Below, in pieces: positions 1-42,166 of a stretch of 42,166 nucleotides of DNA (the stretch's first letter is position 1; each line of letters begins with the position of its first letter). The notes under the pieces are model-generated. The model did not search any database, was not told the origin of the DNA, and worked only from the letters and a program-made list of their open reading frames with translations. A program made the translations under genes and the position numbers. This DNA is from a virus (taxonomy: Duplodnaviria > Caudoviricetes). The DNA lies in IMG/VR virus record IMGVR_UViG_3300031912_000029, positions 1-42,166 of that record; one strand, 5' to 3'.

Positions 1-618
1 GATGAGCCTGGAGCAGAAGCCTTGATCCCAAGCTAGGCTCCCGAGGATGGACTCGAGGGTGGCTGGCTGGGCGGCGATGATGGCAGTCAGGATGGGGGCG
101 CGGAGGAGGATGTCGCCGCGGATGATACGGCCCTGGGCGTACTCCTCAGCGCTGTTGTAGAGGGTACAGAGCTCGGACATGAACGCGCTGTCGTCTTTAG
201 GGCAGAAGTCTGCGAACTCATCCACGGGCCAGACCACAGGGCTGTACTCCAGGAGCTCGCCAGTTTCTAGGGGGTCCTGCTCCTTAGCCTTCTCCCCCAC
301 GAACTTGATCATGGCGGGGCCAGTTATATTGTCGGGGACCATGTGGAAGGCTGGCTTGCCATTCGTGCGGCGGGTCCTAGAGTAGAGGCGCTTGACTGGG
401 TCCAGGGCGTTGGACTTCTTGGCTGTGGGGCGGCCGACGAGCACGATGAAGAGGTTGGACCACAGCACTTTGCCGTCATACTCGGTCCAGATGCGGCGCT
501 GGGTGGCGCCAGCCAGGAGGGCGAGGGCGCCCCAGAGGCGGTAGATGCGGTGGGTCGGCAGGTACTCGGTAAGCTCCAAGTACCTGTCGATGAAGTCCTC
601 AGATTGGCCGTTACGCAC
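1..618 (-). CDS. DUF3987/YfjI-like P-loop NTPase (putative replicative helicase-like), runs off the window
   Basis: Manual translation from GTG at 618 (not in the ORF track because it has no stop in the window): MRNGQSEDFIDRYLEL...NLFIVLVGRPTAKKS (Walker A-like)...VDEFADF (Walker B-like)...QGFCSRLI. Confidence 0.75.
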   Translation of the reverse strand, partial: MRNGQSEDFIDRYLELTEYLPTHRIYRLWGALALLAGATQRRIWTEYDGKVLWSNLFIVLVGRPTAKKSNALDPVKRLYSRTRRTNGKPAFHMVPDNITGPAMIKFVGEKAKEQDPLETGELLEYSPVVWPVDEFADFCPKDDSAFMSELCTLYNSAEEYAQGRIIRGDILLRAPILTAIIAAQPATLESILGSLAWDQGFCSRLI

Positions 619-880
619 TGAAGTATAGCTCCCCTCCTTCCTCGAGCTTATAGATCATACCCCCGAGCATGTTGACGGCGCATAAGTTACCCAGGCTGTA
701 GCCGTGCTCCAGGTCTGGAGTTACGGGCGCGGGGAGGGGCAGGGCGCTGAGCATCTGCTGGGCGCGGCGCAATGCTTCGCGCTGGAAGTAGGCGCGAAGG
801 CAGTCTCGGTAGGCGTAGTGGTGCATGCAGACGGATGGGCGTTCGTCTGGGTGACAGGTGCATGGTCCTTGAGGTTTCAT
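611..880 (-). CDS. hypothetical protein with N-terminal Cys/His cluster
   Basis: ATG at 880 overlaps the polymerase stop (ATGA); CTCH...CMHH...DC. Confidence 0.6.
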   Translation of the reverse strand: MKPQGPCTCHPDERPSVCMHHYAYRDCLRAYFQREALRRAQQMLSALPLPAPVTPDLEHGYSLGNLCAVNMLGGMIYKLEEGGELYFSA

Positions 881-3279
881 AGGGGGCGCTCCATTATGCT
901 GAGTCTTCGGCGAGGGTCTGGGCGGCCTTGTAGCTTGCGGAGGCCATCTGGGTTGGACTTGGGGTCGTAGCGGCCCCAGTTCCATCCGGTTTTAGCTTCT
1001 CCAGGAACGTCAAATACACGGCTATCTCTAGTAAGGGGCACGCTGCACAGGCGCAGGGCCTTGTTAACCGTAGCAAGCTCATCAGCCGAGTCCGGGAATT
1101 GAAAGTAAAGTGCGTCATGTACCTGTGCAAGAAGCTCCACCTCTGGCATGTAGTGCCACACTCGCCAAAGAATGAGGTTAAGTCGGTCGGCGGTAGAGCT
1201 CTGAGGGCCAAAGGCAATGGCTTCGCGTAGAGTTGTATCATCGTTGGGTCTCCCGAAGAAGTGGCGCGTTCGGCCGAACGCATTGCGTAGGAGCTGGGTG
1301 GTCTGGAGTTGTTTGGCAACCCACTGGTGCCAGCGGGCGATGGCGGGGAACGCGCCGAAGTACCTGGACTGGAAGTGTTCCATTAGGCGCGTGGGGACTT
1401 TGAGGTGGCGGGCCATGGTGAAGGGCGTGCCCAGGTAGTTGCTGTTTCCCGTAATGCTGATCTTGCCGTTGCGCCTTATATAGAACGCGCCGAAGGGTAC
1501 AGTTGGACAGTAGACTTTACACTCTGCTTGGGCCCTGGACAGGGTTAGGGATTCTAGATCGGCAAAGCTTCTGTTGTTCTGCTGGAGCCTGAATATTGTG
1601 GTGCCAAAGCCAGAGACGTGTGACAGCTGGATGTTGCCACCTATGCCTATGAGGCGTCCAATAGTTTGCAACCATTCCAAGTGGGTGCGGTCCTTTGAGA
1701 ATATGGTTGTTGCAGTTCTGCTGATGTGGCCGTCCCAATATTTATGCTCATCGATGTAGGCAGTGAGAGCAGCAAAGGGCCAGTGGAGGAGGTAGGGGCC
1801 GGCGGCTTTCGGGTAAGGGGCGGTCCACTCCAGCCACGCCTTGTTCTCACTCCTCTTATATGGGACGAAGGCGTCTTGCGCGAGTTGCTGTAGGCGTGCG
1901 AACTTGCGTTCCTTGTTCATGTGGAAGGAGACGCGGTTCAGGGAGTTTTGGTGACCGTCGCACTGGTATGCGGCTAGGAGGCGTGCTGTGGCGGTGGATA
2001 CCTCCACGGTTCCGCCAATGTAATTACCTCCGAGGGGTATGACGCCTGACCTTGGTAGCTGTTCGGCGGCTGTGCAGTGGATCGGGTTGCGCCGGTCCTT
2101 GTAGTAGTAGATGCGATGCTCCGGCGTAACTACTGCGTCGAGGCTAGTAGCCTGTAGGTGGAGCAGGTCACCTGACCAGTCTCTCTCTGTCCAATGGCTG
2201 GGACTTTCAAAGCGCGATCCTCCTGTGGGATGCCAGGTCATAATGAATGGTGGCAGGTTACTGATGGTAACCCAGCCGCTGGGCGTTAGGACCTCGTGAT
2301 CGGCGGTGAGGCAGCCGTGGCCCCCTCGCTTAGCCATGTCCCTATAGCTCATGTCTCGGTAGAAGAGGCTATCTGCAATTCGACGGTCATGGTCAGCCTC
2401 TCCGTTCCAGCCCAGTCTGGGCCAGATAAATTTCGATGTATAAGTGTGAAGGTCACCAGTTTCTGTAGCTTCGAGGTAAGACCAGTCCCCGAATAGAGTC
2501 CCACAGAGCCAACCAACCTCCCGGGACTCGGCTTGCTCCAGGTCAATACCGCAGATTTTCCAGCCTTGGTCCGCCACAAAGATTTTTCGGAGCTTGTCGG
2601 CGATATTCTGAAGATTGCCTCCAGTTCCAAAAGCGTTTCCACTAGACGACCAACGCCCAGTCTCCGTTCCGGCGATATTGTAGCTTGTTCGCATTCTTCC
2701 ATCGCGATCTACCTCCGTGATTAGCGCCTCGCGTTGTTTGCTTAGGTCCCTGATGTCGAGGACTAGGTTGATGATGGGCCGCGCGTAGAGATAGAGGCTG
2801 AGGCGCTCTAGGGCCTCGCGATCCATCGAGAGCTTGCGGACGCCCTTATGGCTGGTCCACAGCTCTGGCAGACGCATCTTGCCATAGAAGAACTCTATGA
2901 GCTGACTGGGTGACTTAGGATTGAGCTCTTTATCCCAGACCGCGTAGGCTATCCGCTGCAGCTGGGACTCTGGATCGAACCTATTCCTGGAATGTAGGCG
3001 CCCCCCGAGCTTGATGATGCGGGCTTCCAGCTCATCGATGGCGGTGCGGCGTTCAGTCTGGTCCACGCGGAAGCCTCTAAGCATCATGCTGAGGGCCGGC
3101 CCTTGGAGGGCACGCTCGAAGGCGTAGGTCCGCTGGGGCTCGGGCGCCTTAGCCATGAGCTGGGTGAGATGGCCGTGGACCTCGAGGGTGATCATGCAGT
3201 CAAGGCCATTGTAGACCTGCTCCTGCTGGGGGTGGCGGCGGCCCTCGAGGAGGTCAGTCGCAGTGTTGATCCAGGGCAT
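877..3279 (-). CDS. family A DNA polymerase (ExoIII motif plus polymerase domain), intein-containing
   Basis: TETGRWSS and NLQNI motifs, motif A DLEQAESR, motif B RDMAKRGGHG/SNYLG, motif C QVHDAL; GAGGAG SD upstream of ATG 3279/3285. Confidence 0.95.
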   Translation of the reverse strand: MPWINTATDLLEGRRHPQQEQVYNGLDCMITLEVHGHLTQLMAKAPEPQRTYAFERALQGPALSMMLRGFRVDQTERRTAIDELEARIIKLGGRLHSRNRFDPESQLQRIAYAVWDKELNPKSPSQLIEFFYGKMRLPELWTSHKGVRKLSMDREALERLSLYLYARPIINLVLDIRDLSKQREALITEVDRDGRMRTSYNIAGTETGRWSSSGNAFGTGGNLQNIADKLRKIFVADQGWKICGIDLEQAESREVGWLCGTLFGDWSYLEATETGDLHTYTSKFIWPRLGWNGEADHDRRIADSLFYRDMSYRDMAKRGGHGCLTADHEVLTPSGWVTISNLPPFIMTWHPTGGSRFESPSHWTERDWSGDLLHLQATSLDAVVTPEHRIYYYKDRRNPIHCTAAEQLPRSGVIPLGGNYIGGTVEVSTATARLLAAYQCDGHQNSLNRVSFHMNKERKFARLQQLAQDAFVPYKRSENKAWLEWTAPYPKAAGPYLLHWPFAALTAYIDEHKYWDGHISRTATTIFSKDRTHLEWLQTIGRLIGIGGNIQLSHVSGFGTTIFRLQQNNRSFADLESLTLSRAQAECKVYCPTVPFGAFYIRRNGKISITGNSNYLGTPFTMARHLKVPTRLMEHFQSRYFGAFPAIARWHQWVAKQLQTTQLLRNAFGRTRHFFGRPNDDTTLREAIAFGPQSSTADRLNLILWRVWHYMPEVELLAQVHDALYFQFPDSADELATVNKALRLCSVPLTRDSRVFDVPGEAKTGWNWGRYDPKSNPDGLRKLQGRPDPRRRLSIMERPL
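1444..2313 (-). mobile_element. intein (290 aa) with LAGLIDADG-type homing endonuclease
   Basis: Starts CLTADHEVLTPSGW, ends VYCPTV...ISITGN followed by Ser; block B VTPEHR; endonuclease-like blocks LLAAYQCDG and EHKYWDG; removal restores motif B GGHG-SNYLG. Confidence 0.92.
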
Positions 3280-3445
3280 TGTCATGCTCCTCAAGGTAGT
3301 GCTGGAGCTTCTCGGTGTAGGCGTGCTGGGCCTTGACCTTCTTGGTGATCTCATGCTCCATGATGTGACCGGAGAGGCGGTTGAATATGAGGCTGATGAC
3401 GAAGAATATGGCGCACCAGAGTAGCATGTGGAGTATGATGGTCAT
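3254..3445 (-). CDS. small membrane protein
   Basis: N-terminal hydrophobic helix; packed between neighbours. Confidence 0.55.
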   Translation of the reverse strand: MTIILHMLLWCAIFFVISLIFNRLSGHIMEHEITKKVKAQHAYTEKLQHYLEEHDNALDQHCD

Positions 3446-3448
3446 GGC

Positions 3449-3892
3449 TCACTCCCGGTTGTTGTGGCAGAAGAGCTGTTTACCGACTGTGGTGCAGTAC
3501 CATCGGTTGGTCGGCTCTGAGCACTTGCCGCCCTCGACGCAGACTAGGAGGTAGCCTGTGCTGTCGAGCTGGATGGGGACCGTTGTCTGTTGGAATGGCC
3601 CTATGGGATTGATGTTGTTGGTTAGCTCGGCGCTGTTAGGGCGGACGCTGACGCGCATCTGGCCAGTTAGGTTGGAGCCTTGAGGCAGTGGGTCCACCTT
3701 GTAGGTGGTGGGGCCTTGCTTGTAGATCTTATTGTCGCCAGCAGGGAGCTGGACCGTGCCGTGGAGGGTGGTAAGGTCAGTGGGCCAAGGCTGGAGCCAG
3801 GCGGGCGCGCCATACCAGGCGGCGCCCGCTACGATCAGACCTGTGAGGGCGGCGCGGGGGTTGTTCATGGCGCTAGGGTGATGGTTTGGCAT
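3449..3892 (-). CDS. membrane-anchored/exported hypothetical protein with C-terminal Cys
   Basis: N-terminal hydrophobic segment, four C-terminal Cys. Confidence 0.6.
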   Translation of the reverse strand: MPNHHPSAMNNPRAALTGLIVAGAAWYGAPAWLQPWPTDLTTLHGTVQLPAGDNKIYKQGPTTYKVDPLPQGSNLTGQMRVSVRPNSAELTNNINPIGPFQQTTVPIQLDSTGYLLVCVEGGKCSEPTNRWYCTTVGKQLFCHNNRE

Positions 3893-4211
3893 TGGAGGCT
3901 CCCAGTTGGCGATACTCGATGGGGCGTTGGCAGAACTTGGCGTTGGCGATACCGTGCTCCATGCCTGGCGTTACGCCCAGGTCGGTGTAGACTACTGTGG
4001 CGTCGGCGACTCGGCCCCATGCCAATGCTGCTTGCATGCCCAGCGTCCGGTGGCGAGCGTTGTTGTCGTCTAGGACCTGGGTGTAGAGGATGTGGCCGAG
4101 CATGGGGGCTTCGCCGCGCATTAGGCAGTCCAGCATACACTCGCGCGCGTAGCGCAGGTTTTCGAGGAGGTCGCCGCGCGAGTAGGGGGACTCAACAATG
4201 ACTAGTCTCAT
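3873..4211 (-). CDS. nucleoside 2-deoxyribosyltransferase-like fold protein (DUF7768/DUF4406-like)
   Basis: VIVESPY...GEAP..GH.LY...ADATVVYTDLGVTPGM..GI pattern. Confidence 0.65.
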   Translation of the reverse strand: MRLVIVESPYSRGDLLENLRYARECMLDCLMRGEAPMLGHILYTQVLDDNNARHRTLGMQAALAWGRVADATVVYTDLGVTPGMEHGIANAKFCQRPIEYRQLGASNAKPSP

Positions 4212-4408
4212 AGGCTTTGCTCCCTATGCAGTATTGCGTTGCACCTATTTAGGAGGTCAATCTCCTGGTCGGTATGGTTGATGAGCTCGTCTACCATTAT
4301 CTCGTAAGAGTGGATGATTTTGTGCTGTTTGCGGTTAGCGTAGGCTGTCACCCAGCTGGATGCGATGGCGGCGGTCAACAGGATGTAGAGGGGTAGCTGG
4401 CTGCGCAT
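4208..4408 (-). CDS. small membrane-anchored protein
   Basis: Hydrophobic N-terminus; stop overlaps next start. Confidence 0.55.
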   Translation of the reverse strand: MRSQLPLYILLTAAIASSWVTAYANRKQHKIIHSYEIMVDELINHTDQEIDLLNRCNAILHREQSL

Positions 4409-4444
4409 GGGGAGGAGGCTCCAGATTTTTTATTGCCTATAGCA

Positions 4445-4459
4445 GAACAAATCATGAAC
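4445..4459. promoter_or_regulatory. alphaproteobacterial LexA (SOS) box
   Basis: GAAC-AAATCAT-GAAC, exact GAAC-N7-GAAC, next to an AT-rich intergenic gap. Confidence 0.75.
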
Positions 4460-4649
4460 AAGCTGGCTTCTTAATGCGCCTCTTGTCGGTTGGATGTGGT
4501 GGTTTGGTTTCACACTCGTTACAAGACCACGCCCCCGCCTCCTCGGGGATGGGCCAGCACTTTCCCTTGATGTAGGGCTTGTTGCAGAAGTCACACCTGG
4601 AAGGGTGACCGCCTCGAATGGCTGCGATGATCCACACAGGATCATTCAT
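4452..4649 (-). CDS. small zinc-finger protein
   Basis: CDFC...CNEC; ATG overlaps upstream gene end. Confidence 0.6.
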   Translation of the reverse strand: MNDPVWIIAAIRGGHPSRCDFCNKPYIKGKCWPIPEEAGAWSCNECETKPPHPTDKRRIKKPACS

Positions 4650-5697
4650 CTCTCTTGGTCTCCGTCGATTTTGACGAGCGCATGAGCTTCCAGGCGGGCT
4701 CGTCGGTCCAGACTGAGCCCAGGAAGCCGAGGCCTTTCTGCAGCTCGGGGTAAAGGGCGTGGCTCATGAGCATGGTGTCATGGGTGCAAGCTCGGGGCCG
4801 GAAGCCCATCCTGATGAAGTACTGGAGGTCGTAGAGCCCATTTTGGAAGAGCTTGGGGACTGGGGATTCCAGCAGCCTACGTACAATACCCCATGCGTAT
4901 AGCTCTTGGGCGGGGGTGGGCCAGTAGGATCCTCCACGGGCGAGGTCGACGAAAGGTATGACCATAGCGCAGCTAAGGCTGCCTGCAAAACCCACCATTT
5001 TGATCTGGCCACGGAATGTCTCTATGTCTATGCTGAGGAGCGGGGCCCTCAGTAGATGCCCGGCGTATGCGTCAGCTTCTTCGAGGGTTGGGTTAACGAG
5101 GATGAGACGCTCAGGTCGCCGGATTTCTGGGAACTGACTTTGACGTACAGCTTTCTTGTAGTCGGCGATACAGATGGGTCTGTATGCAATATTGCGGAGG
5201 ACTGCGGCGGGATGGTAAGTACCCAGCACTTTGAGCGCGGGGACCAATGTAGACTGGGCAACGGTGCCTCTAATTGAACCAATTTGAGGATGATTGAGGA
5301 GTGCCCAAGTAGCGGTACCTCCCAACGCAATGACCAGGTTAGGTTGGACATGATCAAGCTCCTGTTTTAGGCGCGTCAGCTCAGGGAGGTACTGTGGATG
5401 TAGGTATTTGCCCAGGCTGAGCGGTTTCAGTGGGTAGTAGGCGCCTGCGTCTGCTTTGCGGCAGCAGATGGCGTCGAGTTGGTTGGAGGGAGGTCGCAGG
5501 GCCAGGACATTCGTTAGGAAACACCTGGCCCTGTCGATCCCCGCTTCGCTGAGCTCGCGGGTAAGCTCTTGGCCGGCCTGGCCTACGAAGGGCAGCCCTA
5601 CCATCTCCTCTTCCCGGCCCCAGGCCTCGCCTACGAGGGCGACCTTCGCGGTCTTAGGGCCGGAGGAGTGGGCGAATGGTTGGGCTGGTTGGTGCAT
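4642..5697 (-). CDS. uracil-DNA glycosylase (family 4-like) fused to N-terminal part of a PolA-type 3'-5' exonuclease
   Basis: VGEAWG...GLPFVGQAG, TNVL..RPPSN, YHPAAVLR (UDG); SIDIET (ExoI), QNGLYD (ExoII), HDTML. Confidence 0.9.
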   Translation of the reverse strand: MHQPAQPFAHSSGPKTAKVALVGEAWGREEEMVGLPFVGQAGQELTRELSEAGIDRARCFLTNVLALRPPSNQLDAICCRKADAGAYYPLKPLSLGKYLHPQYLPELTRLKQELDHVQPNLVIALGGTATWALLNHPQIGSIRGTVAQSTLVPALKVLGTYHPAAVLRNIAYRPICIADYKKAVRQSQFPEIRRPERLILVNPTLEEADAYAGHLLRAPLLSIDIETFRGQIKMVGFAGSLSCAMVIPFVDLARGGSYWPTPAQELYAWGIVRRLLESPVPKLFQNGLYDLQYFIRMGFRPRACTHDTMLMSHALYPELQKGLGFLGSVWTDEPAWKLMRSSKSTETKRDE

Positions 5698-5793
5698 CTA
5701 AGGTGCCATTATGAGGGTGAAACCAAAAGCTATCAGTACCGCGCCCATTCCGATGAAGAAATAGCCCATTTGCATAGTGCTGATCCTCCTCAT
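5698..5793 (-). CDS. 31 aa membrane peptide
   Basis: MRRISTMQMGYFFIGMGAVLIAFGFTLIMAP; exactly fills the gap with ATGA overlap and abutting stop/start. Confidence 0.5.
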   Translation of the reverse strand: MRRISTMQMGYFFIGMGAVLIAFGFTLIMAP

Positions 5794-6272
5794 GGCTGGG
5801 GCTCCTCCTCCTGGAGGATGGCTTTGTAGAGGAGGAGATAGACGAGGAGGTCGTCTACGCGGCTAGCTACTGGTTCGTTCTGTTGGGCGCCCTGGGTGTG
5901 ACCTACGATGGCGCGCCAATGCTTACCAGCTAGGACCGCCCAGACGGTCATCATGGATAGGTCTAGCTCGCGGGCTATACCCCTGATGGTAGCTAGCCTA
6001 TCGGCGCTGGTGGCGTAGTCCTTAGCTTTGAGTTTCTCTAGGTCGATGACGCGAGCCACGGAGTCACGGACTAGGACGTTCCATTGCTCGGTGCTGTAGG
6101 CGCGCGGCTTGAGCTTGCGGAGCTCGTCCACCTCAAAGCGGAGCTTCTCTAACTCTGACATCATCTTGAGGTGGACCTCGGTGTCGATGAGGGCTGGCTG
6201 CTCTTTGGGGATGGCCTGGCCCAGGATGGGCCGGCGGAGGTTTGCGGTGTTTTGGTAGTCGGAAGTACTCAT
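5790..6272 (-). CDS. all-alpha NTP-PPase-like / DUF1599 (Nmad1)-like protein
   Basis: KAKDYA...KH...EPVASRVDDLLVYLLL pattern. Confidence 0.55.
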   Translation of the reverse strand: MSTSDYQNTANLRRPILGQAIPKEQPALIDTEVHLKMMSELEKLRFEVDELRKLKPRAYSTEQWNVLVRDSVARVIDLEKLKAKDYATSADRLATIRGIARELDLSMMTVWAVLAGKHWRAIVGHTQGAQQNEPVASRVDDLLVYLLLYKAILQEEEPQP

Positions 6273-7636
6273 GGAGGGCTCCTATGTTGGGAATGGAACT
6301 GACGCATAGTGCGAAAGCTCTTGAGTGCGATCAAGGCGCTTTCGTAGTACTCGAGGTCTAGCTCGAGGCCTAGGACCTGGTGGGCATCTAGGCTCTCTGC
6401 TGCGCGTAGTGCGGCACCGGAGCCGCAGGTCGGGTCGAGGAGGCGGGTTGTACCGTCCACGAACATCTGCATGAAGTGGCGCAGCATGGGCTCGGGCTTG
6501 GTGGATGGGTGGTAGCGCTTGTCGGTCGGCGCGCTGTACCAGTTGGCTACGGACTTGACGATGGGCCGGTCCTCGCGCGCGGCCATGAGGCAAGTCTCGT
6601 AAGTATTGCGAGGTCGTCGTCTGGGGTCGGCCAGAATACCCACGTTATCACTCTTGGTCCAGACCAGCGGTTGTCTAAGGAACTGCAGACTTGGAGCACG
6701 AGCTGCGAAGTAGGCGAGCGTTTCTGTGTAGTGCTCCATACTGAACCAAAACATAAGATGGGCACTGGTTGCCATGAGATGGTCAAGGTTGGTGCATAGA
6801 CATTCCAAGAGAGTCCAGTAGACGTCAGCCGTATCGCTGTAGCGTGCATCCTTATCTCTACCACCTTGCGGTCCTTTGTTGAACTCGATGCCATAGGGGA
6901 AGTCACAGTGGATGAAGTTGAAGCGAGGTCCAGAGTAGGCAGGGGCCCACTCCAGGAAGTTAGCGTTGAGGAGACTCGGTGGGGGCTCGGCCCTGGTTGG
7001 GAGGGGGTCCATCTCCTTGAGGTGGGTAGTGCCATCGGCACTCGCCACCATGTGGAGGCGTGTCATCACGTGCCTGGCTGCATCGCGCACACTTGACAGG
7101 ACTGTCTCATGGCGGCGCTGGTCTATGAGCTTTAGGCCGTTGTAGGCTTGCTCACAGGAGTTGGCGTGCTCGATGCGGGGATGATCTAGGTCCTCGGCCA
7201 CGCGCAAGATCTGACTGACGGTCCCGTAAGCCAGCCCTACGGCGTCGGCGGTGTCGCGCTGAGTCCAGGTCTCCCTCTCCTCGCAGTGGAGGTCGTGAAG
7301 GCGTTTGACAGCGCGCACTTGGTCGCGCCAGCTGAGGTCAGAGCGCTTGACGTTCTCTTCCAGCTCTATGATTTGGCGCTCGATGAGGTCTAGGTCCTCG
7401 ATGAAGCGGCATAGGATGCTGGGATGGCCTAGCTTTTTGCAGGCGGCGAGGCGGCGGCCTCCCGCGATTAGGTTGTAGTCCTGGTCGATGGTGATGGGGT
7501 TGATGAGGCCCCTCGTGCGGATGGAGTCTTCTAGTGAACCTATACCCCTACTGTGGGCCGTATCTAAGTCGGAGCGTTGGCGGTCTCCCACCTTGATCTC
7601 GGAGATTAGTACTCGTTCTACGCGGTCTGGCTTCAT
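6269..7636 (-). CDS. ParB/Srx N-terminal domain fused to N6/N4 DNA methyltransferase (beta-class order)
   Basis: GLINPITI..LIAGGRRLAA, EENVKRSDL, HTH; DFPYG, HPSTKP, LDPTCGSG. Confidence 0.88.
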   Translation of the reverse strand: MKPDRVERVLISEIKVGDRQRSDLDTAHSRGIGSLEDSIRTRGLINPITIDQDYNLIAGGRRLAACKKLGHPSILCRFIEDLDLIERQIIELEENVKRSDLSWRDQVRAVKRLHDLHCEERETWTQRDTADAVGLAYGTVSQILRVAEDLDHPRIEHANSCEQAYNGLKLIDQRRHETVLSSVRDAARHVMTRLHMVASADGTTHLKEMDPLPTRAEPPPSLLNANFLEWAPAYSGPRFNFIHCDFPYGIEFNKGPQGGRDKDARYSDTADVYWTLLECLCTNLDHLMATSAHLMFWFSMEHYTETLAYFAARAPSLQFLRQPLVWTKSDNVGILADPRRRPRNTYETCLMAAREDRPIVKSVANWYSAPTDKRYHPSTKPEPMLRHFMQMFVDGTTRLLDPTCGSGAALRAAESLDAHQVLGLELDLEYYESALIALKSFRTMRQFHSQHRSPP

Positions 7637-7904
7637 TGAATAGCTCCTCGTAGTGGGTGTCTAGGTCCTGAAGGAATAAGTTGGTGTTGCAGAATAGCCT
7701 GGCTGCCTCGCGGGTGATGTCGTTGATGGTAGGGCGAAGGATGCGCTGGGAGTATTGGTCGAGGGTAAAAGTGGGGTAGAGTATGGTGAATGAGCCCTCG
7801 TTGCTCCAGTCTAGGGGCACGAGCTGGACGGGCATGAGGCTGGCAGCTGGGACGATGGCTGGAGCGGCAATCAGGCCCTGGAGGAAGAAACGGCGCGTCA
7901 GCAT
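7548..7904 (-). CDS. hypothetical protein with twin-arginine-like N-terminus
   Basis: MLTRRFFLQGLIAAPAIV. Confidence 0.6.
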   Translation of the reverse strand: MLTRRFFLQGLIAAPAIVPAASLMPVQLVPLDWSNEGSFTILYPTFTLDQYSQRILRPTINDITREAARLFCNTNLFLQDLDTHYEELFNEARPRRTSTNLRDQGGRPPTLRLRYGPQ

Positions 7905-7921
7905 TTTTGTTGCCTATGGTA

Positions 7922-7936
7922 GAACAAAACGTGAAT
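7922..7936. promoter_or_regulatory. second LexA-like box (one mismatch)
   Basis: GAAC-AAAACGT-GAAT within a ~40 bp block similar to 4427-4466. Confidence 0.6.
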
Positions 7937-8095
7937 GAGCTGGAATCGCGCCCCTTGGCGCAATCCTGTCCCATAAGGACCCCCCAGCCAGGGGGTAGGG
8001 GTTCGCCGAAGGCTGGGGGGGCTCTCAGAGGCGGTTGCGCGGGGTGAGTCACCGCCCTCATACCTCGCAGCATGAGGCGCCTCCAAGCTCGGGGA

Positions 8096-8530
8096 CTAGG
8101 CGGCTGTTACTTCGCCTACATCGTCGAAGAACTCGCCTGGTTTGTTGGGGTTGGCGCGGCGCGTGGTGTGGAGGAGGACGGCGCGGTTGACTGCCTCGGG
8201 GATGGTTTCACCGAAACTACGACCCGCAATCTCAACGCCGATCTTCTCGAGGAAGTCTTTGCAGCGCCACATGGCGTCCTCGGTAATGTAGAAGGTCTTA
8301 CGGAGCTGGCGCTTGGATACGTCAATTCCTTCGAGCTCATTGGGGTCCATACCGTCGCCGGGGCCAGTGAGTCGGATGGTATACTCGACGAAGGGAGTCT
8401 GTTTTGTGCCAGACTTGTCATAGCGATAGCTCGCCACAATGCCCTCATACGTTCCCACTGGAAGACTTTTAGGCCGTTGGACCTCGTCGAGGGGTTTGCT
8501 GAGGAGGTCGCGAAAGTCGGTGGTGTCCAT
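8096..8530 (-). CDS. DUF669-like single-stranded DNA-binding protein
   Basis: LPVGTYEGIV beta-rich OB-like pattern; directly downstream of AAA_24 NTPase. Confidence 0.6.
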   Translation of the reverse strand: MDTTDFRDLLSKPLDEVQRPKSLPVGTYEGIVASYRYDKSGTKQTPFVEYTIRLTGPGDGMDPNELEGIDVSKRQLRKTFYITEDAMWRCKDFLEKIGVEIAGRSFGETIPEAVNRAVLLHTTRRANPNKPGEFFDDVGEVTAA

Positions 8531-8549
8531 GGACTGTGCTCCTGTTGTG

Positions 8550-9443
8550 CTAGGCTGCGGATGCGCTTGTTTGGCTGGTGCTCTTGCCATCTAAGTCTCC
8601 TTTCACTGCGGCAAAGTATTGGGCTAGCCCGGTTTCGACGGGGTAGCTGGTAGGCACGCGGAGGGGCGCAGTGTTTTTCAGAGCCACTATGCCCTTAGTC
8701 TTAGTGGTGAGCGTTAGCTTGCTCCCTACTAATTCGGTCATTAGGACTGAGTTGAAGTAACGGCCCACGCGAGGTGATAGGGCCGCTCCGATGGAGCTGG
8801 GGTAGCCGTGGGTTGGGCGCGGCTGAGGGGTGCCGCTCTGATCTAGGGTTTGAGGGGCGGACTTATCCTCTGCGTAGGTGATGTGACTGATAACTATGAC
8901 GTTGCAGCGGATCTGCTCGGCGTAGAGGGCCTGGAGTAGGCGCTCCACTAGGGCCTGGGCGCTGCCGATGTCCTTCATGCCTATGAAGCCCTCGGGGATC
9001 TGGCCCAGACGGCCGTTTATGGCCTGGTGGAAGTTCAGAGCTGCGAGGGAGAGGTAGGTCAGGCTATCTACCACGAGTACATCCCCTGGGGTCCAGGTTC
9101 CGATATTGCCAAGCGTCTGAACATCATTGATGCGCCATTCTGTGAGGATACGACCAACGCGATCCCACACAGTCGCAGCTGCGGGGACCCACCGACCTTG
9201 GACGTTACGCATCTTTTCCGTAATCGTCTGGACATCCACACGGGCTGCAGCCTCACGTGAGTACTTGGACTTGGGATCAACCAGTAGGTGTTTGAGAGCA
9301 TCAATGCCATTGTCGAGGTCCAGGATGCGGACGTTATAGCCAGCATCGGCTAGGGAGGCGAGTGAGCAGGTTTTGCCTGTACCAGACTCGCCGATCAGCA
9401 GCATCTTCACAACTCCACTGGCGGGGTGGTCTGTGATATTCAT
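8550..9443 (-). CDS. AAA_24/Sak4-like NTPase
   Basis: GESGTGKT, ILDLDNG, VVDSLT, VIVISH. Confidence 0.85.
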   Translation of the reverse strand: MNITDHPASGVVKMLLIGESGTGKTCSLASLADAGYNVRILDLDNGIDALKHLLVDPKSKYSREAAARVDVQTITEKMRNVQGRWVPAAATVWDRVGRILTEWRINDVQTLGNIGTWTPGDVLVVDSLTYLSLAALNFHQAINGRLGQIPEGFIGMKDIGSAQALVERLLQALYAEQIRCNVIVISHITYAEDKSAPQTLDQSGTPQPRPTHGYPSSIGAALSPRVGRYFNSVLMTELVGSKLTLTTKTKGIVALKNTAPLRVPTSYPVETGLAQYFAAVKGDLDGKSTSQTSASAA

Positions 9444-9590
9444 TTGGCGGGCTCCTCTCATGGTATTGTGGCTCCTCTCCCCTGAGAGTCTCCCAGGGGC
9501 TGTGTTGCGGCATGCTCGTTAGAAGAACTATGGCGGCGCTTCTTACCCAGCAGGCTTTGGCGTCACAGCTGTGCATAACCTGGAGGCAGC

Positions 9591-10529
9591 TCATATGTCG
9601 CCTCTTACCTGGAGGGGGTCCCAGGTGCGTTTGGTGAAGCTGTTCTCTAGCCATTGCTGGCGCTGCTCGGGTGGCAAGCTACAGATACCCTTGAAAGGGC
9701 AACCACCGTAGTTGTTGCAGCTCATTTCATTCATCGGCCAATACGCTTGGCGCGCGAAGAACTCGGCTTGGGCGAACCAGAAGCCGAGGCCTTTGTACCA
9801 CTCCTCGAGTTGCGACGTCGAGTATTCGATGAGACCCCGGTGGAAGCGGGTGAAGGTGACGGCGATTTGGGCTCCGTCAACAATGATCCCTTTAACTGGG
9901 ACGCTAAAAGTGAGGTTTGCACTGAGGCAGTATCCGGCGAATTGGTTGCTTGGAGAGAAGCCATCGATGAACCTCTGATCAACGAGATGGCGGGATGTTT
10001 TTCTGTCACATACGTATGTTCCGCCTTGGAATTGTCCGAGCCGATCCAGGTGACCACAGTAGAGAAATGATTCCCCTGTTCCGAGACTGCTATAGTCAGT
10101 CGCCCATCGGAAAGAAAGCTCAACTGCTGGTTTGCCTGACTTAAGCTTGACGGTTTCGATTGGGTCATTGCGGAACTCCTCTAAGTACCAGACGACGCTG
10201 CGGACTAGTGTCATTCTGTTCTTGTTGGGGTGCTCTGAATCCCAGGGCCGGTTGCGGGCGGCGTCCCAGGTGTCCGACAGAGCTTGGTTGACGGCCTCGA
10301 GTTGTGCCTCCTCGAAGGTGGCACCCTCGCAGCGGGCGTGGTCGTATCGCTCGAGGGCTTTGTGGTAGTGCTGGCCGAACGCGAGGTGGACGTTGGTGGT
10401 GCGGCCAGTGTAGCCCTCGATGATGGAGAGCTGGTAGTAGCGGGGGCACGTCTTCAGCGCGCCGAGGCTGGTGGAGTCCCAAGCTAGTTGGAGGTTTGGG
10501 AGCTTGGTTGAGAAGCTGCTATTTGACAC
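9591..10529 (-). CDS. PD-(D/E)XK (RecB/Cas4-like) exonuclease
   Basis: CPRYY, FGQHYH, GHLDR, DRKT, Q...Y, C-terminal C..YGGCPF..IC. Confidence 0.88.
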   Translation of the reverse strand: MSNSSFSTKLPNLQLAWDSTSLGALKTCPRYYQLSIIEGYTGRTTNVHLAFGQHYHKALERYDHARCEGATFEEAQLEAVNQALSDTWDAARNRPWDSEHPNKNRMTLVRSVVWYLEEFRNDPIETVKLKSGKPAVELSFRWATDYSSLGTGESFLYCGHLDRLGQFQGGTYVCDRKTSRHLVDQRFIDGFSPSNQFAGYCLSANLTFSVPVKGIIVDGAQIAVTFTRFHRGLIEYSTSQLEEWYKGLGFWFAQAEFFARQAYWPMNEMSCNNYGGCPFKGICSLPPEQRQQWLENSFTKRTWDPLQVRGDI

Positions 10530-10540
10530 GGCCTAGCTCC

Positions 10541-10753
10541 TCATGGCTTGGGCGCCAGTCCTAGCTCGGCGAGGGTAATGCCAGTCACACGGGTCGCGCG
10601 GCGCTTGCCATCGGCCTCGTCCTTGGCCCACAGCTCGCGGGCGGCGCGTTCGGCCTGGACAATGGCGCGGAGCCAGTCGTCGTTGGGGATGGGATAGGTT
10701 GACATGAGCTCGTCAATGGAAGAGGGGAGGGCTTCAGAGAGGGGGTCAGCCAT
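10541..10753 (-). CDS. hypothetical protein
   Basis: ORF in tightly packed operon. Confidence 0.6.
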   Translation of the reverse strand: MADPLSEALPSSIDELMSTYPIPNDDWLRAIVQAERAARELWAKDEADGKRRATRVTGITLAELGLAPKP

Positions 10754-10961
10754 GGGTTAAGTCCTTGAGGCTGGGGATGGGGGGTGGCTGATGGCCAAGA
10801 GCGGCCGCGTCTTCGATCTGGTCGAGCATGGCGCCGATAAGGAGACGCACAGCTTCGGAGCGCTTTATGCGCTGACCGAACAGCGCGTCTATGCGCTCTA
10901 GGTCACGCGGCGTGAGGTGGAGGTGGATGCGGACGAGAGTCTCGCTAGCTTTGCGGCCCAT
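10746..10961 (-). CDS. ribbon-helix-helix-like small DNA-binding protein
   Basis: RIHLHL strand followed by two helices (..RSEAVRLLI). Confidence 0.55.
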   Translation of the reverse strand: MGRKASETLVRIHLHLTPRDLERIDALFGQRIKRSEAVRLLIGAMLDQIEDAAALGHQPPPIPSLKDLTHG

Positions 10962-11235
10962 GGCCTTCGTTCCTCAGGGCATCGGCGCCCAGGTTGTCTA
11001 CGGAGCTGGCCCCAAGCCTGGTGAAGAGGTCCTCGGTGGGCGAGGGGCGAGGCTCATGCTTGACGTACTCGATGAGGGCGTCGGCTAAGCGCTCCATGGA
11101 TACGTGGGGGTGCGCGTGTACTAGAGCTAGGGCGATGGCCCATTTACGTAGCTCCTGGTTCGCTTGGGCCTCCTTGCGTTGGCGCTCGGTCTCCAGCGCT
11201 AGCTTGAGGTTCAGTCCTTCGGTTGTCTTTTCCAT
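10945..11235 (-). CDS. hypothetical protein
   Basis: ORF from ATG MEKTTEG, coiled-coil-like. Confidence 0.5.
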   Translation of the reverse strand: MEKTTEGLNLKLALETERQRKEAQANQELRKWAIALALVHAHPHVSMERLADALIEYVKHEPRPSPTEDLFTRLGASSVDNLGADALRNEGHGPQS

Positions 11236-11419
11236 TTGTGATCCATAGCTCGTTGTCGGCGGAGGTTCGGCGAAATGAGAGGTCGGCCAAGGCGGGTATC
11301 CCCGCCCTGGCACGGTAGAAGGCCTGGGTTGCTTGTTGGAAGTCGTTGACCTCCACCACCAGGCCGTAGGGCGATTCCAGGGCGCGGTGCAGGATGGCCC
11401 TGATTTCGTCGATGGTCAT
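11144..11419 (-). CDS. hypothetical protein
   Basis: ATGA overlap with upstream gene. Confidence 0.55.
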   Translation of the reverse strand: MTIDEIRAILHRALESPYGLVVEVNDFQQATQAFYRARAGIPALADLSFRRTSADNELWITNGKDNRRTEPQASAGDRAPTQGGPSEPGAT

Positions 11420-11982
11420 GCCTGGATGCCGTGGCCGGCGCGAAGGGCGCTGATATTGAGCGTGGTGTCAACGTAGTCACGCTTGGACTCGACCCGCCTC
11501 TTGGCCTCAGGGTAGTAGTTGTCAGGCTGCCCGCGGAGGAGCTGGTTGGCAAGGGAATCCGTCTCTTCGGCCTTGAGGCTGATCCCCTCTCGGGCACAGG
11601 CGGCGCGGATGGACTCCTTGGCCATCTTGAGAGCTTCGCGCTCGACGGGGTCGATGGGGCCTCGGCCGGCGCGGCGCTCACTGAAGACGTACTGCTCGGC
11701 GTAGGATGCGAACTTCTCGCGGAGGGCTTCGAGGTCCAGGTCTTGGCCGTTTGCGGCGGCTGTGTCCTGGGCCTTCTTAACGTGAGGCGCGAAGTTGTTG
11801 CGGAGGTTCTGGCTGAGGGTCTGGTTGAGGACGCTCGCCTCGACGGCGTTGCAGGTGTGGCCCTCAGTGTAGGGGGTAGGGACTGGGAAGGTGACGTCAC
11901 CTATGGAGATGGTCTTGTTGGTGGGTGCGGAGTCTGGAGCGTCAAGCTGGGCCTCCGGCCCGTTCTTATGCTTACGTGCCAT
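11416..11982 (-). CDS. helical phage protein, first gene of the replication operon
   Basis: Clean ORF downstream of a strong promoter. Confidence 0.75.
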   Translation of the reverse strand: MARKHKNGPEAQLDAPDSAPTNKTISIGDVTFPVPTPYTEGHTCNAVEASVLNQTLSQNLRNNFAPHVKKAQDTAAANGQDLDLEALREKFASYAEQYVFSERRAGRGPIDPVEREALKMAKESIRAACAREGISLKAEETDSLANQLLRGQPDNYYPEAKRRVESKRDYVDTTLNISALRAGHGIQA

Positions 11983-12035
11983 TTGGACTGTTCCTATGTT
12001 GCTGGATGGCGCGGATTGCGCCGGTAGGAGTTCGC

Positions 12036-12064
12036 ATAGTAATGGGCGGATGTGGTGATGTCAA
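12036..12064 (-). promoter_or_regulatory. sigma70-type promoter
   Basis: TTGACA-N17-TACTAT on minus strand. Confidence 0.75.
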
Positions 12065-12104
12065 CTGAGCACATCGTTTGGTTTCCAAACGGTGGGCCCA
12101 GCTC
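12064..12104. repeat. dispersed palindromic element copy 1
   Basis: CGTTTGG-TTT-CCAAACG core; also at 20127-20168 and 42093-42133. Confidence 0.85.
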
Positions 12105-12471
12105 AGGCTCCATCGTCCTCGTCAATTAGACCCATGCGGACTAACCACGCGTGGTCGCTTTCTTTGGGTTTGCCTTTGATCTTACTCGTAAGCTTGGGTT
12201 CGGCCACGGGACCGCCATAGCTGAACCATTCCCTGCAGCAGGCTTCGGGGTCGCTTTCCCACTGCGTGAGCATGGAGGCGACCTGGCTCCAGGGTACGTC
12301 TATGTGGTGCGGGCGGTAGCTAGTGCCGTGGGCGAGGAGGAAAATCATAAACCTCCAGCGCCCTGTTTCTAGGGGGTGCAGGTAGATGGTCGGCGCTGCA
12401 CCCCCACTCAAGAGGCAGGGCATGCCGTTGCCCAGCTTTGGCCTCGATGGGTCATGTAGATGCATGTTCAT
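12103..12471 (-). CDS. hypothetical protein
   Basis: ATGA overlap at 12468-12471. Confidence 0.6.
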   Translation of the reverse strand: MNMHLHDPSRPKLGNGMPCLLSGGAAPTIYLHPLETGRWRFMIFLLAHGTSYRPHHIDVPWSQVASMLTQWESDPEACCREWFSYGGPVAEPKLTSKIKGKPKESDHAWLVRMGLIDEDDGA

Positions 12472-12725
12472 GCTTGCCCTCGTTGAGGTTGGTTGGATGC
12501 GTAATGGACCCAGCCCACGTGAGGCGCGGGGAAGTCCTCGGACCTGGTATAGTACCAGGCCATGGTTAGGATGTAGATGAGGGCTAGAGTGATCCACCAG
12601 AGTCTTCTTCTGAAGTGTCTTTGGGCTAAGGTTGTGCCCCTGGGGGGCCAGATGTAGTGCCAGACAGAGAGCCAGAGGTAACCTGCGACTAGCCCGAGGA
12701 TTACTGCCGCGATGAGTATGATCAT
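12468..12725 (-). CDS. two-TM membrane protein
   Basis: Two hydrophobic stretches flanking a basic loop. Confidence 0.65.
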   Translation of the reverse strand: MIILIAAVILGLVAGYLWLSVWHYIWPPRGTTLAQRHFRRRLWWITLALIYILTMAWYYTRSEDFPAPHVGWVHYASNQPQRGQA

Positions 12726-12991
12726 GGCGCTGGTCCGGCGGCGCGCGCTTGGCGCTCCAGGCCCGCCTCATCGAGGCCGTAGTGGAAGGCGATGCTGAAG
12801 GCAGCCCAGGCGGCCATGTAGGCCGCCTCCATGCTGGGGCCATAGCGGCGCACGTAGAGGTAGGTATCGGAGTCCTCAGAGTCTCCGTAGCGGATGCCAC
12901 AGAGCCAGTAGTCATCGCGTTTGGCCGCGAAGCTGATGCCTACGTCGGGCAGCTTCAGGGTGGAGTCTATGTGTTTGAGGAAGTCTTTCAT
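12722..12991 (-). CDS. hypothetical protein
   Basis: ATGA overlaps at both ends. Confidence 0.6.
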   Translation of the reverse strand: MKDFLKHIDSTLKLPDVGISFAAKRDDYWLCGIRYGDSEDSDTYLYVRRYGPSMEAAYMAAWAAFSIAFHYGLDEAGLERQARAAGPAP

Positions 12992-13377
12992 TCTGCTGCC
13001 TCCTTGGGTGCGGGTTGGTGGCTGAGGTTGACGCCGGGGCCGCCTGTAGCCATGATGTGGAATAGACAGGAAGCGGTGCCGCTCTCCAGGTAGGGATGGA
13101 CTTTGTCTGTGTGGTGGCGGCTGACATAGCCGAGTTGAATGTGGGGGCCTTCGGCGAGATGGCCCGCGTCGAAGCCGTAGGACTGGAGTTCATTGTCCCA
13201 TTTCATCCACTCGGATGTTTCGATGGTCTCCGGGTCTAGGTAGACAGCAATGGCATGGGGATCGAACTCATTCTCCGGCTCGGCCACAAGGAGGAGGGGG
13301 TGGCCTGGTTGTAGGTTGCCTGTGATGGCCTTGGCGGGGGGTCGGTAGTGCATACCGACGAGGGGGACTATTGTCAT
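12988..13377 (-). CDS. HIRAN domain protein
   Basis: VGMHYR...LVAEPENEFDPHAIAVY...LGYV. Confidence 0.8.
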   Translation of the reverse strand: MTIVPLVGMHYRPPAKAITGNLQPGHPLLLVAEPENEFDPHAIAVYLDPETIETSEWMKWDNELQSYGFDAGHLAEGPHIQLGYVSRHHTDKVHPYLESGTASCLFHIMATGGPGVNLSHQPAPKEAAE

Positions 13378-13616
13378 GACTTGTCTGGCTCCTTTGTTTC
13401 GTCCTCGACGAGGGGCCCCCAGTTGTTGTCGCACCACTGGGAGATATTCTCGAGGTCCGACTGGATGTTGGAGACCTCGACGGAGATGTTGGCGAGGGCC
13501 AGCGCGATGAGGATCTTAGTTTTGTCCTCTCCGCTGGTTAAGACGTGCTCCCAGATGTGCTGGACCTCTTTGGAGAGCTGGCCTATTGCGTTCTCTATGC
13601 TTAGGGGCTTGGTCAT
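13374..13616 (-). CDS. hypothetical protein
   Basis: ORF with SD, ATGA overlap. Confidence 0.55.
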   Translation of the reverse strand: MTKPLSIENAIGQLSKEVQHIWEHVLTSGEDKTKILIALALANISVEVSNIQSDLENISQWCDNNWGPLVEDETKEPDKS

Positions 13617-13625
13617 GGTCGGCTC

Positions 13626-13970
13626 CTACTTAACAACTCTAAGCTTGGGAAGGCCTTTGAACTCAGTCTTGAGGTCGTTGCGGCGCGCAGCTACGTTGGA
13701 GTGGCGTGCGTCGTCGTCTGGGTTGCGCCACTTGGCCATAGTGCGGCGAACGGCGAACTGGGGGTAGGCATCTAGGACGTCCTGCTTGCTGCGGCAGTAA
13801 CGAACGAACCGGCCGTTGGGCACGGACCAGATACCCCAGAGGGGGTCGCGGCCCGCCACGAGGCAGGAAGCGTAGTAGATGGCCCGAAGCTTGTTGGTTT
13901 TGGCGTCCACCTGGCACAATGCGAGGAGGGACTTGAAGGCTAGGACTGAGCTGAGGTTATGATTTGGCAT
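13626..13970 (-). CDS. hypothetical basic protein
   Basis: ATG with AAGGAA SD. Confidence 0.55.
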   Translation of the reverse strand: MPNHNLSSVLAFKSLLALCQVDAKTNKLRAIYYASCLVAGRDPLWGIWSVPNGRFVRYCRSKQDVLDAYPQFAVRRTMAKWRNPDDDARHSNVAARRNDLKTEFKGLPKLRVVK

Positions 13971-14604
13971 GGTTAGGTTCCTTTGCAACTGGGACTTGGT
14001 AGTCTGGGGTGATGCGGCCGTCGCGACGCAGCACACGGATGGTGGAGCTGGCGTGAGACCTGGTGACACCTAGCTTCATAGCTACCTTCATGAGGTCGGA
14101 CCAGCCGCAGCCTGGGTTGGAGGCTACATGGTTGACCATGGACTCGCGGATCATGTCCATACGGGCTGCGGCAGCTCGCCTGGCTGGTCGCAGGGTGTCG
14201 AGGGGCGTGCCTGCAGCTTGATAGATGCCGTCGGTTTTGGTGACTAGGCCGCTGTCCACGAGGCCGGAGATGATGCGGTGGGTGAAGGACTTGGAACGGC
14301 CCCGGCTCGTGCCGAAGGTCATCACACCAGCCCAGCGTGAAGGAAGGAGGAGGAACTCAGTTAGGCCGTTGCGGAACTCTGTGACTTCGGCTGGAGTCAT
14401 GCGTGTGTATGAGTAGCGGTGAGCTTTGGTGCGCTTGGGCACGGGCAGCGCGGCTATGACCTGGGCGCGAACGCTCTGGGGTCTAGCCTCCGGTTGGTAG
14501 TTTGCGGGGCCTAGATGCCAGTCGCGCACTCGGCCCGGCATTGCGTTTAGCAGCGGTAGTATGTCGTGGGGGTCGCCCTCCACTATGAGACGGACTCGGG
14601 TCAT
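13957..14604 (-). CDS. putative winged-helix DNA-binding protein
   Basis: Two wHTH-like segments (IISGLVDSGLVTK; ASSTIRVLRRDGRI). Confidence 0.5.
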   Translation of the reverse strand: MTRVRLIVEGDPHDILPLLNAMPGRVRDWHLGPANYQPEARPQSVRAQVIAALPVPKRTKAHRYSYTRMTPAEVTEFRNGLTEFLLLPSRWAGVMTFGTSRGRSKSFTHRIISGLVDSGLVTKTDGIYQAAGTPLDTLRPARRAAAARMDMIRESMVNHVASNPGCGWSDLMKVAMKLGVTRSHASSTIRVLRRDGRITPDYQVPVAKEPNHAKS

Positions 14605-14875
14605 TTTGCAACTCCTTTGGTGTAGTGCCTAGGATGGCGCGAATGCGCTCAGGTGGGCGGTGGAAGAAACGGCCCAGCTGATGGATGGTCCAATTAGGCA
14701 GTCCTTTATGGACGCGTCTGACTGCGTCGTAACGGGCTATCAGAATGTAGCGCGAGGTTCGGGTGCCCAGGAGAGCGTCAATGTTTGTGGCATAATCCTG
14801 GGCACAAAGCTCTAGGATTTGACGCGCAAGCTGGGCTTCGCCCGCCTCTGCTAGTGTTGTCGGGTCGATTGCCAT
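14483..14875 (-). CDS. DnaA C-terminal-like HTH protein
   Basis: ILELCA...LLG.R.....ARYDAV.......WTIHQLGRFFHR pattern. Confidence 0.65.
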   Translation of the reverse strand: MAIDPTTLAEAGEAQLARQILELCAQDYATNIDALLGTRTSRYILIARYDAVRRVHKGLPNWTIHQLGRFFHRPPERIRAILGTTPKELQNDPSPSHSGGRPPRHTTAAKRNAGPSARLASRPRKLPTGG

Positions 14876-14951
14876 GGCTCTTAGCCCTCATCTGAGGCTC
14901 CCTCTCGCACTGGCTGAGCCTGGGGGCGGGATGCCCCCAGGTAGGTGGTGG

Positions 14952-15140
14952 TCAACGGCGCCCCTGGATGTAGGCGGCGCGGCCTTCGGGGCTGCAGTAG
15001 CAGTCCTCGACGCGCTCGGCGGCGCGCTGGCGGTTGGCCTCCAGCTCGCGGAGGTTGGTCTCGACCATAGCGGCCACGGCTTTGGCGGCGGCCGCGGCGG
15101 CCTCGGCCTTGGCCGCGAGTCTTGCTTCAAGATCGGACAT
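14952..15140 (-). CDS. small Ala-rich helical protein
   Basis: ATG with AAGGAG SD. Confidence 0.55.
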   Translation of the reverse strand: MSDLEARLAAKAEAAAAAAKAVAAMVETNLRELEANRQRAAERVEDCYCSPEGRAAYIQGRR

Positions 15141-15217
15141 TTGCAGTCTCCTTTCTTGTTGGAGCGGGAGTGCTCCCAGTGAGGCGGGCTGAAGCCCGCC
15201 TCCTAAGCAGCACTCGC

Positions 15218-15478
15218 TTAGTATGGTGGCTCCTCTGAGGTTGCGCGCGGTGCGCGGGTCATGATTAGGAGGTAGTTGCAGCCACGGCGGCGGATGTCCG
15301 TGAGCTGGCCGCAGGCTTTGCACTCGCCGTGGGTGTAGAACTGGTTAGGAGTGGACATGGTTTGGCGAATGCCGCAGTGGTCGCAGGTCCACTTCTGGTG
15401 GATAGTGTGGCCCGCGCGGTGCAGCTTGTAGGCGGCTGCGGCGGTTTCGTCGAAGGGGAAGTCTCGCGCTTCAGTCAT
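15218..15478 (-). CDS. zinc-ribbon protein
   Basis: CDHC...CKAC. Confidence 0.6.
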   Translation of the reverse strand: MTEARDFPFDETAAAAYKLHRAGHTIHQKWTCDHCGIRQTMSTPNQFYTHGECKACGQLTDIRRRGCNYLLIMTRAPRATSEEPPY

Positions 15479-15869
15479 AGAAGAACCAGTTCCATTGGTC
15501 GCGGATGAAGCCCGCAATTTTGGGGAGACTGTAGCCGTCGCTGTCGTTCATGGCGATGATGCCTGAGGCGTTTTTGATGGCATAGAAGTCACAGATGGGA
15601 TCGGCGTTGTTGTTGTTGCCGTCGTCGTCTTCCAGCTCGGAGGGGCTGAAGCCGGCGGTTAGGGCTGCGGCGCCAAGGGCGCAGACCATGAAGCGGCCGC
15701 TATTGGTCGCCTCGATGAGGTGGTAGCGTATCTGGCGGTAGCGGCCTTGCTCCATGTCGCGGAGCCAGGCGAGGCGGTAGCGGTTACGCATAGCCCTAGG
15801 GGACTCCAGTAGGGCGATGGGGGCGGTGTAGTTGGGAACGTTGGCTGATAGCTCTTTGAAGTGTTTCAT
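15471..15869 (-). CDS. hypothetical protein
   Basis: CALG...MNDSDGYSLPKIAGFI; AAGGAG SD. Confidence 0.65.
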   Translation of the reverse strand: MKHFKELSANVPNYTAPIALLESPRAMRNRYRLAWLRDMEQGRYRQIRYHLIEATNSGRFMVCALGAAALTAGFSPSELEDDDGNNNNADPICDFYAIKNASGIIAMNDSDGYSLPKIAGFIRDQWNWFFYD

Positions 15870-16117
15870 GGTGTGCTCCTTGTGCGGTGGGCTGCAATGC
15901 CTTGGCTCTGCTTGATGGAGGCGAGTTTCATGAAGCGGTGAGCCTGGTCGAGAGAGGCGAGGGCGAGGAGGTAGAACTGCTCGCTCTCGGGGTCTGAGCC
16001 GGCGTCATCTATGCCGCAGAGCATACGCATGCGGGTGGCGTCGAGCTCGTGCGCGTAGTCGCGCAGCACCTCGGGCGTGTAGTGATGGAGGTCGTCGTCG
16101 GTGTTGGTCGGGCTCAT
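15866..16117 (-). CDS. hypothetical protein
   Basis: GAGGAGG SD, ATGA overlaps. Confidence 0.6.
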   Translation of the reverse strand: MSPTNTDDDLHHYTPEVLRDYAHELDATRMRMLCGIDDAGSDPESEQFYLLALASLDQAHRFMKLASIKQSQGIAAHRTRSTP

Positions 16118-16323
16118 TCGTAGTCCTCCTCGTCTGTTGGCTCGAGGGCCCAGTAGTTTGGGTCGGTGAGCACATCCGGGCGGTAGTGGCTGAGCTTGCG
16201 CTTGCGGCACTTGTTGCAGGCGCGGCAAAGCTCGATGCCGCGCGCGTCGTATTCCCAGTAGGATGGGAGGCCTGAGCCGCAATCGCACAGGCGGACGTAA
16301 GGGTTGGTGTGGGGGAGAGTCAT
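16114..16323 (-). CDS. small zinc-binding protein
   Basis: CDCGSG...CNKC. Confidence 0.6.
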   Translation of the reverse strand: MTLPHTNPYVRLCDCGSGLPSYWEYDARGIELCRACNKCRKRKLSHYRPDVLTDPNYWALEPTDEEDYE

Positions 16324-16343
16324 TGGTAGGGTGCTCCTTGGTG

Positions 16344-16547
16344 TTAGGGATGTTGGCTGATCTCTATCTCCTCTACGCGCCAGATAGAGATGGGCCGGTT
16401 TGGATGCTCGTGCAGGTAGACTTGCATCCAAGCTTGTGCCTCTTCAAGCGAGCGTAGGCGTTTCATGACTAAGCGCTCTGAGTTGGCTTTGCCGGAGACA
16501 GTGTGCTTCACGGCGTAGTGGGTTAAGTGCTGCGCTCTTGGAGTCAT
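16344..16547 (-). CDS. hypothetical protein
   Basis: AAGGAG SD before MTPRAQ. Confidence 0.5.
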   Translation of the reverse strand: MTPRAQHLTHYAVKHTVSGKANSERLVMKRLRSLEEAQAWMQVYLHEHPNRPISIWRVEEIEISQHP

Positions 16548-16741
16548 TGGGCTTGGCTCCTTTCGGTTGGGGTGGCGCGCCCGTAGAGCTTGATGAAGCA
16601 TGGCTCGCATACTATGACACAGCGCGACGGCCGCCAGTGGGGGCCGAAGCGACGATGGAGCTCGGCGACGGCTTGGTCGTCAGTCCAGTCGCTTCGGCAC
16701 TTGTTTTGGCAACAGTCGCAGATGTAGATGCGAGTTGGCAT
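16544..16741 (-). CDS. small zinc-finger protein
   Basis: CDCC...CEPC; AAGGAG SD. Confidence 0.55.
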   Translation of the reverse strand: MPTRIYICDCCQNKCRSDWTDDQAVAELHRRFGPHWRPSRCVIVCEPCFIKLYGRATPTERSQAQ

Positions 16742-16959
16742 ACTTGGGGCTCCTTGAGGGTTTGGGCTAGTTGGTTGGCGCGCCAATACCATACGGCGAG
16801 CTGGGTGCGGTTCTGCAGGGCCAGAGTCTTGAGTATGGATTTGACGTGGACCTTGACGGTAGACACGCTGATTGACAGCGTGGTAGCTATCTGGTGGTTG
16901 GTTGAGCCCTTGAAGACAAGGGCTGCTATTTGCAGCTCGCGCCGCGTTAGGTTTCGCAT
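16612..16959 (-). CDS. stand-alone LuxR/NarL-type HTH regulator
   Basis: LTRRELQIAALVFKGSTNHQIATTLSISVSTVKVHVKSILKTL..NRTQLA. Confidence 0.88.
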   Translation of the reverse strand: MRNLTRRELQIAALVFKGSTNHQIATTLSISVSTVKVHVKSILKTLALQNRTQLAVWYWRANQLAQTLKEPQVCQLASTSATVAKTSAEATGLTTKPSPSSIVASAPTGGRRAVS

Positions 16960-16996
16960 GTGGGCTTAGGTCTCCAGGTTTCTATCAGTGGGCCCC

Positions 16997-17026
16997 ATAG
17001 TGTTACTCGTAAGCTTCACATGTCAA
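16997..17026 (-). promoter_or_regulatory. sigma70-type promoter
   Basis: TTGACA-N18-CACTAT upstream of LuxR gene. Confidence 0.55.
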
Positions 17027-17035
17027 CTCGTTTGA

Positions 17036-17287
17036 TTAGCTAACCCTGGGTAGGCGGCGCATCTTGTGTGGTGCGCCATTTGCTTTACAGATCATTGTGT
17101 CATTCTTGTAGCGGATATTGACTTCGTAGCCAGCCTTATCAGCGTCCTCCTTATTGATGTAGGTTCCATCTCGATGGAAGAGGCTGCGCACGCGGAAGTC
17201 TTTACCCTCGTTCCAGTCCTGTTGGGCAGCTTTGGCACTCTTGTAGTCTCGGCCGTATGCGCCGCTGACAGTTAGGTATGTTGTCAT
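17036..17287 (-). CDS. hypothetical early protein
   Basis: AYGRDYKSAKAAQQDWNEGKDF; SD present. Confidence 0.65.
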   Translation of the reverse strand: MTTYLTVSGAYGRDYKSAKAAQQDWNEGKDFRVRSLFHRDGTYINKEDADKAGYEVNIRYKNDTMICKANGAPHKMRRLPRVS

Positions 17288-17324
17288 CACATTGGCTCCT
17301 TGCTTGGAGTGTTGGTAGGCGGCT

Positions 17325-17645
17325 TCAGTGGCTCCGAAGGTGTTGGCGGAGGTGGCCCGCACAGACAAGCTTGCCACAATGGTTGCAGCCGGCTAGGACT
17401 CGGCGCTCTTTCTTGTAGTGGCGCTTAGCCTCGCCCCGCTTGAAGATGTAGACTAGAGTGTCCCCGATGTGCCTGACTCCTTCAAAGTCAGGTGGGATGG
17501 GAGACTTGAGGCCAAAGGCTGCGAGGATGTCGGCGTTGTCCATCTGCTTGATGTAGGGGCCATACTTAGTCTCGACCTCGTGGACGAGGTTATGGCCGGG
17601 CTGGTAGAGTAGAGGTCGCTGTTTGCGGTTGATCATGTCCTGCAC
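17325..17645 (-). CDS. C-terminal C2H2 zinc-finger protein
   Basis: CNHCGK.VCAGHLRQH.RSH. Confidence 0.6.
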   Translation of the reverse strand: MQDMINRKQRPLLYQPGHNLVHEVETKYGPYIKQMDNADILAAFGLKSPIPPDFEGVRHIGDTLVYIFKRGEAKRHYKKERRVLAGCNHCGKLVCAGHLRQHLRSH

Positions 17646-17818
17646 CGTCGCAAAACGATATGTCCAATGTAAGAGAGCTCTTCGGCCATATCGTCGATGT
17701 CCGTTAGGTATTTGTGCTCGGCTTCGCCGTTGGCGACTGCATCAAGATACCAGCGCTTGATTTGAGCCTCAGAAACCCAGCGCGCCTCTGGGTAGATGAT
17801 CTCATAGCCTTGCTGCAT
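17633..17818 (-). CDS. hypothetical protein
   Basis: ORF with SD. Confidence 0.55.
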   Translation of the reverse strand: MQQGYEIIYPEARWVSEAQIKRWYLDAVANGEAEHKYLTDIDDMAEELSYIGHIVLRRCRT

Positions 17819-17882
17819 AACTTTTCCCTTTCGTGATGCTAACTGGAAACCGCGTGCCCTACACGCGGTCTGCGCTTAGCAC

Positions 17883-18143
17883 TCAGTGGATAGTGGTTGG
17901 CCCCTCGAGCTCGTCGAACATGGCCTCGAGGAAGTCGGACTGGGCTCGGCGGTGGATCGCCAGGATGTGGTAAGTGCATTCGTGGCGGATGGCTCGTCGC
18001 GCATGGCTGTAGCATTCACGGCGATGGCCAGGGTTGGTCAGGGCGTAGAGGCGACGAACGACCTCGATCGGACGCGCGAGGGGGTCGATGTCGAGCTTTA
18101 GGTAGACGCTGGTGAGGGCTCTCACTGCTTGCAACTTTTCCAT
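17883..18143 (-). CDS. hypothetical protein
   Basis: AGGAG SD before MEKLQ. Confidence 0.5.
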   Translation of the reverse strand: MEKLQAVRALTSVYLKLDIDPLARPIEVVRRLYALTNPGHRRECYSHARRAIRHECTYHILAIHRRAQSDFLEAMFDELEGPTTIH

Positions 18144-18195
18144 GGTAGGCTCCTGGTGGCTATGGTGATGAGGAGGCGATGGTAACAGTGCTGGG

Positions 18196-18420
18196 TCATC
18201 GTGGGCCTCCCTTGAAGATGGCATTGCGCTCGATGTTCCAGAGGTCAACGACGACCTGTTGGCACTCTAGCCAGTCGGATTGGTTCTGCCACACTAGCTC
18301 GGAGAGATGGGAGCCGTGTGGGACTTTGGTCTTGATCTCCTCTAGAATGCGGAGGGTGGTATTGATAACCCGCTCGACACTATTGTCGAGGATGTATTGG
18401 TCACGGATTCCGTCTTGCAT
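18196..18420 (-). CDS. hypothetical protein
   Basis: AAGGAG SD. Confidence 0.55.
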   Translation of the reverse strand: MQDGIRDQYILDNSVERVINTTLRILEEIKTKVPHGSHLSELVWQNQSDWLECQQVVVDLWNIERNAIFKGGPR

Positions 18421-18463
18421 GATCAGGCTCCTTGTTGGATAGAGTCGCCGGTAGGCGACTCTA

Positions 18464-18946
18464 TTAGATTAGGCCCATCTCTTTGAGCCAGGCCTCTTCG
18501 TTACCGGGCTTTGCGAGTTCTTTCATCTTGCGTTTGCGAGCTCGCACCTCATCGGCCTCTTCCATCCGCTTCATGGCTGGGCCGTAGCCGGCCATCTTGA
18601 AGATGTCGGACTGGGTTGGTGCCCCGGGGAGGCCGATGGTTGGAAGGCTGAGGGCTTTGCGGCGGTCGAGGAACTGGGTGATGAGGGTGTCAAAGGTAGC
18701 TGCGGCTTGGCGAGCTCCTTGATAGAAGGGGCCCTTAGGCATTGCCATTAAGAGCTGGTGGATGTTGCCTATTGGGAAGTGGACTGTGTGACCCTTGAGA
18801 TTGCCGGGTAGAGGTGGGAATGCGAGGTATACGTCGTCACCCGCGATCCACATCGAGGCGGCATGAGCCGGGACTGGATAGGGCGGCTCGGAGATGGGGA
18901 CTGGTTTGGTGTGGTTTGGCCGCTTATGGCTTGTGTGTTGAGTCAT
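18464..18946 (-). CDS. hypothetical protein
   Basis: Likely start MTQHTS after GGAG. Confidence 0.6.
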   Translation of the reverse strand: MTQHTSHKRPNHTKPVPISEPPYPVPAHAASMWIAGDDVYLAFPPLPGNLKGHTVHFPIGNIHQLLMAMPKGPFYQGARQAAATFDTLITQFLDRRKALSLPTIGLPGAPTQSDIFKMAGYGPAMKRMEEADEVRARKRKMKELAKPGNEEAWLKEMGLI

Positions 18947-19099
18947 GGCGGTTAGGACTCCATGGTAGGGCTGGATTGCGTTCCGGCCCATGGGCCCATT
19001 GTGCGCCCGGAATGGGGCGGACATATGACCTAATATGTATATACATAATCTAGTTAGGCGGCTAAACAACCGTAGGATGCCTGGGGGTTGTGACTGCCC

Positions 19100-19309
19100 C
19101 TATGGTGTGGCAGCTGCTAGGTGCCAGCCCGTGGACCAGGCCCAATGTTGGTCGGGCTGTTTGCGGGGGCTGTATGGGTTGAACTCAGCGGGGAGGCCCT
19201 CGTGGTATGCGCCGTAGCCCTCATTCCATGGACCTACGTAGCGTCGCCAGTCAGGGCATAGTGCGCCCTGACCTAGCTCTCGTATGATGTGGGTGGCATT
19301 GCGCCTCAT
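19100..19309 (-). CDS. Rmf/CrpP-like small protein
   Basis: EGYGAYHEG....NPY.......WAWSTGW motif. Confidence 0.6.
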   Translation of the reverse strand: MRRNATHIIRELGQGALCPDWRRYVGPWNEGYGAYHEGLPAEFNPYSPRKQPDQHWAWSTGWHLAAATP

Positions 19310-19452
19310 TTGCGCTTGCCCTTGGCTTTGTAGCTTCGGCCCGCTTTGCTCATTGCGATGGCGACGGCTTGCTTCTGGGGTTTGCCCGCGTGCATCTCGG
19401 TGCGGATGTTGGATGATACGGTTTTGTCGCTCTTACCTGACTTGAGGGGCAT
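19306..19452 (-). CDS. 48 aa basic protein (DUF6496-like)
   Basis: Manual translation MPLKSGKSDKTVSSNIRTEMHAGKPQKQAVAIAMSKAGRSYKAKGKRK; AGGAG SD. Confidence 0.75.
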   Translation of the reverse strand: MPLKSGKSDKTVSSNIRTEMHAGKPQKQAVAIAMSKAGRSYKAKGKRK

Positions 19453-19463
19453 TGAGGTTTCTC

Positions 19464-19886
19464 CTATGGTTGGGCCCTGAAGTGTTCAGGGTTAGACACT
19501 TGGAGCTCTTGTAGCATGGCTTCGCCGCGAGCCTCTTGGTCCGCGTTGCCTGATAGCATGAGCTCGTTGATGAGGTCGAGCTTCTCCTCGAGGGTTGTGG
19601 GCTCTCGCATTGGGGCTGGATCGTTGAGGCTGTGACGGCGATTGCGTAGGCGTATGTTGCGGCGGGCAAAGCGTTTGTAGTAGGACTCGCGGAATAGGAG
19701 CTTGTTAGCTGGTGGCGTTGGGCGAGTGGCGATGTCACGGACCTCGTTAAGTAGGCGGATGTAGTCGCCGGATTGGGACGCGCGGATGCAGGCTTTGAGG
19801 AGGGCGATGTTGGTTTGCTCGAGGGCTCGATGGTTGGCGAGCCCTTCCTCAATGACCTCGATCATGGATTCTTGGCTGATGGACAT
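19464..19886 (-). CDS. hypothetical helical protein
   Basis: AAGGAG SD; basic central segment. Confidence 0.65.
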   Translation of the reverse strand: MSISQESMIEVIEEGLANHRALEQTNIALLKACIRASQSGDYIRLLNEVRDIATRPTPPANKLLFRESYYKRFARRNIRLRNRRHSLNDPAPMREPTTLEEKLDLINELMLSGNADQEARGEAMLQELQVSNPEHFRAQP

Positions 19887-19903
19887 GGCGGGCGCAGCTC
19901 CTT

Positions 19904-20243
19904 GGTGCGTTGGGCGGTGCGTTGAAGGGGTATGTTAGGACGGTGCGCTGGATGGTGCAATGAAATTTGGCGTATGGTTGGCGCGGACGGCCCCTATGGT
20001 GGGCCGAGTCTCGTCTTAATGTCTAGTATTATGTAATATATATATATATTATATCTAATTAAAAAAGGAGTGCATTAATTTAGACCTGGGGCGAAAATTC
20101 TGCGCTCAAAGCTGGCGCGCACGATCGAACTGGACCCACAGTTTGGAAACCAAATGGTGTGTCGGACTCATGCACATCACTGGGCAATACACGTCCTAAT
20201 ACACCAGCTTAACGCACCGGCTTAACGCACCGGCTCAATGCAC
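19904..20243. other. putative replication origin: AT-rich core flanked by inverted GGTGCGTT repeats
   Basis: AT-rich 20016-20082 with 18 bp palindrome; mirror-placed repeats centred at ~20067. Confidence 0.55.
20127..20168. repeat. dispersed palindromic element copy 2
   Basis: CCCACAGTTTGG-AAA-CCAAATGGTGTG. Confidence 0.8.
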
Positions 20244-20314
20244 ATGCAGCTGCAGCTGCAGCTATAAGGGCCAGCCCTACATTAGGGCTGGCCCTTAGCC
20301 GGCTAACAATCAAG

Positions 20315-20346
20315 TAAAAGGGAAGGGACTCGGTTTCCCGAGTCCC
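20315..20346 (-). terminator. intrinsic terminator
   Basis: GGGACTCGG stem with 4 nt loop followed by TTCCCTTTT on minus strand, just after stop at 20356. Confidence 0.7.
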
Positions 20347-20355
20347 CTTGTTGGT

Positions 20356-20961
20356 TTAGGCCGCTTCGTCTTCGTCCGAAGTTTCGGGCTCGATCCCCAT
20401 TTCGCGGAGTTCGGCAATTTCCCGCCTCGCCATTTCGAGGAACTTTGGCTTAGCATTGACCAAGGCATTGAGCTTTGAAGTGAGGCTCTTGCCCTTAGGA
20501 ACGGGCTCCCCGTTCTTTTCGCATTGAGCAATGAGGAAGACCTTCGCCTTATCCCTTGCCATGCGGAAATCGAGGGGTATACGCGGACCCGTATCACGGA
20601 GTCCCAATGTCCCCGTTTGTGCCTTTCGCCACCGTTCGTCGGCCGCCTCGTTGCAAAGCCGGTTTTGTTCGGACTCGTCTTTGCCTTCCGCCACCGCTTT
20701 GGCTTTGACGTTTGCGTATGAGTCCTGTTGACTTTGCTTCATGCCGTAGCCGAACTCATAGACGAAGAACTTCTCAAATTCCTCGCCGCCTTCGTTGAGC
20801 CCGTTCCGGATTGCGTCCAACGTGATAGAGTTGTCACCGAAACGGAAAGTCTTCGAGTCCTCATCATATGAGAACGTATTGAGTGCTACGATCGGAACGA
20901 CCGTAGGAGTATCGGTTTGGTCCGCTTGGACCTGCACCGCAACCTTTGCCCTTTTGGGCAT
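20356..20961 (-). CDS. monocistronic helical phage protein
   Basis: 201 aa ORF with AAGGTG SD, own promoter and terminator. Confidence 0.8.
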   Translation of the reverse strand: MPKRAKVAVQVQADQTDTPTVVPIVALNTFSYDEDSKTFRFGDNSITLDAIRNGLNEGGEEFEKFFVYEFGYGMKQSQQDSYANVKAKAVAEGKDESEQNRLCNEAADERWRKAQTGTLGLRDTGPRIPLDFRMARDKAKVFLIAQCEKNGEPVPKGKSLTSKLNALVNAKPKFLEMARREIAELREMGIEPETSDEDEAA

Positions 20962-21016
20962 GGCGCTTCACCTTTGGCTTTATGGGCGGGAACCATTTCC
21001 CGTTTCCCATGATCAT

Positions 21017-21045
21017 AAGATAGTGAAGCGAGTCCGATATTGCAA
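21017..21045 (-). promoter_or_regulatory. sigma70-type promoter
   Basis: TTGCAA-N17-TATCTT with AT-rich upstream. Confidence 0.6.
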
Positions 21046-21112
21046 GCTTTATTTTACAGGCTTAAGCACACTAGCGTGCGACGGATTGTCGCACGCGCCT
21101 ATGACTGCACGA

Positions 21113-21269
21113 TAGCCAGCTAACGATTGCTACCTGCAACAAAGTGTTGCAGTCTGCAACAGCGGCGCGCGCACTTAGTTAGCTGGCTAACGATGGGTCC
21201 CCTTTGGGTCCTACTTTAGCCAGCTAAGAAGCCGGGGCTCGGGCCCTAAGGAGTTCCTTAGCCGGCAAA
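21113..21269. repeat. cluster of TTAGCCRGCTAA palindromes
   Basis: Copies at 21113, 21179, 21216, 21258. Confidence 0.75.
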
Positions 21270-21381
21270 CTTTCGGCCCAACTCCTCAGGTATAATTTTA
21301 GGAATTCTGGACCCACCTTTGGCCACCTTCCCGCCGCCAGCCCCCTTGACAAGTCCCGGCGCGCGTGCCCACATACCTCGT

Positions 21382-21990
21382 ATGCCTACCGACGCCTCAA
21401 CCATTGCCAACCTCCTCCGCGCCCGCCCGGGCAGGCCCGCGCGCGACATCCTCCAGCTGCGCGTCATCCGCGAGCTCACCTCTGAGGATGTAGCCGCCCC
21501 TCAGCTGCCGGCTCCGCAGCGGGTACGCCCTTTGGGCGAGCTCAAGCACGCTCATCACCAACTGGCGCGCCTTATGGCCGAGGAGACCGATCACTACACC
21601 GCCTCGGCCATCACAGGCTACTCCTCCTCTACCATCTGGCGCCTGCAGCAGGACCCGATGTTCCAGGAGCTTGTGGAGCACTACCGGGAGCACATAGACG
21701 GCCAACACCTGGAGGCCCACCAACGCCTAGCCCACACAGGCATGTTAGCCCTCGAGGAGATCCAACGTAGGCTCCTGGAGGAGCCTGACAGGCATTCAAA
21801 TAAGGACCTACGGGACATAGCCGAACTTACGTTCGACCGTTCCATAGCTCCTAGCAAAGGCGCACCGCGAGGTATGGCTCCTCCCGGCGGCGCGCCTCAG
21901 GGGGTCCAACTGGTGGTACAGTTCGTCGAGCCTAAGGCGCGTGCGGACGCTACAGTCATCGACGTCACCCCAGTTAAGGACCCCGTCTGA
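21382..21990 (+). CDS. putative terminase small subunit-like HTH protein
   Basis: HTH-like HHQLARLMA...ITGYSSSTIWRLQQDPMFQELV, helical middle, C-terminal VIDVTP; first gene of the rightward arm; TTGACA at 21346. Confidence 0.55.
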   Translation: MPTDASTIANLLRARPGRPARDILQLRVIRELTSEDVAAPQLPAPQRVRPLGELKHAHHQLARLMAEETDHYTASAITGYSSSTIWRLQQDPMFQELVEHYREHIDGQHLEAHQRLAHTGMLALEEIQRRLLEEPDRHSNKDLRDIAELTFDRSIAPSKGAPRGMAPPGGAPQGVQLVVQFVEPKARADATVIDVTPVKDPV

Positions 21991-22310
21991 TGGCCAGGTT
22001 GCTACTAGGTTTGGCGCTTTTCCTCTGTAGCAACCTGGCCGCTTTTTCCCATGATCTCTGGATCAACGGCGAGCCGGTCCCGGCGTGGATCAAGAACTCC
22101 TGTTGTGGGCCCGCAGACGCGCACCACCTCCTCAGCTCTCAGGTCCATGCTCTGCGCGACGGCTGGCATATTGATGGCTATCCTTTTACTCTTAGCTATG
22201 GTCGCGAGTTGCCATCGCAAGACGGCGACTTCTGGGTCTTCTACGCCACACTCGAGGCCGGCGGCGTCAGCCCCGTGTACTGCTTTTTCGCTCCGGTGCA
22301 GACCTGGTAG
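21990..22310 (+). CDS. small secreted Cys-containing protein
   Basis: Signal peptide MARLLLGLALFLCSNLAAFS; SCCG...VYCFFAP. Confidence 0.7.
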   Translation: MARLLLGLALFLCSNLAAFSHDLWINGEPVPAWIKNSCCGPADAHHLLSSQVHALRDGWHIDGYPFTLSYGRELPSQDGDFWVFYATLEAGGVSPVYCFFAPVQTW

Positions 22311-22319
22311 GTAGCTAAG

Positions 22320-22793
22320 ATGTCGTACTTTGCCAACATTCTAGCTATCCACCTCGCCCTCGCCCCCGTTCCTCCGAGCAAACCCAGCCCCGGGCCCCAA
22401 AATCTGCCCTTACTGCGCTTTTTAGCCCAACTTCCTGCCTCAGATCTCCAGGAAAGAGCTTATCAAGCGTCTAAGAGCTGGAATTTGCGCGCAAATAACT
22501 GCTGGATGGGCCTAATCGGCCTAAAACAGCAGCCCAGACCGACCGAAACTGAGCTAATTACGGCGTGTGGACCGTACTCGAGGCGCGGAACCGCCTCACA
22601 GATCATGTCTTACATCACCCAGGAGGGGCACTATGATCTTCAGCAAACTCTTACAGGCAGCTCTAGCGTTCGCCATCCTACTGCTCAACTTCCTCCAAGA
22701 AGTAAACTGGTTGGAGCGCTTCCCCAGTCTCGTCGCAGCCATCACCATGGTGCTGTCAGGCATTCTGCTGGTCGTGGCGCTGGTCGAACATAA
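22320..22793 (+). CDS. hypothetical protein (3' end overlaps holin candidate)
   Basis: ORF fills gap; C-terminal part may be read-through overlap. Confidence 0.45.
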   Translation: MSYFANILAIHLALAPVPPSKPSPGPQNLPLLRFLAQLPASDLQERAYQASKSWNLRANNCWMGLIGLKQQPRPTETELITACGPYSRRGTASQIMSYITQEGHYDLQQTLTGSSSVRHPTAQLPPRSKLVGALPQSRRSHHHGAVRHSAGRGAGRT

Positions 22794-22812
22794 TCGGGCC
22801 AAGCCCAAGTGA
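22633..22812 (+). CDS. holin candidate (2 TM)
   Basis: AGGAGG SD, two TM helices, basic C-terminus, upstream of endolysin. Confidence 0.55.
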   Translation: MIFSKLLQAALAFAILLLNFLQEVNWLERFPSLVAAITMVLSGILLVVALVEHNRAKPK

Positions 22813-23039
22813 GAGCTCTGGGGGCGCTCCTAGCTTGTGTAGTTATCCTGCACGGTCCAGATGGATCGAGGCTGCTCATTCAATCCAGGCATCTCATCGG
22901 CGTGCGCGAGGTTACTCACGACCACGTAGCTAAGGGCTCCCACGCCGTGGTCTATACCACTGACGAGAATTGGGCCGTAACTGAGACTGGCAAGGAGGTA
23001 GCTGAGAAGCTCGAGCACTGCCGCAAGCTAGACCCATGA
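22809..23039 (+). CDS. hypothetical protein
   Basis: GTGA/ATGA overlaps at both ends. Confidence 0.55.
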   Translation: MRALGALLACVVILHGPDGSRLLIQSRHLIGVREVTHDHVAKGSHAVVYTTDENWAVTETGKEVAEKLEHCRKLDP

Positions 23040-23533
23040 GCCACAAAGTTGCATTCAAGCTCGAAGGAGTGCTCAAGCTCATAACTGAGACTGAGCAGTT
23101 AGGCTACGCCTTAGTAACACTGCACTTTCCCAACGGCACTATCGTAACAGCAAGAGGTGATCCCATGGCCTATACCTTGCCTGACGGCTACCAGGTTGAA
23201 GTAGCTATCGCCTATGTGGACGCGGGCGGAAATCCAGCCACAGTGGACGGCAACGTCACCTGGAGCTCCAGCGACCCCACGATCCTTACCGTCACCGCCG
23301 ATACCACTGTGGCCCAGCAGATGCAGGCTATCGTTGCGGCGACTGGGGCCCTCGGTAATGCCCAGGTCCAGGCTAGCGCCGATGCAGACCTCGGCTCTGG
23401 GATCACTACCCTCAACACCTTGATGGATGTGACTGTGGTTGCGGGGCAGGCCGTCAGCGGCACGATCCAGCCGGTGGGGGCGGCCGAGCCCATCCCCCCG
23501 GCGCGGGCGGGCTCCAAGAGCTCGAAAAAGTAA
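23036..23533 (+). CDS. Ig-like (Big_2-type) domain protein; alternative start 23165
   Basis: VTWSSSDPTILTV...G.AQVQA motif. Confidence 0.65.
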   Translation: MSHKVAFKLEGVLKLITETEQLGYALVTLHFPNGTIVTARGDPMAYTLPDGYQVEVAIAYVDAGGNPATVDGNVTWSSSDPTILTVTADTTVAQQMQAIVAATGALGNAQVQASADADLGSGITTLNTLMDVTVVAGQAVSGTIQPVGAAEPIPPARAGSKSSKK

Positions 23534-23647
23534 GCTGGCCACCCGCGTGGCACGGCGTCGAACACCTCATCAGATGGCTCGGTGTTGGACCTGTGCCCTT
23601 CAAGCCCGCGAGTCGGATTACTCCTTTCTGGGCTCGAGGAGGTAGGA

Positions 23648-24106
23648 ATGAACATCTCTGAGGCTGGGGGCAACGTGCTGATTGAGCGGGAAGGCATGCG
23701 CCTCGAAGCCTACCAGGACAGTGTGGGGGTCTGGACTATCGGCGTTGGTCACACTGCCGCAGCCGGACCCCCTGAGCCCAAACCCGGCATGACCATCAGC
23801 GAGGAGGAGGCTGAAACCATCTTCATCCAGGACCTCACCGAGTTCGAGGAGGCTGTCAATGACCTCGTCAAGATGCCCATGCGCCAACACCAGTACGACG
23901 CGTTCGTCTCCATCTGCTTTAACATCGGCCAGGGCGCTTTCGCGGACAGCACTTTCCTCGAGCGCTTCAACCAGGGCGATGTGCCTGGATGCGCCGAGGC
24001 CATCCTTATGTGGGATCAACCACCTGAGATCATTCCGCGCCGCCAGGGTGAGTATGTGCAATTCCTGGGTTACATCGCTCGCATCGAAACCATAGTGGTT
24101 GCCTAA
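23648..24106 (+). CDS. endolysin, GH24 phage lysozyme
   Basis: EGMRLEAYQDSVGVWTIGVGHT catalytic E-D-T; QYDAFVSICFNIG; RR..E. Confidence 0.93.
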   Translation: MNISEAGGNVLIEREGMRLEAYQDSVGVWTIGVGHTAAAGPPEPKPGMTISEEEAETIFIQDLTEFEEAVNDLVKMPMRQHQYDAFVSICFNIGQGAFADSTFLERFNQGDVPGCAEAILMWDQPPEIIPRRQGEYVQFLGYIARIETIVVA

Positions 24107-24133
24107 AGATGTCGTGACAATGGAGGCGGCTCA

Positions 24134-24622
24134 ATGCGCAGAGCTCTATTGGCAACAGTCACAGTTCTAGCCCTAGCTTACGCCAACCCCGTGCTGGCCG
24201 AGCACGGCGACGGCCGTGAGGGGGGCCATGACCACGGAGCTGGCCATGAGGGCCATGAGGGCCATGAGCACGGAGGCGGAGGCGGGAAGGGCCATGAGCA
24301 TGAGGGACACGAGCATGGCCCTGATCACGGACACGACCACGGAAAGCCGCCTGGTGGAGGGGGTAAGCCCCCAGGAGGTGGCGGCGGGGTGCCTCCGAGC
24401 GGCGGGAAGCCTCCGGGCGGAGGCAAGCCGCCTGGCAGCGGAGGGACGCCGCCGGGAGGCTCTGTCCCTCCGGGAAGCGGCACGCCTCCTGGAGGCGGCA
24501 GCCCGCCAAGCGGTGGAACCCCACCCAGCGGCGGATCACCCCCATCAGCGCCGAGTTCTAGCTCGTCTACTCCGGCGAGTGGCAATGGGGATCATGACTG
24601 CCAAAACCGCCTGAGGTGCTAA
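24134..24622 (+). CDS. secreted His-rich and Pro/Gly-repeat protein
   Basis: Signal peptide, HEG repeats, PPGGG repeats, GGAGG SD. Confidence 0.75.
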   Translation: MRRALLATVTVLALAYANPVLAEHGDGREGGHDHGAGHEGHEGHEHGGGGGKGHEHEGHEHGPDHGHDHGKPPGGGGKPPGGGGGVPPSGGKPPGGGKPPGSGGTPPGGSVPPGSGTPPGGGSPPSGGTPPSGGSPPSAPSSSSSTPASGNGDHDCQNRLRC

Positions 24623-24911
24623 GATGTCGTGCCTAAGTCCCCAGTTCATAGCTAACATCATAGTCCTGATCGCCATTGTGGCCATCATCCGACTGGGTTG
24701 TTTGAGGCTGCGGTGATAGATCGGCGCGAATATAATCGCGAGTACAGGCGGAAGCACCGAGCCAAGGACCCTTGGAAGCGTAACCACTCGGTCGAAGGGA
24801 CGAGGTATGTGCCACCAGAGGTATGGCTGGAACGGGATTACGCCCTCAATCAGCCTAGAAGCTTGACCGCGGAGCTACTAGGGGATCCCTTGCCAGGAAG
24901 GAGCGCACTGG

Positions 24912-25385
24912 ATGCACAGAGTGATCAAGGAGCTAGCCTGGGCAGCACACTCCAAGAGGCCCCCAGGACTGCCTTTCGGCCGTTGTCGAGGAACCGCCGC
25001 AATAGGCCTGCGCTATGAACGCAAGGTTGCGGCTCAATTTCCCAGCGCCATCCATGGACAGTGGTGGAACTTCTGCGATGCAGCCGGCCTCGGATACTGC
25101 CAGACCGACGTTGTGCTGCTATTGTTCGGCCATCTCATTATACTCGAATGCAAGCTTACGGATTGCCTGTCAGGCCGTGCCCAGCTCGCTGAGCTTTACG
25201 TGCCCGTGGTGTCTAAAGCGCTGGCGCGGCCAGCTCATGGTATCATTGTCGCCAGGAATGCGGCTGCAGACAGCGATCCCAGACTCGTTGTTGGCACTAT
25301 GGCGGAAGCACTACGGCTCACCTGCGCCAAAGGAGTTATACCGACGCTCCAGTGGCTCGGCAAAGCGCGCCTGCCCCAGTCTTGA
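24912..25385 (+). CDS. PD-(D/E)XK-type nuclease
   Basis: YE...QTDVV...ILECK...QL..LY. Confidence 0.65.
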   Translation: MHRVIKELAWAAHSKRPPGLPFGRCRGTAAIGLRYERKVAAQFPSAIHGQWWNFCDAAGLGYCQTDVVLLLFGHLIILECKLTDCLSGRAQLAELYVPVVSKALARPAHGIIVARNAAADSDPRLVVGTMAEALRLTCAKGVIPTLQWLGKARLPQS

Positions 25386-25476
25386 GCACACCTTGTCGCT
25401 GCCCTCCCCGCAGGGGCTTGATAAGTCAACACCCCCGTGAGATCCTAGCTGCACCCTCAACCAAGGAGTACGTTCA

Positions 25477-25938
25477 ATGCCAGGCTTCAGCACTGACGGC
25501 ATGCCTACTGTCCCTGTGGGCTACACTTTCACCGGCGCAGAGCTCGTCGCCGTAGACACCGGTCTCGGCCAGGGCATTAACCCCGCCACTTTCGCCTGCA
25601 GCCTTGCCCAGCTGGGTTTTGGCTCTATGCAGACGGTTGTGCCGCTCACTGGCTTCAGCATCACAGTCACAGCCCCAACCAACATCCTGCAGCTGACGCC
25701 GGCTGGCACGCTCGCCACAGGCACCATCGTGTTCCCCAGCAACGCGGTGAATGGTCAGACTCTGAGGATCATGAGCACGCAGATAGTCACCGCGCTGACC
25801 CTTACGCCAGGCCAGAACCCTGTGGGCGGCGTCATGACGAACCAGACGATCAACTCCTCTGCCTCGGCCCTCGCCGCCAACACGGCTCTGGAGTGGCAGT
25901 ACCAAGCCTCCAATAATACCTGGTACAGGATTCAGTAA
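25477..25938 (+). CDS. beta-rich virion fibre/adaptor-like protein, no signal peptide
   Basis: PAGTLATGTIVFPSNAVNGQ...WQY...TWYR; AAGGAG SD. Confidence 0.6.
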   Translation: MPGFSTDGMPTVPVGYTFTGAELVAVDTGLGQGINPATFACSLAQLGFGSMQTVVPLTGFSITVTAPTNILQLTPAGTLATGTIVFPSNAVNGQTLRIMSTQIVTALTLTPGQNPVGGVMTNQTINSSASALAANTALEWQYQASNNTWYRIQ

Positions 25939-25953
25939 CCTGGGAGGGGTGCC

Positions 25954-27585
25954 ATGAAAAGGTTAATTTGGGCACCGCTCCTAGCAGGTGCCCTGTTAGC
26001 GTTGGCGCCCCTTAGCGCCAACGCTCAGATCTTCCAGGGTCAACGCGTTACGACCTGCGGGACTGGTGGCTCAGCCGTACCACCGGGTTCCCCGGCCCCA
26101 GTCACCATCGATCAGAACGGCTACACCTGCACCTCGGGCACAGGTGGTGGAGGAGGGGGCGGTGCGGTCACAGCCGCAGTCGGTAGCTTCGTAACTGGCT
26201 ACTCGCCTGACGTAGGTAGCTCGAGCACTACCGCCTGGACAGGCACAGGCACGCCTACGATGCTCGGTCTGCTCCAGGGTATCTACAATGGGGTCATCCT
26301 GGGCACAGGCTTGTTCGGCGCAGTTAGCCCCACGTCCGGCATCGCCATTGGCGCGAAGAACGGCACGAACCTCGTCCAGCTCAGCGCGGACGGCTCGAAC
26401 AACCTAAATGTTAACTGTACGGTCGGGTGCGGTGGAGCGGGCACAGTCAGCAACGCCGGGAGTGCGGTCGCCACGTCCAGCACCAACATTGGGGCCGTGA
26501 GTTGGAACTATGGCTTCAATGGAACGACTTGGGATCAACTCCAGGTTGATGGCTCTAAGAACCTGAAAGTCAACTGCACCATCGGCTGTGCAGGTGGCTC
26601 AACGAGCAATGCGACCTCCGGCGTAGCAACCAGCTCGACGAACGGCGCGACAGTCGCCTGGCTCTACGCATTCAACGGCACAACTTGGGACCAGCTGCAA
26701 GATGACGCCTCGAAGAACCTAAAGGTTGGCGGCATAGCTAGCAGCTTCGTGGATGGCTGGAGCGTCACGGCCGGGACCAAGGCTGATGCAGCCTACGCCG
26801 GATCTGGTGGAGCCTCCGAGATCGCAGCCCTTAAGGGCATCTACAATGCAGCCATCGCGCCGCTGGCTGCCGGCTCGGCCATTATCGGTAAGGTCGGAAT
26901 CGACCAGACTACTCCCGGCACTACGAATGGCACCTCGTTGGCGTTCATTGGTGGCAGCGCAGTGGCGTCCGGCTCGGGCGCAGCTGGTGCTGGCGCAGCG
27001 CGCGTCACAGTGGCTACAGACTCGGCCACGGTGGCAGGCTCGGCCAGCTTGCCTACCGGCTCTAACATTGTGGGCAAGGTAGGCATAGATCAAACCACAC
27101 CTGGGACTACGAATGCGGTCCAGATCACCGGCGCATTGCCGGCCCTCGCTACCGGCTCGAACGTCGTCGGTCAGGTCTCAATCAACCAGACCACTCCCGG
27201 CACCACCAATGCTGTGCAGTCGGTCCCTGGCACCACTGGGGGCCTGAGCTTCTTCTTCCTGCAGCCTATCGCCGGTAACAACTCAACCAACATCAAGGCT
27301 AGCGCAGGGCAGCTCTACCACGTCACAGCGACTAACAACTCTGCCACGATCAACTACTTGCGGTTCTACAATACGGCTGGCGCGCCAACCTGCACCAGCG
27401 CGACGGGCATAGTCTACCAGATTGCTATCCCGGCTTCTACCTCAGGTGCTGGGTTCGTGCAGGACATCAGTATGGGCCTGCCGTTCAGCACGGGCATAGG
27501 GATCTGCGTCACCTCGGGCTATACCACCACAGATAACACCAACGCCACAGCTAATGCCATCTCACTGACGGTGCTCTATAAATGA
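25954..27585 (+). CDS. signal-peptide fibre-like protein with internal repeats
   Basis: MKRLIWAPLLAGALLALAPLSANA|Q; repeats GIDQTTPGTTN and FNGTTWDQLQ. Confidence 0.8.
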   Translation: MKRLIWAPLLAGALLALAPLSANAQIFQGQRVTTCGTGGSAVPPGSPAPVTIDQNGYTCTSGTGGGGGGGAVTAAVGSFVTGYSPDVGSSSTTAWTGTGTPTMLGLLQGIYNGVILGTGLFGAVSPTSGIAIGAKNGTNLVQLSADGSNNLNVNCTVGCGGAGTVSNAGSAVATSSTNIGAVSWNYGFNGTTWDQLQVDGSKNLKVNCTIGCAGGSTSNATSGVATSSTNGATVAWLYAFNGTTWDQLQDDASKNLKVGGIASSFVDGWSVTAGTKADAAYAGSGGASEIAALKGIYNAAIAPLAAGSAIIGKVGIDQTTPGTTNGTSLAFIGGSAVASGSGAAGAGAARVTVATDSATVAGSASLPTGSNIVGKVGIDQTTPGTTNAVQITGALPALATGSNVVGQVSINQTTPGTTNAVQSVPGTTGGLSFFFLQPIAGNNSTNIKASAGQLYHVTATNNSATINYLRFYNTAGAPTCTSATGIVYQIAIPASTSGAGFVQDISMGLPFSTGIGICVTSGYTTTDNTNATANAISLTVLYK

Positions 27586-28925
27586 AGCTCCTACGCCTAA
27601 TCTTAGCTCTGGCACTTGCTAGCTCGCCCGCAGGGGCGGCCATTCATGGCAGTAGCGCCGTGCCGACGCTGATGGTAACGCCGATACTGTCGCAGAATGG
27701 TGGCTCTGGTACTCCGCCCAGCAACACTGTCGTAAACTATGGCTTCATTAACGGCAACGCCGCTGGAAGCAACTGGAATGCAGCTGAAACTGCAACACAG
27801 ATGCCGTTCCCAGTCTCTGGGACCCTCAGCAACCTGACTGTTAGGTTTCCCACCGCAGTCGCGGCCGGAACCGCCAGCACTTGTAACGGCGTGCTACAGG
27901 CCAGCCCATGCTATGGTATCCAGCTTCGCGTAGGGGGTGTAACCCAAACAATGGGCTGCGTTATCACCAGCGCTTCATTGACCTGCACAGATAACTCCAA
28001 CACCTATGCAGTCAGCCCTGGCCAGATTATAAACTACATCAGCACCCCGGCAGGCACACCAACGGCTCAGGTCGCCACCCTGCCGGTCCAAGTGTCTATG
28101 GTGTTCACCTCCTCGGTAGGGAATGAGAGCCCCTTACTTAGCTCCTGGCTCGGTGGTAACCTGCCTGCCACTGGTATCCAGTATGTAGCGATGGTGGGAG
28201 GATCGACAACCGGGCAAACAACCGAGTCCATTGCTTCCTCTGTCATGCCTGCAGCTGGCACCGTCGATCACCTCTACGTCCAGTCCAGTACTGGCGGCCC
28301 CGGCGCAGGTGCTAGCTGGACCTTCACGATCTACCAGAACGGCAATCCAACAGCTGAGGGCTGTACACTGTCTGGCAGTCAAGTCCAGTGCAACGATCCT
28401 ACCAACTCGATCACAGTAGCGGCCGGCGATACGCTGTCTCTCCAGGTTTGCCCTTCGAACACGGCGACCTGTCCTGCTGGTAGTGCTCCAGGCGGACGCA
28501 GCAGCAGGCTGTCATCCCGATGGATACCCTCTACTCCAGGCCAGTCTATCGTGTCTGTTAATACCCAGACAACGATCAACGGTGCTGCTGGTGCTACCAG
28601 GTGGCAGCCAGTGGACGGCCCTGGCTCTACTACCTCAACCGAGGTTGACTATATCGTAGTTCCAGTTGGGCTAACCATCAGGAACTTATATGAGTCGCAA
28701 GCCGTCGCACCAGGAGGTTCTTCGACGCGCGCCTGGACCTTTCGGGATAATAATGTAAGCCACTCACCCGTCTGCACTGTCACCAGCTTAGTTACATCCT
28801 GTCAGGATCTAAGTGGCAGCTTCTCGACCTCGACGAACGATCTAATAGATTGGCAGTTCACTAACAGTGGCGCGCAAGCTGCTTCGACCTGGACTAAACT
28901 CAGCGCCGTGGTGACAGTCCCATGA
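27582..28925 (+). CDS. signal-peptide Cys-rich protein with three tandem beta domains
   Basis: MKLLRLILALALASSPAGA|A; repeated P..GT..L...C.....C.D unit. Confidence 0.8.
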   Translation: MKLLRLILALALASSPAGAAIHGSSAVPTLMVTPILSQNGGSGTPPSNTVVNYGFINGNAAGSNWNAAETATQMPFPVSGTLSNLTVRFPTAVAAGTASTCNGVLQASPCYGIQLRVGGVTQTMGCVITSASLTCTDNSNTYAVSPGQIINYISTPAGTPTAQVATLPVQVSMVFTSSVGNESPLLSSWLGGNLPATGIQYVAMVGGSTTGQTTESIASSVMPAAGTVDHLYVQSSTGGPGAGASWTFTIYQNGNPTAEGCTLSGSQVQCNDPTNSITVAAGDTLSLQVCPSNTATCPAGSAPGGRSSRLSSRWIPSTPGQSIVSVNTQTTINGAAGATRWQPVDGPGSTTSTEVDYIVVPVGLTIRNLYESQAVAPGGSSTRAWTFRDNNVSHSPVCTVTSLVTSCQDLSGSFSTSTNDLIDWQFTNSGAQAASTWTKLSAVVTVP

Positions 28926-31174
28926 AGCGCCACCTCCTAGCCCTAGCCCTGGCGCTGGCTCCTGCACCTGCAGGCGCGCAGCTCATGACGCTGGGCTATG
29001 GCGCCGGTGGGGCTGGTGCGGCCGGCCCTGTGACCACCTACGCAGTCGCACCCCTGCTGCTGGCGGGCTCGACCAACCTCAGCGCTAGCACAAATGCCTA
29101 TTTCCCCCTCCAGGGAGGCGGCTCGAGCGTCCTCAGCGTGGCGCTGCTCACGTTGGCGCAGGCCCAGACCCCTATGCCCACGTATGGAGTGATCAGCAAC
29201 TTGAGGGCCCAGTTCAACACTGGCATTACCACTGGCACCTACACTGTCACACTGATGCAGAACGGCTCGACCACCGCGCTCAGCTGCGCAGCCTCGACGG
29301 GGGTGCAGTCATGTACGAGTGCGGCGCTCATCACAGTGAACCTGGGCGATGCGCTGGCCTGGCAGGTTGCGCCGAGCGGCACGCCTACCGCCCAGCCTTC
29401 AGCCTTCCAGATCAGCGCGACCTTCGCCTCGGGTGTGGGGAACGAGGCCCCGATCCTGGCGGGCGGCACCGGGACTGCGAGCCCGGGCGGCTTCGCACAG
29501 TACATCCCCTTCCAGAACTCCTTCAATCCGAACCTGACGGAGAGTGCCAGCTCGACACTCATTCCGTTCCCAGGCACCATTGACCATCTGTACTACACGA
29601 TGGACGCCGCCTCGACAGGCGGGGGCCAGTATCAAATCCGCATCTTTAAGAATGGGGCGACTACCACGTTGACCTGCACCACGGCGATCAATGGCCAGAG
29701 CTGTCAGGATCTGGTGGACAGCTTCACGGTGGTGGCGGGCGATACCATCAGTGTGCAGATCTGCCCCTCGAACTCGAGCACGTGCCCTGCTGGGACGCAG
29801 CCCTCGGGTCAATGGCCTCAGGTGGGCGTCCGGTGGCAGGCTGGCGGCACCAACAATGGTACTGCGAACTCTTACCCCCTGATGAGCATCTCGGCGGTGC
29901 AGCCGACCAGCGCGGCGACGCTCTACGGCCCTGTGGTGGGCAGCTTCAGCAATGTCAGCACTGAGACCGACCTTAACACTGTCCCGCTGAACTACTTCGT
30001 ACTGAGCCAACTCACGGCCTCGATTAGCCCCTCGCCGAGCACGAGCAAGACCTTCACGCTGCACCAGAACGCGGCGGTTCCCGTTGGCAGCAACATAAAC
30101 TGCACTATCACCAACCCCGCCACAACCTGCACCTCGTCGTTCCTCTTCGACAAAGGTAAGTTGTTCAGTCTGGCCGATTCCACAGATATACAGGTGACCG
30201 GGACAGACACTTCAGTCACATGGATGAAGTACTCTGTCGTGGCGAACGCCTCTAGCTATGTGGGGCCGGCCGATGTGAGTGCGAGCTTCTTCGCAGGCGG
30301 CGACCTCTACTATGGGACTAGGGCCTTCAGCGCGGGCTGTGCCACGCAGGGCTGTAATATAATGAACCTGACGCGCGCGAGCGATAGCCACAACTGCGAT
30401 GTATACCCGACTAGCAGTGGGGACATGGGAAATGTCGTAGGCTGTAGCACGCCCGCAGATAATGGCACCGCGGTAGCGACCTGGTGCAACGCGACGACCT
30501 GTAATGTGGTGGAGTGGTACACCCAGCAAACCTATACGGAATGCACCGGCTCGACGCAGTGTCATATCTCCCAGGCCACGGCCGCAAAGCAGCCGGTCTT
30601 GACGTTCAACTGCATCGGTGGGAAGCCGTGCGTCACCTTCACAGGTAGCAGCAGCCAGTTCCTGCAGAGCGGCACCACGAGCGCCATGTCCACCAGCGGC
30701 ACGCAGTTCTTCGCCGCAATAGCTGATCGTACGGCCAACTTCTCAACTGGCGCGAGCATCAGCGGACAGGGCACTGGCGCGTCTCCGTGCTGTGCTAATG
30801 GGTATGGCGCTACGACCAACCAGGCGGTGCTGAACAACGGCACCAGTAACGCCTTCCAGACTGCCTCAGACAGCGTGATGCACTCCCTCTTCTTCCTGAT
30901 GGGCTACTCGGCCGTTACGACCAAGGTCGTCGGAGATGGGCTCGTCTCTGTGGACAATGTGCTGGGTGCGTTGCAGTCGAGCAATGGGACGAGGGTGCCA
31001 AGCACGAGTGGCACTGTGACGCTCGGCGCGAGTAACGCGACTACCCAGGCCAACTTCCTAACCGGGAACATCGCGGAGTGGTTCAACTGGGGTAATGCCA
31101 CCCTGACCACCGCGGCCCTGACGGCGTTGTGCCACAACCAGTACACCTACTACGGGATGGCAACCTCATGCTAG
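28922..31174 (+). CDS. signal-peptide protein, paralog of 27582 plus C-terminal ConA/arabinofuranosidase-B-like domain
   Basis: MKRHLLALALALAPAPAGA|Q; YGTRAFS...LTRASD...V.EWY.Q...QATAAKQP...GNIAE. Confidence 0.78.
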   Translation: MKRHLLALALALAPAPAGAQLMTLGYGAGGAGAAGPVTTYAVAPLLLAGSTNLSASTNAYFPLQGGGSSVLSVALLTLAQAQTPMPTYGVISNLRAQFNTGITTGTYTVTLMQNGSTTALSCAASTGVQSCTSAALITVNLGDALAWQVAPSGTPTAQPSAFQISATFASGVGNEAPILAGGTGTASPGGFAQYIPFQNSFNPNLTESASSTLIPFPGTIDHLYYTMDAASTGGGQYQIRIFKNGATTTLTCTTAINGQSCQDLVDSFTVVAGDTISVQICPSNSSTCPAGTQPSGQWPQVGVRWQAGGTNNGTANSYPLMSISAVQPTSAATLYGPVVGSFSNVSTETDLNTVPLNYFVLSQLTASISPSPSTSKTFTLHQNAAVPVGSNINCTITNPATTCTSSFLFDKGKLFSLADSTDIQVTGTDTSVTWMKYSVVANASSYVGPADVSASFFAGGDLYYGTRAFSAGCATQGCNIMNLTRASDSHNCDVYPTSSGDMGNVVGCSTPADNGTAVATWCNATTCNVVEWYTQQTYTECTGSTQCHISQATAAKQPVLTFNCIGGKPCVTFTGSSSQFLQSGTTSAMSTSGTQFFAAIADRTANFSTGASISGQGTGASPCCANGYGATTNQAVLNNGTSNAFQTASDSVMHSLFFLMGYSAVTTKVVGDGLVSVDNVLGALQSSNGTRVPSTSGTVTLGASNATTQANFLTGNIAEWFNWGNATLTTAALTALCHNQYTYYGMATSC

Positions 31175-31287
31175 TGCGTATCATCATAGGTCTGGCGCTC
31201 ATAACCGCCCTGGCGGCTTGGCACCACGGCTTTACTGGCAGCGGTGGTGGAGGAGGGGGTAGCAACCCCCTGGTCATTATCTTTTAG
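31168..31287 (+). CDS. 39 aa membrane/signal-like peptide
   Basis: MLVRIIIGLALITALAAWHHGFTGSGGGGGGSNPLVIIF fills the gap exactly. Confidence 0.5.
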   Translation: MLVRIIIGLALITALAAWHHGFTGSGGGGGGSNPLVIIF

Positions 31288-31297
31288 GAGCGAGGTC

Positions 31298-32596
31298 ATG
31301 CGACACCTCAGATGGCTTGCAGTGGGGCTGAGCCTCATGGCCTCCCCGGCCCTAGCGGGCAGTCAGACTAGCATCGGCTACACCCCAGGCTCGGGCGTGA
31401 ACGTCAGTGGCTTTACGTGCTTTAGTACGCTCTTTTGCGCGGGCCATGTGCTGATCGACAACACCGGGGCTGAGAAGGGCACCAGCGGTAACCCTGTGTT
31501 TGTGCAGCCGAATGGCTCAGGCACTCAGCCCATTAGCGGCTCGATTAACCCCTCGGGCGGCCCTGTGCTGGCCACAGCCACCACGGCCGACCCCTCCTAC
31601 TCGAATGGTACCAGCAACGCACTGTCCACCAACCTGGCTGGCTACATGCGGATCATCGCCCCGGCGAGCCAACTCTTAGCGTATGGGAGCTCGACGGTTG
31701 GCACTGACCCTGGGCAGGGCATTGTGGCGCTGTGCCAGAACGGCGCGAGTCCGGCAGTTAGCGCCACGCAGACGGTCGCGCTGCAATGCAATGGAACGGG
31801 GCAGCTGGTGACCACCTCGGGCAACATCGCACAGGGGGCGGCAACCAGTGGTCAGACTGGTATTTTGAGCCAGGTCGCAGTGGTGAGTGGTGCTCAGACC
31901 TACACGGCTGGCAACACTAACCCACTGACTCAGACCACGCAGGGCTACCTGAATGTTAACGTGGCGGCGGGCTCGGCAGCGAACGCTGCAGCTAGCGCAA
32001 CGGGCTCAGCCGTTCCGGCCCAGGCCGGCTATACTGGCGTTAAGATTGGCGCGAACCTGGCTGGTCTGACGGGGACGGTAGTGGGAAGCTCACAGGCGGC
32101 AGACATCAATATCGTTGGGATTAATGGCGCAGCTGCACCTACGGGTACTGGTACTTCGGCGGGGGCGCAGCGCGTCGTACTTAGCTCCGACTCGACAGGC
32201 CCTGTGGCTATCAGCCAGACCACTCCTGGCTCGACCAACGGTGTTAGCCCAGTCCTGTCCGGTACAGGCGGCTGGACTCCGGTCAACCTCGTAGGACTGA
32301 CCAATACGGCAGTTAGCATCAAGGCCAGCGCGGGTCAGTTGGGCATGCTCTACTGCTATAATCCCAACTCCTCGAACGAGGTATATGTGCAGGTGTTCAA
32401 TCAGTCGGGCGGCATCACGGTGGGCAGCACCACGCCGGCCATGTCTGTGGGTATACCTCCGGTGCAGAATGGCGGCTTTCCGATGAACTTCCCTGGCATC
32501 CAGTTCACAACCGCTATGAGTGTTGCTGCCACATCCACACCGACTGGTGGCACGGCTCCAGGTACGCCGATCAACTGCACAGGTGCCTATAACTGA
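31298..32596 (+). CDS. signal-peptide fibre-like protein, paralog of 25954
   Basis: MRHLRWLAVGLSLMASPALA|G; shared QTTPG.TN...IKASAGQL C-terminal domain. Confidence 0.8.
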   Translation: MRHLRWLAVGLSLMASPALAGSQTSIGYTPGSGVNVSGFTCFSTLFCAGHVLIDNTGAEKGTSGNPVFVQPNGSGTQPISGSINPSGGPVLATATTADPSYSNGTSNALSTNLAGYMRIIAPASQLLAYGSSTVGTDPGQGIVALCQNGASPAVSATQTVALQCNGTGQLVTTSGNIAQGAATSGQTGILSQVAVVSGAQTYTAGNTNPLTQTTQGYLNVNVAAGSAANAAASATGSAVPAQAGYTGVKIGANLAGLTGTVVGSSQAADINIVGINGAAAPTGTGTSAGAQRVVLSSDSTGPVAISQTTPGSTNGVSPVLSGTGGWTPVNLVGLTNTAVSIKASAGQLGMLYCYNPNSSNEVYVQVFNQSGGITVGSTTPAMSVGIPPVQNGGFPMNFPGIQFTTAMSVAATSTPTGGTAPGTPINCTGAYN

Positions 32597-35500
32597 TGCG
32601 CCGCAACGTACTCATAGCTGGTCTGCTAGCCGTAGCGCTAGCGAGTTCAGCCCTTGGGGCTGAGCTCAAGGTGTTTGGCGGGAAGAAGCCAGCCGCAGCA
32701 CCACCGCCTCCCAACTCAAAGACAGTCTTTATCACCGCGACGGGTAACTGGACTGTCCCTAGCGACTTCACCTCGACTAACACGGTTTGGGCCTGGGGTG
32801 GTGGCGCAGGTGGAGGGGGCGGCAACACCGGCAGCTGTGGGGCAGGTGGTGCTGGTGCAGAAGCCACAATCGCCAACATCACACTGACGCCTGGAGCGCT
32901 GGTCCCAGTCACCATCGGCGCGGGTGGGGCTGGCGGCGCTAATACGGCCAATAGCTGCGGCGTAGCTGGTGGTGACACTAACTTCAACTCGGGCCAGGTG
33001 ATTGCGAAGGGCGGCTCGGTTGGTGGCTTCACCAGTGGCGGGCCGGGGGCAACTGGCGGCGCAGGTGGTCAGGCTAGCGCCTCGACCCCTAGCGCGACAG
33101 CTCATAGTGGTGGGGCGGGTGGTAGCACGCCGACCAGCGCCGCTGGTGGTGCGGGTGGAGGCGGTGCTGGTGGTCCGCATGGGAATGGCGCGCAAGGCTC
33201 CAACCTACCTAACGTCACCTCGAGTGTGGGTGGCAGTGGCGGTGGTGGTGCTGACGGTGGTGGCACGAGCCCTGCAGTTAGTGGCACTAATGGTACTGCT
33301 GGCGGGTTAGCGCAGGATGGAACGGCCGGCGGCACAGCTGGAGTGAATGGCGGCCCCGGCTCACATGGCTCGGGCGGTGGCGCGAGTAATGGTGCGGCTA
33401 GCCCTGCGAACACTGGGAATGGAGGCAATGGTGGTGCTGGCGTAGGCTTCACTCAGACTAGTGATAGCTCTGTGGCTGGACCAGGTGGTGGGGGTGGCGG
33501 CGCTGGTGCAGTTACGGGCACGGGTGGTGGGACTGCGGGCAACGGTGGCAATGGTGGGCTGTTCGGCGGCGGTGGAGCTATTGGTGGGGCGGGGCCAGCA
33601 CCAGGAGCTGGCGGGTCCGGCGCAGCCGGTGGGATCGTCGTTACCTATACCACTGGGACGATTGCCGCGCCTCAGATCTCAGGGCCGACCGGCACAGTCA
33701 CTACGTCTGCTACCACGGTCACGGGGACTGGGAACAACGTAGGCGACACGATCACAGTCTACATTGATGGAGGACCTCCCACCCCGCCGGATGGCACTAC
33801 GACTGTAGTCACGGGCAATACGTGGAGCTTTAACACTGTAGCGCTGGGCAATGGCGCGCACAACGCAGTGGCGACGGAGACTACGGCCCTAGGGACCTCG
33901 GGCGTAAGTAACCAGGTCAACTGGAATACCAGCGTGGCCGCGCCTCCAGGCAATACGCTGAACCCGAACAATACTGCAAGCTCGGTTGGTCTGGATAGCA
34001 CGCGGCTGATTGCTACTGTCGGAGCCACTACCCCGCTGGCCCAGACGATGGGCGCGGTTGGCTACACCTCGGGTAGGTATCACTACGAGGCGCAGTTGGG
34101 TACGCCTGGGAACTTCCAGAGCGTTGTGGGGGTGGGCAACACCGCGCACGGGCTGACGACTGGGGTGGGCTCGGATGTCAATAGCATTGGCTACTATGGC
34201 AGTAATGGCTCGGGTCAGGGCCAGATCCTATACAACAATGTGGCCCAGATCAGCAATACGGCGCTCAATGCTAACGCTGGGGACCTGTGGGCCGTCGAGG
34301 TAGACCTGACGAACGGCCTATTCTGGGCGCAGGATGTGACCACTGGCAGCAAGTGGAATGGCAGTGCGAGCGCCAACCCTGGCACGGGCGTTGGAGGTGT
34401 GAGCTTCGCCACCTCCACGGCGGGCTGCACTGCCCCGTGCAGCTGGTTCGTAGATGCGCAGTTGGTGGGGATTGTGGGCCGGACTGTGACTGTGAACTTT
34501 GGCGCGAGCACGTTCACGGCGCAATGCTCAACGGGCTTCATCCCCTGGAATGGGACTACGGCCTGTCCCGCTGCACCGCCGCCGAACCAGTCCGGACCGG
34601 GAACCGTAACGGCAGTCAGCTTACTGCCCTCGAACGTGCCAGTCGCCTCAAGCAGCAATACCTGGCATACGACCGCGCGGCCTTGGACTGCAGCGGCAGT
34701 GGCTAACTCTACCTACCTCACGCGCCTTAACAATCTGGTGACTTGGTATGCCTCGAGAGCCAATAGCGGCACGGGATGCATAGGCAGCTCGGGGTTAGAT
34801 CCTTATACCGGCACTAGCAATGCTGGGACGGCATTCAACGGCAGCTTGGAGCTGTCCTTTGGCGCGCAGTTCAAGGGTAACAACCTGACCTATGCCACTA
34901 ATGGCCTCGCCACTGCAGTGATGAACTGCTCGACTGCGTCTTACCACGCTCACACCAGCGCGCAAGACTTCAACATCGGGCCGCTCAACTTGGCTTGGCA
35001 GCTCTACAATACGTATGGTGGCGCGAGTTTTAGCGCGAGTCAGAAGTCAACGTGGCTCGATACCAACCACCTGAACGCTTGGTATGGAGTAGGTAATAAT
35101 ACTAATAACTGGGGCATGTACGATATGTGGGGCGCATGGCTCGCCATCCAGAACGGGCTGAGCACCTTCACAGGTGGTAGTGTGGGCGGCACCGCAGGCA
35201 TTGATTGCATGTGGACGGGTGCAACCTGCAGCTTTAACACTTTCACTATGCACCAGGCCAACCAGTTCAACAATCCTCCCTTCGACCTGTACATGGACCA
35301 GAATGGAGTCACGCCAGATGGGCTGTGGGTTGAGCGTCAAGCTACTACTCTCAATGCCATGATTAGCGAGGGCTACAATGGGGCGCAAGCTGGTGCCATT
35401 CGGACTGCCACCTCGACGGCTGCGCTTAGCGGGATGTATATGCAGGCGCAAGATGGGGAGTCGGCGTCTGGAGGACGCCAGGACCACCACAACTGGGTTG

Positions 35501-36894
35501 AGCATGCGCGCATCCTAACGGACGAGATCATGGCTCAGCAGGTTGGTGCGAGCGACTCGTTCCGCGCGGGCCAATTCGAGCATGCCGCGCAGATGGACTT
35601 CAAGGTAACGGGCAACTGGCTCAATCCAGCCTGCTGCAACGGCGCGACCTTCTTCGCGACTAAGGCGCACTACAACCCCAACACCGCCTGTTGCCAGCAG
35701 TATGCGCCGGCCTCGGGCGGCGACTATGGTTATGGCTTACAGCTGATGTATCTGCTTGCAGCGGCCTATACTAATAAGACTGCCTCGGCTATCACTGAGC
35801 AGCCTATGCCCTCGGAGATCGGAGGGTATGCCTTCGCTACGAACTCGGACTTCGGCCCGCAGGTGGTGATGGCGGCGGGCGGCACCGGGCTGCAGGCGGC
35901 AATGGCCGGCTCGACTGCCAACACCACGTTCGACAATCCGACGCTGTGGACCGCAGTCGGCATTGAGAAGATCGGCCGTGTGGGCTGGGATGCGCGCATT
36001 GGGCCCGCAGACACGGGGTATCCTAGCCTTGGCGGTCAGGTAAGCTTCGGCCCGACCTGGAACAATGGCTCGTGGACGAGGCTCGCGCAGAATCCGGCGA
36101 GCTGCCATGGCACCTTCACTACTACGTTTGCCAACCCAGCTGTTACGTTCGGCAAGATTGTGTGGAACTGTGGGACTCCGACCTTCACGCAGAACCTGAC
36201 CCTAACGCCAGATGGAGTGCTGAGTCAGACAACCTGCACGGGATGCAGTGGGCTGTGGGGCATGACCTTCCCCATTATGACGAGCGACGGCGATAGTGGT
36301 AGCTGGGGCACTACCACCATGACTACCAACATCAACGCCGCTGGTGGCTTTGCCTCGACGACCTACGGCCCGACTGGGGACACACAGAACTATATCACCC
36401 TGAGCTCGAATGCCACGACTATGACCTCCGAGGCGAATGTCAATGCACAGGGCGGAAACATCACGCCTGTACGGACGTATACGGGCAGCCCTGATGCGAC
36501 CCAGACGACGTTCGTTTATCCGCAGAAGTCGGGCGAGCCCACAGCAGCTGCGGTGCGTAGCGGTATGACCATCCCTGCGGGCACCACGAACCAGTACTCC
36601 AACACGGCGCTGAACTCGTCAGTCACCTCAGGGAATAATGGCACCTACTATATTGGGCCGTTGGCGGCAGGTGGCTGGGCGAACAGCATCACTATTGGTA
36701 GCTCCACGATCAACTTCACCTCCGGCGGCACCGCAACGCCCTGCTACTTCATCATGAACCTGAGTGGCGGGAATGTGACCAGCATCGAGGTGGATCGCAC
36801 GATCACGGCCAGCATCCCGAATGGGGCGCATGGCAACTACACCGGGGCGAATACGCTTAGCCTGACAGCCTACAACCCAAGGACTAATCTATGA
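32596..36894 (+). CDS. 1432 aa signal-peptide multidomain protein (Gly-rich, Ig-like, SPRY-like, possible carbohydrate-active C-terminal region)
   Basis: MRRNVLIAGLLAVALASSALG; WGGGAGGGGG Gly-rich domain; GDTITVYIDG...GAHNAVATET; SGRYHYE...GDLWAVEVDL. Confidence 0.8.
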   Translation: MRRNVLIAGLLAVALASSALGAELKVFGGKKPAAAPPPPNSKTVFITATGNWTVPSDFTSTNTVWAWGGGAGGGGGNTGSCGAGGAGAEATIANITLTPGALVPVTIGAGGAGGANTANSCGVAGGDTNFNSGQVIAKGGSVGGFTSGGPGATGGAGGQASASTPSATAHSGGAGGSTPTSAAGGAGGGGAGGPHGNGAQGSNLPNVTSSVGGSGGGGADGGGTSPAVSGTNGTAGGLAQDGTAGGTAGVNGGPGSHGSGGGASNGAASPANTGNGGNGGAGVGFTQTSDSSVAGPGGGGGGAGAVTGTGGGTAGNGGNGGLFGGGGAIGGAGPAPGAGGSGAAGGIVVTYTTGTIAAPQISGPTGTVTTSATTVTGTGNNVGDTITVYIDGGPPTPPDGTTTVVTGNTWSFNTVALGNGAHNAVATETTALGTSGVSNQVNWNTSVAAPPGNTLNPNNTASSVGLDSTRLIATVGATTPLAQTMGAVGYTSGRYHYEAQLGTPGNFQSVVGVGNTAHGLTTGVGSDVNSIGYYGSNGSGQGQILYNNVAQISNTALNANAGDLWAVEVDLTNGLFWAQDVTTGSKWNGSASANPGTGVGGVSFATSTAGCTAPCSWFVDAQLVGIVGRTVTVNFGASTFTAQCSTGFIPWNGTTACPAAPPPNQSGPGTVTAVSLLPSNVPVASSSNTWHTTARPWTAAAVANSTYLTRLNNLVTWYASRANSGTGCIGSSGLDPYTGTSNAGTAFNGSLELSFGAQFKGNNLTYATNGLATAVMNCSTASYHAHTSAQDFNIGPLNLAWQLYNTYGGASFSASQKSTWLDTNHLNAWYGVGNNTNNWGMYDMWGAWLAIQNGLSTFTGGSVGGTAGIDCMWTGATCSFNTFTMHQANQFNNPPFDLYMDQNGVTPDGLWVERQATTLNAMISEGYNGAQAGAIRTATSTAALSGMYMQAQDGESASGGRQDHHNWVEHARILTDEIMAQQVGASDSFRAGQFEHAAQMDFKVTGNWLNPACCNGATFFATKAHYNPNTACCQQYAPASGGDYGYGLQLMYLLAAAYTNKTASAITEQPMPSEIGGYAFATNSDFGPQVVMAAGGTGLQAAMAGSTANTTFDNPTLWTAVGIEKIGRVGWDARIGPADTGYPSLGGQVSFGPTWNNGSWTRLAQNPASCHGTFTTTFANPAVTFGKIVWNCGTPTFTQNLTLTPDGVLSQTTCTGCSGLWGMTFPIMTSDGDSGSWGTTTMTTNINAAGGFASTTYGPTGDTQNYITLSSNATTMTSEANVNAQGGNITPVRTYTGSPDATQTTFVYPQKSGEPTAAAVRSGMTIPAGTTNQYSNTALNSSVTSGNNGTYYIGPLAAGGWANSITIGSSTINFTSGGTATPCYFIMNLSGGNVTSIEVDRTITASIPNGAHGNYTGANTLSLTAYNPRTNL

Positions 36895-39800
36895 GAAAGC
36901 TAGCTCTAGCTCTGGCACTCATGCTGGCGGCGCCGCAAGGCGCCTGGGCCGCGCAGGGGTTCCTGTGCTGCTTCACCGCGCCCACCGCGCCGAGCTTGCC
37001 AACGCCGCCCACTATTGGAGGTGGTGGGAATACCGCCTCGTTTACGCAGGGCGGTACGGCCACAGTTGTTAACTCGGCGCTGACACTCAGTGGGACGGTC
37101 ACAGGTATGACCATCACCATCTCTAACAACTTCGTTCAGGGGGACGTGCTGACCTTCACCCCATCTGGTGGGGTTAATGGCACCTACTCCAACCTGGGGG
37201 TGTTGAGCCTCAGTGGGAATGCGGCCGCATCGGTCTATCAGGCTGTAGCGCGTACGGTGCAGTTCAGCACTAGCATCGCAGATCCAACCCAGTCAGGGAC
37301 GCGGTCGCCTCGCATGATCTCCTTTGTGGCGCAGAATCAGGGGGCGGGCTCAAGCGCTGCGAACTCGAACGTGACAGTCATCGCGCTGCCTACGATCTCC
37401 GGCACTGCTACTGGGAACAACTATACTCAGGGCGGTGGGGCTGTGACGGTCGCGCCGAACCTAGTGCTGTCAGACTTCTCCAGCACCTCGATCAATAGCG
37501 CTACGGCCCAGATCACCTCGACGTTCCAATCGGGCGATCAGCTGGTATTCACCAATCAGGCCGGCATTAGTGGCAGCTATAATGCAGGGACCGGCCTACT
37601 CAACCTGACTGGTCCGCAGACGGTCAATGCCTACCAACAGGCGATGGCCAGCATTGGCTACAACTTCACTGGGGCGGATGTTACGAATGGCGGCTCGAAC
37701 CGCAGTCGGACGGTTGTGTGGCAGGTGACTGATGGGAATGGGAATGCCTCGGCAGCAGGCAGCGCTACGACCCTGTTTACGGTGGGTGTAGGCAGCACTA
37801 TCAAGCCCTCCTGGGTGCCGAGTTGGGCCGCACAGAGCTGTAACTACACTGTGAACCAGTGTTGGAATGGCACGGTGGTGGTACTGAGCCCGGGCTTTGA
37901 CAGCGTGACTCGGTCTACGCAGGAGACCTGTCAGACTGCAACCACAGTTACCTACGCCGCAGCCAACATAGGTTGTGTGAATAGTAATGGGCTGGCCGTT
38001 TGGGAGGGCCGCACGAACCTCATTGCTGGGGCCAGTGACATCAGTAACCCGACCTACTGGAATCCCTACACCACTGGCTCGGGGACGGTGGTGATCTCGG
38101 GGCCGAGCAATGGTGGTGTGGTAGTCGGGCCGGATGGCAGCACTAACGCAACGAAGGTGACGTTTCAGCGCACCTCGGTGGTAAGCTTTGGTGACAATGC
38201 CATTGTGACTAACCACTCGGCCGGGTTGACAGCTGGGGGTATCTATTCGGATAGCATCTGGATGAAGGCTGACACCGCGGGTGATGTGGGCAAAGTCATC
38301 ACCCTGCAGTTTTGGGACGGTACGACCTCCCTGCAGAACACCAGCCGGAACATTACACTGACGGCCAACTGGGCCAACTATCAGTATACTGCGACTCTGC
38401 AGACCTGTTTGACAACAAGCTTCAACTGTCAGTTCAACTTTGGCTTCTCGGGTGCAGCTAGCAACTCGCAGACCGGCACCGTGAATGTGGATGTCTGGGG
38501 GCCGCAGTGGGAGCTGGGGAACTTCGCCACTCCGTTCATACCTACGACTACAGGGCCCGCCTCGAGGAGCACGGACAACATCGTGCCGACTGGTACGTTT
38601 AGCAGTAGTATGGCTGGAAATGTGGGCACGTTAGAGGTGCAGAGCTTTGGGGTCAACCAGGTGCCTTCGACCCTTGTAGACTCGAATGGTCTGCAGTTCT
38701 TCGGCATTACGGGTAACCAGACCCTGGTTAGTGGGCTGCCTACCAGTAATGGGCCGGGGACCTCGGCTACCTGGCTGAATGCTAACATCTCCGACATCAC
38801 CTGGGACACCACCGGCCGCACTATGGCCCTCAATCATCAGGTCTATTATAAGGACTCGGGCGCACCGCAGCCGGCCGCGCCGTTCCACTTTGGCGCGCTG
38901 AACGGCGCAACCCAGGTCATCAATGGTTACATCCAGCTGGCGAGTGTTGGCAACTCGCGCGTGAGTGATACCACTGTGGGGGTGCCGCCCGGAGGTACAG
39001 TCTACTACTTCAGCGCGGCGGGTAACAACAACAATAACTGTCTGACTACCACCACGACCTGCCTCGCTACTAAGATCTCCAGCATGAGTGTGCATCCCAG
39101 TGATGTGTTCAACTTCAATAAGGGAGATGTGTTTGGCAATACCTGCATTCAGTTCAATGGGAATGGGGGCAATACGCAGGGGGCGTCTGGATCACCCATC
39201 ACGATCCAGAGCTATGGAACGGGCAACCACCCAGCTATCACTAATAGTACCACTCAGTGCCCTTCGGAGGATACGAGCTCGCCCGCGCTGACGACCTCGG
39301 CAGTGGTGGAGTTCAACGGGGTGAGTGGCGTGATCTGGAATGGTGTGGATGTGTACTGCGACACGGTGGGGAATGTGCCAGCTGGTATCAAGCTCACTAA
39401 CTATAGCTCGCAGGTGATGAGCAACGTCATTATTGAGAATGTGAATAGCACGTCAGGTTGCCAGAGCCCCACGGGCAATTATAATACTCAGGGCGCAGCG
39501 ATCTCGTATGACTTCTGGGGACCGGCCCCTCGCAGTACGGCGTATGGCGGCGGTATCCAGCAGGTCACCCTGCTGAACATCACCTGTAGCCAGTCGACTA
39601 ATACCTCACAGGCTGGGGCGCAGGCTTGCATCCAGAGCCAGGGCAATCAGGGGAATCAGATCAATTTCGCGAGCATCCAGGGCATCTTAGCCTATAACCT
39701 GGGTGGCCAGGTCTATACCCCTGCTGCGCCTAACTCAGGTGCTATCGGTCTAGGTCTGCTGATCTGGGGCCAAGTTAACCTGCTTGGTATCTCGCCGATG

Positions 39801-40778
39801 CAGTACATAGTGGTGCATGACACCAGCGTGAATATTGGGGGCTGCGGCGGGCCGAGCTCGATGTGGACGATGGATTCCTACAACTACACCATCCAGTTCA
39901 GTGAGTTCTACAATGAGCAGGCTGCAGCTGTGAATGGGACGTGTGACCATGCCGGGCTGGACATTGACCGGGGCAACAATGGGGTCATTGTGCAGTATAA
40001 CTGGGTTCACTTCACGGCCGGCCCGAGCTTTGAGACTGTGATTGGGCCGCCCGATCAGGGATTGACGTGGGGAGCGCCGAACCCAGTAACGTTCCGCTAC
40101 AATATTGGGGAGGGCTCGAACCAGAACACGTACACTACGTCTGGGGGCGGCTATGGCAATAGCTTCTCTAATGGCTGGTACAACAACACCTCGACTCCGT
40201 CGCTTGAGTACATCTACAATAACACCTTGAACATGAGCAACTCGCCGACCGGCGTCTCAACTCCAGTGTTCTTTGCCTCGTGTCCAGGGGTGACAGGCTC
40301 GTTATTTGCCAATAACCTGATGGTGGCGCCGCAGTATCAAGGCTCCGCGCTGATGATCTACAATCTGCTGACCTGTCCCAGTCTACAGTTCCTCAACAAC
40401 GGCTACTACTGTCCGAACTGTGGGGGCACCGGAGCTACACCGACAGGGCCGTATTTCTGGAGGGTTGTTAACAATACTGTGAGGGGCTCGGCCGCGTGGC
40501 AGTCCCTTATAACTGGGGGCGACATTAATGGGGTGTTTGCAGTCAACCCGACGATCACGACTGGTAATCAGGCGTGCTACACAGGTACGACCGCGCCGAC
40601 CTCGGGGCCCCAGCCATGTCCTACGGGCTACTCACCCGCGGCAGCTTACAAGGCGCCCGCTGGGCTGGATCTGACGCAGAGTGCGTATGGCTCGTTGGTG
40701 GTGGGCGGCTTCGATTACTATCAGAATGTGATACCCTGCGTCAGTGGCAGTGGTTATCCTATAGGTGCCTCATGCTGA
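36891..40778 (+). CDS. 1295 aa signal-peptide protein (adhesin-like repeats, phage head-spike-like/CBM domain, C-terminal beta-helix)
   Basis: MRKLALALALMLAAPQGAWA|A; GLAVWEGRTNL...QWELGNFATPFIPT; YYFSAAGNN...GDVF...PITIQSYGTG. Confidence 0.8.
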   Translation: MRKLALALALMLAAPQGAWAAQGFLCCFTAPTAPSLPTPPTIGGGGNTASFTQGGTATVVNSALTLSGTVTGMTITISNNFVQGDVLTFTPSGGVNGTYSNLGVLSLSGNAAASVYQAVARTVQFSTSIADPTQSGTRSPRMISFVAQNQGAGSSAANSNVTVIALPTISGTATGNNYTQGGGAVTVAPNLVLSDFSSTSINSATAQITSTFQSGDQLVFTNQAGISGSYNAGTGLLNLTGPQTVNAYQQAMASIGYNFTGADVTNGGSNRSRTVVWQVTDGNGNASAAGSATTLFTVGVGSTIKPSWVPSWAAQSCNYTVNQCWNGTVVVLSPGFDSVTRSTQETCQTATTVTYAAANIGCVNSNGLAVWEGRTNLIAGASDISNPTYWNPYTTGSGTVVISGPSNGGVVVGPDGSTNATKVTFQRTSVVSFGDNAIVTNHSAGLTAGGIYSDSIWMKADTAGDVGKVITLQFWDGTTSLQNTSRNITLTANWANYQYTATLQTCLTTSFNCQFNFGFSGAASNSQTGTVNVDVWGPQWELGNFATPFIPTTTGPASRSTDNIVPTGTFSSSMAGNVGTLEVQSFGVNQVPSTLVDSNGLQFFGITGNQTLVSGLPTSNGPGTSATWLNANISDITWDTTGRTMALNHQVYYKDSGAPQPAAPFHFGALNGATQVINGYIQLASVGNSRVSDTTVGVPPGGTVYYFSAAGNNNNNCLTTTTTCLATKISSMSVHPSDVFNFNKGDVFGNTCIQFNGNGGNTQGASGSPITIQSYGTGNHPAITNSTTQCPSEDTSSPALTTSAVVEFNGVSGVIWNGVDVYCDTVGNVPAGIKLTNYSSQVMSNVIIENVNSTSGCQSPTGNYNTQGAAISYDFWGPAPRSTAYGGGIQQVTLLNITCSQSTNTSQAGAQACIQSQGNQGNQINFASIQGILAYNLGGQVYTPAAPNSGAIGLGLLIWGQVNLLGISPMQYIVVHDTSVNIGGCGGPSSMWTMDSYNYTIQFSEFYNEQAAAVNGTCDHAGLDIDRGNNGVIVQYNWVHFTAGPSFETVIGPPDQGLTWGAPNPVTFRYNIGEGSNQNTYTTSGGGYGNSFSNGWYNNTSTPSLEYIYNNTLNMSNSPTGVSTPVFFASCPGVTGSLFANNLMVAPQYQGSALMIYNLLTCPSLQFLNNGYYCPNCGGTGATPTGPYFWRVVNNTVRGSAAWQSLITGGDINGVFAVNPTITTGNQACYTGTTAPTSGPQPCPTGYSPAAAYKAPAGLDLTQSAYGSLVVGGFDYYQNVIPCVSGSGYPIGASC

Positions 40779-41305
40779 GACTAGCTCTGATCTTAAGCCT
40801 GGTGGCGACTGGCGCGCTCGCACAGCAGGTGCCTTGGCGACAGCCGAGGCCGGATGGGAATGGGCCGTCCAACCTGGTTGGGAGTAAGGAGCACCCCATT
40901 CCGCCCGAGCAGCCACTCTTTCGGGGACCACTGTCCAAGGAGGAAGTGGATATGATAATCCTGGCGCTGGAACGGTTGAAGCGCGAGGTGGTTGTGCCGG
41001 CGCGCGATGGGGTGCCTGAGTACCGCGATGAGGAGACTATAAAGCATGCGGAGATGGCCGAGCTGGCATTGGCAGCGGACTGGAAGACAGCCATTGTGAA
41101 CCTAACGCTGCTGCCCACCATTGGCCTGGCCCTTAGTCGCGCAACCAATGTTGAGGTTGACAGGCTGGACGGTAATGACATTATGATCATTGACCGTGAG
41201 GCTAGTCAGAAGGCATCGGAGCCGTACTGTGACCTCATCAAGAAGATTAACCGAGCGGGAATCTGTACTGTATGGGTTGCTCCTAACCCTGAAAGGATCA
41301 ATTGA
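40772..41305 (+). CDS. signal-peptide hypothetical protein
   Basis: MLRLALILSLVATGALA|QQ. Confidence 0.7.
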   Translation: MLRLALILSLVATGALAQQVPWRQPRPDGNGPSNLVGSKEHPIPPEQPLFRGPLSKEEVDMIILALERLKREVVVPARDGVPEYRDEETIKHAEMAELALAADWKTAIVNLTLLPTIGLALSRATNVEVDRLDGNDIMIIDREASQKASEPYCDLIKKINRAGICTVWVAPNPERIN

Positions 41306-41306
41306 T

Positions 41307-41555
41307 ATGTCGAGTCCAGGGCAGACAGCTATGGTTAATAGCGCGGTCACGGCCACGAGCTTCAGCATTGCTAAGGCTATGCTGATGGAGCTGGAGGCTC
41401 TCGTTGAGATGCGTCAGGCTAGTGAGTCACTCAGCGTTAGCGCTGGGTATGGAAACGGGACCGCGCAGGCGGTTGTAACTGTGCAGGCTGATGGGAGTAC
41501 TAACGTAGCTATCAGTATGCATGTAACGGCAACAGATGGAAGCAGTGGAGGTTGA
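41307..41555 (+). CDS. hypothetical protein
   Basis: AAGGA SD, abuts neighbours. Confidence 0.55.
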   Translation: MSSPGQTAMVNSAVTATSFSIAKAMLMELEALVEMRQASESLSVSAGYGNGTAQAVVTVQADGSTNVAISMHVTATDGSSGG

Positions 41556-41556
41556 T

Positions 41557-41760
41557 ATGCCTAGAGCAGGTAAGTGCAGTGGGCCTGGCGCCAAGGCGAT
41601 TGAGGCGCAAGACTGCAAGCTTGAGACTGGCCTCAGCAATGCCGCGCGGCTCCCTGCGAGTCATATGCATAGGGCGGGTGACCTGGGAGCGCCCGGGAAG
41701 GGTGGCTACTCGGGCGCGGTGAAGAGCATTAAGGGTGGCGGCGGGATGAAGGAGCACTGA
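41557..41760 (+). CDS. small Gly/Lys-rich protein
   Basis: GGAGG SD. Confidence 0.6.
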   Translation: MPRAGKCSGPGAKAIEAQDCKLETGLSNAARLPASHMHRAGDLGAPGKGGYSGAVKSIKGGGGMKEH

Positions 41761-41761
41761 T

Positions 41762-41962
41762 ATGGTGGATCATGTCAGGTGCATGGGCAAGGGTGCCCAT
41801 CAGATCGACAAGAATGGGGCGTCTGCTTCGGCGCGTCCTGCGTCAAAGTATCGTGATGCAGATGTACCTGAGGGCGGCGATTGGGGCCGCGCGCGGATTA
41901 GGTTCGAGATGGACCCGAAGAGGCACTACCACAGCCAAGAGCCGAGGAAGCCTGGACCATGA
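41762..41962 (+). CDS. small basic protein
   Basis: AAGGAG SD. Confidence 0.55.
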   Translation: MVDHVRCMGKGAHQIDKNGASASARPASKYRDADVPEGGDWGRARIRFEMDPKRHYHSQEPRKPGP

Positions 41963-42099
41963 AGGGGAAAGCCAAGCTGCCAAAGCTGACGAAGCTGAAG
42001 CCGGCAGAGGGTGAGGGCCCGGCCATTAGGCGCGCGACCGAGGTCAAGGGTAAGCTATTGCGGGGTGTTGCTGCGGGCAAAAGTAAGAAAGTGTACTGA
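41959..42099 (+). CDS. 46 aa Lys-rich protein
   Basis: MKGKAKLPKLTKLKP...KSKKVY, ATGA overlap. Confidence 0.5.
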   Translation: MKGKAKLPKLTKLKPAEGEGPAIRRATEVKGKLLRGVAAGKSKKVY

Positions 42100-42133
42100 G
42101 CCCACGGTTTGGTTTCCAAACGGTGTGTCGAGT
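42093..42133. repeat. dispersed palindromic element copy 3
   Basis: ACTGAGCCCACGGTTTGG-TTT-CCAAACGGTGTG, immediately before ATG at 42134. Confidence 0.85.
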
Positions 42134-42166
42134 ATGAATGACTTAGCCGAACTCGAGATCAACCCA

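Follow-up and report, generated by a model that had tools for sequence, protein, structure and literature searches.

The particles of tailed phages are generally regarded as products of cytoplasmic assembly alone. In filamentous phages, by comparison, the virion adhesin pIII carries a Sec leader and has disulfides formed in the periplasm. The tailspike of Sf6 and P22 is described as the final part to be added to the particle (PMC9728967), and P22 heads are reported to take up tailspikes in vitro (10.1101/2021.09.20.461090). According to the respective papers, XD domains of TSP4 dock other tailspikes (PMC8825819), gp52 of Pa223 sits on the capsid via an N-terminal arm (10.1101/2025.06.11.659172), and the glycan-binding fibre of the gene transfer agent RcGTA has a short, hydrophobic peptide at its N terminus through which a jelly-roll base holds it (PMC7296036).

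The window analysed here is a stretch of 42,166 nucleotides (IMG/VR record IMGVR_UViG_3300031912_000029), and overlapping records (overlaps 100%, 100% and 99.9% identical) allowed us to close the 63,580-bp genome to which it belongs. The portal, coat, adaptor, hub and ejection genes, as well as a leader-bearing tail fibre, lie outside the window in these records. A Pfam scan of them identified a P22-type coat (PF11651, E 2e-32) and portal (PF16510, E 1e-157); together with a gp4-like adaptor (phrog_637, Ad3, E 5e-10) and a gp10-like hub (phrog_578, Hc3, E 2e-92), these proteins make the phage a P22-like, short-tailed podophage. A sequence-only reading had placed an array of exported fibre-like proteins beside the lysis genes, and the array does come after them, but it is followed directly by terminase, portal and coat (Table 1). 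An assembly artefact was rejected, as the cluster of gene 25477 (genes are named by their first position) is known from 40 contigs and that of 27582 from 31. Scans for promoters and terminators gave nothing above chance level. A lipobox scan confined to window positions 21300-25500 and 40500 to the end and to record L167 yielded no hit from which an o-spanin could be named. A scan of GTDB returned one locus, on a contig of a Xanthobacteraceae MAG with a coat identity of 69%, which serves as a hint to the host only.

Table 1. Lysis genes, array and terminase start in the window, and the tail fibre encoded outside it.
Feature	Position	Strand	Basis
59-aa hydrophobic ORF, holin candidate	22633..22812	+	Hydrophobicity and position; no significant Pfam match
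Endolysin (phage lysozyme)	23648..24106	+	PF00959 E 9e-37; phrog_7
Leaderless 153-aa protein, N-terminal arm and XD-type beta-sandwich; predicted spike or adaptor	25477..25938	+	AF2 pLDDT 87
Leader and Cys-paired N-module, then a repeat stalk and a predicted viral jelly-roll at the C terminus; 543 aa; opens putative sub-cassette 1	25954..27585	+	
Leader and repeated Cys-paired domain region; phage-restricted family; 447 aa	27582..28925	+	
Leader, short hydrophobic peptide, Gly/Ala linker, 27582-homologous region, C-terminal domain; 750 aa, 22 Cys	28922..31174	+	
Leader, stalk, predicted C-terminal jelly-roll; paralogue of 25954; opens putative sub-cassette 2 after 123-nt gap; 432 aa	31298..32596	+	
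Leader, Gly-rich fibre domain, middle domains, C-terminal ~780-aa module; 1432 aa, 19 Cys (odd)	32596..36894	+	
Leader and multi-domain fibre/adhesin-like protein; 1295 aa, 26 Cys	36891..40778	+	
Leader-bearing charged 177-aa protein, not fibre-like	40772..41305	+	No Pfam or PHROG family match
Terminase large subunit, start	42134..42166	+	
Tail fibre with leader and Collar domain; 407 aa, 6 Cys; last late gene	L167:1468-2691	minus	

The seven leader-bearing ORFs that had been proposed for the array were all confirmed on the plus strand with the starts as proposed (Table 1), and their mostly coupled arrangement was borne out: between 25477 and 40772 there are seven junctions, five with overlaps of 1-7 nt and two with gaps (15 and 123 nt). 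Leaders were called with a heuristic of our own, distinct from SignalP, which requires a basic n-region, an uncharged hydrophobic 10-mer and a small-x-small site; the gene caller behind it favours starts that yield a leader. The six large proteins passed, and 40772 is leader-bearing too. In controls, no internal position of the six large proteins passed, and the heuristic made 6 calls among 243 charged genes from relatives. The absence of a leader from 25477, at the head of the array, also held, since the 12 in-frame codons upstream contain neither a start nor an h-region. As had been noted, the six large proteins are rich in Gly, Ser, Thr and Asn (41-47%) and poor in charge (3-6% D/E/K/R). 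At 26% charged residues, 40772 was rejected as a fibre. Cys counts (8, 10, 22, 6, 19 and 26 for 25954, 27582, 28922, 31298, 32596 and 36891, respectively) are even in five of the six proteins, and Cys residues are more clustered than in shuffles in four (p 0.0015, <0.0005, 0.026 and 0.011), the exceptions being 25954 and 31298. We infer Sec export and cleavage of the leaders, as well as disulfide formation.

Pfam and PHROGs put names on almost nothing within the array; in GenBank phages 25477 had no match and 25954, 32596 and 36891 had one weak match each, and sequence searches of the PDB found nothing with alignments A1, A2 and A4 or with 36891, which likewise had no significant match in Pfam or PHROGs. 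Each of two putative sub-cassettes opens with a predicted jelly-roll protein (31298 matches the jelly-roll HMM at E 1.8e-13 and 25954 by BLASTP at E 2e-5). The jelly-roll model of 25954 (pLDDT 89) gave a generic match: its best VIA Z was 7.1 and no family stood out, with XepA, PR772, KHP40 cement and Bd2133 tied. 28922 has a region homologous to 27582 (BLASTP E 6e-32), a protein whose Atlas neighbours are viral hypothetical clusters (TM 0.85), and the C-terminal domain of 28922 weakly resembles the arabinofuranosidase-B-type domain (BLASTP E 0.008-0.016) of a leaderless 445-aa tail-module gene that matches PF09206. This gene is one of three leaderless appendage candidates in the genome (445, 138 and 133 aa), which could serve virions without export. 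At its start, 32596 carries a domain resembling the Pam3 tail fibre (7yfw, E 6e-5; PF21722, E 2e-8), and its ~780-aa module has 234 homologues and is common to secreted-type bacterial proteins, with some of the 28 aligned members bearing F5/8, malectin, CBM or T9SS-tail domains. In the long bacterial-type homologues of 32596, leaders show no link to even Cys counts (4/12 even).

The model of 25477 matched CBA120 TSP4-N (7rej; VIA Z 9.2, rmsd 4.4, 126 aligned), 9f4a (Z 8.9) and the knob of the Pa223 capsid spike (Z 8.4, rmsd 2.6, 89 aligned), with a Foldseek E of only about 7e-3, and the protein is predicted to have the XD fold of TSP4 and T4 gp10. Bacterial proteins that are secreted were matched with this fold too (6o38, Z 8.4; StcE, Z 5.9). 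The sequence-only reading had cast 25477 as a leaderless virion-side adaptor, and its predicted fold is indeed one known from spike knobs and from adaptors that create branches; however, 42 of its 97 homologues bear leaders, and we therefore rejected 25477 as an obligatory, fixed cytoplasmic adaptor.

The strongest evidence comes from beyond the window, beginning with the tail fibre. In a six-frame search of the genome, the head-binding profile (E 1.8e-18 against Pam1 7eeq and 3e-19 against the tailspike 9vyg; direct phmmer gave only E 0.0064) hit this leader-bearing protein alone, and no known virion-attachment domain was found in the six array ORFs. An 18-residue leader precedes the head-binding domain and ends exactly where leaderless homologues start; cultured homologues, such as that of Pseudomonas phage PAE2, begin directly with the head-binding domain, and the P22-like trait of a leaderless tailspike starting at that domain is absent here. 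Among the head-binding domains of alignment A3, two Cys were present in 5 of 6 leader-bearing proteins and any Cys in none of the 15 leaderless ones, which suggests that a Cys pair was gained in this domain in most leader-bearing relatives. Seven of the ten complete relatives have a leader on their tail fibre (three were read by eye), and the coat tree accounts for this trait with a single change (91/91).

Leaders and Cys parity go together across the relatives. In the ten complete relatives, Cys counts are even in all 26 leader-bearing fibre-like proteins versus 13 of the 28 leaderless Cys-bearing ones (Fisher p 5e-6, optimistic, as are the p values that follow, because the sequences are related). 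The corresponding counts are 21/21 versus 6/24 in the 25477 family (p 8e-8) and, among the best 119 of the 1288 homologues of 25954, 92/96 versus 9/17 (p 2e-5). Orthologous virion-module genes exist both with and without leaders, as the 133-aa family, leaderless here, also illustrates (leader in 8 of 69 homologues). Homologues of 25954/31298 and of 25477 are located within head-tail modules of relatives, some of which have small leader and jelly-roll genes between adaptor and hub, and two genes with leaders lie in the tail module of phiAX1 (LC644973), a temperate, inducible Acetobacter phage. Among 43 terminase-related loci, no more than 9 have any leader-bearing, low-charge gene upstream; the array is therefore not fixed across the lineage.

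Because leaders and mostly paired Cys occur on six array proteins and on the tail fibre, we consider it likely that these parts fold in the host periplasm; they would then join the particle at lysis. The host Sec system would export them, disulfide bonds would probably form in the periplasm, and the appendages would dock on the finished particle once the inner membrane fails and lysis mixes the compartments. In each sub-cassette, the jelly-roll protein could form the base for the two fibres encoded after it, and the structures may bind or degrade glycans of the host surface or matrix. We are fairly confident that the tail fibre takes this exported route; that most array proteins end up on virions is somewhat probable, and the overall picture of Sec-exported, disulfide-bonded appendages docking at lysis has a similarly better than even standing. 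Periplasm-folded appendages had been one of two options in the sequence-only reading, and this option gains from the leader-bearing tail fibre, the tracking of leaders by Cys parity and the virion-type folds, but loses from array ORFs that have no attachment domain; a shared N-terminal docking motif was matched in 0 of 66 leader-bearing fibres.

That gap is also an argument for proteins that are exported but never bound to virions, acting as decoys or as free proteins that bind or degrade glycans, either released at lysis or displayed on the infected cell, with only the tail fibre joining the particle. The occurrence of the 32596 C-terminal module in secreted-type bacterial proteins with CBM or T9SS domains would fit such a role, as would an array that adjoins the lysis genes, away from the tail genes. 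Nevertheless, the head-tail modules of relatives house homologues of 25954/31298 and 25477, a Pam3-fibre-like domain opens 32596, and 6 of 12 homologues of 27582 have no called leader, which better fits a virion part than a dedicated secreted protein; we regard free proteins as rather unlikely. The leaders might instead be membrane tethers, pro-peptides cut in the cytoplasm, or sequences bypassed by an internal second start that gives the virion form, with assembly proceeding as usual. A cytoplasmic pro-peptide would not predict that leaders accompany Cys pairs and even Cys counts, and the leader ends exactly at the start of leaderless homologues. We find this reading improbable, even though the leaders were called with our own heuristic and one study suggests that phage proteases cut some of the signal peptides predicted for capsid proteins (PMC10367356).

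The other option of the sequence-only reading, a cell-surface system, could take the form of a lysogenic-conversion cassette that places a fibre or matrix on carrier cells. Leader-bearing genes of Porphyromonas prophages have been read in this way (PMC10367356), and phiAX1, with its two leader-bearing genes, is temperate. This option was weakened because no integrase family was found in a Pfam scan of 69 ORFs, which comprise all but a few small ones; moreover, coupling of the genes in the late direction continues as far as terminase, and nothing recognisable as an usher, a secretin or an anchor is encoded, making conversion highly improbable.

Export of a tail fibre that has a true head-binding domain would require the last assembly steps to take place at or after lysis. 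A broader version of the periplasmic route, to which we would give even chances, is a lineage of tailed phages with a two-compartment virion, in which the head and tail core are cytoplasmic while the periplasm supplies the tail fibre, the spikes and captured glycan enzymes in a branched array, infectivity arises only after lysis mixes them, and leaders are gained or lost gene by gene, so that secreted bacterial domains needing disulfides can be recruited. Export of the tail fibre would also make the Sec and Dsb systems of the host into host factors for the phage, and annotation pipelines would be mislabelling as "secreted" or "moron" genes many that encode virion parts. This lineage, with orthologous genes with and without leaders, offers a direct natural comparison, and phiAX1, an inducible and sequenced relative, makes the question testable. 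Our literature search, which included few subscription papers, found no account of such an export route for tailed phages.

Like the filamentous phage pIII, the array would combine leaders with disulfides, but the membrane is the assembly site of inoviruses, which do not lyse the cell, whereas this is a tailed phage with a cytoplasmic head and tail. Its genes also recall the Q-rule signal-peptide genes in prophages of Porphyromonas gingivalis. For those phage genes, whose function is unknown, SPase I leaders are predicted as well; they are read as host outer-membrane modifiers and are not tied to tail fibres or disulfides (PMC10367356). The RcGTA head spike (base Rcc01079, fibre Rcc01080) bears some resemblance to the order in which 25954 or 31298 precedes fibres that have short peptides and linkers. 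The short peptide at the start of 28922 is similar by eye to the alternating-Leu N-terminal fibre peptide of the RcGTA type; our docking motif matched 0 of 66 leader-bearing fibres. The RcGTA base gave no sequence match and was not among the top 50 VIA matches of the 25954 jelly-roll, and the description of the RcGTA parts mentions no leader (PMC7296036), whereas the array parts bear them. The predicted fold of 25477 is shared with the XD domains of CBA120 TSP4-N and T4 gp10 and with the knob of Pa223 gp52, for which the term "signal" is absent from the paper (10.1101/2025.06.11.659172); unlike these, 25477 is a stand-alone, single-domain protein that is leader-bearing in many relatives. Finally, the tail fibre shares with the P22/Sf6/Pam1-type tailspike a Pam1-type head-binding domain and a gene that comes last in the late operon, but differs from it in the predicted Sec leader that precedes this domain and in the Cys pair apparently gained within it.

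Joining the window, a linear virus record, to two other records (mutual overlaps 100%, 100% and 99.9% identical) closed a circle of 63,580 bp. Downstream of the array lie, in order, genes for terminase, a P22-like portal, a polyvalent protein, scaffold, a P22-like coat and an adaptor, and then three leaderless genes (445, 138 and 133 aa), the hub, ejection genes and one last gene. The array is therefore located between the lysis and head genes of a P22-like podophage, so that the sequence-only reading, which had placed it beside the lysis genes, was right about one flank while the other directly precedes the head genes. A Xanthobacteraceae MAG contig (coat identity 69%) and a homologue of 25477 in Bradyrhizobium hint at the host. 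The window record is listed as 21% complete, yet spans 42.2 of 63.6 kb (66%).

All eight ORFs named in that reading are present, with overlaps at five of seven junctions and a 123-nt gap dividing the array into 25954-27582-28922 and 31298-32596-36891. The six large proteins had been described as rich in Gly, Ser, Thr and Asn, poor in charge and carrying many cysteines, and we find 41-47% G/S/T/N, 3-6% charged residues and, in the above order, 8, 10, 22, 6, 19 and 26 cysteines. Leaders (predicted Sec signal peptides) were scored throughout with our own heuristic, not SignalP. As had been claimed, all six large ORFs carry one, called at every N-terminus and at zero internal positions of the same proteins; among 243 charged genes from relatives the heuristic made 6 calls, a control sharing the bias of a gene caller that favours alternative starts giving a leader. 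The leaderless state ascribed to 25477 likewise held, and its upstream sequence contains no usable start. ORF 40772 does bear the leader reported for it; the protein is charged, however, and does not look like a fibre.

A common C-terminal domain, modelled as a viral jelly-roll, ends 25954 and 31298. Its family cannot be named because the VIA structure comparison gave a tie at too low a score (Z 6.9-7.1) among Bacillus Ena, the Bd2133 fibre, KHP40 cement, PR772 and XepA; the Atlas comparison points weakly to PRD1 P5N and XepA clusters. ORF 25954 has 1288 homologues; of the top 119, 96 bear leaders, 92 of these with even cysteine counts. Relatives also carry minimal genes (~150 aa) of leader and jelly-roll only, between adaptor and hub. 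A repeated region common to 27582 and 28922 (E 6e-32) also occurs in viral hypothetical clusters. No leader was called in 6 of the 12 homologues of 27582, including a probably truncated one. The Gly-rich N-terminal domain of 32596 resembles the Pam3 tail fibre (E 6e-5), a match to be taken with care because the domain is of low complexity, and searches of Pfam and PDB sequences assigned no domain to 36891.

Features located in the window, in overlapping records of the same genome (L006, L167) and in loci of other phages (L283, L291, L292)
Feature	Location	Strand	Description
Tail fibre (sole one recognised), end of the late genes	L167:1468-2691	minus	407 aa: 18-residue leader, Pam1-type head-binding domain, Collar domain
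Three leaderless paralogues	L167:9456-11625	minus	445, 138, 133 aa; common N-terminal domain; between adaptor and hub; arabinofuranosidase-B-like domain in 445-aa member
Polyvalent protein (LPD23)	L006:6005-8929		974 aa; coupled to portal gene
Small leader-bearing ORF	window 21990-22310	plus	106 aa, Cys-rich
Small leader-bearing ORF	window 24134-24622	plus	162 aa, His/Gly/Pro repeats; adjoins endolysin
Small leader-bearing ORF	window 3449-3892	minus	147 aa; among replication genes
Leaderless ORF	window 23165-23533		122 aa, Ig-like look, no Pfam match; directly before endolysin
Family A polymerase, apparently split	window 877-3354 and 4642-5697	minus	uracil-DNA-glycosylase/3'-5' exonuclease gene and polymerase gene, the latter broken by ~290-aa insertion, intein-like by eye
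ParB domain-DNA methyltransferase fusion	window 6269-7636	minus
Two leader-bearing genes, Acetobacter phage phiAX1 (cultured)	L292:16419-19313		in tail module, between adaptor and hub; second gene encodes a GH66 enzyme, its leader beginning 35 codons ahead of the start given in the annotation
Leader-bearing protein, relative G010	L283:3571-4377		268 aa, Phe-terminated, outer-membrane beta-barrel-like by eye; inside tail module
Tailspike ORF, Pseudomonas phage PAE2	L291:14864-16873		669 aa, leaderless; absent from GenBank annotation, which gives short opposite-strand ORFs

Outside the window, the tail-fibre N-terminal domain matches the head-binding domain of the Pam1 tailspike (phmmer E 0.0064, profile E 1.8e-18), and a six-frame scan of the closed genome with that profile gave no other match. 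In solved structures such a domain attaches to the tail; here it follows a leader, and a protein of this kind is thus predicted to leave the cytoplasm. In an alignment of head-binding domains, two cysteines occur in five of six leader-bearing members and none in the 15 leaderless ones. This gene bears a leader in seven of ten complete relatives, picked among coat matches by length (in G007, G010 and G012 the leader escaped the heuristic and was recognised by eye). In a coat tree with 18 rows, some near-duplicates, one change suffices to explain the trait (support 91/91). The tailspike is the last factor added in Sf6 (PMC9728967), and P22 heads lacking tails are bound by tailspikes in vitro (10.1101/2021.09.20.461090), which makes attachment at a late stage, beyond the cytoplasm, plausible for phages of this group.

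Leaders come and go between homologues and track cysteine parity. Of 69 fibre-like genes in the ten relatives, a leader was called on 26, all with even cysteine counts; the other 43 comprise 15 odd, 13 even and 15 without cysteine. Across all fetched loci, even counts are found in 58 of 66 leader-bearing low-charge proteins (some of the odd counts come from proteins cut off where the locus ends) versus 78 of 183 cysteine-bearing leaderless ones. The 133-aa family, leaderless in this genome, has a leader in 8 of 69 homologues, seven with even counts.

The same holds for 25477, in whose family 42 of 97 homologues bear a leader and even counts occur in 21 of 21 leader-bearing versus 6 of 24 leaderless members with cysteine. 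Its AF2 model (pLDDT 87) matches the XD beta-sandwich of CBA120 TSP4-N best (Z 9.2; 126 residues aligned at rmsd 4.4). Further matches are to a baseplate chain of T4-like type (Z 8.9) and, both at Z 8.4, to the knob of the Pa223 capsid spike and to the secreted bacterial protein 6o38; the best Foldseek E is ~7e-3. XD domains of TSP4 mediate the binding of other tailspikes (PMC8825819). Homologues in related loci lie directly before terminase or within the head-tail module; of the ten relatives, searches found a leaderless copy in G009 and a leader-bearing one in G004, and in six others a leader-bearing gene occupies this position, an assignment made only by eye. ORF 25477 likely encodes a spike or hub. 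The virion-side adaptor role proposed earlier fits the predicted fold, but the predicted cytoplasmic state in this genome is not a conserved feature.

From the observed genes, leaders, domains and parity, we propose that array and tail-fibre genes would be expressed late and their products exported by Sec and relieved of their leaders. Disulfides would be formed by the host Dsb system, the disulfide-forming pathway, and the proteins would accumulate in the periplasm until inner-membrane failure, when they could dock on tail and capsid. We regard this route as quite probable for the tail fibre, and lean towards it for most of the array. Two findings run counter: a leader-bearing low-charge gene lies within 6 kb upstream in only 9 of 43 terminase-related loci, and parity is absent among long homologues of the 32596 module.

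The main rival, which we judge unlikely but serious, is that the array encodes glycan-active proteins which are released in free form. The 32596 C-terminal module has 234 homologues, several of which also contain carbohydrate-binding or T9SS domains. Leaders devoid of an export role fit worse and seem improbable given the parity they track. Lysogenic conversion also fits worse and is the most doubtful reading; none of 69 ORFs scanned against Pfam matched an integrase family.

We conclude that the array is a real, unusually large case of a recurring design, with export and virion binding predicted. The design is apparently undescribed: searches of the literature yielded no prior account of exported tailed-phage fibres, and the word 'signal' is absent from the phiAX1 paper. 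Filamentous-phage pIII is a precedent for an exported virion adhesin. Passages of PMC3556154, PMC10367356, PMC5723332, PMC8566455, PMC13001222 and PMC9206674 either do not mention signal peptides or do so only in connection with spanins, capsid proteins and genes of unknown function. In RcGTA a jelly-roll pentamer holds a glycan-binding fibre through a short peptide (PMC7296036); the two predicted sub-cassettes resemble this head-spike layout of jelly-roll base plus fibre, but we found no N-terminal peptide motif shared by the leader-bearing fibres. The parts themselves are similar to tailspikes, XD adaptors and head spikes described before.
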